Assembly (NCBI GenBank): GCA_025594325.1
Contig: JANHCV010000015.1
Span: 434,001 to 498,000 of the forward strand
Direction of reading: 5' to 3'
Source: Blastocladiella emersonii ATCC 22665
Lineage: Eukaryota; Fungi; Blastocladiomycota
DNA: 64,000 nt
Part shown: piece by piece, positions 1-64,000 of the stretch
Layout: the number at the start of each line of letters is the position of its first letter
Numbering within the stretch: position 1 is the first letter of the stretch
The notes under the pieces: model-generated
Database searches by the model: none
What the model was told of the DNA's origin: nothing
What the model saw: only the letters and a program-made list of their open reading frames with translations
Program-made: the position numbers and the translations under genes

Positions 1-506
1 TCGGCGGTCGGCGGTGGCCGCGCCAGCGCCACGCCGTGACATGACATCGCACGCGCGGCCATGGGAACTCTGCGTCGCCCCAGGGGCTGCCCTGCCCCGG
101 TGCGAGACACCGTGTCTACGCCCCCGCAACACTCGGACGCCCGCCGCACCTTGTCTGTGCCCGCCCAGGCCGCCCGTTGACCTGGGTGGGACCCCGCCCC
201 TCGGATCTCCGTCGGCTCTTGGCGCTCTGGTCCGCCTTTGGTTGGGCCTGCGTGTTGATGAAGTAGCGCCCTCCTCCTCGTCGCCCCCTCGCTCTCCTTC
301 CTACCCTCACAACCGCGCAGTGATACCCCCGCCGTGGCCGACCCGCGACGACCAGGTCCGCACACCCACGTCGCGCCGATCCCGCTCCATCGCCATCGCT
401 CGCTCGCCCGCCCGAGTCCCCCACGCTGACCAACCCGACCCGACCCGTCTAGGCCCCATCCCCTTTGACGACGTGATTGCCTGAGTGATCGACTACCACC
501 TCCGTC

Positions 507-1649
507 ATGGCCAGCAAACGCACGACCCGCGTCTTCTCGGCCGCCGAGGTCGCCAAGCACGCGACCGAGTCCGACTGCTGGATCACGCGCCGCGGCAACG
601 TCTACGACGTGACCGCCTTCATCGGCGACCACCCGGGCGGGCCCGAGCTCATCACCGAGTACGCCGGCAAGGACATTGACGCCGTCATGCACGACGCCGA
701 CATCCACGACCACTCGGACGGCGCCTACGACATTCTCGACGACTACCTCATCGGCCGCCTCGAGTCGGCCTCCTCGGGCGACGGCGAGGACAGCGGCGCC
801 GACGTGTCCGACGACATCCCGTCAGCCAAGCGGTCCGCGCAGTCCTCGGGGTTCGTGGACCCCGTCTCGGCGCTCGACGAGCAGCTCACCGAGGAGCTGG
901 CCTCGGCCAAGAAGCCGCTGCTCGACCTGTCCAAGCCGCTGCTGTGGCAGATGCTCACGTCCACCTTCTCCAAGGACTACTACATGACCCAGGTCCACAT
1001 TGCGCGCCACCTGCCCGAGCCCGCCACCATCTTCGCCAACCCGGTCCTCGAGATCTTCACGCGCACGCCGTGGTACCTGGTCCCGCTGTGCTGGCTGCCC
1101 GTCGTCGCGTACCTCGCCTACGACGCGCACGTCTTCGGCGGCATGACCTTCCCCTCGCTCGCGGCGCACTACGCGTTCGGGCTCGGCATGTGGACTTTCT
1201 TCGAGTACACGTTCCACCGGTTCCTGTTCCACATTGACGCGCTGCTGCCCGACCACCCGTACGCGCTGACGGTGCACTTCCTGGTCCACGGCATCCACCA
1301 CTACCTGCCCATGGACCGCATGCGCCTGGTCCTGCCGCCCATCTTCTTTGCCCTGATCGTGCAGCCACCGTGGTGGGCGTTCCGCGCCGTCTTCGACCAC
1401 ACGACGTGCGCCGCCATGTTCTCGGGTGGGATCACGGGCTACATTATCTACGACCTCACCCACTACTACCTGCACCACGCCCGCGTCCGCACCGCCCACA
1501 TGCGCGAGATGAAAAAGTACCACCTCGCCCACCACTACAAGAACTACGACTCGGGATACGGCATCACGTCCAAGATCTGGGACTACGTCTTTGCCACGGT
1601 CCTCGACTACACCACCGCCAACGGCAAGCCCGTCGCCAAGACGGCCTAG
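507..1649 (+). CDS. SCS7: Sphingolipid fatty acid 2-hydroxylase with N-terminal cytochrome b5 domain
   Basis: Intronless 380-aa ORF. Cytochrome b5 heme motif HPGG, then four His boxes (HRFLFH, HGIHH, HYYLHH, HLAHH) and C-terminal YGITSKIWDYVF typical of the FA2H/Scs7 family. Confidence 0.95.
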   Translation: MASKRTTRVFSAAEVAKHATESDCWITRRGNVYDVTAFIGDHPGGPELITEYAGKDIDAVMHDADIHDHSDGAYDILDDYLIGRLESASSGDGEDSGADVSDDIPSAKRSAQSSGFVDPVSALDEQLTEELASAKKPLLDLSKPLLWQMLTSTFSKDYYMTQVHIARHLPEPATIFANPVLEIFTRTPWYLVPLCWLPVVAYLAYDAHVFGGMTFPSLAAHYAFGLGMWTFFEYTFHRFLFHIDALLPDHPYALTVHFLVHGIHHYLPMDRMRLVLPPIFFALIVQPPWWAFRAVFDHTTCAAMFSGGITGYIIYDLTHYYLHHARVRTAHMREMKKYHLAHHYKNYDSGYGITSKIWDYVFATVLDYTTANGKPVAKTA

Positions 1650-1878
1650 TTTTGTTGTCAATTCTATTGTGCACAGTTGCAATTGCTCTCCCTCTACCAT
1701 ACACTTTTTTTACGAATACATGTAGACTGTTGTGTCACCTGACGCCTCGATGAGCCTCGCGTCAACGTTTGCTGCTGCAGGCACTGCGCTCCTCGCTCTC
1801 TCTTCTCTCGCTCCTCACGGCGGCCCGAATCCGCCCCTCTTCACACCCCGCAACGTAACGAACGGACGCCTGCCCACC

Positions 1879-4800
1879 ATGTCGCGCCACCGCAACATCC
1901 GCAACATGACGGCGGACGGTGAGTGTCTCCTCCCCTCTCACTCATGCAATCCAGATGAACGCTCACGCTCGAGCTCGACCTTGCAGACTACGAGGACTTC
2001 TCGGACGGAGAAGAGTCGGCCGCCTTCGAGACGGCCATGCACGAGCTGCGCGAGATCGTCGGCGACTCGTTCCCCGACGCCGAGCTCGAGGAGACGCTCG
2101 AGTACTACCACCTCGATATTGCCAAGTGTGTGTCGTGGCTGCTCGGTACGCTGTTGCGCCTCGAGCGAACTGATCGGATCCAGCTGACCTGTGCGAGGCG
2201 CGGGGTAGACGGCGTCGACCCCGAAGTCGAGGGCACCCTGGGCTCCACCGCCGCGGCCAAGCCAAAGGGTACGCTGCTTGCTTGCCTCTTTGCCCTCCCT
2301 TCCCTCCCTCCACCCTCCTCTTCCTCCTGTGTGGCGGCTGCTGCGGGGGACGCGGCGCCGGTACGGCACGGCGCGGTGCTCGAAGCTCGCATGCGACGAC
2401 CGACCTGATCTTCAACACACTACCAAGTCATCACGAAGGGTAGGCCTCTCTCTTCACTCTCCTCGATCCCCGTCGCGCTGAGCCAAGTTGCACCGCTCTA
2501 ACGCCCACCCGATCGCTACGTAGGCCCGCCGCCGACGATCCGCCACCGCCCGCCGAAGCCCACACCCGCGGCCGCGAAACCCGCTGGCAGCCTGCTCGCG
2601 GGCTCCGCGCTCGGGTCGCTCCTTGCGCCGAAACTGGGTGCAGCGGCGCCCGCGAAGCCGAGCCTGCTCGCCGGCTCCGCACTGGGCTCGCTCCTCACGC
2701 CGAAGCCTGGTGCTGCTCCCGCGGCGGCGAAGCCGAGCCTGCTCGCCGGGTCCGCGCTCGGTGCGCTCGCGGCGCCGAAGCCGGCCACGGGCGCCGCCGC
2801 CGCCGCCGCCGCGAAACCGAGTCTGCTTGCGGGCTCCGCGCTCGGTGCGCTCGCTACGCCCAAGCCGGCCGCGGGTGCCGCCGCGGCTGCGAAGCCGAGT
2901 CTGCTCTCGGGCTCGGCCCTGGGTGCACTCGCTGCGCGGCGCTCGGCCCCTGCGCCCGCGGCGGCCGCGAAACCGAGTTTGCTCGCGGGCTCGGCGCTCG
3001 GCGCGCTGGTCGCACCCAAACCGGCGAGTCCTGTCGCGCCCGGCGGAAAGCCCAGCTTGCTCGCGGGATCGTCGCTGCTCGGGTCGCTCGTCGCGCCGAA
3101 GCCGGGTACCGCCGCGGCAGCGTCGCCGAAGCCGAACGGCGGCGGGCTCGCGACGTCGGCGCTCGGCGCGCTCCTCGCGCCCAAGAAGCCCGTCTCGCCG
3201 CCCAAGCCGGTGCTCGCACCGCTGCCTGCTGCGCTGCTCGCGAAACCCGCGCCGGTACCCGCTACCGTCCCCGTCGCGGCTTCCTTCGATGATGGGGAGC
3301 ACCCCGCGTCGCCGAGCTCGCACAGCCGCATGGCTCTCCCGTCGCTCTTCGCGCGCGCCATCGCCTCGACGACGACGCGCCGCACCACCACCTCCGCCGC
3401 CGCTCCCTCCCGCCGCCGCACGCGTCGCATCTTCCCCGACCCCGCACCCTACCCCTCGTGCTTCCTCCCTACCTACGCCATCACGCCGTTCGCTTTTGAC
3501 ACGCCCTCGCCCGACGACCTCGTCTTCACAGCCCAGGCCCAGAGCAAGGCGTTTTCGTCGGCGCCCGCGACGCCCGCGGCGCCCGCCAAGTCCAAGCAGC
3601 AACCCGCCGGAAACGGCAAGAAGGTGCCGCAGACGCCGCCGCCCGCGACCAAGTCGGCGGGGTCCGCGCCAGCGTCGACGGTCGCGGCGGGTAAGGGCAC
3701 CAACAAGAAGAACGGTGCACCTCCCGCGCCGCCCGCCAAGCTCGCGAACCCGATGGACGGGATCGCGGCGTCGGTCGCCGAGCTCGGGATCACGGTCGCG
3801 CCCGCGGCGCCGCCGGCGCCCGTCGTCAGCAAGAAGAAGATCGACATTGTCGCCGAGGCGGCCAAGCGCACCGAGCACCTGAACCTGGTGATCGTCGGGC
3901 ACGTCGACGCGGGCAAGTCGACGCTGACGGGCCACCTCATGTACCAGCTCGGCGAGGTGACCGACAAGACGATGCAGCGGTACTCGCGCGACTCGTCCAA
4001 GGCGGGCAAAGGGTCGTTCGCGTTCGCGTGGGTCATGGACCAGTCGGCCGAGGAGCGCGCGCGCGGGGTAACGATCGATGTCGGCGTGCACCACCTCACC
4101 ACGCCGTCGGGCCACCGCGTCTACACGCTGCTCGACGCGCCCGGGCACCGCGATTTTATCCCGAACATGATCAGCGGGGCCGCGCAGGCCGATGTCGCGG
4201 TGCTCGTCGTCGACGCGGTCGGCGGCGAGTTCGAGGCCGGGCTCGACGGCGGCGGCCAGGCCCGCGAGCACCTCCTGCTCGTCAAGTCGCTCGGGATCCC
4301 GCGGCTCGTCGTCGCCGTCAACAAGATGGACAGCAACTCGGTGCAGTGGTCGCAGGCCCGGTTCGATGCCATCCAGGCCGCGCTCGCCGGGTTTTTGGGG
4401 ACGATCGGGTACAACCCGAACACCCAGGTCGCCTTCGTCCCGACGTCCGGGCTCACGGGCACCAACCTGCGCGAGCGCGTTGACCCGGCGGTCTGCGACT
4501 GGTACGCCGGCCCGTCGCTGCTCGAGGTCCTCGACACCCTGCCCGTCCCCGCGCGGCCCGTCGCCAAGCCCCTCCGCATGCTCGTCTCCGACTACTCCAA
4601 GGGCGGCATGGCGTCCGGCACCGTGACCGTGTGGGGCCGCATCGAGTGCGGCGGGATCCAGGTCGGCGAGACGGTGCTCCTGATGCCACTCGGCGAGGAC
4701 GCGGTGGTCCGGCACCTCGAGGTCAACGACCAGACGGTCAAGTGGGCCGCGGCCGGCGACCACGTCACGGTCTCGCTGTCGGGCCCCGACGCGCAGCAGC

Positions 4801-5246
4801 TCTCGACGGGGCTCGTCGTGTCCTCGAAATCGCACCCGGTCCCCGTCACCAACCGCGTCGAGGCCAAGGTGCTCGTGTTCGACCCGAAGGTCCCCGTCAC
4901 GCTCGGGTACCCCGTAATCCTGCACCAGGGCACGCTCAACGAGCCCGCGGTCGTGTCCAAGCTCATCGCCGTCCTCGACAAGGTCGACGGCAAGGTCACC
5001 AAGAAGAACCCGCGCGTCCTGACCAAGGGCACCACGGCGCTCGTCGAAGTTACGACGGACCGGCCCGTCTGCCTCGAGCCCTTTACCGAGTCCAAGGAGT
5101 TTGGCCGGTTCATGCTCCGCAAGGCCGGCGAAACGCTCGCCGCCGGCATCGTCAGCAAGATCGTCTCCGTCTACCAGCCCGCTGCCATGCGCAACGAGAA
5201 CCGCGGCGGCGCGGCCGCGGCTGCGTGGTCTGTCAATGAGGATTAA
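1879..5246 (+). CDS. HBS1: HBS1-like translational GTPase with SKI7-like motifs; proposed exons 1879-1918, 1987-2145, 2209-2268, 2524-5246
   Basis: N-terminus MSRHRNIRNM and an HBS1_N-like exon. GTPase motifs GHVDAGKST, RGVTID, DAPGH, NKMD, then EF-Tu domains II/III. Donors gtgagt/gtacgc and acceptors cag/tag keep the frame into ORF 2979-5246. A micro-exon in the 2269-2523 intron cannot be excluded. Confidence 0.9.
2575..3200 (+). repeat. About 8 imperfect coding tandem repeats of 24-28 aa (KPSLLAGSALG[SA]L[LAV]APKP + Ala-rich linker) in HBS1
   Basis: Repeated agcctgctcgcgggctccgcgctcgg-like units, read in the HBS1 frame. Confidence 0.9.
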
Positions 5247-5250
5247 TGTA

Positions 5251-6658
5251 TCAGTGATTACTTGGCATCATCCCCGCCACCGCGGCCCACACCGCCGCCG
5301 AATCGTCGAGCGGCGACACCGCGCCCGCGTCCAGCAGCGACCGCGCCGCCGCTGCCTTGTCCCGCGCCACGGCCAGGTCGCCCGACGCCGCCGCGAACAC
5401 GGACGCGACCGCGAGCACTTTGGCCAGCATCCGCGGCGTCGTCGCAAAGTACTCGTCGAGCCGCGCGAACATGACGTGGCATTCCGCGCGCTGCGCGGGG
5501 TCTACACGCAGCGAGATCAGTGGGTGATGATTGTTGTGGGTGAAGACGGGTGGGCGGACGGACCGAGCAGCTGGCCGATCTGCGCGAGCTTCTCGAGCTT
5601 GGCCGCTTCCGTGACCACGACGTGCACGTCGTCAGCTGCGCCGCCGCCGCCGCCGTTGACCGTGTTCCGGTCGCGCGCGCGCCGCTCGTCGTCGATCCGG
5701 CGCGCCTGGCCGACAAAGAACCGCGCCCAGACCTCGAGCACGCGGCCGAACGCCGAGTCCGCGCCCGCCGCGGCGCCAGCGGCGCCGGCGGCAAACACCT
5801 GGCCGAGCTGAAAGTACCCGCCGGCAACCGCGACTCCGTCGGGCCCGTGCAGCTGGCTCGCGTAGAAGACGGCGCGCGCGAGGTACGCCGCAGCCTCGCG
5901 CAGCTGGCCGCGCGACAGGTATAGAAGGCCGAAATTGTGCGCGAGTTTTGCGTGGATGGCCAGCGACGAGCGCGGCGGTTGCTGCGAGGTGTGGGTGAGA
6001 GTGAGGTCGGAGGGTGATGAGGCGGCGATCTTGGTCAGCGCCCACTTCGCGGACACTAGGTACTCCTCGGCCTGGTCGTACTGCTTGAGCCCGATCGAGG
6101 CTTCGCCGAGAAGCAGGTAGCTCGGGACCAGCTCGATCGAGTGCGTCCCGAAGATGGCCATGGAGCACCGCAACGCTTGCAGCGCGGCCGGGATCGCGTA
6201 CGCGAATTCGCCCTCGAACAGGAGTTTTTGCGCGTCGGTGCGTGTGATGGCGAGAAGCTCTTTCTACACTCGTATACCCGTGGGTGTGAGAGACGGCACG
6301 TTGAAGGGGACGGCGCCGTGATGCGTACCCGCAGTGCGAGGATCTCGTGCTCCTTGGCCTTGCGCTCCTCCTCGGACCCGAGGAACGGGATCGGCGACCG
6401 CAGCCGCATCAGGATCGGGCAGATCTTGTTGTGGATGGCAGTCCCGTCCAGCACCTGGTGCTCCTTGTCGCAGTAGTACGTCAGCCGGCACTTGGGGCAC
6501 ACGCAGTGCGCGGGCTACCGGTGGACGCGTATAAGTTGTGGCGAGGGTAGGGAGAGGCAGGGGATGAGGCTTACGCGGCCACAGAGCTCGCACTCGTGCT
6601 TGACGCCCTTGGGCAGCCCAAGCGGGTTGATCATGTTGGCGCTCTCGAGCGACGCCAT
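5251..6658 (-). CDS. ZMYND12: Zinc finger MYND domain-containing protein 12-like (flagellum-associated), about 4 exons
   Basis: MASLESANMINPLGLPKGVKHECELCGR / PAHCVCPKCRLTYYCDKEHQ (MYND finger), then IPFLGSEEER and a TPR-like region (AIPAALQALRCSMAIFG...ELVPSYLLLGEASIGL). Canonical introns join the pieces. Confidence 0.85.
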
Positions 6659-7302
6659 GCTCGCGTGGCTGTTGCGGTCGGTTGCTGGCATCGTGGTATC
6701 AGCGTTTCATCGAGTGCGGATCGTTGCGCTGAGAGGGTGGGTTGCGAAGATCGCCAACGAGTCGCGTCGCGTCCCGAAACGCGTCCCCACCTCGATCACA
6801 TGATATCGCGGCGCGTGAGACATCCACCGTCTCAACCCTCGCATTCACCGACCTGACCGAGCCGACGATGGGGAACCCCACGAACGGAACCCGCGCGTGC
6901 GCGTTTTCGAGGAGCAATTGTACGATCCGGTGACGGTAAATGAGCGTGCGCGCCGACCTTGGTCGCGCGAGTTCGCGCGCATGCGAGATCAGCACTCCAT
7001 CACACGATCGGCGACGCTCTCACATGTCCCAGTTCATGACCAAGGGTGCCGCATTCGAACAACCGAGGGGTTTCCTGTTCGCGCAACCACTGGAACCCTT
7101 GGTGGGAACCGAAATGAGCGTCGCGGGTCACAGGGCTGATGGACGCGCTGACGCCCGAAACGGAGGTCGGAACGAGGCCCGTGTGTCCCGGATGTGAACC
7201 CGTTGGTTGCGAGGCTCGGCGCCATATAAAGCGGCCAGCGACCCTCGCCGCCGGCCTCGCTGGACGACATTCAGCTCCTCAAGACCAATCAGCATAGACA
7301 AG

Positions 7303-7590
7303 ATGCAGCTCACCAAGACCCTCCTCGCCGTCGCAGTCGTCCTCGGCCTCGCCCTGACCAGCGTCTCGGCTGCCCCTGCTCCCGAAGGTGCCTCGATCTC
7401 GAGTACGTAGGCTACGCCGGCTTGAATCCGAACGCGCCCTGACTGACCTCCCTCGTGCGTCCCACGACTAGGCATCGACAACTACTGCCTCCGCGAGTGC
7501 AAGGCCGACTGCGACCGGAAGGGCGGCAACAAGGACCGCTGCTACAGCGACTGCCGCAACTTCTGCCGCCGCGACCCCATCGGCCCCTGA
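7303..7590 (+). CDS. Small secreted Cys-rich peptide 1 (6 Cys, CX3CX3C-X9-CX3CX3C); exons 7303-7402, 7472-7590
   Basis: TATAAA at 7225; signal-like MQLTKTLLAVAVVLGLALTSVSA; phase-1 intron gtacgt...ctgac...tag. Mature exon SIDNYCLRECKADCDRKGGNKDRCYSDCRNFCRRDPIGP*. Confidence 0.85.
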
Positions 7591-8729
7591 ACGCGCTCGT
7601 AGCGCTGGTCGGTGTTGGCCAGAGTGAGAGTTCGTGTCGGACATGCGGAGGAGATTTGTAAAGATATACCGCGTTTTCGCTCAATTCCACTTGATTTACA
7701 CCGTTTGTCGAGAGTTGTGAGCGTGAGAAAAGCTCAGTGATCTCCTGCGAGCGTGATCTGCAAGTCGTCCCAGCAGGCCGCGTCGTTCATGTCGGCGTGA
7801 CTGGCTTGACTGAGCCGGGGGGCTGTGCACGTTCAGTAAATACTTCATCCTCAGGTTCGCGCACCTTTCCGCAACCATGCCATCGGTGGAGTGCTACGTG
7901 GAGCTAGAATTCGATGCGGGACGGATGTTTGATCGAAATTCTTGTCATCCTGCCGTGAGCCGAGGCGATCTTCTAAGCCAGAGCGTCGCGAATCGCGTGG
8001 TCACCTTCGTTCGTCGAGCACTCGAATGCACCCGTGGCGTCACAAACGGACGACGGACGAGGCGAAACCTCGGCGGCGCGGCAAGCTACGACCGAGAGAC
8101 GAGATCGGACCGAAACGAGCGCAGACGACGCGCTGCGCCACAAAACGCGTCCAGCCAACGCTCACATGATATCGCGACGCGTGAGACAAAATGTCGGCTT
8201 CGCATCTTCCGGTGTGGGCCGTGTAGGCGAGCCGAAATGAGTCGATGCGGCCGCGTGGGGCTCGCGACGGGTGCAATACGCGCAATCTGGTGAACTTTTT
8301 GACGCGTTCTCGCGCAAAATCGGCCCTTCGATCAAGATTTGATCACGAGGCGACGCGACTCGCATCCTCGCGCGCGCTGACTGCATCCCGCGTGGGTCCA
8401 CCTTACGGCAAGCGACCCCGCGGGTTCTCCCTCTCGAGCACGGATTGTGATCGGGGACGACGTCCGAAATTGAGTCATAGAGCTGAACGATGCCTTGAAA
8501 TGCGCGGGCCGAACGTATCGACGATCCGCGAAATTGGGGTCACAGGGCGGGCCGACACGTTGGAGTGCGAGGACCGAGCGAATCGACGTGGAAACCCTCA
8601 ACGTTGTGCCGGTTGACGGCCCGGATCCTCGCGACAAAGCAGTGTGCGAACCGTATAAAAGCGAGGCCGTCCCCCGCTGTCCAGTTCTGAACATCAGTCG
8701 CTCCTCCCTCCACACAGCCACTAGACAAG

Positions 8730-9023
8730 ATACAGCTCACCAAGACGTTCCTCGCCGTCGCCGTCGTTCTCGGCCTCGCTCTTACCGGCGGCGCTGCTGC
8801 CCCTGCCAAGGCTGACGACGTCTCGACCGAGATTACGACTCCGCTCGCATCGCACCAGCCGTCAGCGGCGTCCCTTGGCTAACGAGGCACCCTTCGCTCT
8901 TTAGGTGTCGATTTCCGCTGCTGGTCGTACTGCGCTCGCGCCTGCCGCGCCGACTGCGGCGACGACCAGGGCTGCCGAAACAACTGCTACCGCGAGTGCG
9001 ATCAGATGTGCCAGAAGAGTTAA
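8730..9023 (+). pseudogene. Cys-rich peptide 2, probable pseudogene (ATG>ATA, donor GT>TT)
   Basis: Context acaagATAcagctcaccaag matches acaagATGcagctcaccaag of peptide 1. The donor position reads ttacga instead of gtacga. Exon 2 is still intact: VDFRCWSYCARACRADCGDDQGCRNNCYRECDQMCQKS*. TATAAAA at 8654. Confidence 0.75.
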
Positions 9024-9184
9024 GGTGGGAAAACGAGTGAGAGACCGATGCGGAAGAACATACATGGTTGTTTGATGGCAAAATCACTTGGCATAGCGTG
9101 AAAGTGCCTGAAGCGACCCCCTCTTAGAGTATTCGCGTAAGTGAAAGTTCATACGCAAGTTGAGGTGCTCGCCATAACCACCGG

Positions 9185-10500
9185 GACATTTGAGCTCCCG
9201 GAACGTGCCGCGAGAAACTGTCTCGCGATTGTCGCGTGAAATCCAGGCGCTGATCGCGAGACACTCGTGCGCCACCAGCCTCACCTAGCCACGATGCGGC
9301 GCAGCGCGGCTGAGGCGTGGCCCGCCGATCTAGCGCCACACCGCGTCCCCCGTGAGCCCCACTTTGTATCACCCTGCGCCTCAGCCAAGTCAGTGGGCGC
9401 AACCGCTGCGGTTCGGCGCACCGCTGTCGAGCCACTTTGCGCGACTGCTGCGGTTCGGCGCACCGCGCTGGAGCCACGGCGTCGCGTCCGCTGCGTCAGT
9501 GGTCGCTTTCAAGTCGTGCTTGCGAGTACCTTGTCGGTCGGTGGTCGCAACTTGCGGAGCGAGCAAAGTAACGCCCCTGACGCCGAGCGCTATAAAGATC
9601 GCGTTCCCCGCCGCCCACCTCGAGTTGATCCAGTATACCACTCACAGCAGCAGCAAAGCGAGCCGGTCTCTTTTGCACACCTCAATCCAACCGACCGAAC
9701 ACTCTCGCTCACCTCTCCAACATGACGTTCGGTCTCATCGCGTACAAGAAGGCGCTGCTCAAGGGCGCGATTGTCGGGCACGCTGGTGGGCACGCGAATG
9801 GCGGCTTCAACGGGCACGCAAATGGCGGCTTCAACGGGCACGCAAATGGCGGCTTCAACGGGCACGCAAATGGCAGCTTCAACGGGCACGCAAATGGCGG
9901 GTTCAATGGGCACGCAAACGGCGGCTGGAACTCGGGCCACTCGGGCAACTGGAACTCGGGCCACAACGGCAACTGGAACTCGGGCCATGGCGGTCCCCCG
10001 GGCCATCCGGGCCCCGGCCACGGCGGCCCGCCGCACTCGCACTCGGGCGGCAACTCGCAGCACTGGGACGGCTCGAGCCAGTGGTCGTCGGACTGGAGCA
10101 GCGGCGGCAACTGGAGCAGTGGCGGCCAGTGGAACAGCGGCGGCAGCTGGCAGCACGGCGGCAATGGCGGCGGCCAGTGGTCGCACGGCGGCGGCCCGGG
10201 CTACGGTCGCCACCAGCGCGACGACGAGTTCTCCATCTACGACTCGTCCTCGTCCTCGTCGGACGACGCCTCGCAGCAGCTCGATGTCGGCGCCTCGTTT
10301 GATGTTGGCGCTGACGTGAACGCCGATGCCTTTGTCTCGGCGGGCGCCGATCTCTCGTCGGGCGTTGACGCGGACGCCGTTATCTCGGCCACGACCAGCA
10401 CCGCCGCCGTCGTCTAATCGACCAAGTCGGAGCTCGCGAGCGCGCAGGACGCGTCGGCTCGCTTGATATCATGTAATTAGGAATTAAATCGTCTTTAAAA
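9185..10500 (+). repeat. Segmental duplication copy A (Gly-rich gene plus flanks), paralogous to 53745-55060
   Basis: Colinear similarity from the upstream gagctccc...aaactgtctcgcg block to the downstream tcatgtaatt...aaatcgt block; boundaries approximate. Confidence 0.85.
9722..10417 (+). CDS. Gly/Asn/His/Trp-rich low-complexity protein 1 (GGFNGHAN and WNSG repeats, acidic C-terminal third)
   Basis: 231-aa intronless ORF with host-like codon bias; TATAAA at 9591; near-identical paralog at 54283 and diverged paralog at 63402. Confidence 0.85.
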   Translation: MTFGLIAYKKALLKGAIVGHAGGHANGGFNGHANGGFNGHANGGFNGHANGSFNGHANGGFNGHANGGWNSGHSGNWNSGHNGNWNSGHGGPPGHPGPGHGGPPHSHSGGNSQHWDGSSQWSSDWSSGGNWSSGGQWNSGGSWQHGGNGGGQWSHGGGPGYGRHQRDDEFSIYDSSSSSSDDASQQLDVGASFDVGADVNADAFVSAGADLSSGVDADAVISATTSTAAVV

Positions 10501-11305
10501 CTTCATATTCTTCACATCGAGAGTAGTGAAAGACATCGTGAGAATCAAACCCACCCATAAAGGTTTCCCGGCGCGACGACCGTGTCACTCATCCGCACGT
10601 GTTTGTCGTGATCGCGGTTCCTCTCGCCCGCCGAGCGGTCGCCCTCGTTCAACGCATGCCGTACTTGCCATTTCTAGTTGCATGCACGCGCGCGCATGAA
10701 ATAGAACCGCCATGATGAAGCGGTCCGCACGCGCGTTGGGGCACAGTCTCACAGCGGGAGGAACCTTTCCGGCGGCACCGGACACGCCGAAAAGTTCGCG
10801 AGGTCACGCGCGCTCCAGAAACCTCTTGCGCGCGTACCGCAATTTTCGGCGGAGATGAACGCGAGGAGAACTTGCACGAGGCGGTGGCGGGCAAGTGATG
10901 AGTCGCGCGCGGTTCCGCCTATCGCTCAACCTGGTGCCGCATCACCGACGCGTCGAGTTTCACCGCGAGCGAAATGCGGACCGACCATGCGCATAAAGCG
11001 GCGGTCGGCGCTAATTGCGACGTGCTGCCTTGGACCAGCTGACCATGCCGAGAGCGAAAAACGCGTGCTGGGCTCCGCAGACGGCATCCGAGGCCGCTTG
11101 AGGCAACCCGGGCACCGACCTCGAGGAACTCACTCCGGCGGTTCTTGGGGACGCAAGGAAGCGCTCGAGCCGAAAACGTTGAGGCGCTCGTGGAAGCGAA
11201 GGGGAGCGGGCGAGAGTATAAAAGCGGGCCTGTCCCCCGGTCCACCTTTGACTCTCCACCAACGAGACCCACCTCGCCACGTAATCAACACCTACACTAG
11301 ACAAG

Positions 11306-11612
11306 ATGCGCCCCGTCAAGACCTTCTTCGCCGTCGCCCTCGTCCTCGGCCTCGCCCTGACCGGCGTCGCCGCCGCCCCGTCCAAGGCCAACACGGAGGG
11401 TGCCTCGCTTGAGCGTAAGTCGACCCCCCCCCTTCATCTTTCCGATGTTTTCCACTAACCCTTGGCCTTCAAATCATGCAGGTACCGACTACCGGTGCTG
11501 GCTTAACTGCACGGCTGACTGCCGGGACCGTTGCGGCAGCAACAAGTCGTGCCGTACGTCGTGCTACCAGGACTGCGACACGATCTGCGACATGGGCCCC
11601 ATCAACCCCTAA
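11306..11612 (+). CDS. Small secreted Cys-rich peptide 3 (8 Cys); exons 11306-11414, 11482-11612
   Basis: MRPVKTFFAVALVLGLALTGVAAAPSKANTEGASLE; phase-1 intron gtaagt...ctaac...cag; RTDYRCWLNCTADCRDRCGSNKSCRTSCYQDCDTICDMGPINP*. TATAAAA at 11217. Confidence 0.9.
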
Positions 11613-13132
11613 GTCCAAGCGCGCTTCTCGCGTCGGGGATCACAGTCTAGGTCAAGAACAAGTGGAGAAGTGATGGGAGATTTTTTTGGAGAAGAGATTG
11701 GACATAAAGTGGCCTAGACTGCTGGAAATTGCTGGAATATGTTGGGATGTGCTGCGAACTGTTGGGAAGAGAGCGCATGGGCGTGGAAGCAGTAGCTGAG
11801 CGCTTTTTGCATGAGTTTGTAAGGTAAGCGCACGGAAGGCTAAGTGAAAGTGCTTGAGTTAGAGACTGTGGAAGCGGTCGAACGGAGCGTGTCCGCTCCG
11901 CCAGCAACCAATCGAGCAGCGCTGAACACGCTGTTGAGTCTGAGAAGCCCAAACGAGTTAACGTTAAAGTACGAGGGAAGTGTTGACAGCCCAGCTAGGT
12001 GTCTCGCCCTTCATCGCCCTCGTGAAGGTACTCGATTGAGACGGGCGCTCAGCGTCCGAACTGACTTGCGAGACGCGTTGCACCGCAATCGATCCTTTAT
12101 CTACGGACCGGAAATCCTACGAAACTCGCTCGTTAATGTTTTCCAGCGGTGGACTTTCAAGCTTCCTAGGGAATCCGGCGGCGGATGGTCCAGGCTCGAA
12201 AGTTCGGCGAGGAGCTCCAAGCGCGTTGACCACTAAGGTACCAATTTTCGAGCAGCAGAGTGACAGTGGAAGAGGCTCGGGCTGCCCATCGCTTAACGCG
12301 GACCAAGGCGACCTCACGATGGCAATTCGTGTTCCGCCGACCGGTATCTTGGACCGCTGGATTTCGCGACCTCGAAGTAACCCGCGCGAGGTCGAGGTCG
12401 AGGTCTACCCGCGCTAGCCCAGGTATCGTCGTGCGCGAGTCATGATACACAACATGAGCTTGTAACGGCCGTGATCCGGCCGTTGATTCACGGCCACGTG
12501 GCCGGCTCTCCTGGACGCGTCGCTCATCCCACGTGACCAAGCCCTGACCGCGTCGAGCAGTCGGTTGGCGCGACGCGTCCCCGCGCAAGGTTCCGTCGTT
12601 TAGGGCGAGCCTCTACCCACGCAAGTTTCTCGCCTCGCTGCTGCAGCGATGACCGGCGAGCAAAATATCCGCCACGATGAAACGGTCCGCGCGCGAGTTC
12701 ATGCAGGACCGCTGCCGCTGCGGTCGAGGACACTGGATGGGTGCATATCGTCGCGCGTGTCGAAACCAATGACGAGCTTGAAGCGCGCGAGGCGGACACA
12801 GCATCGCCGATGACGCGTCGGAGGTTCAATCAGCCGAGTCCGGTGGCGGCGACCAACTTGGAACCGCTGGGCGTCGCGGCCGCGTGCGTGATGCAGCGAG
12901 CTCATGCACGTATTAACTCGAAACGGAAGGCGAGGGCGAGGCCGACATCAACAAAACCGGTGCCGACGCAAAGGCTGCTCTATTCGCAGCAATGAAGGTC
13001 TGACCAGGTGAAGCACGAGAGCAAGGGAACTTGACGAGAGGAGCGGCGCGAAGTATAAAAGGGGCGCGGCCTCCGCTCCTCCCCTCGACGCCACACCAAC
13101 GACTTGTTCCTTCGACCCGCCTCCTCCTCACC

Positions 13133-13421
13133 ATGCGCGCTACCAAGACCATCTTCGCCTTTGCCGTCGCTCTCTGCCTCGCCGTCACCGGCGTCGCTGC
13201 TGCTGCCCCTGGCGCTGGCGGTGCTCAGAGTACGGGACCTCCAGTTGCTCGCGCCGCCGCAGATCGTCCGCTGACGTCCCAACGTCCTCCCTCCAACAGT
13301 CAAGGACCTCGGCTGCTGGCGCACGTGCAGCAGCCAGTGCAGCCGGAGCTGCGACACGCGCGACTGCCTCGCTGAGTGCTACGGCGACTGCTACGTCGCC
13401 TGCAACATCAAGCGGCCGTAA
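13133..13421 (+). CDS. Small secreted Cys-rich peptide 4 (8 Cys); exons 13133-13229, 13300-13421
   Basis: MRATKTIFAFAVALCLAVTGVAAAAPGAGGAQ; phase-1 intron gtacgg...ctgac...cag; IKDLGCWRTCSSQCSRSCDTRDCLAECYGDCYVACNIKRP*. TATAAAA at 13054. Confidence 0.9.
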
Positions 13422-14082
13422 GTTGCCAGCGTCGTCAAGAACGTCTCGGGATTATGGAGTTGTCTGGAGTTGCGATGATGATATATGGGTCCCGATTTCT
13501 AAACTCGCACAGCAGAGAGAGAGGGAACGTTGAACCGTGTTGCTTACATGCACGTGACTGCGACTTGACCGCGTTGAGCGGACTGACGGCGGAGCAGACG
13601 TCACCCTCGTGCGAGCTTGGTGCAGCTGCGGCCGGGCGCACTGGATGAGTGCATATCCTTCGCGGGCGGGCGGGCAGAGGTCGATGGCGGCGCGTCGGGC
13701 AAACGGAGCGCGCGGGCGTGAGCACAGCATCGCCGATGGCGCGTCCGAGGTTCGTCCGCCAGGTCCAGTGGTAGCGACGGCGACCAAGTTTAGATTGGAC
13801 CGCAGCGCGTGCGTGCGTGAGAGAGTTCATGCACGGCGACGCGGCGGCGAGTCAGACTTTGTCCTCAACCCGGAAAGCGAGGTGGAGGTCGAGGTCGAGG
13901 TCGCTTTGCGCCGGACCGGTGCTGCGAAGGCAAACCTGCTGGTTTCGACGCGATGAGCGTTGGGCCGAGCGGCGCGAGGGCAGCAGGAACGAGTGGAGGA
14001 GTATAAAGGCGGGCCGACCCCCGCATCCCCCTCTTGGTACAGCAACGTCGAATCATTCGTTTCCTCGAGCCAAACCCTCACC

Positions 14083-14389
14083 ATGCGCGCCATCAAGACC
14101 CTCTTCGTTTTCGCCGTCGCCCTCTGCCTCGCCGTGACCGGCGTCGCTGCTGCTGCTGCCCCTGGCGCTGGCGGTGCCAAGGGTACGTGGGGGTCCTCTC
14201 ATCGATTCGCTCGCGCGCGCTCTTCATGGACCGCGTGCTAACGGACGGCGGCCGCGTTCCACTCGGACAACAGTCCAGAACCTCGAGTGCTTCCGGCGAT
14301 GCACCAACGACTGCGCCAGCGGCTGCAACAACGCGCGCGACTGCCTCGCCCGGTGCTACGACTACTGCTACGCCGAGTGCCGCATCTAG
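14083..14389 (+). CDS. Small secreted Cys-rich peptide 5 (8 Cys); exons 14083-14182, 14274-14389
   Basis: MRAIKTLFVFAVALCLAVTGVAAAAAPGAGGAK; phase-1 intron gtacgt...ctaac...cag; VQNLECFRRCTNDCASGCNNARDCLARCYDYCYAECRI*. TATAAA at 14002. Confidence 0.9.
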
Positions 14390-14584
14390 AAGCAGCAGCG
14401 GGTGAGCTCTCCAGGACGGCTCGGGACCAGCCGGGAGCAGTTTGGTGTTGAGATGATGACGATACATTGGCCCCGATATCTATACTCAAAAAAACAGCTG
14501 GGAGAGGAGTGCAAGAGCGCGTCGCTCACCCGCACGTGGCCTTGATTTTGACAGTTGATCATATATTCGCGACCGACTCGTCTC

Positions 14585-15834
14585 TCACATCCGCACGCGC
14601 TTGACCTTACTGTTCCGCTCCTTGCGCTCGCGCTTCTCGTCCGCGCGGCGCTGCTCCTCGGGCGACAACGTCCGCTTAGGCGCCGCCGCCGCAATCTCCC
14701 GCCGCGCGGCCTCGGCGTGCTTGGCGTCCTCCTCCTCGCGGCGGCGGCGCATCCGGATGCGCGCGTCGGGCCGGAGCTCGACCTGGGTGAGGTGGTCGAT
14801 GAGCCAGCACACGAACTGGGTGAAGGCAACGTGCACGGCCCACGCGTCGTCGCCGTGCGGGCGCAGCAGGTCGCGCGAGTCGAGGCGCAGGCGGTACGTC
14901 AGGGAGAGGACCTTGCGGTAGCGCGGGAGGGCGCCGGGTTCGGCGGCGGTATCGTCGTCCTCGACCTCGACGAGGCGCACGCGGTCCGAGACGACCAGTG
15001 ACTCGAGGCGGCGCAGGACCGCCGGGTTCGACAGGAACCGGTGCACGCGCGGGTCGCTCGCGAAGAAGGCAGGGATCGCGTCCGGGTGCTCGGCGTACAC
15101 GGTGAACAGGTCCGCGGGGAGGTACGAGTTGGGCATCGAGGTCGTGTACGTCGTCTACGAGCGATGGAGAGTAAGCGCGGGGTTGCGTGTCAACGCGATA
15201 GTGAGTGGGACGCCGTACCAGATCCTCGCGCTTGCTCATGGCGGCGGGCGCCGTTTTGTGCAGGATAGCGAGGACAAAGTTCTCGGACACGGACGGGTCG
15301 AGGTACACGTCGAACCGCACGCGGTCGTAGTTGACGACGAGAAAGTCCTGCACCACGGCGAACAGGTCCTGGCGGTTGCGGAGCTACACCCAGTGACAGC
15401 GTCAGCCCGCTCCACCACACACACACCGTCCGCGCGTACTGTGATCCGCCCGACGAGCTTCTCACACTTGACGCGTCCCGATCCGTAGACGAGGTAGTCG
15501 GCGGGCCCGTCGCGCAGGAGGCTGCCGTGGCCCTCGCCGACAAACGCAAAGTTGCGGTCGAGCTCGGGCCGGATCTCGGCGTACCACCGGTCGGCGATCC
15601 GCCGGTTGCGCGCGCGGCCCAGCGCGTACACGACGCCGTACAGGACGAACACGGCGGCGACGGTCACCTCTAGGCTGATGGGCAGCCAGTACGCCGCGGC
15701 ATCTGAAGGGGAAAACGGCGGGGGTCAGTTGAGAGGGCGGGCGCACAGGGGGACGCGGCACGGCGCCGTAGGCGTAGTGTACCGGGGCCGATCACGCTCG
15801 CGATAAAGTCGGGCAGCGGGTCGGGGAGCAGCAT
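14585..15834 (-). CDS. CCDC47: CCDC47/DUF1682 family ER membrane protein (PAT complex subunit-like), about 4 exons
   Basis: TM segment followed by GRARNRRIADRW, LLRDGPADYLVYGSGR, LQPRQDLF, and a charged C-terminal coiled coil ending EEQRRADEKRERKERNSKVKRVRM. Pieces are joined by canonical introns. Confidence 0.75.
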
Positions 15835-16015
15835 GGCCAAGGCACCAAGTTATTGCATGTGAGTTCCGTGGGTGGGTGTGGCACAGCGCGGGTTGGGCAG
15901 ACGTGCGAGAAGGGGAACGCCGACGCGTCGCGCGTGCCACACTCGCCGAGCCTCGCCTCCGCGTCCCCTCTGATGCTCGTAGTACTGTATACATGTATGC
16001 CCTCCTCCTCCTCGC

Positions 16016-18741
16016 TCAAAACTCGCGCTTCGCAATCAACTCCCGCGCCTCGGCCTCCGTGATCCCATCGAGCACGCCCGCCACCGCGGCCTCGGCCTGG
16101 TCGGGCGTGAACGCCGCGAGGAGCTGGACGAGGTCGTGCACCCTGCGGTGGCCGGGGCAGTGCTTGGCGACGACGCCCGAGACCGCGCGGGGCGCGTTGA
16201 GTGCCGGTGGTGGCGGGAGCGGCGCCGCCGCGGCAGCTGCGCCCTTGCCGCCGAGCTGGAACAGCGCGTTCATGTCCAGCGACTGGTCGAGCAGGTACCG
16301 CAGCGCGTGGGCGGCGGGCGCCGAGATGGCCGGGAGCGCGAGGACGGCGGTCGCGATGAGGTCGTAGTAGTGCGACAGCAGCCGGCCTAGGGTGTGCAGG
16401 TACAGCGCGTCGGGGAGGCAGCCCTACACGGCGACGAAGTGGCGGCGCGGGTGAGTGAGGATGGTCTCGAGTGAGCGGCGTGGAGGAAACCGTACTCGCC
16501 ACGCCTCCTCGAGCTCCTCGAACAGGTGCCGCGCGTCGAGGAACGCGGCCTGGACCGTCTGGAACGCCGCGTCCTGGTCCACCTCGCCGAGCACCAGCAG
16601 CGCCTCGGCGACGAGCTTCTCGATGTTCTTGATCTGCGCCGCCTACCGTCCCGAATCAAGTGTCAGCCCAACCCACACCCTCCACCACCACGACACGTAC
16701 CACAATCCCATCAAACGTGCGCGTCCCATACTTGCGCAGCGGCGGGATCAGATCCGCGAGCGGCGCGACCGCGCGCTGGCTGTCCTCTGGCAGCGCGGCC
16801 GCGAGCGAGCGCGGGACCGCGAGCAGGTGGTGCACGAGGTACTCGGTGTCGTTGCGGAACAGCGCCGCGGCGCGCGGCGACGTGCGCAGGGCGCGGTCAA
16901 GGAGCGGCGGGACCACGGCGAGCCACAGGAACACGAGGTCGCGCACCGCGTCGAGCGCGCCGAACGCCGTGGTCTCGGTCCACTCGACGGAGTCAGCGCC
17001 GCGGTGAAGTACCTGCGCCAGCATGTCGACCAGGCTCTGCGTCTGCTCCGTCACCAGGTACGCCGGCGGGTCGAGGAGCGAGGACGCGAGGGTGCGGTCC
17101 TGCAGGCCGTACAGGACGTCGGTGCCGCCGCCCTTGCCACCCTTCTTTCCGCCTGCCGCGTCACCCTTGCCCTTGCCGCCCTCCATGGACGGCAGATCCG
17201 GGTTCGGCGTCGCGCGCGCGACATTGCGCTCGCGGCGGCGGAGGATCTGGAGCGCGGGCTCGAGCAGCGCGGCGCGCCGCTTACGGATCCGCGTCGCGGC
17301 GAGGGTCGGGAGAAAGTCGAGCAGCTCATCGGCGGCCGCCGGCGTGAGCAGGCCCGTCGCGCGCATCGTTTCCGTGAACCCGGTCAGCTGCGTGTGCAGC
17401 TTCTCGGCGAAGACGGCGAGCTCCTCGGTGTCGGGCGAGTCCGGGACGTGCGGGAGGAGGACCCGGTCGACGACGAGCGGGACGACGCGCTTGGTCCACG
17501 TCTCGCACAGGGACTCGCGGAGCCCCGCGTGGTCCCCCGCAAACCCCGCGACGAGGTGGGTGCTGAAGAAGGCGGTGATGCGCGCGAGGTGGTCGAGGGC
17601 GGCGATCCACGGCGGGTCGGCGCGTGCCGACTCGGGCGTGACGGCGGTGAACGACAGGACGTGCGCGATGGCCGCGTCGGGCTCGACGGCCACGGTCGTG
17701 TCGGCGTGCTCGAACGGCTTGCCGCCGAGGAGCACGGGCTCGACGAGCGTCGCGAACACGCGGTCGGCGAGCTCCGCGACGTGTGACTCGAGCAGGCCCA
17801 GGGTCGCGAGCGAATAGACGATGGTGCTGGTGGCGACGAACGGCGGCTGGTCGAACAGCGAGGTGCCCGGCGGCGCGGACCGGCTGAGCGCGAGCATCTC
17901 CGTGTCCTTGGTCACGAGCGGGGCGATCTGGACCGAGTGGACCAGCGGCATCAGGCGGTTCGGCTGCGCGGACGTGATGGTTACGACGCGATCGAACATG
18001 TCCTCCAGGTACGACTTGAGCTTGCCCAGCGTCATGTTGTGGTTGTACCGCAGCAGCGCGAGCGTGTGCGGTTCGAGGCCGTGCAGCTTGGTCGTGTCGT
18101 CGAGGAACTTGAGGCGGTCGGCCTGGAGCGGGTTCGGTCAGCGGGGTACACCGAGCGCGTCGCGTAGAAAGAAAACCGTACGCTTTCCGAAAGAATGTCG
18201 GCGCACATGGCGACATCCTCGCCCTCGGCGCCCTCCATGGCGTCCTCGAGGCGGAGCGCGGCCTGCAGGCCGTCAAAGGCGGCGCCGAGGGCCGTGTACA
18301 CCTTGACAAGCCGGTCGACGTGCGCGGCCGACTCGGGGTCGCGTTCGGCGATTGCCACGAGCAGGTCCAGCCCCGCCTTGATCGATTCGTCGCAGGACGG
18401 CATCGGCGCAAACGCCAGCATCGTCGGCAGCGTCGACAGGTCGAGCCAGGAGACCATCGCGCCGTCGATCTCTCGCTACGCATGCATGTGAGTCAGACCC
18501 GCCATCACTCGTTGGGGATCGCAGTCGGTCGGTCGGAACGCACCCGCAGGACAACCACGTCGTTCTCGAGCTTCTTGAAGCACTGCCGCGGCGTCTGGTG
18601 CGCAAACGGATCGGCCGGCTCTTGCTCCCCTGCCGCTGCCGCCGCAAGCCGCGCGCTGCGGGACGGCGTGCCCGTCGGGGTCCCGGCCGCGGTGGCGGCG
18701 CTGGGCGAGAACGGACCAAAACTGGGCGATAGCGGGTTCAT
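16016..18741 (-). CDS. ZW10: ZW10/Dsl1-like kinetochore and ER tethering protein, multi-exon
   Basis: Long helical protein across ORFs 18505-18741, 18032-18457, 16656-18035 and 16016-16273. C-terminal AALFRNDTEYLVHHLL and FTPDQ motifs resemble the ZW10 C-terminal domain. Confidence 0.7.
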
Positions 18742-19037
18742 GTTCGAGTGCGTTGCATCAAGTCCGTGGCGAGTGGTCGCATCGGCAGGCGAGCGTTGGG
18801 TGGTCGCGAGGGGAAGCCGGCGCGCTGCGCTGAGCGGTTGCTCGTCAACCCGATGCCCGCAACTATCTTTTGATCCCCTCTCTCCCCGCCCTCTACCCGT
18901 GCACTAGACATGCAACTGAAGATGGAACCCATGAAACTAACAACAACTGTCCCGCGCGTCAGTCCTGCCGAGCGACGTGCAGCGCCACGTCGCGTTGTTT
19001 CCCGAGATCCACGAGGCCGCCGCCCTTCGCGCAACTT

Positions 19038-19195
19038 CATCGCCGAAACGGTCCTGGCGACGCGAGGGCTGACGCCAGACCCCTGACGCCAGGTCGGCGG
19101 CGGTCCCAGCCAAACTCGCGTCGGGGCTGGCGTCAGCCTCGACCGGACCTGACGCCAGGTCTGACGCGTGGGGGTCTGGTTCGCGACGCGAGAGT
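19038..19195. repeat. Left TIR and subterminal repeat array (CTGACGCCAG in both orientations)
   Basis: About 5 motif copies; gacctgacgccaggtctgacgcgtggg...tcgcgacgcga is the inverted counterpart of 22945-22985. Confidence 0.8.
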
Positions 19196-19514
19196 CCGGG
19201 CTCCCCGCCATGTATACCCCGACCACGAACCATGAATCTTATTCTTCTCCAACTTGATGCAACTTGTTTATGAGCTACTACGAGGGACTTTGACGCGGCG
19301 AAGAGAGGTTTTGCGATCCAACTCGTCGTCGGACCTCGAGGAAGGGTCGTTCGCGGGCGCAAAACACGCCAAGTCACCGCCGCGGTAGTTGAGAGAACGA
19401 GGGCATGTATTTCAACCAGCGGCGCACGCCACGCGCCGCAGCTCGTTCTCGTTGCTAGTTCTGCAAGGGACGGCGCTCGCGACGCGCCGCCGCCGCGGGC
19501 CCCGATCGGGTCCC

Positions 19515-21000
19515 CTACACCACCACCTCGAGCAGGTCGCGCTCCCACAGGTACGCCATGAGCGCGGCCGACCCCGCGCAGTCGAACGGGTTGAGCAGCC
19601 ACTCCCGGTACTCGCTGTCGAGCTTGAAGTTGGCTGCGCCTGCGGTCGTCGGCGCCGCGGGCCGATCGTAGTTGGGCACGACGTGAACATAGGTCTGGAA
19701 GGCCGCCACGTCCGGCATGGTAGCGGCCGAGACCCATCCCCGGCACCGCGGGATGCAGGGCAAGGACCTGTACTGGGATGTTCTTGTACTTTTTGCCGCC
19801 GCCCGGCGCGTCGTCCTGGACGCGGAACTGCTCGACGATGGCCACGTCGTGCTCGGTGCCGTTGTGCGTGAAGTGCAGCGCGGCGGCCGGCTTCCCGACG
19901 CGGTACTTCTTGTCCGACGTGAGATACTACCGTACGCGAGATAATAGCAGATGTGAGCGACCGAACGATTCGGGTATGAGCACAGCCAGCAGCGTACCAT
20001 GACCCAGTCCGCGTGCGTCTTGCCGCGGGTCGGGAACTGGCACTTGCCCGTGAGCTGCTCGCTGCGGAACCCGCCGAGTGAGAAGGCCTCGAACGAGATT
20101 GCCTTGGACATGAGGAACTACACGCATCGCGAGCCGGGGAGCGTCAGTTCCTCGTCAATTTGATGCAGATCGCGCGCGCACGCGGGTACCTTGCCGGCGT
20201 CGGGGCCCAGCAACAGATCGTCGGCCGCGCGCTGTGCCGAGAGTCCAGCGTCCTCTGCCAAGTAACCATGGAGGATCTGGGCGAGGAACGGAATCCGTGT
20301 CGAGAGCCGGTCCACGCTCGAGCTCGCGGTCGTGCCGAACGAGAAGTGTACCTCGCGCCCGGGATCAAACTTGATGCGGTCAGACGTTGTCGCCTTGAGC
20401 GTGGTCAGGCGCACGTCGGCCAGGTACTTGAAGACCTCGTCCATGCCCTCGTATTCCTGTGATGCGATAGTGACGACGCGAGCGTTAGTGATGCTCCACG
20501 GCGCGCGAGAGTCAGCGATTCTGTATCGCGGGGTCCCTCACGAGCGCGCGCGCACGATCGCCTGCAGGGCCACGCACGAGGCCGCGCGCGAAAAAAGCTG
20601 CTCGGTCGAGGTCGCCGTGTGGTTTGTGAACTTGGCCACGAGTTTGGCGTTGAACTTGTGCAAGCGCTCCCTCGCCTCGGTCGACAGGTTCGTGGTGGGG
20701 CCGAAGCGCTTGATGAACTCGCCATGCTCGTTCAGGAAGTGATTCTTGGGCGCGCGTAGTTGTTGAAGCGCGCGCTTGCACACACGTGCCGAGCGGCCTG
20801 GTCGAACCGGCCGAGGGCCAGTTCGGCGTACTCGAGCGACCGGTCACTCGGCGCTGATCCGCGGAGCAGAGTGCATTGGAGCTCATCGAGCGTGAGAACT
20901 TTGAACTTGACGAGTTCCGACGGCGAGATTGGGGCAGTGTGAGCGCAAACACACAGATTTGACAGCGCCAGGCATAGCAAGAGGTAGAGCTCGACATTTC
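19515..21000 (-). pseudogene. Frameshifted C-terminal fragment of a CACTA/Plavaka-type transposase
   Basis: PKNHFLNEHGEFIKRFGPTTNLSTEARERLHK matches the PKxHxxxHxxxxIxxFGPxxxxSTExxExxH signature. Downstream DWVMV...GKPAAALHFTHNG...VAIVEQF fits the C-terminal region. No N-terminal/catalytic half recognised. Confidence 0.7.
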
Positions 21001-21639
21001 AGGTCGGTTGCATAGAGTCGCAAGATGGGTTTGCATGGTGCGTCGAGCGGTGAGGGAGGCGAAGGACGCGAAGGTCACGCCACGTGATGCTTTCGTCCGC
21101 CGCCGATCCTTCTTCAGCGCGCGCGTTCGGCGCGGATGGCTGCCGCTCCCGCCGACCCGCCAAGTCCCCGCCCGACCCCTCTATCACCATGCATTCGACG
21201 CACCCATCCCCTCCCCATCGCATGCAGCCCTGCCCGTACGTTGCCCACACCGCGCCGGCCAACGCGGCGCCCGCGTCGTGAGGCAGCCTTCGCCGCGTCG
21301 CTCGCCGGGTCCGAGTCGTGTCCGCGGCCTCCACGCTCGCCTAAGACGACGAAGTGACCCCCGAGACGTGCTCGGTCCAACCAAGGAGACGTACGTCGCC
21401 GCAGCGGTGCATCCGCGTCGTGCTGAGTCGCCGCGAGCGCGCGTTTTCCGTCGAGTCATCCGCCCCACTTCCTCCCCCTCCCCTCGACACTCTTCGCCCT
21501 CACGACGCACGGCACCGCTGCCGATTGACCCATGTGTCGAATTGGCTCGGTGCCGTCCGTCATCGCCCCCTTATCACTCGCCGCCTTGACATGTCGTTCG
21601 AACCACGCTGACCCGTCTCCTTCGTCACCTCACTCGTCC

Positions 21640-22671
21640 AGATCTCCGCCCACCAAGCGCTCGTGCTAGCCCGCGCCAAGCGCGTCTCGTTTGACACGAT
21701 CGGCCGTCTCGGTGACGCGTCCAAGGTCAGGCGCTCGACGCGACCGACATGTTCGACAAGGGCCCCGCCAAGCGAGTTCACGGCCGAGTTCGACAAGGTG
21801 TGCGCGTGTGTCGCCGCGGCTACGACGTGACCCGCTTTCTGACGCGTCCTCGGCCGTGTAGCAACCGCGTTCCTCGCCGACGTGATCAAGGCCGGCAAGC
21901 TGCTCCGCGACGCGGTACGCTTTCTCACTTGCTGCGGGTGTCGGCACTCGTGGGCGCCGTCGTCTGCGTGCCCAAGGCTTTGGCGAGGCCAAGCTCGACT
22001 CGATCACCGGCTGCACTGCCATGGTCACCAAGGACGCGTCCGCGACGGCCGTCAAGACCTCGGGCAACGTCAACCACGGCCCCGACCATGGCCATCGACT
22101 TCCTCGCACCCGCCAAGGTGTTCGAGGTCAAGTACAGCGAGATCCAGGTTATGCTCGATCACGGTGCGTTCTCGACCTGGTCCGCGGCCTAGGATGCGCG
22201 CTTCGAGCCCCTCGCTAACACGCACGTACGCGCCTCACTGCAGATCAAGCGGCAGCTTGCTGGCGCCAACATCGACAAGACCAAGGTCCTCGACTCGCTG
22301 CAGTGCAAGGACAAGTCGCCCTCGGCTACGAGGACCACGCGGTACGTCTCGCGCGCACCGCCCCCCTCTCTCTCTCCGCGTCGCTGACCTTGCGCCCCTC
22401 CGCACCAGGGCAACGACACTCGGCGGCGCAGAAGTCCAAGCCCGACTCGCTGCGACGGTCAGTGACCGTGGCCATCGCCGACGCCAAGTGCGAGATTGCG
22501 TCACTCAAGGAGATCAAGGGCGCCAGCCTCCGCGCGGCCATCAAGCGCACCCGCTCAGCCCGATCAAGATCGACTGCCACGTCGAAGGTGGGCGGGCGGC
22601 CACGGGTCGGCGGCATCGAGACCGGGCTCAAGCACTCGTTCCCGCGCATCAAGGAGTGGCGGCGGCAGTAG
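21640..22671 (+). pseudogene. Degenerate multi-exon ORF inside the transposon (second element gene or captured host fragment)
   Basis: Codon-biased blocks (ISAHQALVLARAKRVSFDTIG; TAFLADVIKAGKLLRDA; MAIDFLAPAKVFEVKYSEIQVMLD; IKRQLAGANIDKTKVLDSLQ) separated by gtacgc/gtgcgt...cag intron-like segments, with frameshifts. Family not recognised. Confidence 0.4.
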
Positions 22672-22854
22672 TGGTCGCGGACGAGCTCGGGCCGCGAGCG
22701 CCGGGTGGGCGCGGTGGCGGCCGCGAGCAGCGGCGTATCATGATTAATTCAGAGCTATTATTCGAATCGGTCTATCGGAATGCCTATCAGGGTGAGCACG
22801 TGAGCAATCCGGAAGCGTGGCGCGAACCAGGCACCGACCCTCGCATCAACCGTT

Positions 22855-23023
22855 GCGTCAGGCCTGGCGTCACGGCTGACGCGACGATTTCTGCGTGGTC
22901 TGACGCCAGACCTGATGAAAAACATTTTGACCCTGGCGTCAGCCATCGCGTCGCGACCCACGCGTCGGACCTGACGTCAGGGGTGACGCCAGGCCCCTCA
23001 AGCTGGGAGCCGTTTTGGCAAGG
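22855..23023. repeat. Right subterminal repeat array and TIR
   Basis: About 6 CTGACGCCAG/CTGGCGTCAG-like copies, ending in ccgttttggcaagg. Confidence 0.8.
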
Positions 23024-24874
23024 CTTGCCGCGCGATCTACGACTCGGAGATCTGGGTCGCTCAACCGGTCTGGCGCCGCTTCTGCGCGCTCGTGTCAGGC
23101 GACGCGGACAAGTTCCTTGCGACGGTCCCGGCCTCCTTCGGCCCGTGCGACAAGCCCAGACGCAGCGAGCAGTGCCGCCCCGCCGCCGTCCAACGCATCT
23201 GTGCCGAGCTCGTGTCTGTGCCGAGCTCGTGAATGAGCTGCTTGACTTGTACCCACGCAACCGGTACGTCGCGGACCGCGGAAACAAGTGCGCTCGGATC
23301 TGGTCCGTCCTGTGCACCTGGGCCCGCGGCCGCGTGTACTTTGACAAGGCGACTTTGACCCGGCTGTAAATACGAGCCAAGCCAATTGACTTGCTTTTCT
23401 GAATCGGCTACTCGCAGACACTTGACGTGCTTCTGGAGCATCCCCAGCAGTTCCGCAAAGATCCTGCTGCTTCGGTTGCGGTCCTCAACGAGTTCGTTCA
23501 CGACCTCATGACACGGCAGCTCAAGGGCGGCGGGATGCTTCCGCTTGCGCGGTTCGTGGCCGACGTCGCTATCCTCGCTCACGGCGGCGTCGCGCTGACG
23601 TTGAGCGATTCGCTTGTTGGCGTCAGGTTTTCCAAAGGCGTCGCGCCCGTTCGAGCACGGGTCGAGTCGCAGCTTCGCCAGGCTTTCGCGGCCGCGCCAG
23701 GGATCTCGCCTGCCTTGACGCGCTCGTAGATCTCATCCGGACTCATGTCCTCAGCAGCACCTTCTTCGCGACCCCGTGGTCGCAATTAGGCCAATGCAGG
23801 TTGGAGCCGCGACGCATCGACTCTGTCGAAGAAGGCTTTGCGCAGGCTCGCATGTTCCAGCCGAACCGCGCGCTGCGGCAGGCGCTCGCGGCAGCATAGT
23901 CACGTCGCCGCGCGGATCCGACGTGGCCGATTTCCCGCGCCTCGCGGCGTACTGCCCGGCCATATTCTGCCTTGAGCCCGCGATTGATAGCTTGCCCGAC
24001 GCTTGGATATTGCTTGCCGACTCGCTCGGCGACACGAAATTACGGAAGTTCCGGCTCACCTTCGTCTCCGCATTCCACAAGGCGGCACGCCGCCGACCCG
24101 ACCTCGCCGAGCGTGCCCCTGAGCGCTGGGAGTGGCGCGTCTCGCCCGTGCACCGCCGCTCGCTGCAGGCGCTCATCGACGCCGAGGATCCAGGCGCGCC
24201 GGCGGCGTACGAGCCGAGTGATGGGCTCGTCAGCGTTCCTGCCAAGCCTGTCACGTTCATCCGCGGTTTGGTCAAGGACCGCCGCCTCGACCGCAAAGCG
24301 CGACGGGACTCCCAGGCTTCGTTCATCGGGCTGAACCCAGCGTGCCCCTCGCCTCTCTTCGCCGACACCAAAGAACTGCTGGACGTGTCGCACATCGGCG
24401 TCACCGGACTTGGCCTGCAGATGCTCACCGTAATCAAGCAGTTCACGGGTAACGGCCCGAGCGCCCGCTGCCTCGCCGAGTCGGTCACCACGTTGCGCGG
24501 GCATCCGTGGCGCATGTCAGCCGAGCTTGTAAACCGGATCCTGAGCGCTCCGAGGGCCGTGGCCCAGAAGCGGGAAATCGAGGCGTATTTCATGGGCGCG
24601 AGGACGAGCGGGGTGTTGGTGAACCAGGAAAATGTTGACAGGGTCCTTGCGTGGATGCAGACATAATAGATTCACTTGGTGTGTTTTAGAGCGGGATGGA
24701 GGTCGAGGTGCTGCATGAGGCCGACGCATCGAGGGAGTGACGGTTCAAAATCGAGTGGCGCAACGCGTCTCCCGTCGCGTCTCGCACCCGGCGTCTCGCA
24801 GCCACCTTGATCGCGAATGCACCTCGGCAGCTCAATATGCCCCCTGAACTCGCAAACTTAGCGATGTAACTCAA

Positions 24875-26869
24875 ATGGACTCTATGCAACTAGTCGCAGC
24901 AGTTCCGCAGATTGCCGAGGTGCTGCCGTGGAACGTGCAACGCCAGATCGCGTCGCACCTCACCTTCCGCGAGGCGGCCTCCCTTCGCGCGACCTGTCAC
25001 GCAGTCAACAACTCCGAGCTCTGGGTCGGCAAAGGGTTCTGGTGGAGCTTCGTCGCGCTCGTGTCGGGCGACGTGTCCAGGTTTCTCGCGACCGTCCCGC
25101 CGTACTTGGATCCGTGCGACGGACTTGAACGTGGCGAGCAGCGTCAATCTGCTGCTGCCCAGCGTCGTTGCGTGGAAATCCTGGATCACATCCTTCGCAT
25201 GGGCCCTCGCCTTCGCGCAGGCGCCAAGGACGAGCAAAGGTACGTTTGGATCTGGTCGACTCTGCGCGCCTGGACCGGCGACCGGATGTACCTCGACGAG
25301 TCAACGTTTGTCCGCCTCTACTCCAAGGCTTGTGAGAGTGGTAACTTCCAGCTCGTCACGTTCCTTGTGTCGCTCTCGACGTCCACCGGCGAAAACTGTC
25401 ACGATCTCTACTTCTTCAAGGAGACACCGCGCCCGTTCAACCACTGCGCCAAAACGTTCGGGCGCTTCTATTTCGCCAAGAACCTGACGACCACTCTTCT
25501 TCGTCACATGCTGTTCAGCGCGTACCGCGCTCGCGCTTGCGGCGCGATACCAGCCTCGTATTGTTTCTCCGTCGAACTTCTTGCCCAGCTCGATATCCTG
25601 CAAGCGATTGACGTTCTCCTCGAGCTTCCTCGCCAGGCCCGCGCAGACCCCGCCAAAGCGCCGCAACTGATTGCCGATTTTTTCCAGAACCTTGCAACGC
25701 GTCTGCTCAAGGGCAACGGTGCACTTCCGCTCGCTCGATTCTTGTCCGATCTCGCTCTTCTCGCCCATGGAGGCAACACGCCGGTGTTTCTCGGGACACC
25801 GCTGGATGTCGACCTTCCCAACGGTATCGCACCTGTCCGAGCGCGAGTAGAGGCGCAGGCTCAGGCGTGCCATGATCGTCCCGACCGCAGCACGGATCTC
25901 GCGCGACTTGACGCTCTCGTCGACCTGTACCGCGCTCACGTCCTCGGCAGAAACCACGTCGCGCAAACGTGGTCTCACTTCGCTCGCTTCGCATCGGGGC
26001 CGAGACGCATCGACTTTGTCGAGGAAGCTTTCGCGCAGGCTCGCATGCTTCGGCCCAACAGCATCGTCTTACAGGCACTCGTTGACGGCCTTGTCACGTC
26101 GCCGCGCGGCTCGGACGTGTCCGACTTCGCGCGTCTCGCGGCGTACTGCCCGGCCATCTTCTGCTGCTATCCCGCTATCAACTGGTTGCCCGACGCGTGG
26201 GTCCTGCTTGTTGACCCGCTCACCGACGACCAGTGGCGCGAGCTCCAACAGAAGCTTGTTTCTCGCTTTCACGACGCAGTGAGATGCTGGCCGACCACCA
26301 GCGAGCGCGCCGCCGACGCCTGGGAGTGGCGCGTCGCGCCCGTGCACCGCCGCTTTCTGCAGGCTCTCATCGATGTCGAGTATCCGGGCGCACCGCGCAT
26401 TCACGATCCGGTCACCGAGCCCGTCAAGCGCCCGAACAAGATCGCGTCATTCTTCAATGACCTGTTCAAGGACCGGCGCCTCAAGGCCAAGTCCAAGGCG
26501 CTGCGGGACTCGATGGCTGTGTCGCTCGACGACGCGGCTGGTCCGTGGCCGCAGTTTGCCGAAAAGGTGGAGCCTGCCGACGTCTCGCGCATCGGCGTCA
26601 ACGGGCTCGGCCTGCAGATGCTCACCGTGATCAAGCAGTACACGGGCAACGAGCGGAACGCCCGCTGGCTTGCCGAGTCCGTCACCACGCTGCGCGGGCA
26701 GCTGTGGCGCATGTCGCCCGCGCTCGTTGACGAGATCCTCTCGGCGCCGTGGGCTGGCGCTCAGAAACGTGGGCTTGCGGTGTACTTTGCGGGCGCGAGG
26801 GCGAGCGGGGTGTTGGCGAGTGAGGAGGCGTATGCCAAGGTCCGCAAGTGGATGAAGTCAATGAACTGA
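24875..26869 (+). CDS. F-box-like family copy 2 (intact, 664 aa): N-terminal F-box-like motif plus unknown C-terminal region
   Basis: LPWNVQRQIASHLTFREAASLRATCHAV fits the F-box pattern. Intronless; colinear with two flanking pseudogenes. Confidence 0.7.
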   Translation: MDSMQLVAAVPQIAEVLPWNVQRQIASHLTFREAASLRATCHAVNNSELWVGKGFWWSFVALVSGDVSRFLATVPPYLDPCDGLERGEQRQSAAAQRRCVEILDHILRMGPRLRAGAKDEQRYVWIWSTLRAWTGDRMYLDESTFVRLYSKACESGNFQLVTFLVSLSTSTGENCHDLYFFKETPRPFNHCAKTFGRFYFAKNLTTTLLRHMLFSAYRARACGAIPASYCFSVELLAQLDILQAIDVLLELPRQARADPAKAPQLIADFFQNLATRLLKGNGALPLARFLSDLALLAHGGNTPVFLGTPLDVDLPNGIAPVRARVEAQAQACHDRPDRSTDLARLDALVDLYRAHVLGRNHVAQTWSHFARFASGPRRIDFVEEAFAQARMLRPNSIVLQALVDGLVTSPRGSDVSDFARLAAYCPAIFCCYPAINWLPDAWVLLVDPLTDDQWRELQQKLVSRFHDAVRCWPTTSERAADAWEWRVAPVHRRFLQALIDVEYPGAPRIHDPVTEPVKRPNKIASFFNDLFKDRRLKAKSKALRDSMAVSLDDAAGPWPQFAEKVEPADVSRIGVNGLGLQMLTVIKQYTGNERNARWLAESVTTLRGQLWRMSPALVDEILSAPWAGAQKRGLAVYFAGARASGVLASEEAYAKVRKWMKSMN

Positions 26870-27079
26870 ATAGACCGTGTTGCACGTTGCGAAGCTCATC
26901 AGACGCGTGGTGAGTAGACTCGAGCTCGCGACCACGGAAGGAAGGTCGGCACGTCTGCATGGATCATGTCGCACGTGAGCGGCGCGACGCGTCTCGCATG
27001 CCATGTATCGCATCCTTTATCGTTCAATCAAGGCTCGCTTCTTCTCTTCGACCTCGACAATGTCGGGCATGGAGCTAAA

Positions 27080-28809
27080 ATGAACTCCATGCAACCATTT
27101 ATACCACGGATCGTCAACCCGTTGCCGGTGGACGCGCAGCGCCAGGTCGCGTCGTACCTTGGAATCTGTGACGCGGCCGCACTTCGCGCAACCTGTCGCG
27201 CGGTCTACGACTCCGATCTTTGGACAGACGGCCCCCATTTTCGGCGGTTCCTTGCGCTCGTCTCGGGCGACCTGTCCAAGTTTCTCGCACACGTGCCGCC
27301 CTTCTGCGGCCCGCGCCGCAAGCCGAGTCGTGGCGAGCGCAACGGCAAGAGCTGCCACGATCTCTTCTACTTCTGCCTCCCCCAGCCGCCGTTCAAGCAC
27401 GGTATTTTTCTCGTGGTCCATGTCTTCGTTCGCATGGGACACACCGACTGCACCGCCTTGCTGAGACGAGTGATGTACAGCGGATATCGCGCTCATGCCA
27501 GTCGCATGAATCCTGGCCTCGCCGACCCGATGAGCATTCTTGTTCAGTTCGAGCTTTCGCGCGTCATTGACGTGCTCTTGGAGCTCCCTCGCCAAGCTCG
27601 TGCGGATCCCGCTGACTCGTCCGGCGTGATCAACAAGATTCTTCAAACTCTCATGTCCCAGATTCTCAACGACGGCGGGATGCTTCCGCTCGCTCGGTTC
27701 GTGGTCGATCTTGCTATTCTCGCCCACCGCGGCGACTCGTCAACTTACGACGGGTCGAGCGTGGCCGTCTACCTTCCCGACGGGATTGCACCGGTTCGAG
27801 CGCGTGTCGAGGCGCAGCTTCGCCGAGACCACCGTGGCCGTGCCAAAGATCTGGTCGGACTCGACGCTCTCATCGACCTCATCTGAGTCTTCGTCCTTGA
27901 CGGCAGTATTTTCGCTCCACCGTGGTCCGAATTCGTCCAGTTCGGCTCCCGACCAAAGTCGTTCGAGTTCATTCAAGAAGCCATCGCGCAAGCTCGAATG
28001 TACCAGCCGAACCGCTTCATTATGCAATCGCTTTCCGACGCGCTCGTCCACACGCTCCGCGGATGCAGCGTGGCCAACTATCCGCGCCTCGCGGTGTACT
28101 GCCCAGCGGCGTTCTGCCTCGAGCCCGGTATCCATTCGCTGCCCGACACTTGGACGCTCCGCGCGGACTCGGGTCCAGACGACGAGTGGTGCGAACTCCA
28201 GTTGGCTTTCGTCACGGCGTTCCAGGAAGCGGCGCGCCGCGTGCCCAAGATAGCGGAGCGCACGGCCGAGTGGTGGGAGTGGCGCGTCGCGCCGGAGTAC
28301 CGCAACGTGTTGCAGGCTCTCATTGACGCTGAGTATCCCGGCTCGCCTCGTATTCAGGAGTTTGACTCTGCACGTAAAGTTGGGAGCGTAGCGTACATTC
28401 CTCCGAAAGCGACCACGTCCCGCAGCTCGCGCAAAAGCGGACCGCGGCACACCAAACCCTCATTGACTGCGGCTTCAGTCGAGCCCACGCCGTGGTTCGC
28501 GGTCACTGACGAGCCGGTGGATATCTCGCCGATCGTGGTCAACGGGCTCGGCCTTCAGATGCTTGCCGTAATCGTGCAGTACACGAACAACGCGAGCGAC
28601 GCCAAGTGGCTCGCCGAGTCGATCACTACTCTGCGCGGCCACTCGTGGCGGATGTCGCCCGAAATCGTGGATCAGATCCTCGCCGCGCCGTGGGCGGTCG
28701 AGCAAAGTGAAGGACTCGCGGCGTATTTCGAGGGTGCGCGGAGAGCGGCGTCCTGTGCGATCCGGCGTCTTGTGCCAAGGTTTATGCGTGGCTCAATGAC
28801 TTTTCTTAA
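27080..28809 (+). pseudogene. F-box-like family copy 3 with internal deletion, in-frame TGA (27884-27886) and a 3' frameshift
   Basis: MNSMQPFIPRIVNPLPVDAQRQVASYLGICDAAALRATC; a long segment is missing relative to copy 2. ORFs 26966-27886 and 27998-28945 are in one frame across a single TGA. A shift near 28740 restores a copy-2-like end. Confidence 0.8.
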
Positions 28810-29008
28810 ATATATGCCTTCTGTCCGTCTAGTGTTGCGAGCCATCAGGTGTGAGTATCGCAGAGACTCGGCGTGGAGCGTGATCGTGAGGCTCAACGGC
28901 ACGTGGGTGTGGCGCCGCCTCCCGCGGAGATATTTTGCCTCCTGATCGCAGTCCAAACTCGCCCACCCCGTCGTCCCTTGCGCTCTCTCTCCGACCCCAC
29001 TCCCAGCG

Positions 29009-30820
29009 ATGAAGCGAATGGATAACACTTCCGGCAAAGGCTTGCCGAGTCCTTCCGAGACCCCGCCAACGCTTTTGCCAGCCGCGGGTCGACAAATTTC
29101 TTCTCGTCCACCTGTCGCCCCGCCGGCCGGTCCAGTTCAGCACCAGTACTATATGATGCCGGCTCAACCCGCAGTCGCCTACTACCAACCGCAGCTTTTT
29201 CCGACCACGCTGTCCCAGTACCCTTCTGGCTACTTGCAGCCTGCTGTGCAGCAACAGCAGCCGCCGCAACATCCGCCTGCGCACCCCGACTTTGGCGACG
29301 TAGCACACCTTCGCACCCGGAACGCCGCACTCGAGCTCGAGTTGAAGGTGCTTCGCGCCGAGCACGATAAGCTCGTGGCGGACCGAGCACAGGAGCAGCA
29401 AACCGTCACCGAATCGCTCGCACAGCATGCTTCGCGACTCGACCAGCTCCGGAACCAAGTAACCTCCGCGCGCGCCGAGCGCGACGAGGTCGCCGACGCG
29501 CTTGCTGCGGCCAATTCGGTGCTCGAGGACACGGACGTCGAATGCAAGCGGCTCGCATCGGAACTTAGCGAGACCCGGACCGCGCTCGAGCAGGCGCGCG
29601 CCGAGTACGCCGTGCTTGCCCGCCACCGTGAGGACGCCGTTTTGCGCTGCACCGTCCTCGAGGCGCAGCTTACCGAATCCGCCGCGAAGCTCGCTCAGCT
29701 TCTTCTTGACGCCAAGGAACGGTTTGCCGAAGCCGCACCTGCTTCTAGCGTGGACGATGAAGCCGAGTTGGTACGGCTGGGCGCGGATTACCATCGCACG
29801 GCCAAGTGCCTTGCTATCGCCGAGTCCAAGGCCGCCGGCCTTGCCTTCGAGCTTGCTTCCGCGACCAAGGCTCTCGAACACGCGACGAAATCCTCGGCCG
29901 AGCTTTCCACGAAATGCGATTCCCTTCTCGCTCGAGCGCTTTCCGCCGAGCAGGCGCACAGCAAGCTTGCCAAGGAACTCGACGATGCCAAACTCCAACT
30001 CGAGGGGTCGAATGCCCAGCTTACCAAGGAACTTGACGATGCCAAACGCCAACTCGAGGCGTCTAGTGCGCAGCTTGCCAAGGAACTTGACGATGCCAAA
30101 CGCCAGCTCGAGGGGGCAAATGCCCAGCTCGCCCAGCTCGCTCAAGTCCAGCAGGAGCTGGACGCGACCGCCATGGAAAACAGCCGCCTCGTTGTCCAGC
30201 TTGCCGACATCAACTCCGAGCTTGGTCAACAGCGGACCGACATCGCCAGTCTTGTGGACCAGCTCGAGGAGGCCCAGACGCTCGCCGAGGTGCACCTCGC
30301 AGCCCGCAATGGCGCCGAGTTGGAGCTCGAGCAGGAGCGCACCGAGCACGCCGAGACGACGCGTCGCCTCGCTTTGATTCAGCGCCGCTTGGAGACTGCC
30401 ACCGCGAACCAGGCGGCTGACCCGGGCTCCGCAGCTTCCACGGCGGAGCCGGGACCTGCTTCGGCCTCAACTTCACAGCGCCCGCTTGCTGCTGAATCGC
30501 TGCCGCCACAGCCTTCTTCTCAGTCGCAGCCCGCCAGCAGGCGCCGGGCCTTCGAGAGCGACAACGATGTGCACTTCAGCAGCAGCGACGACGAGGTTGT
30601 AGTCAAGCGCCCGCGATACTCAAACGAGTACCTGGTTAGAACAATCTGTGATGCCCAGCCTGCGGACGACGGCAAGGTCAGGTACCACGTCCTGCGCCAC
30701 GGCTACAAGAACCGCGTCTGGAAGTCGTATGAAGAACTCCTCGCCGCCAACCCCAGGAATGCGGACCTTATCGCCGAGTTCCACGCCCAGAACCCGGACG
30801 TGCCCGATCCCCGCGAGTAG
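29009..30820 (+). CDS. Coiled-coil protein with C-terminal atypical chromodomain, copy 1
   Basis: P/Q-rich N-terminus, long heptad region, KRPR, then EYLVRTICDAQ...VRYHVLRHGYKNRVWKSYEEL...EFHAQNPDVPDP. The family-homologous start is the second ATG (29018, MDNTS). Confidence 0.8.
   Translation: MKRMDNTSGKGLPSPSETPPTLLPAAGRQISSRPPVAPPAGPVQHQYYMMPAQPAVAYYQPQLFPTTLSQYPSGYLQPAVQQQQPPQHPPAHPDFGDVAHLRTRNAALELELKVLRAEHDKLVADRAQEQQTVTESLAQHASRLDQLRNQVTSARAERDEVADALAAANSVLEDTDVECKRLASELSETRTALEQARAEYAVLARHREDAVLRCTVLEAQLTESAAKLAQLLLDAKERFAEAAPASSVDDEAELVRLGADYHRTAKCLAIAESKAAGLAFELASATKALEHATKSSAELSTKCDSLLARALSAEQAHSKLAKELDDAKLQLEGSNAQLTKELDDAKRQLEASSAQLAKELDDAKRQLEGANAQLAQLAQVQQELDATAMENSRLVVQLADINSELGQQRTDIASLVDQLEEAQTLAEVHLAARNGAELELEQERTEHAETTRRLALIQRRLETATANQAADPGSAASTAEPGPASASTSQRPLAAESLPPQPSSQSQPASRRRAFESDNDVHFSSSDDEVVVKRPRYSNEYLVRTICDAQPADDGKVRYHVLRHGYKNRVWKSYEELLAANPRNADLIAEFHAQNPDVPDPRE
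29972..30133 (+). repeat. 3 x 54-bp (18-aa) coding tandem repeat KELDDAK(L/R)QLExxxAQL(T/A)
   Basis: caaggaact(c/t)gacgatgccaaa occurs three times at 54-nt spacing; paralogs carry one unit. Confidence 0.9.
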
Positions 30821-31170
30821 CGCTCGTTTTTGACGGTGCTGAGTGTATGATACATGACTTTTCTTATTCGCATGACTGGTCGATCGGTTGAAGTTGTGAG
30901 CGGTGTGTTGACCTCGTCGTCGTCCTTTCGTCGATCAGTCGAACTTGTGAGCAGTGTGTTGACCTCGTCGTCCTTTCGCCTCGGACTTGGCGCGAGACGA
31001 ACATGACCATCGCGTGAGCGTTCTGCAGCACGCCATTCCCGGCTGACACAGAGTGTGGCTTGGCGGCAGATCAGCCACCAGCTTGAACGACCGCCGCGAC
31101 GGCTGCCGCTCCCTCGTCAGCCTGAGAACCACGAAGCGAATGGATTTAACCCCTGGCTACTAGTTGCATT

Positions 31171-32892
31171 ATGTCCGCCGGATTGCCTTCAGCGCAGACG
31201 TCCGATGCTCAGCGTGTTGCGGATGCGGCCCAATATCGACCTGACGGCCAGCCAACGTCGCAGGCTCAGTATCGCCCGCTTCCTCCGCGGCCCACCACCT
31301 CGCTTGTGCCTTCCCACTTCGACCATCCGGTAACAAACAACAGCTGCGCACCGGCGTATGAACAACAGCAGCGGAACCCTCCCCCCTCAACTCCGGAAAC
31401 GCCTTCGACCCAGACCACTGACGCCCGATTCGACTATTCTTCACTTGGCGGACTATCGCAGATTCTTGCACGAAATGCTGCCCTCGAGCGGGTCGTCACA
31501 ACGCTTACGGCCGAGCGCGACACCTTGCTGGCCGAGCGCGCTAGAATGCAAAAAGCTTGGCGGCAGTGCGAGGAGTCGTACGCTGCCCAGTACGCTTCGT
31601 TACACCTCCATCATGCTGCCGAATCCAAAAAGTGCCAAGCTTACGCGAAGCAGCTGGATGCTGCTCACGCTACAACTGCGCAGGCCAACCACCACGTTGC
31701 GCGCTTGCAGTCGGAGATCGAGCGAACTCGAGCGGAGCGCGACGAGGTGACCGAGCATCTTACCCTTTCCAACAAGCTGCTCGAGGATGCCGAATGCGAA
31801 AAACAGCGCCTTTTGGCCGAGCTCGACGAGTGTCGCGCGGCTCTCGAACGCGCGAGCGCGGACCAGGCTGCGCTTGCCCAGGAGCGCGACGATGCTGTCG
31901 CTCGCTGCGCGCGCGTCGAACCACGGGCTCCAGATTCCGCGGCTCTTCTTGAACTTGCGCGCGTCAAGCACGACATCACCCCTCAGCGGATTTCCACGGC
32001 CAAGCAACGAATTGGTGAATTGATGGCGCAGCTCGACGATGCCCGCTCACACCTCTCGAACCTCTCGCTGCAACTCGACTCGGCCAACGCTCGCGCCGAC
32101 GAGGCTGAGCGGAAGGCCCAGGCCCTTGCCGCCGAGCTTGTTAGGTTCACCGTGGCGCGCGAGCGTGTGTTTTCCGCGCAAGATACGCCGGCCGAGAAAA
32201 TCGATCCCGCATCTACCCAAGCAACTTATGCTGAGCAGGTGGGCAGCGATCCTGTCTCACAGCTTCACGACCACTGCGAGGAGCCCGAGAAAACCCGTTC
32301 CGCGCAGCCTTTGACCATGCGCACGGATAACACCTTGCTCGCGAACCAACGCCAAATTACGCATATGCGCGCTGTGCATGAACAGCAGCGCTCCACACGC
32401 TTCGAATCGGCCAACCAACGCGCTTCAGCGGAGCGGCTTTCGCCGTCGTACCCGCCCACCACTTCCGCTTTGGAGCCCGCTCTCCCCACGACGCCGCTCT
32501 GCACTTTGTTGCCCGTTCCCGCCGCGGCACCGAGCTTGCCGCTAGAATCTGCCGCCGCCGCTCCTGCTTCCTCGGCTGCTCACAGCCGTCATTTGGGTGG
32601 TGACTTGCGCTCTCAATTGAATCCCCTTCACGAACGTCCTGAGTCTGGCGATGGCGGTCGCGTGGCGAAGTTGTTGCGGACCAAACGAGGCATCTATTTC
32701 GTCGAGAAAATCTTTGACTCTCGGCACGCTCGCGACGGATCAGTCGAGTACCTAGTCCAGCGGTGGGGCTTTCAGAGGAAGAACTGGAAGTCGTTCGACG
32801 AGCTTGTTGCCGTCGACCCCGATCACCTCAAAATCATTACCAAGTTTCACGCCGAGCACCCGTTCAAGCCGGATCCGCGTCGATTGTCATGA
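31171..32892 (+). CDS. Coiled-coil + chromodomain protein, copy 2
   Basis: YFVEKIFDSRHARDGSVEYLVQRWGFQRKNWKSFDEL...KFHAEHPFKPDP. The family-type start context (acgaagcgaATGGAT, 31140) runs into a stop, so ATG 31171 may be a rescue start. Confidence 0.75.
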   Translation: MSAGLPSAQTSDAQRVADAAQYRPDGQPTSQAQYRPLPPRPTTSLVPSHFDHPVTNNSCAPAYEQQQRNPPPSTPETPSTQTTDARFDYSSLGGLSQILARNAALERVVTTLTAERDTLLAERARMQKAWRQCEESYAAQYASLHLHHAAESKKCQAYAKQLDAAHATTAQANHHVARLQSEIERTRAERDEVTEHLTLSNKLLEDAECEKQRLLAELDECRAALERASADQAALAQERDDAVARCARVEPRAPDSAALLELARVKHDITPQRISTAKQRIGELMAQLDDARSHLSNLSLQLDSANARADEAERKAQALAAELVRFTVARERVFSAQDTPAEKIDPASTQATYAEQVGSDPVSQLHDHCEEPEKTRSAQPLTMRTDNTLLANQRQITHMRAVHEQQRSTRFESANQRASAERLSPSYPPTTSALEPALPTTPLCTLLPVPAAAPSLPLESAAAAPASSAAHSRHLGGDLRSQLNPLHERPESGDGGRVAKLLRTKRGIYFVEKIFDSRHARDGSVEYLVQRWGFQRKNWKSFDELVAVDPDHLKIITKFHAEHPFKPDPRRLS

Positions 32893-33251
32893 TCTTACAC
32901 TGGCACAATAGATCAATTGCTTCTTCTAGCCATGAATTGTGCGAGGCGAACTTTTTGCCGTCCCGATAACGAGTACGTTGCGGTGAGTGAAAATCGTCGC
33001 GAACGCGCGTTGCGCTTGCGTTCTGCGCACCAACGAGCGCTCAGGGAGAGCTACCAGCGTGCGGGAAGCAAGCGCGATGTCGAGTGAGGGATCATGCACA
33101 GTGCCTTGGGAGACATTCCAAGCACGCGTCAGCGGAGACGAGTCGCGACTTGTGCAGCACGTGCACGTGGCGATTGCTCGAATCGGGGTCATCCTCTCAG
33201 CGCGCGCGCACCACCGCTCTCGCCCATCACCTAACGCTGGACACGAAACTA

Positions 33252-34913
33252 ATGGATCAGACTTCTTGCAACAATGCCACTCCGGGTCCACGGGCAGCCG
33301 ATTTGGCGGGCTCAAGAGTGTCGACCACGGCTGTCGGGACCGTTCCCGGCGCTCACCTGGCCGTTCCGACACTTCAGCCTCAGCATCGCTCAGCGTCGCC
33401 GTGGTCCGCGGACTTGTCTTCACAGGTGTCACCGCCTGTGCCGCCTCAATTTCAACACTCAATGAATATCTTCCAGCAACTTCAGGTCCTGCCCTCGTAT
33501 ACTGTTCTACGCGATACTATGCTTCCTCGCGACGCATCACATCTCTCCTCTGTCAACTCGCTGCTTGTGCGCGAGGTGGGGGCCCTGCGGGCGGAGCGCG
33601 ACGCACTTTTGTTGGAGCGCACTCGAGACCAGGCGCGCGCGTTGGACGCGCATCGCGATCTCGAGCGACTTCGAAGTCAACTGATTGCCGTGCGCACGGA
33701 ACGTGACGATCTGGTCAACGCACTTGCTGCAGCCAAACTCCTTCTCAATGGGACCGACGACCGATGCAATCAACTCACGGCGAAACTTTGCCAATCACGG
33801 ACCGCGCTCGAAGCTGCTCATACGGACCGCTCTCATCTCGAATCGAAGCTCGCCGAGGCGTACTCGGACCGCGGTCAGGCGATTCAGCGCATGCATGCCG
33901 CTGAAAAGCAGATCGCCGAGCTCGCTAAACATCTCGGTGGTCCCGGCGTCGTCGAACTTCTTATTGCACGCCGAGTCGAGCCACTTGATTCTCATCTCGA
34001 AGACAATGCTCACTTGGCGCGTCTGCGGTCTGACGCGGCCCACCACAAGACTGCGGAATGCCTCGCGATCTCCGAGTCCAAGGCGGCAGCCCTTGCCGTC
34101 GAGTTAGCTGCTGTTTACAACGTGTATAAGCAGGCGACGACTGCTGTGGCCAAGCTCGCCGCGCAACGCAACCGCTGCTTGGATCGCAGGGCGTCTGCCG
34201 AACACTCACTCAGCAATCTCACCAAGGAACTTGACGCTGCCAAGCGCCAGCTCGAGCCGCCCAGCGCGCAACTCGCGCAATCACAGCAGGAGTTGGGTTC
34301 CATGGATAACAGCTACCTCATCACGCAACTAGCCAGCAACGGCTTACATTTTGCTCAGCAACAGGACGACTACTCCAGCTTTGCCGGGCAGCTCGGGGAA
34401 ACCCAGTTGCGCGACAGCGCGATGTGCTTGTTGGCTGGCCAGCGCATCGATTCGGAGCTCACCCAAGACTACATCCCGCACGTCTCGACGACTCTTCCGC
34501 TCGCTTTTCTCTCGCACATTCAGCCCAGCGCTGGAGCAAATACCGCTCACGTTGCTGATTTGGGTCTGAACGCTTATGATGGCCCACTGCTCGCTCCCAC
34601 CGCGCAGCCTCACCCGATCCCGTCTACATTGCAGTTGCAATCACACTTGCCGAGCAAGCGTTCTGCAGCCGAGACTTACAGTCGCACCGGCGCCTTCGCT
34701 CTGCGCGCCAAGCGTGCTCGATCCGAGGTCATCGATCAAATATTTGACGCGCGGCGAATCCATGGAACTGTCGAGTACCTCGTTCTGCGGAGCGGTTACA
34801 AACAGCGGACATGGAAGTTATACGAGGAGCTCAAGGGCGTCAACCAAAAGCACCTCGTTCTCATCGCTGACTTTCACGCTCAAAACCCGCACAAGCCTGA
34901 CCCGAGGACGTAG
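33252..34913 (+). CDS. Coiled-coil + chromodomain protein, copy 3
   Basis: Start acgaaactaATG (MDQTS); ends IDQIFDARRIHGTVEYLVLRSGYKQRTWKLYEEL...DFHAQNPHKPDP. Confidence 0.8.
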   Translation: MDQTSCNNATPGPRAADLAGSRVSTTAVGTVPGAHLAVPTLQPQHRSASPWSADLSSQVSPPVPPQFQHSMNIFQQLQVLPSYTVLRDTMLPRDASHLSSVNSLLVREVGALRAERDALLLERTRDQARALDAHRDLERLRSQLIAVRTERDDLVNALAAAKLLLNGTDDRCNQLTAKLCQSRTALEAAHTDRSHLESKLAEAYSDRGQAIQRMHAAEKQIAELAKHLGGPGVVELLIARRVEPLDSHLEDNAHLARLRSDAAHHKTAECLAISESKAAALAVELAAVYNVYKQATTAVAKLAAQRNRCLDRRASAEHSLSNLTKELDAAKRQLEPPSAQLAQSQQELGSMDNSYLITQLASNGLHFAQQQDDYSSFAGQLGETQLRDSAMCLLAGQRIDSELTQDYIPHVSTTLPLAFLSHIQPSAGANTAHVADLGLNAYDGPLLAPTAQPHPIPSTLQLQSHLPSKRSAAETYSRTGAFALRAKRARSEVIDQIFDARRIHGTVEYLVLRSGYKQRTWKLYEELKGVNQKHLVLIADFHAQNPHKPDPRT

Positions 34914-35509
34914 CTGGGGCCAAGCTGTCGTGAGCTGCGCAATATACATCTGACTCGTTTGCCAATCCAGCTAGCCAACCAATCGAAATGGTTGTCCGTG
35001 GCCCGGCCGGATGATTGTGCAGGTCCTGCGAGGGGAACGTGGCTCGCACCTTCGGACGACTTGAAGCGACGCGTTGCAAGATCGCGTGCCATATCAGAGG
35101 ACCTTCGTGTCTGGCACCGTCCACTGAACTCGTAGGCGTCGGCCCCGTTTATTGCAGGCATCAGAGCTAGGTTTCACGCCATAAGATCGGCGAGACGACT
35201 TCTCGCTGCCCAGCTGGTGAGAGACTCGCGGTGGGAGTTGCTGGGCCTAGACACGCGTCATGCGTTTGCCCTGGGCACCGCAGATGCTAGCGATAAACGA
35301 TCAACTCAAGAGAAGCAAGCACGCTGTCATGCGTGATGCCTCGCGCTTACATCCCGAGCCATCGACGCGACGCGATGAAACGCGCCGCACGTGCTGTGGC
35401 GCAGCATCAGATCGGGTGACTCCTCTCTCGCGGCCAGGGGTCATTCTCGTCCCTGGCGCGCTTGCTCTCTCTCTCTCCCGCTCCGAAACTAGAGCTATAA
35501 ACGAAACCA

Positions 35510-36874
35510 ATGAACCAGACTTCTTGCATACGGACGCCGACGGACTCAGCGGCACAAGCCGCTTCCCCCAGGACGCGTGGCTTCGCACTCCCTCGCCCCT
35601 CGAGCCCTCAGCCGATCAAACAGTCGCAGCTTCAGTCTCACGAGGCGTCGACGAGACCCGCGGACTCAACTTCCAAGTCGCAACTTCCTCCATCCATGGT
35701 TGCTCAACCTTGCGAATCGATGCATGTCCTCCAGCAACTGCGATTGTTACCCTCGTCCAGCGTGTTTGACGATGCAGCAGAGCTCCCCCTAAACGATTCT
35801 AACCTTGTGCTTGAGCTGGATCTCCTTCGTACGGAACGCGACGCACTCTTGGCGGAGCGCACGCGGAACCAGGGCCGTGCTTTGGATGTACAGCGGGATC
35901 TCGAGCAGCTTCGGAACCAGGTGACTTCTGCGCGCGCGGAACGGGACGAGGTCGCGGATGCTCTTTCTGCTTCGAATCAGCTTCTCGAGGAGTCCAACGT
36001 CCGTTACGACAGACTTGCAGCGGAACTCGGCAAATTGCGTACCGCGCTTGACGATACTCGCGCCGAACGTGCCATTCTGGTTCAAGCTCGCGACGATGCT
36101 GTCACAGCTCACTCTCAACTCGAGTCCCAGCTCTCCGACTCGGCGACGGAGCTTGCAAAGGCGACATATTGTATCGCACGCAGCTCGCGCAAACTCAGCA
36201 GGAGCTCGGCTCGATTTTCCATGGAAAATAAGCGTCTCTCCGCGCAGCTCGCCAACAACACGCAGCTCGTCAACAAAAACTTGCAGGTCTCTTATCCACA
36301 CGTTTACCAGTCCAGCTTGGCCGAACAGCTCAAAGGGGCTCAGTTGCTCCGCGCGATGCACCAGTCGGCTCACCGGCACTTGGAGCCTGAGCTTGCCCAG
36401 AAAAGTGTCTCGCACGTTCGGATAGCGCCTCGACCCGATCCGCAGCAACGCACTCCGCCCAACGTTGGTGGGAGCACCGGCTACGTTACTGACTCGGGAA
36501 TCGACGTGTTTGGTTTCCCGGCGCTTGCTCCCGCCACGCAACCCTACTCCGCCTTGTCTCAGCCGCCCCTGTACTCGCAGCTGTCCAAAAAACGTTTAGT
36601 GTCCCAGCGCGCTTCCAATGCGGCTTCAAGTCCCGATGTTCCGCGCAGTACGCACGGCAAGCGTAGCCGATACAAGACACCAGGTTATCTCGTGGAACAC
36701 ATCTTTGGCGCACGTCTACTCGGTGATACGGTCGAGTACTACGTTTTGCGGTGTGGGCACCGAAATCGGGCGTGGAAGTCGTTCGAGGAGCTCAAGTACG
36801 TCAACGCGAAGCACCTCGATTTGATCGCTGCGTTCCACGCCCGGAATCCCGGCAAACCTGTTCCACGCATGTAG
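35510..36874 (+). CDS. Coiled-coil + chromodomain protein, copy 4 (shortened coiled coil)
   Basis: MNQTS start; ends YLVEHIFGARLLGDTVEYYVLRCGHRNRAWKSFEEL...AFHARNPGKPVP. Confidence 0.8.
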   Translation: MNQTSCIRTPTDSAAQAASPRTRGFALPRPSSPQPIKQSQLQSHEASTRPADSTSKSQLPPSMVAQPCESMHVLQQLRLLPSSSVFDDAAELPLNDSNLVLELDLLRTERDALLAERTRNQGRALDVQRDLEQLRNQVTSARAERDEVADALSASNQLLEESNVRYDRLAAELGKLRTALDDTRAERAILVQARDDAVTAHSQLESQLSDSATELAKATYCIARSSRKLSRSSARFSMENKRLSAQLANNTQLVNKNLQVSYPHVYQSSLAEQLKGAQLLRAMHQSAHRHLEPELAQKSVSHVRIAPRPDPQQRTPPNVGGSTGYVTDSGIDVFGFPALAPATQPYSALSQPPLYSQLSKKRLVSQRASNAASSPDVPRSTHGKRSRYKTPGYLVEHIFGARLLGDTVEYYVLRCGHRNRAWKSFEELKYVNAKHLDLIAAFHARNPGKPVPRM

Positions 36875-37167
36875 ATAACGCAAAGCTGTTGCGATTTGCA
36901 TCATGCACTATCGGTCCATCAGTCCATCAAATCTCGTTGTTTGATAGGGAATACGATTGATGTCGTGGGTGATGGCGCGGACTCGTGAGCAAGGCTTGGC
37001 GTTCGGTTCAGGCGAAAAAAAACGCGACGTGTGTGTGGGAGACATTCCGTGCACGCGATCGACGCGTCGCGACGCGTGGCACGTGGAGGTGGTCAAGGAA
37101 TTTGCTCTCGTCCGTGGCGCGCACGCATGCCCCTCTTGCTCTGAACCTAAACCTAGAAACGAAACTA

Positions 37168-38800
37168 ATGAATCAGACTTCTTGCAAACAAATGCCAGGT
37201 CCTCCGGCAGCGCACTCCGCTGGTTGTCTCTATTCCGGCGCTCAGCAGGTTGCTCCGTCACTTCATCCTCAGTACCCTCCCGCGCCGACGTGGCCCGCCG
37301 ACTTCACTTCGTCGTCGCAGGTCCCGCCACGCATGTTGCCTCAATACTACACTTCAATGCGTGTTATCCAGCACCTGCGGTCGCTACCCCCGTCCACCGT
37401 CTTCAGCAATCCAACCCAGATTCCAGCAGGCAATTTCTCACTCGAGCGCGATCTGGAGCTTCTTCGGGCGGAACGCAACGTGCTGTTGGCGGAGCGCGCG
37501 CGAGACCAGGCGCGCGCCTTGGACGCGCATCGCGAACTCGAACAACTTCGCAGCCAGCTCGCCGCTGCACGGACGGAGCGTGATGAGGTGGCCGACGTGC
37601 TTGCTACGACAAATCTGCTTCTCGAGGAGGCCGACGCCCGATCCAATCAACTCGCGATGGAACTTTCCGAGTCACGGACCGCGCTGGACGACTCTCGCGC
37701 TGAACGTAACAAACTCGCTCAAGCTCGCGACGATGCTGTCAATGCTCGCTCTTATCTCGAAGCCCAGCTTGCCGACTCGACCGCGGCACTTGCTCGGGCA
37801 TACTCGGACCGCAGCCAGGCACTCCAGCGCATGCATTCCGCGGAAAAGCAGATTTCCGAGCTTGCGGTACAACTCTGCGGTCCTGGCGCCGCCAAACTTC
37901 TCAATACGCGCCGATTCGAGCCGACCCATTCCCCTCTCGAAGAGAGCGTTCACTTGGCGTGCCTACGGTCTGACGCCGACCACCACAGGACCGCAGACTG
38001 TCTCGCTATCTCGGCGACCAAGGCCGCTGCTCTTGCGGCTGAGCTCGCTTCTGTGAACAATTTGTATGAGCGTGCGACTATTGCTGCGGTTGATCTTACC
38101 ACGCAACGCGACCACTACTTGACTTGCACACTTGCTGCCGAACACTCACTCAGCAATCTCACCCAGGAGCTTGACGATGCCAAACGCAAGCTCAAGTCGT
38201 CGAACGCGCAGCTCGCGCAAACGCAACAAGAACTGGACTCAGTCATCAAAGGGAATAGAGGTATTGTCGCTCAGCTCGCCACCAAGGACTCGCAGCTTTC
38301 TCAGCAACAGCTCGACCACGCCAGCTTGGTTGGTCAGCTTGAACAAGCCCAGACGCGCGTCGCGATGCATCTCGCGGCCCAACAGCGTGCTGAAACTGAT
38401 CTCGCCCAGGAGCGCGCTGTGCACGCCGAGACGACGCGCTGGATTGCCTTGCTTCAGGACCGCTAGTCGAGCGCTAGTACGGACGCCAATACCGCGGCTG
38501 ACTCGGGCCTGGACAGCTCTGCGACACCCGAACCTACTCCCGTCATGCATTCTCAGCCCATCAAGTCCTTGCCGGTGCAATCGCGTCCGCCAAGGAAGCG
38601 CCCTGCAGTCGAGTGCAACTCTAGTGTGGCTTCTAGCGCTGCCGGATCCTCCGCTCCGCGTGTCAAGCGCACTCGAATCGTGGTCATCGGTCCAAGCAAC
38701 GGACGTGGAAGTGCTACGAGGAGCTCAAGTGCGCGAATCTGAGGCATCCCGACCTCTTCGCCGATTTTCACGCTTGAAACCCCGACAAACCTGATCCGCG
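37168..38800 (+). pseudogene. Coiled-coil family copy 5: TAG at 38464-38466, chromodomain half-deleted
   Basis: Homology continues past the stop. A shifted frame gives KQRTWKCYEELKCANLRHPDLFADFHA*NPDKPDP, while the front half of the chromodomain is missing. Confidence 0.75.
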
Positions 38801-39092
38801 TACACAGAGAGATGGGGACACACTGCCGTGACTTGCGCCATACATATCCGACTCGTTTGCAAATGAACCTCGCCTCGCACGCACACGGCCCGAACGAGTG
38901 GACAGGATCTGAGCGGGATGTGGCGCGCACGTTCGGGCGACACGAGGCGACGCGTCGCGATATCACGCGAAAATCAGACCACACACGTGGCGCCGCCCCG
39001 CTCGGCGCTCCGCCAGGGGGACTTGGCTCCGCTCGCTCAACGAGGCGCAAGCGACACCTTGCGCTCCCTCGGGCAACCAACCAACGAAGCTA

Positions 39093-41006
39093 ATGGATAT
39101 GACTTTTGGCAACGTTCAGCCAGGACTTGCTGCATCGTTTTTGGTGGCGGAAGCAGCGCCGCTCCCTGGTCTTCCGGCGCCGACCGATGCTCTTCTCCAG
39201 GGCGAGCAAAACCGTGCACACGCGCAGCGGCCGGTTTCGCTTCAACCGTGTGACCAGCCTCATTTGGACCCGCATGCGCTGCGCTTGCGTGCGGGCTTAA
39301 CTGCCGCGGACGAACGACTTGCCGCCCAGGAGGGCGTAGCGAACGCGCTTCGGACCGAACGCGACCAGCTTGGCACCGAACTTGCCGAAGCGCGCCGACG
39401 CGTGCGCGAGCTTCAAGCTGCCCATGCGGCTGAGCTCACAGCTGTCTGGGCGCAGCGCGACACGGCCGTTCGCGAGCGGAATGACGCCGTTGCATCGGCC
39501 GAGGACCTCGGCGCCGACCTTCGTATCGCCAAAATCAAGCTTACAGCGGCCGACGAGCTCCGTGAAGTCGCCGAGAACCGCGTCTCGCGACTCAAGGGCG
39601 AGCTCGACAGTTTTCGGAGCCAGCCAGCTGCGGCCTTACCCTGCCCTGCTTCGCTTACGGACGAGCTCTCTGCTACAAAACGAGACCTTGCGCAGGCTAC
39701 GGCGAAGCTTCACGCGGCCGAGACTCGTGCTGCCTCGCTTTCCGCCGAGCTCGACGCGACCCAGCTTGCTCTCACGCAGTCTCGCGACGATCACGCCAAG
39801 GTTTCCGCTTTGCTCTCTACCGCCGAGGATAGCATCGCCCACCTTACGGTGCAGGTCGACGAACTGACCGCGAACCGCGACGACCTTGCGGACCGGCTTG
39901 CTTCAGCCGAATCCCGCCTCTCTCAGTTGCCTCTGGAGCACGATGCGGAACTACGCCGGCTTGCGGGCGACCACACAAAGACCTCCAAGCTACTTTCCAT
40001 CGCCGACGGTAAGATTACCAGCTTTACGATGCAAATTGACAAACTGTCGACGGACCGCGACAGTCTCACTGAGCGGCTTGCCTTGTCCGAATCCAAACAC
40101 TCTCAGCTGATCCCCGAGCACGACGCGACGCTGCGGCAACTTGCTCAAGCCGAGTCCATGGCTCACGTTTCGGCCGCCGAACTCGCGACCGTCAAGGCGG
40201 CCCACAAGTCAACGCGAATTGCATTGGTCGAGTCCACGACGCGGATCGGCGAGCTTACGTCCCGCTCGCTTGCTGCAGAACAGTCGACTGCAAAGCTTGC
40301 CAAACAGCTTAATGAAACTAAATCCGCCACTCCCAACCAGGATTCGCGTATTGCGGGCTTGACGATGGAGCTTAGCCAGACTCGCTCAAAGCTTCGCATT
40401 GAATCCGAGGCGTGCGCGCTTTTCAGCGAGAAATACGAACGTGCTTCAGCTGATCTCAAGGAATCTCGAGGCGCGATCGCCCAGCTCCGTCGCGAAAACG
40501 AGCAGCTTTCTCTTTGACGCATCACGCTCTCGGAGCAGGGCATCCGCGCCCCGCATCTTCCGGACGAGGCAGTTGCACGCTGGGCTAGCGTGGACCCGAC
40601 CACGGCGATCCGCCGGTACCCGCTCTCTGAGCCGCTTCAAGCTCTTTTGGACAACGTGCGCGCTTCCGCCTTCCAAATGCTCAAGTACGTTGAGCAAGGC
40701 AAGGTCCCGCTTCCGGAAGCGATTCGCGGCGCCTGGTCGGCTGTCCGCGTTCAAATCGACGCGGCGTTCGTCGAGCGAGAGCGCGCCCATCTTGACAGCT
40801 GCCTCGTGCTCCTCAAGGAGGCGGAAAACAGGTGTCACAACCTTGCGATATGCGGCCAGGCTCGTTTGGCTCGTACCCTCGCCGACCAAGCCGCCGCTAA
40901 GGCTGGTGATCAGGTTAACGCGTCAGCAAGCGCTGTTGCGGCTTCTCAAGCGCAGCTGGACACGAGCGACCCGCGCCAGTCCAAGCGACGCCGGACTGAC
41001 GCATAG
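39093..41006 (+). pseudogene. Coiled-coil family copy 6 (subtype B, non-chromo C-terminus) with in-frame TGA at 40515-40517
   Basis: ORFs 39093-40517 and 40590-41006 are in the same frame, and the C-terminal domain aligns with copies 8 and 9. Contains a 60-aa internal duplication. Could still encode a truncated 474-aa protein. Confidence 0.7.
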
Positions 41007-41358
41007 GTCCCGAGTCAGATCTTGCGTCGTTCTCTCGTGCATTTCGCTAATATCATTGTTTTTTGTTCCAATCTGATCGTTTTTTTTTTGCACTTTCTCA
41101 GTTGGTGGTCGATGGTACACTCTTAGCGGCGGAGAGTGCGATGTGCGGGTCGATGAGCTCTCCAAGTGACCCGATGTGCGCTTGAACTTCGCAACGAGCG
41201 GGGCGTGTGCGCTCGCGGCGAGCAGTGGGACGCGTCGCGATATCACGCCATGATTCAGGAAAACACGTGCGTGGAGTCACCCCCAGATTTCTCAATACAT
41301 GCGCCACAGGCTGCGAGCCCGCGCTTGCTCTCTAGAGCACACAAAAACAACGAAACTA

Positions 41359-41745
41359 ATGGATCCGACTTCCAGCAACGTTGAGCCGGAACCCGGTGCA
41401 GCGTTGTCATTCCTGGACCAGGCCGTGACGACTGAAGCTGAGCTCCAGGGCGACCCGCAACCTGCTTTCTTGCATCATCCACTTTCCGTTCTTCCACTCG
41501 CTTAACTTCACCATGACCCAAACATGCTCCCCTCGCGCGAAGGCTTGTCCGCAGCAGACGCACGACTTGCTGCCAAAGAGCGCGTGGTGCTTGTTCTCCG
41601 GACCGAACGCGACCAGCTTGGTGATGAACTTACCCAAGCACGACAGCGGATCCGGGAGCTTCAATCTTCTCACGCAACCGAGCTCGCCGCCGTCTGGGCC
41701 CAACGCGACACCGCTGTCCGCGAGCGCAATGACGCCGTCGCATAG
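41359..41745 (+). pseudogene. Coiled-coil family copy 7, truncated 5' fragment
   Basis: aacgaaactaATG (MDPTS), TAA at 41503 where the paralog has CAA, a frameshift, then LRTERDQLGDEL...RNDAVA*; no further homology. Confidence 0.8.
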
Positions 41746-42167
41746 CTCGCAGCCCAAAGCGGCCCCGGACGGGACCATAGGTCCTGAAGCAATCAACTCA
41801 TAAATTTTATCATCATGTTTGCACATTCTTACCTTTTTCTTCACATGACATCCGCAAGCGAGAAGAACGCGTCAGTGTCGCGTGTCTCGCGCTAGGCGTG
41901 TCCTGAACATCATTTCACAACGCGTATTGTTGGGACCGGTCAGTGCTGGGCCCCGAGCTCGGCTTGTAGGAGAACCCGCGTTGTCGTTTTGTTTCCGTTT
42001 CTGTGCGCACTGCTGTCAACGCTGCGTTCGCGGTGTGCGATGGGACGTGTCGCGATATCACGCGGGTAATCAGGTGCGTGGCGCCGCCTCGCCCTGCTTC
42101 ACACACGACAGCACGGGCGCAAGCACAACGTTCCTTCACTCGCTCACTCCACCAAACAACGAAGCTA

Positions 42168-43991
42168 ATGGATCCGACTTCCGGCAACGTCCAGCCGGGA
42201 CACGGGGCCGCCTTGTTGCTTGCGGCGGCGGGGCTGCTGCCCGATCAAATGGCGGCACCCGAAGCTCAACCCCAGGGCGGGCCGCAGCCTGCTGCTCCCT
42301 TACATCAAGCAGCTTCAATTCTTCCGCTCGCCCAACCTCAGCTTGAGCCGGACGCGCTTCGCTTGCGTAAGGATCTGTCCGATGCGAACCGTCGACTCGC
42401 CGTCCAAGAGCGCATGACGGATGCGCTTCGAACCGAATGCGATCAACTCGGCGCCGAGCTTAGCGAATCGCGGCGACACTTGCGAGAGCTTCGAACCTCG
42501 CATGCGGCCGAGCTTGCCACTATCTGTGCCCAACGCGACGCCGCCGTACGCGAACGCGATGCCGCTATTCGCGAACTCGACGACGCAATCGCATCGGCAG
42601 AAGACCTCGGTACCCAGTTTCGCATAACCAACATCAAGCTCGCTGGCGCCGACGAGATTCGCCAACTTGCCGATACTCGCGCTTCTCGGCTCAAGGACGA
42701 GCTGGACAGAGCTCGGAACCAGCCATCTACGGCTACCCCCGATCTCACCAACGAGCTTGCTGCCGCACAGCAACAACTCGCTCAGGCCACAACGATGCTT
42801 CACGCGGTCGAGACTCGCGCTGCCACGCTCGCCGCCGAGCTCAATGCGACCCAGCTTGCCCTCACGCAGTCTCGGGACAACCACGCCAAGGCTTCGGACT
42901 TGCTCTCGACCGCCGAGGACAACATCGCCAGTTTTACAACGCAAGTCAACGAACTGACTGCGAACCGCAACGAGCTTGCGGAACGACTTGCTTCAACCGA
43001 ATCCAGGCTTTCTCAGCTGCTCCCGGAGCACGATGCGACGCTGCGCCAGCTTGCACAAACCAAGTTCACGGCTCAATCTTCGGCCGCCGAACTCGCAGCC
43101 GTCAAGGCGGCACACGATGCCGCGCTTCGCACGCTGGCTGATTCCAATGCGCGGATCGACGAACTTACCTCTTGCTTGCTTGCATCCAAGCAATCGACCG
43201 CAAAGCTTACCAGCCAGCTCAATGCCGCCGAATCCGACGCACTCAAGCGGACTACGCGCATTACAGACTTGCAGTCCGAGCTTGACCAGACCCGCGAGCA
43301 GTGTCGCTTACAGACTGCTCAGGTCGCAGAACTGCGAGGAAAGTACGAAATTGCGCTTGCCGAGCGCGCCGCACTTAACGCGGATCATTCAGAAGCAGCG
43401 CAGCGGATTCATCTTCTTCAACAGGAAAACGAGCGGCTTACCGAAGCGATGGAGCTCGGTATTCCCTATCTGGTTAGCACCAACGAAGACTTGGCAGACT
43501 GGGCTGGTGTTGATTCGAGCGTCGTCATCCAAAAGTATCCACTTGGGGAGCCGCTTCAGACGGTTCTGGACAAAGTACGCCAGATGGGACGCAGATTCTT
43601 CGCGCAAATCGAAGTGGGTAAACTTGCTCAACCATGCGCGATTCGCGGCGACTGGTCGGAAGTTGATTGGGAACTTGATCCGGAGTGGGACGAGCGCGAG
43701 CACATTCATCGTCATAACTGCGTTGCGTACCTCAACAAGGCGTTTTCCGAATGCTTTCATCTTGTCAAGTTCGCAACTGCACGCAATGCTCTTTTACTGC
43801 GCGATGGAACCCTGGCGAAAGAGAAGGGTGGACCGGAGGCGCCCACGACCGCGGTAACGGCTCAAGAAGCGCCGTTGGACGTGGATGAGGAGCCTTTGGT
43901 CGTGGCGGAGTCGTTGGTCGCGGAGGAGGCGTCGGTCGTGGAAGAGCCCGAAGGCCTGCGCCGCCCAAAGCGACGCCGGACGGCAGAGTAG
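42168..43991 (+). CDS. Coiled-coil family copy 8 (subtype B), intact
   Basis: aacgaagctaATG (MDPTSGNVQPG), long heptads, WAGVD...YPL...IRGDWS domain, terminal NLS-like RRPKRRRT. Confidence 0.8.
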   Translation: MDPTSGNVQPGHGAALLLAAAGLLPDQMAAPEAQPQGGPQPAAPLHQAASILPLAQPQLEPDALRLRKDLSDANRRLAVQERMTDALRTECDQLGAELSESRRHLRELRTSHAAELATICAQRDAAVRERDAAIRELDDAIASAEDLGTQFRITNIKLAGADEIRQLADTRASRLKDELDRARNQPSTATPDLTNELAAAQQQLAQATTMLHAVETRAATLAAELNATQLALTQSRDNHAKASDLLSTAEDNIASFTTQVNELTANRNELAERLASTESRLSQLLPEHDATLRQLAQTKFTAQSSAAELAAVKAAHDAALRTLADSNARIDELTSCLLASKQSTAKLTSQLNAAESDALKRTTRITDLQSELDQTREQCRLQTAQVAELRGKYEIALAERAALNADHSEAAQRIHLLQQENERLTEAMELGIPYLVSTNEDLADWAGVDSSVVIQKYPLGEPLQTVLDKVRQMGRRFFAQIEVGKLAQPCAIRGDWSEVDWELDPEWDEREHIHRHNCVAYLNKAFSECFHLVKFATARNALLLRDGTLAKEKGGPEAPTTAVTAQEAPLDVDEEPLVVAESLVAEEASVVEEPEGLRRPKRRRTAE

Positions 43992-44010
43992 TTTTCAAAC
44001 ATAAATAACT

Positions 44011-44330
44011 TGTTTTGTATTGTTCAACGTTTATCTACATTTATCTATTCGAAGAAACGCGTCAGTGTCTCATGTCTCTCGCGCTCATCGTGACCCGAAA
44101 CGTGATTTCGAGACGCATGCCAAGCTGCTCAGTGTCAGCGACCGAGCCCCCTTTCGCGTTCAAGTGCAATCGCCGAATCGATGTAGTTACTCGTAACTGG
44201 CAACTGCGAGCTCATGTTGCGAACAAAAATTGGGAAGCAAAATTGATGATGTTTCTTGATACGCTCCTGGTATACAACACACATTTTCTACCACACGTCG
44301 GTGCTTTCTTTCCGTTCTTCCCCTCAATAC
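44011..44330. repeat. Degenerate copy of the 46301-46630 intergenic region, including the last codons of the ABC-F gene
   Basis: Shared aaacgcgt(c/g)agtgtctcatgtctctcgcg...gtgatttcg...gcgaccgagccc...gcaaaa(t/c)tgatgatg blocks. The minus strand reads EGKNGKKAPTCG vs EKKGKKAPARG in ABC-F. Confidence 0.75.
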
Positions 44331-44499
44331 CGCCGACGGTCCGTTCGCGGTGAGCGAGGAGACGCGTCGCAATATCACGCCGCTCGTCAGGAGACCTCGT
44401 GAGTGGCGCCGCCTCGCCATTTTCGTTCTCGCAACAGACAGCATCAGTCGCCGTGCTCGCGCATCCTCCGCTCGCTCGCTTGACCAAACAACGAAGCTA

Positions 44500-46278
44500 A
44501 TGGATCAGACTTCCGGCAACGTCCAGCCGGGACCCAATGCAACGCTGCCGCCGCTCGCGGCAGCACAGCTCGCTGGTCACGCGGCGGCGGCCGAAGCGCA
44601 AATCGCGGGCGAGCCGCGACCTGCTTCACTTCTACCGCTTTCCCAACCTCGACTGGACGCGAATACGCTCCGGTTGCGTGGCGACTTGTTGGACGCGAAT
44701 CAGCGACTTGCCGCCAAAGAGCGCATCGCGGTCGTCCTCCGCACAGAGTGCGACCAGCTTGGCAACGAGCTCGCCGAAGCGCGGCGGCGAGTGCGTGAGC
44801 TCCAAGATGCCCATGCGACCGAGCTTGCCGCCGTTCGCGCCCAACTCGGCTCCGCGATCCGCGAACGTAACGACGCGACCGCATCAACCGAGGACCTCGG
44901 CACCCAGCTTCGCATCGCCAACGTCAAGCTCGCCGCTTCTGACGAACTTCATGAGCTTGCCGATACTCGCGCCTCTCGACTCAAGACGGAGCTGGACAGG
45001 GTTCGGAACCATACGCTTACACCTGCTCCCGAGATTGCTTCTCTTACGAACGAGCTTGCTGTCGCGCAACAACAGCTGGCGCAGGCCACGACGAAGCTCG
45101 AAGCGGCCGAAACTCGTGCTGCCACGCTTGCCGCCGAGCTCGATACGACTCAGCTTGCTCTCACGCAGTCTCGCGACGACCAGGCCAAGGTTTCCGCTTT
45201 GCTCTCGACCGCCGAGGGCGACATCGCCAGCTTGACGACGCAAGTCGACGAGATGACCGCGAACCGCGACGATCTTGCGGAACGACTTGCTTTGTCCGAA
45301 TCGCGACTTTCTAAACTGACTCCGGAGCACGACGCGGCCCTGCGCAAGCTTGAGCAGGCCGAGTCTGCGGCGAACGCTTCAGCCGTCGAGCTTGCTGCCG
45401 TCAAGGCGGCGCACGATGCGACGCTTCGTACGCTGGCCGAATCCAAGGCGCGGGTCGACGAACTTACCTCTCCCTCAATTACATCTGAGCAATCGACAGC
45501 AAAGCTTACCGACCAGCTCAATGTTGCCGAATCGAGCTTGCTTACGCAGAACGCGCGTGTGACGGACTTGCAGACCGAGCTTGATCAGAATCGCGAGGAG
45601 TGTCGCTTGCAATCCGAACAGCTTGCAGAGCTTCAAGTCAAGCATGACACTGCTCTTGTTCAGCATGCGGCTGCCAAGGCCGAACATGGGGCAGCTGCAG
45701 CTGAGGTCCTTCGTCTCAAGTCGGAAATCTGGCGGCTTTCCGCTGCGATAGAACAAGGCGTCTGGTACCCAGAGTTTACCAATGAAACGATTGCGCGCTG
45801 GGCCGGCGTGGATCCGAGCACCGTGATTGAGAAACATCCGCTTTCTGCAGCGCTTCAAACTCTCTTGGTCAAGGTTCGGGTTTCCACGTTGCATATCTTT
45901 CGGTGTATCGAATCGGGGAAAATCCCGTACTCCGCTGCGATTCGTGGAGAGTGGTCCGCCGTCCGTGTTCAAATCGACACATCATTCGTTGAGCGGGAGA
46001 GCGCCCATCTTGCTCGCTGTTTGGAGCTCTTCAAGGAGGCAGACGCCGAAGCCCTTAAGCTCACCGATTGCGCCCGGGACCGGTTGGGTCGTATGCTCGC
46101 CGATGCTGCTGCAAAGGAAGCAGGTGATGCAGGCGCACCAGCAACCACGTCAGCACCCACACCATCAACCACGCCATCACCCGCCCCAACGACCACGCCC
46201 GCAGCGTCTGGGGCTCAACCGGCTCCAAGCGGGCCTGAAGGCCCTCGCCGCTCAAAGCGACGCCGGACGGGAGCATAG
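44500..46278 (+). CDS. Coiled-coil family copy 9 (subtype B), intact
   Basis: aacgaagctaATG (MDQTSGNVQPG), heptads, WAGVD...HPL...IRGEWS domain, terminal RRSKRRRT. Confidence 0.8.
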   Translation: MDQTSGNVQPGPNATLPPLAAAQLAGHAAAAEAQIAGEPRPASLLPLSQPRLDANTLRLRGDLLDANQRLAAKERIAVVLRTECDQLGNELAEARRRVRELQDAHATELAAVRAQLGSAIRERNDATASTEDLGTQLRIANVKLAASDELHELADTRASRLKTELDRVRNHTLTPAPEIASLTNELAVAQQQLAQATTKLEAAETRAATLAAELDTTQLALTQSRDDQAKVSALLSTAEGDIASLTTQVDEMTANRDDLAERLALSESRLSKLTPEHDAALRKLEQAESAANASAVELAAVKAAHDATLRTLAESKARVDELTSPSITSEQSTAKLTDQLNVAESSLLTQNARVTDLQTELDQNREECRLQSEQLAELQVKHDTALVQHAAAKAEHGAAAAEVLRLKSEIWRLSAAIEQGVWYPEFTNETIARWAGVDPSTVIEKHPLSAALQTLLVKVRVSTLHIFRCIESGKIPYSAAIRGEWSAVRVQIDTSFVERESAHLARCLELFKEADAEALKLTDCARDRLGRMLADAAAKEAGDAGAPATTSAPTPSTTPSPAPTTTPAASGAQPAPSGPEGPRRSKRRRTGA

Positions 46279-46590
46279 CTTCTGAACCAACTGTCTCATG
46301 TTTCTGTACTGTTCATTGCCTGATACACATTTAGTTGTCTCGTCTAACGTCCGTGAGCGAGGAAAACGCGTGAGTGTCTCATGTCTCTCGCGGTCAGCGT
46401 GACCTGAAACGTGATTTCGCGACGCGTCCCGAGCCGCTCGGTGCCAGCGACCGAGCCCATTTCGCGTTCACGCACAATTGCTGACCCGACGTAGTTGCTT
46501 GTCACCAGCGGCTGAAAACTCAAGTCGCGGACGATATTGGGGGAGCAAAACTGATGATGATTCTCTATACACGCTGCTAGCTCTACACCC

Positions 46591-49070
46591 TCACCCCCGC
46601 GCAGGCGCCTTCTTCCCCTTCTTCTCCTTCGCCCCCTCGCTGCCGATCCGCTCGCGGCGCAACCGCTGCACAACCTCGGCCATAGCCTCGACGCGCTCGA
46701 CTCGGCCCTGGCTGACGTACAGGAGCTGGTGGGTCCCATCGAGCCGTTTCGCCTCGTACTCGCGGTTGACGCGCTGGACCTCGGCCTCGGCGGCATCCTC
46801 GCCGTCCTCGCCCCCACCCACGTCCTCGTCACCGATCGCGCCGCCCTCGATGACGCGCTGGACGAACCAGACGTCGTGCGAGACAATGACCACCGCGCCC
46901 TCGAAGTTGCGGATCGCGCGGGTGAGGGCGACGATACTCGCCATATCCTGGTGATTCGTGCCCTCGTCACAAACGATCACGTGCGGGTTCGCGACACACG
47001 CGCGGGCGAGCGTCAGCTTCGCGCGCTGGCCGCCGCTGAGCTGCGCGACGGGGACGTGCCCGAGACTGCCGAGCCCGAACGCGCCGAGGTGCGCGTGCGG
47101 GTCGGTCGCGGGGATACCCGCGGCGCGCTGCCATTCGGCGACGAGCGCCGCGGGGGTCGCGGACTCGGGGACGTCGTCGAGCAGGTGCTGCGCCATGAAC
47201 CCGACGCGGACGCCGGGCGCCGTGGTCACGGTGCCCGAGGACACGGGCAGGGTGCCAGCGATCACGCTGGCGCACACGGTCTTGCCCTGGCCGTTCCGCC
47301 CAACGAGGGCGATGCGGGAGCGCGGGGCGAGCGACAGGGTCACGCCGGCGAGCGCGGGGGCGGCGGCGCCGCGGAACTTGACGCTGACGTTGTCGAGCTG
47401 CATGAGCATGGCGCCGCCGGGCCCGCCCGTCGACCGACGCGCGGCCGGGGTCGGGAACTTGAAGACGACGCGCGGGTCCGGGACCTCGAGCTGGACGGCG
47501 GGGCGGACGTCAAAGAAGTAGCCCGCGCGGTTGCTGACCTTGAACTTTTTCCCGTCGAGCGTCTTCTCCATGCCGAGGCGGTCGATGCGTTTCGCCTTGG
47601 ACGCGGCCTGGTTGAGGGCCTTGTCGTTGCCCGTGGCCTTCGCGATGCGGACGTTGCGGGTGATCTGCGCCTGGAGGCGGGCGCGGTTCTTCTCGATGTT
47701 CAGGGCTTGGCGCTCGAGGTTGGTGCGCATCTCGCGCGACGCGGCCTCGTACGCCGATAGCGTGCCGTCAAAGTACGTCAGCTGCTTGTCCTTGAGCCAG
47801 ATCAGCTCCTCGCCCACGGCCTCGATGAAGTCGCGGTCGTGCGAGATCACGACCACGGTCTGCGAGAGGGTTTGGATGTACTCCTGGAGCCTGTTTTGGG
47901 GTTTGGGGGTTAGTGATCGGCCGCGGGCGGGAGCGAAAGACGAGAAGGAGTAGCGTACCAGAGCTTGGACGGCAAGCAGAGATTGTTCGTCGGTTCGTCA
48001 AAAACCGTGATGTCGTGCGAGTCGAGGAACAGCGCGCGCGCGAGTCCGGCACGCATACGCCACCCGCCCGACAGACTGGCGAGCGTCTGGTGCATGGTCT
48101 GGTCGGTGAACCCGAGCCCGGACAGGATCGACTTGGCGCGGGCCTCGCGCTCGTCGTCGTTGTACTGCTCGAGGTGCTCGTAGCACTCCTCGAGCAGCTG
48201 GTGCGCGTCGGCGACCGTCGGCAGCTTCACGTCGCCCGCGGCGCTCGGGTCGAGCGAGGCGACGGCGTCGACGAGCGCGTCGAGCTGGTTCTCGGCGGCG
48301 ATCAGGTCGGTGCGCGCCACGGCGCCGCGTGCGCCCGAGCGGTGGTCGGCGATCCGGCGGGCCTCGACGAGCCGCTCGGTCGCGCGGCGGACCCAGATGG
48401 CGTATGCGGCGGCGACGGCGGCGGCCGGGGTGCCGTCGTCGAGCAGCGCGTGCTCGAGCGCCGTGACGTCGGCCTTGAGCTGGTTGTAGACCGTGTCGGC
48501 GGCGAGCAGAACCGAGTACGGCGTGCCGTCGGTGCCGACGGAATCGGCGGCGTGCTGGTCGACCATGACGACGCGCACGTTGGCGGGGAACCCGGTCATG
48601 CGCAGCGACGCGATCGAGCGGAGAAGACACGACTTGCCGGTGCCGTTCATGCCGCACAGGACGTAGCGGCGGCCGGTGCGCAGCACGAGGCGCGCGTCCG
48701 ACACCAGCTCGCGGCCGGCCATGGACACGGTGACGCCCTCGAGGATCACGTCGCGCAGCTCCGTCTCGAGCGTCGCCTCGTGGAACCGCGAGACCTGCGA
48801 CGTGGCGACGAGCAGGTTGTCGTCGTCGGCGACGGCGAGGGCGGCGGCCGAGGCGCGCGTCGTGGTCGGGGTGGGGCCATCGGCGGTGGCGGGTGCCGGC
48901 GACGCCGTGGCCTTGCGCGAGCGCGCGGACGCGGGCTTCGCGGCCTTGGAGGCGGCGCGCGAGGCCTTGGCGGCGGCGCGCGCGGCCTTGCCCGAGAGCG
49001 GGGCCTTGACCTCGTCCTCGGTGAAGAGCTGGACGGCGGGGCGGGTCGACGAGCGCTGGCCGAACATCAT
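46591..49070 (-). CDS. ABC-F family ATPase (two NBDs, no TM domain); exons 49070-47959, 47890-46591
   Basis: Walker A GMNGTGKS and GRNGQGKT; signatures LSGGWRMR and LSGGQRAK; DEPTNNL and DEGTNHQD; ISHDR and VSHD. A gtacgc...cag intron joins the two ORFs in frame. Confidence 0.9.
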
Positions 49071-49879
49071 GTTGGCGGTTGGTCGGTGGCGCAGGGCGGG
49101 TGGTGATCGAGGTGAGGGCCCAGGGAGTGCCGACCTATATAGCGGTCCCTGCGCGATGCATGGGTTGATTCATTCGGCGAAGATGGCGGGGAGAGGCGAG
49201 AGCGGCGCCGGTTGACTCAACGGAATCGCGACGCGGCGAGACGCGTTGAAACCGGGCGAAACCAACGCAAACCAGCCCCGTGACTCGAAACCAGCGGGCC
49301 ATCCGCCGGGCTTCGCGGAGGCAAGCCACGCACACGTCGAGTGGCTCGCGCGCTGTGGCTGCCCGCGGGCTGACCGCCGATCCGGCGCCGTGGGCCCACC
49401 GCGGCCCTGCCGTTCGTGCGCGACCCCGCCGTCCGCGGCGCCCCGCATCGTCGACATCGGCGGCATCGCGTCCACGAACGGCGATCCGTCGTGCCTCAGC
49501 TCGCTCGCGCGGGTCGGCCGGCCTCGCGGCGTGGGGAACGAGCGCCTCCTCGCGGGCCTGGGGGAGAGTGTAACCTTCCCGGGCAACTCTGTTGACCGCA
49601 GCGCTCCGCAGGGCATAAAATCTTGTTTGGTGTGCCAAGAGGGGACGGCCGCTTCTGCCGACGGACGGGTCGGCTTGCCCCCCCCCTCAAAACGGCGTGC
49701 CGTCCCCTCGTCACCCTTCCGCTCTCTCCCCGCCAGTCGCTGCCCGCTGCCCGTTGCTCGTTCTACACAGGTTCGCGCTGATCCTCGGAAGGCTGGCTCG
49801 CGCTCCCGTGCTCACTTCGCTCCCCGTTCTCTCTCGATTCAGGCAGACTGCCCGACGTCTAGAACCCCCCACCCCCACC

Positions 49880-51631
49880 ATGAAGCTGCTCCTGACCCCG
49901 CTCGCCCTCGTGGCGACGCTGGCGACGCTGGCCGCCGGCCTCGCCGTCGACAACTTCTCCAACACCGGCGAGACCAACCTCATCGGCGTGTGGCGCGGCG
50001 GCGAGGGCGTGACCGTCCGCGTCGGCGGCGCCGTCATCAACCCCGGCGGCTACTGGGCCGAGGTCGTCTCGCCCGACACCACATGCTCGGCGCCCATCAC
50101 CTCCATCACCTTCAAGTACACGGCCACCGCCGCCTCGTCCTCGTCCGTCGAGTACCACATGCGCGCCGCCTCGTGCACCGGCGGCCGCGTCGCCACCGCC
50201 ACCGCCAACTTTGCCGTCTCGGCCTCGGGCGGCACCGTCACCATCCCGCTCTCGTCGTTTGCCGGCGCCAACGCTGCGCGCGCCCACGCCTTTGTGATCA
50301 AGGGCCCCGCCGCCGGCGCCATCACCATCACGTCGTTCGATATCGCCACCTCGGGCACCACCCCGCAGCCCACGTCGACCTCGACCACGCCGCAGCCCAC
50401 CAACCCCGCCGGCCAGTGCATCCTGACCTCGGGCCAGTGCTCGGCCCTCAAGGTGTGCCCCGCCGGCGAGTGCTGCTCGCAGTACGGCTACTGCGGCACC
50501 ACGTCCGCCTACTGCGGCACCGGGTGCCAGTCGCAGTGCAACAAGGTGGCGATCCCGGGCCTCGTCGCGTGCGGCTCGACGCCGCCCTCGCCCACCTCGA
50601 CCTCGGCCACGCCCTCGCCCACCACCAACCCCGGCGGCCGCTGCGTGCTGCCCAACGACTTTACCCAGTGCTCGGCGACCCAGCTGTGCCCCAACGGCCT
50701 GTGCTGCTCGGAGTACGGCTGGTGCGGCGCCACCGCCGAGTACTGCACGTCCAACTGCCTGTCGCAGTGCGACAACAAGCCCGTCCTCGGCCTCCCCGTC
50801 TGCGGCTCGTCCACCGTGCCGCCCACCACCTCGACCGCCTCCGTCACCCCCGTCCCGACCGGCTCGTTCCCCGTCCCGCCCGCCGACTCGCGCAACTGGG
50901 TCCCGTCCACGGCCCTCAAGAACCCCAACATCGAGTACGGCAACTTTGGCATGATCAACTCGTGCGGCTGGCCCGGCATGGTCGCCCCCACGCTCGACGA
51001 CGGCCCGCACCCGTCCTACACCAACACCATCCTCAGCCTCCTCTCGGCGGCCGGCGTCAAGACCACCTTCTTCATGATCGGCGCCAACGTCCGCGATAAC
51101 GCCGATATCGCCCGCAACGTGCTCGCCCAGGGCCATCACCTGGCGAGTCACACTATGAATCACGCCGATCTTGCGACCCTCCCGCTCGCCGACGCCAAGG
51201 CCGAGATCGACAACGCCGCCGCCGCCATCACCGCCGCGACGGGGGTTCGCGCCCGCTTCTTCCGCCCGCCCTACGGGTCCATCAACCAGGACGTCATGAA
51301 CTACCTGACCGGCGCCGGGTACCGCGTCATCTACTGGAAGTACGTGTACTCGAGGAGTGTCCTTGCGTCGTCTACCGATGAATACTGACCCTGACCCTCG
51401 TCCCGCAGCCTCGACACCAACGACTGGCGGACGACCACGACGACCGACTCCATCGTCGAGTACTACCGCACCAACGCCGTCAACCCCGCGTCGCGCAGCT
51501 ACATCTCGCTCCAGCACGACATCCACCTCAAGACCTCGCAGGGCTACGGTCGCTGGCTCGCCCAGATCAAGGCGAACGGCTTCACCTCCGTGCCAATGTA
51601 TCTGTGCCTTAACGAGCGCAGTTACCAGTGA
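49880..51631 (+). CDS. Secreted chitin/polysaccharide deacetylase (CE4) with unknown N-terminal domain and two CBM18 modules; exons 49880-51339, 51409-51631
   Basis: Signal peptide [15 protein letters not shown]; two hevein motifs ([18 protein letters not shown]) with P/T linkers; CE4 motifs TLDDGP, HTMNH, RPPYG, DTNDW, LQHD all present. Confidence 0.92.
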
Positions 51632-52373
51632 GCCGTACTATTGTATTATTGCGGTCCCTGGTACTTCTCTGCTCCTCGCGCTCGCTCCTAGAAGCGCGGG
51701 AGCACCCATTTCCCCTCCTAGCTTCACATCCAATCGCCTCCATCACCTTCCCACCCTTTTTGCCCATGTGCCGATCGAATTTGTACACAGATGTTGCTTG
51801 TATCATCCTCGCTGTTCCTCTCTCGCTCAGGTCTGCGCGCTCAGCTTTGAATCGGTGTGGATATCATCATGCCGTCGCGAGTGACCGTAGTCGCGACCAT
51901 GGCTGCGGCGGCCGCCGACCGTCCGCGGTTTCCTGGATCGACGCCACCTCGCGTGCGCTTCGATACAGCTCATCTATGCACCCGTGAAGGTTGTGTGAGA
52001 AAACATCGAACTCGAACTTCGGGTTGAGGGTTGACCGCAGTCGACGCGACGCGCTCCGTCGCTGATCGACATGAGCGACGCGTCGCGCCACGCGAACATT
52101 GAGCGGACGCGTCTCGCACCGTCTCCCACCCCACCGCGCGTGGCTCGCCTTCGCTCGGCGAAGACATGCCATCGTGTCTCTTTGCTCAACGCGTCTCGCG
52201 TGCGTCGCCGACACATGGCAAGGCGGGACCCTGTGAAGTCGCTGAATCTGTGCGATCGAGCAACGCACGACCCAGCTGCGCCGCGATCTGGCCTGCCTCC
52301 GCTCTCCGTGATCTCGCTCTCTGCGAGCGGGGCAGTTGATTCAAAGTGCTGCATGAAGCTTATGAAACTGTAG

Positions 52374-52903
52374 TTGCCCTCATCTGCAACCTATCGGGCG
52401 CCGACGCTGCGACTCAACCCCGACCCGCGCGTCTCCATCGACCTCAGCGCCAGCTACACGCTGGAGGCGCTTGGCCGTACGCGCACATTACACCGGCTCG
52501 CAGCGGCCGTGGCTAACCATACCTCCACCCGCGGGTAGGCTCGCCCTCGTCCGACGCGGGTGCCGCCTGGACGCCGTCGCGCCCCGTCAAGCGTCGCCAT
52601 GACGAGACGGCGCGCGAGGACTCTGTGCAGGGTACGCCGCCACGACCCGAACCGGCGAGCACACACTCACGCGACGTGCGTACCGTAGACGACGACGAGT
52701 CCGACACGGAGCTCGTCGAGAACAGCGACGGTGTCTTCGTCGAAGTGGACCGCAAGCGGCCCATGTACGAGATCGGCGACCTGTTGCCCGCCGCCACCGA
52801 CACGGGCGCCCGCTTCGGCCAGGTCCACACCGGCGACGCACACTACTTTGTCGTCAAGTACACGAGCCGCGCCGTGAGTGCGCGTGAAACGATCGTCTCC
52901 TAA
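52374..52903 (+). CDS. Hypothetical spliced ORF, 5' end unresolved; exons 52374-52476, 52539-52903
   Basis: A gtacgc...gctaac...tag intron joins an upstream open frame to ORF 52625-52903; host-like codon bias; no family recognised. Confidence 0.4.
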
Positions 52904-53352
52904 AGAACCCTTTGTGAAGAAGCGACCGAAGAGTGTGAAAGCCTCGCCGTCAGTGCCACAAAACCTGAATTACACGAACGCGTCGTGAACAATCTGTTTC
53001 TGCGAAACTTGGAGCGGCGATGAGTCGCGCGAGGACGCGCCGGTTAGGTGCACGTGCGCCGGTCACCGCTTGACCCTTTTTCCCGTCCCTGAACGCACGT
53101 CATCCTGAGTCAAAATGACGGCCCCGCCGCAGCAATGAAACGGCCCGCGGTCTTTAACCGCAGCGGCTCAGTGTGCGGCAAGGCGGGCACGCGTGCACGA
53201 ACGACGCGCGAATAGACTTCAAACTTGGCGTCTGTCCCAAACCGCGCGACACCTGTTTGTGCCGACCGTATAAAGACCGGGGGCTCCCCCGCCCGACCTC
53301 GACTCTCCACTAGCGAACTATCCACTTCGCCACGTAGCCAACGCGAAAGAAA

Positions 53353-53593
53353 ATGCGCCCCGTCAAGACCCTCCTCGCGCTCGCCGTCGTCCTCGGCCTC
53401 GCCCTGACCGGCGTCTCGGCTGCCCCCGCCAAGACTGACCCCGAGAGTGCCTCGATCACTCGTATGACTCGCCTCAAGCTGCAGGCACTCCCATCAACCG
53501 CTACTGACCTCAAGTTCTTTCACTTCCCGTTTCTTAGGTACCGACAACCATGGCCCCATTCAGCCCGAGGAAACGCTTATTCGTGGGTGGTAG
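53353..53593 (+). CDS. Peptide family member 6 lacking the whole Cys array (deletion derivative); exons 53353-53461, 53538-53593
   Basis: TATAAA at 53269; signal exon close to peptide 3; intact phase-1 intron; exon 2 reads RTDNHGPIQPEETLIRGW* with no Cys. Confidence 0.75.
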
Positions 53594-53744
53594 ACGACCA
53601 GGGCACATCACGGGTTTGAGGTGTATGAATAAATCAGTTGCATGAAATCCCGTTGCAAATTGCGAGTAAGCGTAGGGCGGTCATGATTGAGAGAGCTACG
53701 TCAGAGAGCTTCAGCACGCAAGCGCAGGAGCCCATCATTAACAT

Positions 53745-55060
53745 TCAGATACCTGAGCTCCCGAAACGCGCCCCGAAAAAAACTGTCTCGCGCGCGTCAC
53801 GTGAAATCCGGGTGCCGATCGCGAGACACCAGCCACCAAGCCGTGACGTGGCGCAGCGCGGCGCATGTCCGCGGCGCCCCACCGCCGCCATCGATCCCGC
53901 GCCACACCGCGTCCCCCATGGGCCCCGGCTGGCATCACCCTGCGCCTCGGGCAAGTCGGTGGGCGCAACCGCTGCGGTTCGGCGCACCGCCGTGGAGCCA
54001 CACCGCGCGACTGCTGCGGTTCGGCGCAGCGCTGGAGCCACGGCGTCACGTCCGCTGCGTCAGTGGTCGCTTTCAAGTCGTGCTTGCGAGTACCTTGTCG
54101 GTAGTTGTTAGTAGGCCGGGAAGATGGGGCGACGATTCCGACGCCGAGCGCTATAAAGATCACGTTCCCCGCCGCCCACCTCGAGTTGATCCAGTATACC
54201 ACTCACAGCAGCAGCAAAGCGAGCCGGTCTCCTTTGCACACCTCAATCCAACCGACCGAACACTCTCGCTCACCTCTCCAACATGACGTTCGGTCTCATC
54301 GCGTACAAGAAGGCGCTGCTCAAGGGCGCGATTGTCGGGCACGCTGGTGGGCACGCGAATGGCGGCTTCAACGGGCACGCAAATGGCGGCTTCAACGGGC
54401 ACGCAAATGGCGGCTTCAACGGGCACGCAAATGGCAGCTTCAACGGGCACGCAAATGGCGGGTTCAATGGGCACGCAAACGGCGGCTGGAACTCGGGCCA
54501 CTCGGGCAACTGGAACTCGGGCCACAACGGCAACTGGAACTCGGGCCATGGCGGTCCCCCGGGCCATCCGGGCCCCGGCCACGGCGGCCCGCCGCACTCG
54601 CACTCGGGCGGCAACTCGCAGCACTGGGACGGCTCGAGCCAGTGGTCGTCGGACTGGAGCAGCGGCGGCAACTGGAGCAGTGGCGGCCAGTGGAACAGCG
54701 GCGGCAGCTGGCAGCACGGCGGCAATGGCGGCGGCCAGTGGTCGCACGGCGGCGGCCCGGGCTACGGCCGCCACCAGCGCGACGACGAGTTCTCCATCTT
54801 CGACTCGTCCTCGTCCTCGTCGTCGGGCGACGCCTCGCAGCAGCTCGATGTCGGCGCCTCGTTTGATGTTGGCGCTGACGTGAACGCCGATGCCTTTGTC
54901 TCGGCGGGCGTCGATCTCTCGTCGGGCGTCGACGCGGACGCCGTGATCTCGGCCACGACCAGCACCGGCGCCGTCGTCTAAGTCGAAGCTTGCAAGCGCG
55001 CGGGACGCGCCGAGCTCGAGTGATGTCATGTAATTATTATTCAAATCGTTTTTCAAACCT
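53745..55060 (+). repeat. Segmental duplication copy B, paralogous to 9185-10500
   Basis: Colinear with copy A; boundaries approximate. Confidence 0.85.
54283..54981 (+). CDS. Gly/Asn/His/Trp-rich low-complexity protein 2
   Basis: 232 aa, near-identical to 9722-10417; TATAAA at 54152. Confidence 0.85.
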   Translation: MTFGLIAYKKALLKGAIVGHAGGHANGGFNGHANGGFNGHANGGFNGHANGSFNGHANGGFNGHANGGWNSGHSGNWNSGHNGNWNSGHGGPPGHPGPGHGGPPHSHSGGNSQHWDGSSQWSSDWSSGGNWSSGGQWNSGGSWQHGGNGGGQWSHGGGPGYGRHQRDDEFSIFDSSSSSSSGDASQQLDVGASFDVGADVNADAFVSAGVDLSSGVDADAVISATTSTGAVV

Positions 55061-55911
55061 CTCCCTTGTGAATCTCGATGCGTCGGACGTCCGCATTTGA
55101 GAGTGGAAGTTGTTGCCTCTAGGCCAGTATCGCATGACCAAAGCCAGTGAGGTGCAATACACCGCTGGAGTCATGCATTTATCAGCCCCTATCATCGACT
55201 AGCTTGGGAGCAGGGCAACGAAACGAAATCCCCTCACCCGCTCCAGCGGCGGTTTCCGAGACGTGTCGCTCATACGCACGTGACTATGGCGATCCCGTCA
55301 AGTCCTTCACGACCGGCTCTCGTGCGCGAGCTCCCACGTGCTCGTGTTGCACTGTTCTACACGGATGTGCCTCGTTGGTAGTCCCGGTTAGAACGTGATT
55401 CTGCCAGCAAGGAACACCCGCCACGATGAAGCGGTTCACGCGCATGCACTTGCAGGCGCACGTCAGATTTGGAAGCTGCAGTCGATGGCACTGGTCAGGC
55501 GTATTTCCTTGTGCGGTAAGAGACCAGCCGCAAAATGACAAGCGAGCGAAGCGCTCGAGGTGAACACAGCATCGGCGATGCAGCTGTTGCGGAGCAGCCA
55601 ATCAGGTTCCAGGGCAGCCATAAACTTGGACCCGCCGCGCTTCTAGTCGCGTGCGAGACGCAGGGAGATTCATGCGTGGAAAGCGATCGTACAACCTGAG
55701 ACGCCGTCGGAAGTTAGACGCGGTTTCTTTAACGGAAAGCAAAAGCGCGTGTGGTTCCGCTCAGCTAACTGTCAAGAAAGAAGGTTCATGCGTTCGCTCA
55801 TGCGCTGAGGAGTTTGAGCTGCGAAGGCACGGGGCGTATAAGAGAGCGCCGCTCCCCGCCCTCTCCTTGGTGCTGCACCACCAACTCGACTTCGAGAGCC
55901 AAGCCTTGAAC

Positions 55912-56214
55912 ATGCTCGCCACCAAGACCATCCTCGCCTTCGCCGTCGCCCTCTGCCTCGCCGTGACCGGTGTTGCGGCTGCTCCCACTGCTCCTGGTGC
56001 CGACGGCGCTACTATCACTAGTACGCACGAACGACCCGGTCACCGAACAACGTTGAGGGACTGATGACGGGTCGGCCCCGCAATAGATTCCGATCTCAAG
56101 TGCTGGCGCCCGTGCGTGACCGGCTGCAACAAGCAGTGCGACACAAGCGAGTGCCGTCACACGTGCTACGCAGACTGCGATGTTATGTGCCGCAACGACC
56201 CCATCTGGCAGTAG
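55912..56214 (+). CDS. Small secreted Cys-rich peptide 7 (8 Cys); exons 55912-56020, 56087-56214
   Basis: MLATKTILAFAVALCLAVTGVAAAPTAPGADGATIT; phase-1 intron gtacgc...ctgat...tag; NSDLKCWRPCVTGCNKQCDTSECRHTCYADCDVMCRNDPIWQ*. TATAAG at 55837. Confidence 0.9.
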
Positions 56215-56468
56215 GCCGCTTCTCGTCCGCGCGACCAGCCACGACCGACGCCAGCTCATTCCGGAGCGGTGGCCAAGAGTTGAGTGAGTGTGATTCATAA
56301 TGTATATGCGCTCGCGCAGCTTGTTGTATTCAATGACTCTACGGCTGCGAGAGCGAGGCAGCCCTGCTGGTGGGCGACGTGTTGCTCACTGGCACGTGAT
56401 CGAGGGTCACCAGCCACGCGAGACTCGCCCCTCGCCCGCTCTGCAAACATGTACCATACGCCAAACCA

Positions 56469-59418
56469 ATGTATTCCCGCCGTGTTAGACTTCGTGCAAC
56501 AAGACTGGGACCACTTCGCCGAGCTGCGCCCGACTTCAGCGCTGAGCGCCACCGCGACACGCCGTTCCGCGCCGCGCCAGCCCTTGCTCCTGCACCCAGC
56601 GTCAACGACTTTGGCGACGTTGAAGACGTCCTCGGCTTAGACGAGTTAGACGATCTCGGGTTCTTTGCTTCCGAAGTCGATGACTTCGAGCGCGTGGACG
56701 ACTTTGGAGATGACCTTTGCGACGATGCAGATTACCCAAACGATACGGATCGTCCAGACGATGCAGATTACCCAAACGATACCGATCGTCCCGACGATAC
56801 GGAGCGCCCGAACGAACTAGACGACGTGGATGATGACTTGGACGACGAGGACGACTTACCCGTGGATCTGATCGAAGAGTGTGCTCCGCCGTTGACGCGA
56901 GCGCGCCTTGTCCCGCATCGCATTGTTCGCTCTCGCTTGCACTGGACCAAGTGGAACATGCTTGGCGTTGGGCAACCTCCGCACCGGCTTGCGGCTAGGT
57001 TTGGTTACGCCAAGGCGATCCGTTCGAGCGTTGGCTTCCGCCGCCAAACGAGTTACTCAAACACCCTACCGACCGACGCGCTTACTCCTGAGCAACTTCT
57101 ACTTATCCACGACGCCATCCTTAGAGCTGGTACGAACGGCGCTCTTTCCGCGTTCCCATCGACGAGTGTGGAAACGGAGCGCGACTCGCTCCCCGTGGTC
57201 TCTAGCGAGTTGACGGCGCTTTCCGCGTACTCCCGGCTTGGCGAGTCACCACCCGCTGTCTTCCTCGTCGAGCCCGAGGAGCACGATTCATTGCAGAGCC
57301 GACATCTCCTCATTGTCGTCCCTGAAACTGCCGCGAGCAAACTTGCACCACGCGACACCGCGTGGGAGACCCCGCTGGCTGCCACGGCGGCCCTTGATGG
57401 GGGCATCCATCCGCTCCAACTCCGGCGCCGCGCCGAGCTCGCGGGCATCACGCACGGATTGCGCCGTTTGCAGCTTCGCGAGTCGTTTGCGTCGTTCAAC
57501 TTTGCTGTCAATCTTCCGACCACGAGCGGCAACACCAAGGTGCTTGTGATGACAAACGAGTACGTCTTCTTCGGTTTGATCCGAGCCGTTTGTCGCGCCT
57601 GTGTACTGACCATTCCCATGTAGCCGCCTCCTTGTGATCGCCGCCGCCGCGAAACCAGGCGATACCGAGAATCGCAAGGGTAACCTCATCTTCGTTGATC
57701 TTGTCGCTCGCGCTTACCGCATCGAAACGGAGCTTCACTCGATTCCGAACACCACTCCCAACTCGCTTCTTCCGCGCCGCTCGCTTACGGTTGCAGCAGT
57801 CGTGATTTGGCGCAACTGGGCCGTATCAGGCGGCGTGAACGGGACCTTTGCCGTGTCGCGTATCGAGGACGGCTCGCCCGTCGCGCTTCCAGCTGGATTC
57901 GGCGGCTTCGGTGACTCCGAGTACGCTGTCGCGCTTGCACAATCGCCCGAGGCACCGTGGGTGATTGCTGCGGGCGACCAGCACGGGTACGCTGCTAACG
58001 GCTCTGATCCTACCGATTTCGTGCTGACACGCCTGAACTTGAGTAGAAAACTTGTCGTCTTCAATCTCGCGCGTATCGTGCGCGGCGACTTCGACCGTTC
58101 GTTTGTGCGCCTTGATGTCGAACATTGACCTGTGAACCGACTTGCTTTCGCTGGCGCGCACCGTCTTGTCGCTGGATGCGACGGGACTATCGGATCGAAG
58201 TCGAGCGCGCTCATTGTTTGGGACCTCCGGCGCGTCAAAGAGCTGCAGTGCCACGAGAGGGCCGATCCGCCGTGGCGCATGCCTGTGGGCCTGGGTCCAC
58301 GGCGCAGCGTCCTCGCGCACCCGTTCCCGATCATCGACGTCGCTGCTGTCAACGGGACGCATGGGCCGTGGGCTATCTTTGTCACGTCCGCGCGCCAACA
58401 CGACAACTCTGGTGCGGCCTCAGGCGACCAGCGCTTGTGGCTTGTCGATCTTGCACCGGGCTCCGACCTCGAGTTCCAGCTGCACCGCAACGTTCATCCT
58501 GCCATCGTGTGCGGGTGGTGGACCGGGCTGACTGACTGCGACGTGATTGGGTTCAGGTACGCATGCGCGCGGGACGCATTGCGTCAAGCTGGTCTGTACT
58601 AACCCAACAGCACGCGGTCTAGTCCGTGTGGCCGCTACGCGTACGCGGGCGGGTGCCAGAACCGACTTGTCGTTGTTGACGTTTCGAATCGGTCACGGAC
58701 GCTGGGTATTCTCGCGCACTCAGGTACGGCCGCTCGCGCACCTGTCTTCGGCATGATCTGACACGCACGACTTCGACGAGTAGACCAAACCGTCGACAAC
58801 GAGGACATGAGCGTCGGAATTCTTGATGCCGTGTGGCTCCCGGGCAGCGACCTCCTCGCTACGGCAGGCCGCGACGGCGTGGTTCGGTTTTGGGACATCG
58901 CGCAGCTGCATGGCTACCGTCCGACTCTCGCGTGCGTTGCGCGGTGCGCCAGGTCACCCATGGACTTGGGACAAGCTCTTCGACGTGTCCCAACGCGCGA
59001 CGAGATCCTGAACGACGCGGCAGCTTCCTTGATCGCTGCTCGCAACGCGACCCCGCAGGTCGACTCGGTGCATTTCGCGCGGCGCAAGCTTGACGCTGAC
59101 GACGTCTGGTTCGGCGGCGCGGATGTTGACCTCGATGCGCTCTATGGCTTTGGACCCAACGCGATCGACGCGACGCCGCTGCCTGTTGGCAAGCTCGTGC
59201 GGTACTCGGCCGCGGACGCGGATTGGCCGCGCGGCGCGTGGGGTGCGCTGAACGTTGGCCGCGGGCCCATTTCGCGGCTTGTTGTGTCGCCCGGCGAGTC
59301 CGTGCTTGTGGTTGGGCTCGCCGACGGATGCGTCGCGTTCCAGGTCGGGTCGGTGCTTGAAGAAGCGGGCGAGGGTCTACGCGAGGTTGAGCAGCTGCTC
59401 AGAGAGTGCGCTGAATAG
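56469..59418 (+). pseudogene. WD40-repeat protein (possibly Raf1/Dos1-like DCAF) with one in-frame TGA; exons 56469-57559, 57624-58556, 58611-58723, 58784-59418
   Basis: Three canonical introns join four ORFs in frame. WD repeats: H*PVNRLAF...LIVWDL and LDAVWLPGSDLLATAGRDGVVRFWDI. The only lesion seen is TGA at 58126-58128. Subfamily call is tentative. Confidence 0.65.
56720..56795 (+). repeat. 2 x 36-bp coding tandem repeat (DDADYPNDTDRP) in the acidic N-terminus of the WD40 gene
   Basis: gacgatgcagattacccaaacgatac(g/c)gatcgtcc occurs twice. Confidence 0.9.
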
Positions 59419-59639
59419 AATTAGTTGATAGGCCTGATACCCTGATACAAGAGCTGGCCGGGAAAGACTCCTGACCTTGTCCTCTGCGCCGAGCCGTAAC
59501 GATCGAGCGCGCTGCGAGACGCGACGATCAAACATGTGACTGCAGCCCCTCATGGCGTGGACCGGCGGAACGCAAAGGTCATTCCGCCATGCACTGCACC
59601 GCTCGAAGTGGGACAAGAAGGGCGTCACGGATGGACGGG

Positions 59640-60500
59640 TGTGAGATGTATTTTCATGAGGGGCACGATCAACCGCTGCCCGTCGCTGGACGGCTTGAAC
59701 TTGATCTCCTAGAGCTCCCACGAACCGAGGTCGACAGCAGCGGATCGACTTGGAGGCGCGGCGGTCGCCCGGCTTGAGCGTGACCGACCGCGACAGCAGG
59801 TTCATGTCGTCGGCGAGAAACGTGATGCGGAATGCCGGCAATCTGCATGTACTGGCGGTGGTGGAATTTGGTCCCGAGGTTGTGTCGCCGCCGTTCTTGG
59901 GCTCGATGATCCGCTTGATCGGCACGTACAGGCGCTTGAGCTTCTTGAGGGCGTCGGTCGGTCACGGCGAGCGGGACGGTGGGGGCTCGGTACCACGACA
60001 CACACGATCTGGTGTAGCGGCACGCGTCGCGGAACTTTGGAGGAGATGGATGGATCTACGGGGGTGCGAGGGAGAGCGTGAGTTGTCCTGATCGCGGCAG
60101 CGGCGGATGCAGGTCAGAGATGCGGTACCTTGAACACGCCTTGAACTTGAACGCGACCATGGGGGCCGAAGTTGACCTGGCGGCGGCCGCCGCCGCACGA
60201 CGCGAAACTGCCGCGCGGCCGGACCGGTTGCGCGCGTCGCGTCGTAGTAGAGTAGTGGATGGGGACGAAGGCGATGCGATCTACACACACGACGGGCGAA
60301 AATCGTGCGTCAGTAGGCGATCATCACAAAGACGAGCATCGGCGCCGCCGTACCTGCTGCTTCCCGCGATCGAGAGCCTCGCGTTGCGCTTGAACTGAAC
60401 TTGGTGGTGGGCGGGGTAACCGGCGTACGGGGGGTGCCCCCGGTGCAGCGCGGGCGGCGTTTCTGTACGACGGGTAGTATTTTGGATCGGGTCCAGCCGC
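59640..60500 (-). pseudogene. Degenerate multi-exon gene, possibly GRAM/PH-like
   Basis: Exon-like pieces (DRIAFVPIH; QVQGVFK; LKKLKRLYVPIKRIIEP...HRQYMQI...AFRITFL) bounded by gtac...tag introns, with several frameshifts. Domain call is weak. Confidence 0.3.
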
Positions 60501-63304
60501 TCCGCCCAACAGACGCAAAGGTCCATGGGCCACTACCCGCCACCTACTCGGCCGCCACACCGTTTACCTCCCTTCATTAGCCCCTCCGCAACGGCCGAGA
60601 CCCCCGCCAGCCGCGCCACACACGGGCCCGCCGCAGCATACGTCGGGGCGAACGAGCGTATGATGGGGGAGGTGTGGGCGGTGCTTACGCTTGCTTACGG
60701 CGAGGGCTCGTGCCGCAAAGGGCGTGCCGAGGGAGAGAACTAGGCCAGGAGGGTACTAGGCCCGCACCGGGGGGGGGGCATCTACACGAGGGAGAGCGAG
60801 AGGCGGTCGCGCCACGCGGCAGCGTACCAGGATACCTCACGACCGACGACACCTTGAGAACGAGCGGATCGGGCTGCGGTTGTCGAGTGACGTGTAGTCG
60901 CGCGCCGCGCCGCGGTAGGCGGCCGAGCGCGGGGTTTCGGATGGTTGTCATGTTGCATTGCATGTGGTGGTAGTGGTGGTGGAGAGAGACTGCACGGCGG
61001 CGCAGGGCGTGCGGAGAAGGGGAAGGAGCGCGGGTGGGAGGGTGCGTGCGCGAGGGCAGGCGCCTGCCGTCGCTGTCGCTGCAAGTCTCCGTGAAGTTGC
61101 AGCAGGTGCGAGCGAATCAGGTGCGATACATTTGCTGCAAAAACAACTTGCCGCGTGGCGCGAGAATCGATTCGGGAGAGGAGACACGCGACGCGTCGCG
61201 TTCAGGTCGGGTGACTTTCGCGTGACCGGTGCGAGGCACGCATTAATTAAATTAATCACCGCGGGGAGACAATCAGCGACAGTTTGATTTCAGCCCTTGC
61301 CGCTCAAATGGATCACCCTCAACCACCGGTTACAAGATGATGATGGCCGCGTCCATGGCTAGCAGCCCAGCTACCGCACGCGGAACACCGCCGCCGCCGC
61401 TCAAGCATGTTTGAATGCCACATAATCCCATATCGGGCTCGGAATCATTCTTGGAAACATGATCTCGCTGACCCGCGCCGCTGACCCGCGCCGAACACGC
61501 GCACGTGGCCCGGCTGACCGAACCGAGTGGCGTTCGTCGTGGAGGCAATCTTCGCCGCTTCCTCCCGCGTCCCACTTTGGTACTCCACTTCCATGAAGCA
61601 TTTCATGAAAGACTCCATGCAATCCAATCGGCGACCATCAAGCATGCAGTCGAGGAGCTAGGCCGACCTCCCGCGCGAGCTCGCTGCCACACCGTGGGCC
61701 AACCCGCGCAGCTTCGCCTTGACTTGGCTGTTGGTGCTCGCTTCTCGCGCGCCCGCACATCATGGCCTCAAAACCACACTATCCTTGGCCCTGGGCGATC
61801 AGATTGATCTATTTCCCGGGCGAGACTTCTCAATTCGCCTGCAGCGCTTGGTCCACGACGTCACGAGCGCATGAAAAACTTGGGTTTGGTTGCCAGGAGT
61901 CGCGATATCGAGGTTTCCCGCGTCTGTTTCGAGTCGATGATGCGTGTGCTGCTCGCGTGTACTCAAGCCTGCGCCTCGGACGGCAGCATGGCGCTTGACG
62001 TGGTCGCAGCCGTTGCCCGCGCGGATGTGGTCGAACTACACCGGTATCACCGGCAACCGCTCGCAGTCACCGTCCTTCTCGCCGTACATGCGGTCGCGGC
62101 GGGATGCGCAGCCCTTTTGGAGGAGATTCTTGCTTGCGTCGGGCGCTGTGCGCTGGGCGCCATGACAACGCGGCCACGGAAGGGCACCCCGCTCGCATCG
62201 AGACGACGCGGTCACAGCTAGTTTCTGTTCGGCTCAGCTTGACCGAGTCGTTGAAACTTGCTCCGTTTATGGACATTTGGGATCTCGCATTCCGTCAAAA
62301 CAGTCTCGCATTCCGTCAAAACAGTCAAGACGAAATCAGCAAGGGATTCGCAGAGCGGGACTGGCTCCCCCGCTTCACAGCCTTTCTTGCGTTCACCGCA
62401 ACCGTACACTGGCAGTACGACTCGCTTCAGCTGCTCGCGCTCCCAGAGCGCGGCACCGACCAAGCCGAACTTGTCGCGATTCTGTCGGCGAAACCAGGCG
62501 CGGGGCCGCTGACCAAGTGAGGTGAGGAGGTTCGGACAGCAATCGCCTCTGCCAACTACATCAAGGGTTTGTCCCTCTCGATCTTCACATGCAACAGTTG
62601 CAGCAATCTCAACCATCCTACTTATCTGGCCTTTGATTGCGGCATGCGTCCCTGCGGAAAACTTCGACACGCACGGCGACAGGGGTTTGAGTACAGCACT
62701 CTCAACTGCATTGGCAAACCAGCTCGTCCGACAGCTTGAAAGCTCCGCATCGCGGTCCGCGACTCTGGTATGAGTAGCACCCGCGCAGGCGACGTGAAGA
62801 AGGACGCGTCGCTCACGGCGAGCGCTGCTGAGAAGACGTGTCGCACCGCCGGCGCGGATGTGTTGGTCAGCCAGGCGAGTTTGATATTGTCGCTGCGGCT
62901 CGGAGCCCCGGACGCGTTCCGTGTCGTGTGTACAGTCTGCGGTGGAACATTCAGCCAATCGATTGACTCGCTTCCTGACACTGTCACCCGCCGCACGGAT
63001 GCGCTCGAGCGCGAGGCTCTCGCGACACGTTTTACTTTCACGCGCGCGCCGCTCGCGTTGCTACGGGGAGGCGCGCGCGCATGCAAAACGGGCGCTCCCT
63101 GCGTCGAGCTGCGCCACCTCGGTGGCTTTGCGCGCGCGCACCCGTTTCAGACGTGCAACGCGACGGCAAGCCGAAACGCTCCGCCACGCAAGCCGCGGAA
63201 CACGGTGCCATCGCGATGCACCGAAAACGTCAACGCGGGCGCTCGAAGCGATGACTCTCGGATCACTGAGCCGAGCATCTCCGAGCTTCGCGAGGCCGCG
63301 AGAG

Positions 63305-63311
63305 TATAAAA
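63305..63311 (+). promoter_or_regulatory. TATA box of Gly-rich gene 3 (representative of TATA boxes upstream of all peptide and Gly-rich genes)
   Basis: TATAAAA about 95 nt before the ATG. Equivalent boxes at 7225, 8654, 9591, 11217, 13054, 14002, 53269, 54152, 55837 in otherwise very GC-rich DNA. Confidence 0.75.
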
Positions 63312-63401
63312 GGGACCCGCGTCCCCCGCACCTCTCAGCTAGTCCAGCACCAGCGACTCGCAGCTCCATCCCTCTCCCTCGACGCACTCTCCTCTTTCAA
63401 C

Positions 63402-64000
63402 ATGACCTTCGGCATCATTGGCGGCAAGATCGGCGCGATCATCGGCGGCGGTGCCAACTGCAACACGGGCTTCAACGGCGGCTTCAACGGCGGCTTCAAC
63501 GGCGGCTTCAACGGCGGCTTCAACGGCAACTACAACAACGGCGGAAACTGGGGCCACGGCGGCCAGTACAACAACGGCGGAAACTACTACAACGACGGCT
63601 CGTACTACAACGGCCACAGCGGCAACTGGAACTCGGACTGGAACTCCAACTGGAACAGCAACTGGAACTCGGACTGGAACTCGAGCTGGGGCGGTAACGG
63701 CAACTGGGGCGGGAACGGCAACTGGGGCGGCAACGGCAGCTGGGGCCACGGCGGCCGCTGCCAGCGCGACGAGGACGGTTCTTCGTCGCACCTGCAGTCG
63801 ACGGACAACGGTGGCGACGCGTTCCAGTCGGCGGGTGACGCGTTCCAGGCCTCCTCGGCCCAGCAGCAGCACGTCGACTCGTTCTCGGCTGCCAGCGCTA
63901 CCTCGCACAACAGCGTCGACGAGTTCTCTGCCGCGTCGACCGTCGACCACTCGTTCGTCTCGCACGCCGCGGACGCGCACGCCCAGGCTGAGGCCGCTGC
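63402..64000 (+). CDS. Gly/Asn/Trp-rich low-complexity protein 3, partial (runs off the window; absent from the ORF track)
   Basis: MTFGIIGGKIGAIIGGGANCNTGFNGGFNGG...WNSDWNSNWNS...WGGNGNWGG...GRCQRDEDG followed by an acidic Ser/Ala-rich tail; same layout as the other two Gly-rich proteins. Confidence 0.85.
   Translation, partial: MTFGIIGGKIGAIIGGGANCNTGFNGGFNGGFNGGFNGGFNGNYNNGGNWGHGGQYNNGGNYYNDGSYYNGHSGNWNSDWNSNWNSNWNSDWNSSWGGNGNWGGNGNWGGNGSWGHGGRCQRDEDGSSSHLQSTDNGGDAFQSAGDAFQASSAQQQHVDSFSAASATSHNSVDEFSAASTVDHSFVSHAADAHAQAEAA

Follow-up and report, generated by a model that had tools for sequence, protein, structure and literature searches.

The 64-kb window (the whole stretch of Blastocladiella emersonii ATCC 22665 DNA analyzed here, contig C7) contains seven two-exon genes, all on the + strand, which belong to one multigene family. 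With a probability of roughly 55%, we interpret the products of this family as secreted, four-disulfide hairpin peptides that bind targets in defence or competition and that are restricted to B. emersonii so far. As a saprotrophic water mould, the organism would use such secreted binding peptides in its interactions with other organisms. To our knowledge, almost no secreted peptides have been characterized from the early-diverging zoosporic fungi. The importance of the family is limited for now; it does provide a testable peptide set, with five intact genes in the window and, judged from the genomic sequence, about 16 intact copies in the genome.

Gene copies and their architecture

An earlier note on this DNA had described five tandem same-strand genes and two more at 53–56 kb. 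The positions were all recovered, but two of the copies are not intact; the seven copies comprise five intact genes (g1, g3, g4, g5 and g7), one pseudogene (g2) and one relic (g6). In g1, a TATAAA box at 7225 is followed by exon 1 (7303–7402), which encodes the signal/pro region, by the intron (7403–7471) and by exon 2 (7472–7590); the precursor is 72 residues in length and is a six-cysteine variant, lacking C4 and C5. The other intact genes all encode eight cysteines. g3 (TATAAA 11217; exon 1 11306–11414; exon 2 11482–11612) has a 79-residue precursor, g4 (TATAAA 13054; exon 1 13133–13229; exon 2 13300–13421) one of 72 residues with an X4 loop, and its nearest paralogue g5 (TATAAA 14002; exon 1 14083–14182; exon 2 14274–14389) one of 71 residues. 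The precursor of g7 (TATAAG 55837; exon 1 55912–56020; exon 2 56087–56214) is 78 residues in length and, like that of g4, has an X4 loop.

g2 (TATAAA 8654; exon 1 8730–8832; exon 2 8905–9023) is a pseudogene, because ATA replaces the ATG start codon at 8730 and TT replaces the GT donor at 8833. No ATG is present between 8600 and 8905, nor is any phase-1 GT available; the eight-cysteine frame of its exon 2 is still open. In g6 (TATAAA 53269; exon 2 53538–53593), exon 1 (53353–53461) is intact, whereas exon 2, aligned with that of g3, shows a 99-nt in-frame gap. Thirty-three codons, including the whole ladder, are gone and the stop is shifted; the product would be 54 residues in length, with no cysteine.

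The TATA box, the signal/pro exon, the phase-1 intron at one fixed place and the second exon of about 40 codons, all reported previously, were seen at these loci, apart from the TATAAG of g7, the broken start and donor of g2 and the shortened exon 2 of g6. The introns of g1–g7 are 66–91 nt in length, all of phase 1 and at the identical position. The donor is GTA in six of the seven, the acceptor is YAG in all seven, and a CTRAY motif lies 26–36 nt 5′ of every acceptor. TATAAA is located 76–89 nt 5′ of the start codon in six copies, and the TATAAG of g7 at −75; the + strand of the 64 kb holds only 10 TATAAA in all, six of which belong to g1–g6. Genome-wide, the signal exon, the phase-1 intron and a TATA box between −74 and −98 (TATAAG in one case) recur at 12 loci. 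Eleven of the 12 have the cysteine-ladder exon, g6 being the one that has lost it.

One further upstream element, ATGAARCGGYYCRCG, was considered as a family promoter element and rejected. It occurs only upstream of g3, g4, g6 and g7, and the flanks retrieved for the remaining loci lack it; its significance is circular, because the element was derived from those same four sites. Among the 12 upstream regions, no 9-mer is common to more than four.

Family size and annotation

About 18 loci were found in the B. emersonii genome, on contigs C7, C2 and C18; six of them are more divergent and carry the same signal peptide. The claim that the genes had been missed by ORF calling stood for g4, g5 and g7, which were not found among the annotated proteins, but not for g1 and g3, which are deposited in GenBank as H9P43_009662 and H9P43_009664. 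In total, GenBank already lists five members as hypothetical proteins, so that the word 'hidden' was an overstatement. The GenBank annotation is ab initio; its models of g1, g3 and two further loci (C2b and C18b) are the same as the spliced models made here. The deposited proteome lacks at least five intact members, and one of its gene models probably starts at the wrong site; the family thus exposes gaps in the annotation. B. emersonii also encodes a related precursor with three modules separated by Arg-Arg junctions.

Cysteine ladder and predicted fold

The intact precursors are about 71–79 residues in length, with a mature domain of 37–43 residues (typically ∼40). Exon 1 starts with M-R/K-x-x-K, followed by about 15 hydrophobic residues, an Ala-rich probable cleavage site and a short acidic/Ser-Ala-rich linker. 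We recognized this ER signal peptide by eye, and we infer from it that the peptides, when expressed, would be secreted. Exon 2 of g2, g3, g4, g5 and g7 has the spacing C-X3-C-X3-C-X3-C-X4/5-C-X3-C-X3-C-X3-C, whereas that of g1 is C-X3-C-X3-C-X10-C-X3-C-X3-C. The ladder framework proposed earlier therefore applies to these six copies but not to the cysteine-free g6, and six-frame translation of the window revealed no double ladder beyond these genes. In an alignment of 14 members, every Cys column is invariant or almost invariant; Trp directly follows C1 in 8/14 and Tyr directly follows C6 in 10/14, in line with the recurring CW and CY noted before in the first and second halves, respectively. 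The turn contains Arg or Lys in 7 of 13 sequences.

AlphaFold predicted a helix-loop-helix hairpin with pLDDT values of 84–85, which agrees with the fold that the earlier note had proposed. In the AF2 model of g3 (pLDDT 85.3) the helices span residues 3–17 and 21–35, and in that of the six-cysteine g1 (83.6) residues 3–16 and 20–31. Cysteines at i, i+4, i+8 and i+12 would line the facing sides of the two antiparallel helices, which would be joined by the 4–5-residue turn of the ∼40-residue domain. We propose nested rungs, C1-C8, C2-C7, C3-C6 and C4-C5; the outcome would be a rigid, protease-resistant rod whose outward residues are free to vary. A nested ladder predicts that C4 and C5 are lost together, and their joint loss in g1, the sole six-cysteine member, suggests this pairing.

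The best whole-chain PDB matches of the model are plant α-hairpinins (Jug r 2 leader, Z 5.9; Luffin P1, 5.1; VBP-8, 5.0; VBP-10, 4.5; Nigellin-1.1, 4.2), although Z values of 4–6 are weak evidence because the hairpin is such a simple fold. Foldseek gave no PDB match at E ≤ 0.001. If folded as predicted, these 40-residue hairpins, with their four parallel rungs and freely variable outer faces, would offer peptide engineering an attractive natural scaffold.

Relatives and known hairpin peptides

When 1.84 billion proteins were searched by profile, the only matches were proteins of the same genome and two six-cysteine, multi-module proteins, from the alga Botryococcus and the plant Rhodiola; both outside matches are Cys-driven (36–50 bits). 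Pfam hmmscan gave no match for six mature domains at E ≤ 10 or for four full precursors at E ≤ 1. Searching metagenomes with a single family protein yielded 600 pattern matches, no relative among which passed tblastn. The regex search for the ladder that had been suggested was uninformative: with the eight-cysteine DNA pattern on metagenome contigs, the matches listed were (TG)n-type simple repeats, and none with at most 10 cysteines was family-like. A feature-based search of the ESM Atlas gave a best score of 0.84 for the precursor, with no lead, and no match for the mature part. We found no published description of the family. On annotated proteins, the family thus appears so far only in B. 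emersonii, and the earlier view that it cannot be assigned to a named fungal family agrees with the lack of any strong profile match to a characterized family (best PDB sequence match, E = 0.014).

The hairpin class itself is known (PMC11591084; PMC6410017), and to speak of an undescribed system went too far; what is new is the four-rung form of this cystine-stapled helical hairpin. Plant hairpinins have the 6C motif C-X3-C-X3-C-X4-20-C-X3-C-X3-C or the 4C motif CX3C-Xn-CX3C (PMC11591084). g1 matches the 6C motif exactly, and the other members correspond to this motif plus one extra rung. The helix-loop-helix fold predicted for the B. emersonii peptides, and the antiparallel disulfides proposed for them, are those of plant α-hairpinins such as Nigellin-1.1 and the vicilin-buried peptides, in which the disulfides come from CX3C motifs; some of the plant peptides are released from multi-module precursors, as with the one B. 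emersonii relative. Different from the two or three rungs of the plant peptides, those of B. emersonii would have four (eight cysteines) and a very short turn of 4–5 residues; they are fungal, near-neutral or acidic, and each is encoded by a separate two-exon gene that supplies its own signal peptide. Neither the profile search nor the PDB revealed sequence homology between the two groups beyond the Cys pattern. With the ladder peptides, the hairpinin class would reach beyond plants into the fungi, with convergence as the probable cause.

Among proteins of solved structure, the pollen allergen Ole e 6 (1SS3; PF09253), which has two helices and a six-cysteine CX3CX3C...CX3CX3C pattern, is closest in sequence and ranks second in Foldseek. 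However, it is a plant pollen protein with three disulfides, the match is marginal and Cys-driven, and the Pfam Ole_e_6 family does not match the B. emersonii peptides. Hairpin Loop Peptides (HLPs) of fungi and insects are secreted, possess two helices and mirror-symmetric disulfides, and have been proposed to be antimicrobial (PMC13357843, 2026). They are ∼64 residues in mature length, 58–75% hydrophobic, with 0–2 charged residues, three disulfides, a 15-residue loop and a GP N-terminus, and none is reported there from Blastocladiomycota (PMC13357843). HLP membership was rejected for the B. emersonii peptides, which are 37–43 residues in length, highly charged and have eight cysteines (four putative disulfides) and a 4–5-residue turn. 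Neurotoxin B-IV of the nemertean Cerebratulus lacteus, a four-disulfide helical hairpin, provides a toxin precedent (PMC6410017). Unlike the B. emersonii peptides, it is of animal origin, 55 residues in length and strongly basic, with a Cys spacing of its own; the profile search of the PDB did not list it at E ≤ 10.

Two further classes were rejected. Small Tim/twin-CX3C mitochondrial proteins do not fit, since no Tim10/DDP Pfam match was obtained and every member has an ER-type signal sequence; metallothionein- or vanabin-like metal binding was discarded because of the signal peptide.

Sequence constraint among the copies

Compared to the introns and flanks, whose identity between paralogues (∼0.54–0.57) is at background, exon 1 is conserved: mean paralogue identity is 0.69 in exon 1 (up to 0.92), 0.55 in exon 2 and 0.54 in the intron. 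In three close pairs, the pooled pN/pS of exon 1 is 0.37 and that of exon 2, counted at non-Cys sites, 0.91 (Fisher p = 0.002). Within these pairs, constraint acts on exon 1, and exon 2 evolves almost neutrally outside its Cys codons. These values bear out, exon by exon, the conserved signal exon and variable Cys-rich exon described in the earlier note. With fixed cysteines and a more conserved signal exon, the family matches the conserved-signal/hypervariable-mature mode of conotoxins or defensins. Values of pN/pS close to 1 can reflect diversifying selection or, equally well, relaxed constraint, and omega at non-Cys exon 2 sites of the closest pairs is 1.45, 1.04 and 0.48, from tiny samples under strong codon bias (GC3 0.86). 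Tandem duplication would supply new copies and older ones would degenerate, as in the pseudogene g2 and the ladder-less g6.

That the loci are simply non-functional, being decaying or never-expressed duplicates whose frames are open by chance, is hardly credible. Of the seven copies in the window, two show evident damage, several copies are unannotated, a search for RNA sequencing runs listed none, and the exact g1 and g3 proteins, when looked up for their encoding contigs, had none on record. However, every Cys codon, the frame, splice signals, TATA position and signal peptide are kept over about 16 loci on three contigs despite saturated introns and flanks, and exon 1 is under purifying selection.

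Possible functions

The sequences suggest that the ladder peptides are probably secreted and have a role in defence or competition. Classical defensins are cationic, whereas the net charge of these peptides ranges from −4 to +3 and is thus near-neutral to acidic, which makes membrane disruption of the classical cationic type unlikely. A more specific possibility, tentative and in our view unlikely, is a fungal counterpart of a venom superfamily, in which a conserved signal exon would accompany a diversifying library of four-disulfide binders with specific targets, for example surface proteins or ion channels, on microbes that compete with the mould or graze on it, supplied by single genes and by the three-module, Kex2-type precursor. 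If so, the four-rung CX3C ladder would be an undescribed, very compact and hyperstable peptide scaffold.

Near-neutral charge is also more in keeping with receptor ligands than with membrane-active peptides, and the peptides might be self-directed signals, for example in zoospore germination, sporulation or the sensing of cell density. They are small, Cys-stabilized and putatively secreted, their TATA-box promoters are typical of regulated genes, and the three-module Arg-Arg precursor resembles the Kex2-processed precursors of fungal signalling peptides (PMC6339444). Yet about 18 divergent paralogues, near-neutral exposed residues and pseudogenes are unusual for receptor-matched ligands, and no receptor candidate is linked to the peptides; we consider a signalling role quite unlikely.

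The hairpinin fold class, which the B. emersonii peptides are predicted to share, includes plant trypsin inhibitors, and scorpion κ-toxins of this fold block K+ channels. The inter-helix turn, with its Arg or Lys in 7/13 sequences, or an aromatic/basic pair might act as the reactive site of a protease inhibitor or channel blocker; the Trp after C1 and the Tyr after C6 are conserved. This is doubtful, and distinctly improbable to us: the turn is shorter than canonical inhibitor loops, because it has only 4–5 residues and is closed by the putative C4-C5 bridge, and the peptides have no sequence homology to any inhibitor. Similarity to TIL and Ole e 6 is purely Cys-driven and was seen in the alga and plant matches, not in the B. 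emersonii peptides.

Runs of C-X3-C-X3-C also occur in nematode C_tripleX proteins (PF02363), clusters of which are among the ESM Atlas shape matches, and in the Cys-rich domains of cnidarian minicollagens (motif CX3CX3CX3CX3CC; PMC4863159). The peptides might likewise be structural blocks, polymerizing through intermolecular disulfides into wall, cyst coat or matrix, and two copies do have wall- or matrix-like genes as neighbours. We regard this as very improbable. C_tripleX and minicollagen proteins are long, repetitive structural proteins or polymerizing domains without a mirrored half-ladder after a turn, whereas the B. emersonii peptides are single 40-residue domains without a polymer-forming partner domain; their even number of mirrored cysteines is predicted to pair inside the hairpin, and their surfaces are hypervariable. 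C_tripleX membership was rejected by the hmmscan thresholds given above, and the Gly-rich neighbours are missing at the other clusters.

The neighbours in question are low-complexity genes rich in Gly, Asn, His and Trp, which adjoin the two peptide copies. A linked system of peptide and low-complexity gene was rejected, since near-identical copies of the latter occur only in the window.

Gene organization of the seven peptide loci

Spliced gene models were made from the DNA of window 7000–14700 and 52600–56500. The earlier note had described seven same-strand genes; seven loci (g1–g7) of one common plan, with a signal/pro exon 1 and a Cys-rich exon 2, were indeed found, but g2 is a pseudogene and g6 is Cys-free. 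Exon 1 is 97–109 nt in length across the loci. As proposed, each locus has a TATA box, located 75–89 nt 5′ of the start codon (TATAAA in six of the seven, TATAAG in g7), and all seven contain one phase-1 intron, which is 66–91 nt in length. The family introns have a GTA(C/A/T) donor, a YAG acceptor and a CTRAY branch-like motif 26–36 nt before the acceptor. The plus strand of the 64-kb window, the GC content of which is 63.5%, contains only 10 TATAAA sequences; the promoters of the peptide loci account for six of these and the adjacent Gly-rich genes for two. On six-frame translation of the window, the double CX3C ladder is confined to these loci.

Judged from the models, five copies (g1, g3, g4, g5 and g7) look intact. 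The conserved start position of g2 is ATA, and there is no ATG throughout 8600–8905; its donor position is TT, not GT, and no alternative phase-1 GT was found. The 8-Cys exon of g2 is still open. By this reading of the DNA, g2 is a recent pseudogene. The signal exon and intron of g6 are perfectly kept; aligned with g3, its exon 2 has a 99-nt (33-codon) in-frame gap, which deletes all eight Cys and displaces the stop. With a predicted product of 54 Cys-free residues, g6 is best read as a relic.

Family members in the rest of the genome

The genome (32.65 Mb, 21 contigs), assigned to Blastocladiella emersonii ATCC 22665 by exact protein matches, was searched with a profile built from six mature domains. 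Five further loci of the same type were identified, at 1236107 and 1583566 of contig C18 and at 790805, 792017 and 671945 of contig C2. All five have the TATA box, signal exon, phase-1 intron and 8-Cys exon, with a start context like agacaagATG. One three-module gene with Arg-Arg junctions, confirmed in the DNA, lies on the window's own contig (C7), ∼95 kb upstream of the window. Using one of its modules and the signal exon as query, we found four more single-module genes at C7:328–337 kb, in which the last spacing is C-X2-C. These four and the three-module gene form a second superfamily cluster (C7:328000–339600), the signal peptide of which is nearly identical to that of the window genes. 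One divergent 8-Cys member, found with the same queries, is located on the minus strand at C18:1581400–1582050, head-to-head with the C18:1583399 gene; its spacing is altered (C-X4-C-X3-C-X3-C-X5-C-X1-C-X3-C-X3-C) and its tail is Pro/Arg-rich. In total, the family comprises ∼18 loci on three contigs, and the signal peptide is closely similar in all.

The claim that the genes were missed by ORF calling holds in part: g1 and g3 are in GenBank, whereas g4, g5 and g7 were not recovered among proteins. When 5.8 billion proteins were searched by word index, g4, g5, g7 and two loci outside the window (C18a and C2a) were absent and the other five members were recovered; the five absent ones are probably unannotated. 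The GenBank ab initio models of g1, g3, C2b and C18b (the last two on contigs C2 and C18) are identical to our spliced models. The GenBank annotation was produced by gene finders run in funannotate, and RNA data are not mentioned in its paper (PMC9730499); this match therefore supports the models independently at the computational level, not at that of transcripts. For the C2:671945 locus (H9P43_007685), the deposited model, of 99 aa, has its start 22 codons 5′ of the family-conserved Met. The annotated start is probably wrong, because it lies only ∼17 nt downstream of TATAAA, which is at −83 from the conserved ATG.

Conservation and selection

Between paralogues, exon 1 has a mean identity of 0.69 (maximum 0.92), and exon 2 has a mean of 0.55, with every Cys kept. 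For the 300 nt upstream, for the introns and for the 3′ flanks, the mean identity is 0.54–0.57, which equals background. Copy-versus-copy BLASTN detected essentially only exon 1 and the adjoining 5′ UTR.

When 14 mature domains are aligned, six of the Cys columns show no variation and the remaining two are absent only from g1. The residues between the Cys are hypervariable, as the earlier note had stated, most other columns having an entropy of 2.2–3.3 bits. The recurrent CW and CY pairs were also borne out, with Trp after C1 in 8 and Tyr after C6 in 10 of the 14 domains. Gly after C4 is partly conserved (9/14), and 10 of the 12 sequences having that position carry a C-terminal Pro.

The suggested per-exon dN/dS comparison was performed on the three closest independent pairs (g4/g5, C18a/C18b and C2b/C2c), pooled. 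The pN/pS is 0.37 for exon 1 versus 0.91 for exon 2 with the Cys sites excluded (p = 0.002, Fisher test); therefore, purifying selection acts on the signal/pro exon. The exposed mature-domain residues evolve nearly neutrally or faster; with few sites and a GC3 of 0.86, this is compatible with relaxed as well as with positive selection.

Predicted fold and disulfide pairing

In agreement with the proposed helical hairpin, AlphaFold2 with the family alignment predicted two helices for g3 (residues 3–17 and 21–35; mean pLDDT 85.3). The 6-Cys g1 was predicted similarly, with helices at 3–16 and 20–31 (pLDDT 83.6). Foldseek against the PDB returned nothing significant. In exhaustive alignment with 48,161 chains, plant alpha-hairpinins lead the whole-chain matches: Jug r 2 leader peptide (Z 5.9, rmsd 2.0, 38 residues), Luffin P1 (5.1), VBP-8 (5.0), VBP-10 (4.5) and Nigellin-1.1 (4.2). 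For a fold of such simplicity, Z scores in this range are weak. Among solved structures, the closest in sequence is Ole e 6, a 6-Cys protein of pollen (E = 0.014). From the mirror symmetry of the ladder and the known hairpinins, we infer a nested pairing, C1-C8, C2-C7, C3-C6 and C4-C5. The joint loss of exactly C4 and C5 in g1 is one internal support for it.

Relation to known families

The earlier note could not assign the peptides to any named family, and Pfam likewise has no match for the mature domains or the precursors. Searched with a profile, 1.84 billion representative proteins gave six matches, four of which are this genome's own proteins. The other two, from Botryococcus braunii (396 aa, six 6-Cys modules) and Rhodiola kirilowii (275 aa, four), match via the Cys pattern. 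At E ≤ 0.001, this search gave no 8-Cys ladder protein of any other organism. As eight aligned Cys alone should score about like the Botryococcus and Rhodiola matches, a ladder of four rungs does seem to be rare among annotated proteins, although annotation easily misses short intron-containing genes.

In plants, a 6C hairpinin motif is recognised, and g1 fits it; only two 8-Cys hairpinin variants have been reported, both predicted and of different, asymmetric layout (PMC11591084). The recently named Hairpin Loop Peptides of fungi and insects differ from the present family in being longer and hydrophobic, with three disulfides, and have not been reported from blastoclads (PMC13357843). Toxin B-IV, from a nemertean, is a helical hairpin with four disulfides (PMC6410017). 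Our literature search found no paper describing the Blastocladiella emersonii peptide family.

Proposed mechanism and role

By inspection, exon 1 encodes a putative ER signal peptide with n-, h- and c-regions. If the precursor is cleaved after the Ala run, a short linker rich in Ser, Ala and Glu would remain in front of the hairpin; Arg is present at the linker/hairpin junction only in some members. The eight Cys would oxidise in the ER into four rungs, giving a rigid rod of ∼4.4–5.0 kDa with variable outer faces. The tandem arrays, the ∼18 diverged copies, the decayed copies, the conserved signal joined to a variable mature part and the related multi-module precursor together form the signature of peptides engaging changing external targets. 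On the basis of this signature, a role in defence or competition is favoured. The net charge (−4 to +3) favours specific binding over simple cationic membrane lysis. Possible alternative roles are self-signalling, inhibition of proteases or channels, and structural cross-linking.

Neighbouring elements

Two copies of one 231-aa Gly/Asn/His/Trp-rich low-complexity ORF (9722–10417 and 54283–54981; 98% protein identity) sit just downstream of g2 and g6, respectively, each with its own TATAAA (at 9591 and 54152). They are within one duplicated 1.3-kb segment (9191–10501 and 53754–55058; 91% DNA identity). Weaker relatives were found at window 63402–63662 and on contig C21, and none at the other peptide clusters. 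Upstream of each Gly-rich gene is a direct repeat of ∼39 nt with 87% identity (9397–9435/9439–9477; copy at 53963–54041).

The motif ATGAA(A/G)CGG(T/C)(T/C)C(A/G)C(G/A) occurs on the plus strand at 10715, 12677, 53135 and 55426; only g3, g4, g6 and g7 have it, at 220–590 nt upstream. Rather than a family-wide element, it is probably what is left of an ancestral upstream region that was duplicated.

At ∼50513–50800 (plus strand), a single reading frame contains two hevein/CBM18-like chitin-binding Cys motifs (..YCG..C.S.C..) and encodes an unrelated, secreted-looking protein.

Follow-up and report, generated by a model that had tools for sequence, protein, structure and literature searches.

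Introduction

The closest described relatives of the proteins considered here are the integrases of chromoviruses, which carry a chromodomain (group I, for example in MAGGY; PMC3350952). One of the two protein types described below, designated A, ends in a head of the same fold, with the same FHAxNPxKPDPR extension at the stop codon and 46–48% identity with the elements resident in its own genome; it differs from the integrases in that its chromodomain follows a coiled-coil rod and the gene has no retroelement parts. The chromodomain fold is also common to HP1/CBX, Rhino and Oxpecker, of which Rhino and Oxpecker resemble the A proteins further in being fast-evolving paralogues. Unlike these proteins, the A proteins contain no chromo-shadow domain, carry the chromodomain at the C-terminus and have a long rod; their heads have an incomplete aromatic cage, score below the Pfam Chromo threshold and are of separate, retroelement origin. 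A comparable layout, with a disordered head, a long heptad rod and a tail with a nuclear localisation signal (NLS) and a globular domain, is found in intermediate filament (IF) proteins and lamins, but the family described here has neither the IF consensus ends nor an Ig-fold tail, nor is it conserved outside this genome.

The fission-yeast CENP-B homologues and the Gag-derived Fv1 are transposon-derived host proteins that police transposons. By analogy, the A proteins may represent a mobile-element domain reused in a cellular gene while the element is still active, although here the targeting domain alone would have been taken, fused to a rod and present in about ten paralogues. That host genomes have domesticated the gag, protease and integrase cores of retroelements is well established; a literature search yielded no description of a cellular gene family that arose around a captured chromodomain of a chromovirus integrase. 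Very little work has been done on chromatin in this fungal lineage. Should the A proteins compete with integrase or guide it, they would constitute a new kind of host–transposon interface. Within a single genome, the family displays a constant rod on which domains have been shuffled, with the intermediates preserved.

Organisation of the gene array

The window analysed is a stretch of 64 000 nucleotides from Blastocladiella emersonii. Nine loci (c1–c9) were found between positions 29009 and 46278, as the original prediction had described; they are tandem and intronless and all lie on the + strand. Six of the nine are intact, four of A type (c1–c4) and two of the second type, B (c8 and c9). The A copies (29.0–38.8 kb) and the B copies (39.1–46.3 kb) are spatially separate, in agreement with the segregation of subtypes noted earlier. 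The remaining third of the array, c5, c6 and c7, consists of broken members; separate assemblies of three runs from one sample yielded contigs with identical breaks.

Locus c1 (29018–30820, 600 amino acids) encodes a P/Q-rich N-terminus, a rod at approximately residues 91–468 containing three copies of an 18-amino-acid module, an S/P linker, the motif KRPR and a chromodomain. It is followed by c2 (31171–32892, 573 amino acids), the most divergent copy in the window, c3 (33252–34913, 553 amino acids) and c4 (35510–36874, 454 amino acids), the last with a shortened rod. A chromodomain had been assigned to the ends of copies 1–5, which is correct for c1–c4 but not for c5 (37168–38830), where the rod frame ends at a TAG (38464–38466). 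The c5 tail remnant (approximately 38693–38830) is frameshifted and partly deleted, has lost the N-terminal half of the chromodomain and contains a further stop within FHA*NP.

Among the B-type loci, c6 (39093–41006) has an in-frame TGA (40515–40517) between rod and head, and an internal module of about 60 amino acids is duplicated in its rod; the head (40575–41006) is still conserved. Locus c7 (41359–41745) is a 5' fragment of 130 codons with its own promoter and an internal stop (41503–41505), from which the rod end and head are absent. Intact B-type proteins are encoded by c8 (42168–43991, 607 amino acids), comprising a rod, a helical head starting at approximately 43461, an acidic linker and a terminal KRRRT, and by c9 (44500–46278, 592 amino acids), whose head (45760–46140) is all-helical in the predicted model. 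The head of about 110 amino acids with terminal KRRRT that had been proposed for copies 6, 8 and 9 is present, the one in c6 being reached only through the in-frame TGA.

A shared rod with two types of head

DNA comparison showed that the A and B types share a promoter motif, the 5'UTR and the first 10 codons, and the MDxTS-type starts are present. The promoter 17-mer GACGCGTCGCGATATCA (38949–38965, + strand) lies approximately 130–145 bp upstream of the c6 ATG and recurs with 0–1 change upstream of c7 (41229–41245), c8 and c9, with a weaker relative upstream of c4 and c5. The start context AACGAA(A/G)CTA-ATG-GA(T/C) had been attributed to all copies; it is found in c3–c9, is degenerate in c1 and is missing from c2.

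Each copy contains a long Pro-free heptad rod, and the RxERDxL block occurs in both A and B types, consistent with the coiled coil claimed previously. By a crude, purpose-made score, the heptad pattern covers 26–63% of residues per copy versus 6–19% in shuffled sequences. Profile comparison aligned the A and B rods colinearly (hhalign 99%, E 4e-18, 335 columns), a match at 14% identity that is inflated by coiled-coil composition. The shared promoter, 5'UTR and first codons and the colinear heptad rod together indicate that one scaffold with two heads is real, and at the sequence level A and B are one shared rod carrying two exchangeable C-terminal heads. The modular family of the original prediction is thus upheld by the shared 5' DNA, the colinear rod profile match and a natural chimera located elsewhere in the genome (see below).

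Pfam matches of the copies were of coiled-coil type only (Filament, Myosin_tail, ATG16, Cep57_CLD_2 and the crescentin rod; weak). The Filament matches reached 19.6–25.5 bits against a cut-off of 40 bits, which does not place the proteins with intermediate filaments or lamins. Matches of the B rod to Cep57_CLD_2 (28.3 bits) and ATG16 (35.8 bits) were above cut-off, but membership of these families was rejected and the matches were read as coiled-coil composition. NLS-like basic clusters are present in the family proteins. The long heptad rods, the weak Pfam matches and the basic clusters, together with purifying selection (see below) and a promoter element common to hundreds of ordinary genes, would suit a structural scaffold of the nucleus or the cytoskeleton (a lattice of lamina-like, spindle-pole, synaptonemal or nuclear-cap-associated kind) that has no link to transposons and uses the retroelement chromodomain simply as a convenient chromatin anchor. 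We regard such a role as unlikely. Proteins of core structures tend to be conserved and encoded by a single gene, whereas this family has no detectable relatives, many paralogues (30–60% identity) and frequent pseudogenes; moreover, its Pfam matches reflect coiled-coil composition, with Filament far under its cut-off.

The A head is a predicted chromodomain

The chromodomain originally assigned to the A head was supported by the fold of its model, by matches to PDB structures and by profile matching. The model of the A tail had a mean pLDDT of 82 (>90 in the core, residues 21–50) and contained strands at residues 18–27, 30–37 and 43–47 and helices at 48–54 and 56–68, in keeping with the chromodomain fold, in which an antiparallel sheet of three strands packs against a C-terminal helix. 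Its top 50 PDB matches were all chromo or chromo-shadow domains, the best being Oxpecker, Rhino and then CBX1; for the best crystal structures the TM score by target was mostly 0.7–0.8, with an rmsd of 1.3–1.7 Å over about 55 residues. A profile built from the tails of the coiled-coil genes alone, without Pol, matched only HP1/CBX/CDY chromodomains (best E 1.1e-3). The A tails in the window gave no match to Pfam PF00385 or, in the case of c2, 13.6 bits, compared with a gathering threshold of 25.1 bits that was passed by the paralogue L006 (35.5 bits) and by the resident Pol (47.3 bits). On the basis of its modelled fold, the A head is a chromodomain.

The methyl-lysine-binding aromatic cage consists of Y24, W45 and Y48 in HP1 numbering (PMC3350952). 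Of the six A-clade copies, five have Tyr at the first position; Arg is invariant at W45 and the third residue is Tyr, Phe, His or Asn, so that none of the A heads has a full aromatic cage, whereas the chromovirus Pol copies keep Trp at W45. The substitution of Arg for the cage Trp argues against HP1-like methyl-lysine reading by the A heads. Nineteen positions of the A-clade chromodomain are invariant across the six copies.

Chromovirus origin of the A head

In its own genome, the closest kin of the A tail were members of the family and the C-termini of a multi-copy Pol ORF of 1286 amino acids (46–48% identity); it had no match among the cellular chromodomains of HP1-like or CHD type in this genome. 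The Pol ORF contains RVT, RNase H, integrase, SH3_Tf2-1 and Chromo (2e-12) domains. The FHAxNPxKPDPR extension followed directly by a stop is common to the A tails and three chromovirus families, and is absent from four chromodomains outside chromovirus Pol (one HP1-like, two CHD-type and one further ORF). The close kinship with the Pol C-termini and this shared ORF-ending extension identify the A heads as chromodomains of the chromovirus integrase type. The A genes and pol showed a DNA match of 67–77% over the last 70–95 nt or so, and no similarity was detected beyond the pol stop or outside the last 95–190 nt (approximately) of the coding region. In a chromodomain tree the A clade was monophyletic (support 97/90), while the branching outside it lacks resolution. 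From these sequence comparisons we read the A head as having been captured once, by a rod gene, from the 3' end of pol of a resident Ty3/gypsy chromovirus. This element was recently active, as shown by its identical 174-bp LTRs and by the presence of at least 15 copies with a full ORF. A word-index protein search with the Pol tail returned nothing, a weak blank given only 17 candidates.

A search for capture scars found no LTR or integrase DNA flanking the A genes, and Pfam domains of gag, protease, RT, RNase H and integrase were absent from all copies, which are thus not chromovirus elements themselves. They might nonetheless belong to a mobile element and not to the host, as cargo or accessory genes of, for example, a large transposon or a non-autonomous unit associated with chromoviruses, given the retroelement type of the chromodomain and the retroelements near some members (L012 has an RT ORF next to it, and a chromovirus lies 18 kb away from the C19 copy). 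This is very improbable, because the array has no LTR, RT, integrase or gag inside or beside it and no similarity to the element past the pol stop, the copies are 25–35% apart in DNA, the flanks are duplicated in tandem and not dispersed with terminal repeats, and the promoter element occurs as a motif throughout the genome, in unique contexts.

The B head is an orphan helical domain

The B head comprises about 110 amino acids, is helical in the model and is followed by the terminal KRRRT. An exhaustive profile search yielded 0 matches among 1.84 billion representative proteins and a Pfam search found nothing; a word-index protein search, a weak blank in being limited to proteins of 0.55–1.75 times the query length, also returned nothing. 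Checked by profile against the PDB, the best match had an E-value of 0.15 and no credible relative emerged, and Foldseek comparison with known structures gave E >3. In a VIA wide search the long helix alone matched generic coiled coils (Z approximately 6), and a second look gave Z 2.0 to the N-terminus of FadR; the Atlas likewise contained no credible relative (features 0.79, shapes TM ≤0.44). The motif ARWAGVDPxT had suggested a helix-turn-helix, but this reading had no significant sequence or fold match and was dropped, since the B head has no credible structural relative. The B head is thus an orphan helical domain without relatives in the proteins or structure libraries searched. With protein, profile and structure-library searches blank, the earlier statement that no described family has this layout also holds.

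Wider family, selection and possible function

The array is only part of the family, which comprises about 20 loci in the genome, most of them on this contig. One of them (L012:1613-3862) is the natural chimera, in which a B-like rod carries a chromodomain tail, and L006 combines a rod with a canonical-cage chromodomain. Other broken members occur at C7:219306, C19:371229 (TAG) and C7:578005. DNA identity between copies is 66–75%, and paralogues are 30–60% identical. The dN/dS ratio was 0.2–0.5 at dS values of 0.7 to >2, and 0.2–0.58 in the heads. A word-index protein search with the whole of c4 found no homologues, again a weak blank limited to 0.55–1.75 times the query length. Judged by these comparisons, this is a lineage-specific, fast-turning-over family under purifying selection.

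An orphan family that is largely functionless, generated by tandem duplication and exon-shuffling accidents and tolerated while slowly decaying in an accessory, repeat-rich region, would agree with the proportion of broken loci in the window and the three elsewhere, with the lack of homologues outside the genome in the searches made and with the relatively high dN/dS (0.3–0.5). We consider this quite improbable. The copies are old (dS 0.7 to >2), yet six have frames of 450–600 codons with conserved heads and promoters; dN/dS in the heads is clearly below 1, and the invariant chromodomain positions have been kept in all six A-clade copies.

The explanation that we favour, with somewhat better than even confidence, is that of lineage-specific rod proteins with interchangeable C-terminal modules, the A module being derived from a chromovirus, that act as scaffold, decoy or guard. 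Each protein consists of a disordered P/Q-rich N-terminus, a coiled-coil rod of 200–400 residues, a low-complexity linker that includes an NLS-like basic cluster, and a C-terminal module drawn from two or more exchangeable kinds. We infer oligomerisation, nuclear location, chromatin binding and a link to transposon control: the rods would assemble into oligomers displaying two or more heads inside the nucleus, and the A proteins would be directed to whatever chromatin feature or partner the chromovirus integrase tail uses. There they would either provide a scaffold or, as decoys or guards, interfere with the sites of chromovirus integration or mark them. The family thus possibly acts against or alongside the chromovirus, and the birth of genes, the swapping of heads and the death of genes in tandem arrays may reflect host–chromovirus conflict. 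More doubtful is a specific form of this explanation, a host multigene system of an early-diverging fungus in which the tail of the active element is displayed as decoy chromodomains (cage Trp replaced by Arg) on oligomeric rods, the B head, an entirely new type, is swapped in by recombination and landing sites are occupied or marked in an arms race. The decay of the array, with about a third of its loci broken, would also be expected of a family on its way to being lost.

Organization and integrity of the gene array

The window (C7:434001-498000) belongs to a GC-rich genome of 32.65 Mb in 21 contigs, in line with the published assembly of B. emersonii ATCC 22665 (21 contigs, N50 2.02 Mb; PMC9730499). 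ORF listing and translation identified nine loci (c1–c9), all on the plus strand and without signs of introns. Four loci of the A type, in which a coiled-coil rod is followed by a chromodomain head, were intact, namely c1 (29018-30820), c2 (31171-32892), c3 (33252-34913) and c4 (35510-36874), as were two of the B type, c8 (42168-43991) and c9 (44500-46278). The A-type locus c5 (37168-38466, tail remnants to about 38830) is broken; its frame ends at a TAG (38464-38466), and the frameshifted tail is missing the N-terminal half of the chromodomain and contains a stop within the FHA-NP motif. In the B-type locus c6 (39093-41006), a TGA in frame at 40515-40517 precedes the head, with conserved head sequence immediately downstream, and c7 (B type, 41359-41745) is a 5' fragment consisting of a promoter and 130 codons with a stop inside. 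Contigs built from three runs of one and the same sample also contained the c5–c7 stretch, two of these contigs spanning it with zero differences, so that the breaks are not errors of a single assembly.

Of the nine genes in the array, six are thus intact and three have decayed. The original prediction of a nine-member array was a real observation but an overstated one, since no more than these six are intact and the heads of c5 and c6 are not in one frame: a terminal chromodomain is present in c1–c4 but not in c5, and the B head with KRRRT in c8 and c9 but not, within one frame, in c6. The spatial segregation of the subtypes was confirmed (A, c1–c5, 29018-38830; B, c6–c9, 39093-46278). Within c1 (window 29964-30129), an 18-residue module (…KELDDAK.QLE…AQL) occurs three times in tandem, the outer copies sharing 91% DNA identity, so that rod length changes through duplication of whole modules. 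Three ORFs located 5' of the array (24875-28945; 664, 306 and 315 aa) had no Pfam match at E values up to 0.001.

A common rod and upstream region

Protein identity within one type was 31–59%, and BLAST gave weak rod matches at most between types A and B. Profile–profile comparison aligned the two colinearly across 335 columns (99%, E 4e-18, 14% identity), but as coiled-coil composition inflates such scores, the kinship of A and B was weighted on colinearity and on common 5' DNA. The match begins at a common LR(A/T)ERDxL block, bearing out the LRxERDxL coiled coil claimed for both types. By a crude heptad score of our own, Pro-free, a/d-patterned rod accounted for 26–63% of each protein versus 6–19% in shuffled sequences, and the Pfam matches were to coiled-coil families only.

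In alignment, the 150 bases upstream of the genes were homologous across both types and contained a CT-rich leader and, at about 130-145 bp upstream, the 17-mer GACGCGTCGCGATATCA, which is best preserved ahead of c6–c9 and recognisable ahead of c4 and c5. The start context AACGAA(A/G)CTA, supposedly shared by all copies, lies directly 5' of ATG-GA(T/C)-nnn-ACT-TC in seven of nine, being degenerate in c1 and absent from c2. The 17-mer, found in the window at 38949-38965 and 41229-41245, occurs at about 300 places genome-wide (165 + 134 occurrences at ≤1 mismatch, 87 exact copies listed; reversed control, 0) and includes ACGCGT and TCGCGA cores. In 20 sampled loci its flanks were unique beyond a short extension of the motif (…GA|motif|YGTGA), and the 17-mer therefore resembles a promoter or factor-binding element distributed genome-wide more than it does a repeat.

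The A head is a chromodomain of chromovirus origin

Pfam made no call for the A head, c2 reaching 13.6 bits only. A search of the c4 tail against its own genome matched the other A copies and, at 46–48% identity, the C-terminal end of a 1286-aa ORF present in multiple copies. This ORF encodes a Ty3/gypsy Pol, in which RVT, RNase H, integrase zinc and core, Tf2-1 SH3 and Chromo (2e-12) domains were recognised. Aligned A and Pol tails share invariant I, Y, G and W and a terminal F-H-A-x-x-P-x-x-P-x-P-R, with the stop codon within a few codons of this motif in both; at the DNA level the last 70-95 nt or so match pol at 67–77%. The FHA-type extension was present in three chromovirus families of this genome and absent from all four chromodomains outside chromovirus Pol (one HP1-like, two CHD-type, one further ORF).

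A tail profile built from the coiled-coil genes without Pol matched only HP1, CBX and CDY chromodomains in PDB (best E 1.1e-3), and addition of the Pol sequence gave a best E of 6e-8. AlphaFold modelled the head as three strands and one helix (mean pLDDT 82; above 90 in the core), and the top 50 PDB matches of this model were all chromo or chromo-shadow domains, headed by Oxpecker, Rhino and CBX1; among the best crystal-structure matches, TM by target was mostly 0.7–0.8 (rmsd 1.3–1.7 Å). In a tree of 17 chromodomains of this genome, the six A tails formed one clade (97/90) nested in an unresolved group together with Pol domains, consistent with one capture event and later duplication of the gene. 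The direction was taken to be from element to host gene because chromoviruses carry the domain in fungi, plants and vertebrates (PMC3350952).

The A head is therefore a retrotransposon-derived chromodomain, and its cage is altered. Five of the six copies retain the first aromatic, all six have Arg in place of the central Trp (W45, HP1 numbering), and the third position is Y/F/H/N; Trp is kept in the Pol copies and in three further ORFs that are small or rod-linked (L005, L006, L007). Given this cage, canonical methyl-lysine reading by the A clade is unlikely.

The B head is an orphan helical domain

Directly after the rod, the B head comprises about 110 residues with the motifs ARWAGVDPxT, PLSxPLQ and AIRGxWS and a long helix with Cys; a low-complexity stretch and a K/R-x-K-R-R-R-T terminus follow. 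Its model is all-helical (mean pLDDT 75). No significant match was obtained in Pfam, by PDB profile search, by Foldseek, in the VIA wide search (where only the last helix resembled generic coiled coils), in a second VIA look or among Atlas features and shapes; the word-index protein search returned none, and a profile run exhaustively with HMMER against 1.84 billion representatives gave 0. A helix-turn-helix identity was considered, as several weak fold matches were to HTH regulators, TetR-like ones among them, and ARWAGVDPxT appears HTH-like by eye; it was not adopted, as the scores do not support it. By all these searches, the B head is an orphan.

Family members elsewhere and overall reading

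Profile searches of the genome found about 20 family loci, mostly on C7, including a second cluster (C7:219-226 kb) with an A fragment, an intact 432-aa A gene, two unrelated genes and a 499-aa B gene. B genes also occur on C11 (655 aa) and C19 (with a TAG stop). On C18, a 717-aa A gene adjoins a 757-aa rod protein (L011:1415-3688, G000:C18, minus strand) whose helical C-terminus represents a third type of tail, alignable only weakly to the B head (13%); both genes are present twice. At locus L006 (C4), a short rod is joined to a chromodomain with the canonical cage, which scores above the Pfam threshold at 35.5 bits. At L012:1613-3862, a B-like N-terminal rod ends in a chromodomain, on sequence a natural head swap. 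With the common 5' DNA and colinear rods, this upholds the modular reading: one family with exchangeable heads. The word-index search found no homologue of c4 outside the genome, and literature searches returned no described cellular protein in which a rod is joined to a chromodomain captured from a chromovirus, in keeping with the earlier statement that no such family was known.

Nuclear location is predicted from basic clusters (KRPR, KRAR and KRSR ahead of the A head, and KRRRT terminally in B proteins). In the explanation favoured here, which is still provisional, the proteins would form an oligomeric scaffold that associates with chromatin and may play a role at the host–chromovirus interface; A proteins may act at chromovirus target sites, as suggested by the origin of the head, element activity and the birth and death of genes in this family.

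Age of the duplicates and resident chromoviruses

DNA divergence between copies was 25–34% and pairwise dS ranged from 0.7 to above 2. Nei–Gojobori dN/dS (our own script) was 0.27–0.48 for whole genes, 0.20–0.58 for B heads and 0.24–0.54 for A tails, rough ratios given dS near saturation, and the values indicate old duplicates under moderate purifying selection. The 3' flank of c8 (43946-44262) matches that of c9 (46233-46570) at 73% to the end of a convergent ABC-F gene; the duplication unit thus included intergenic DNA next to this gene, which fits tandem unequal exchange.

The chromovirus LTRs are very short (174 bp) and 100% identical, and the 3' LTR starts immediately after the stop codon of pol. 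One copy lies at L001:1794-6910 (G000:C11, minus strand), with at least 15 other places; as at least 15 copies retain the full 1286-aa Pol frame, the element appears to have been active until recently. The genome also contains at least two other chromovirus families, with Pol frames of 1340/1435 aa and with a FYAAHPDKPRPP tail, respectively. Two ORFs of 150–166 aa (L005:1837-2334, plus strand; L007, G000:C4:308775-309122, minus strand) consist of a basic linker and a chromovirus-type chromodomain with intact Trp. L005 has also kept the linker PPP..INGEEEW of Pol, and the two ORFs represent either additional capture events or pieces of Pol.
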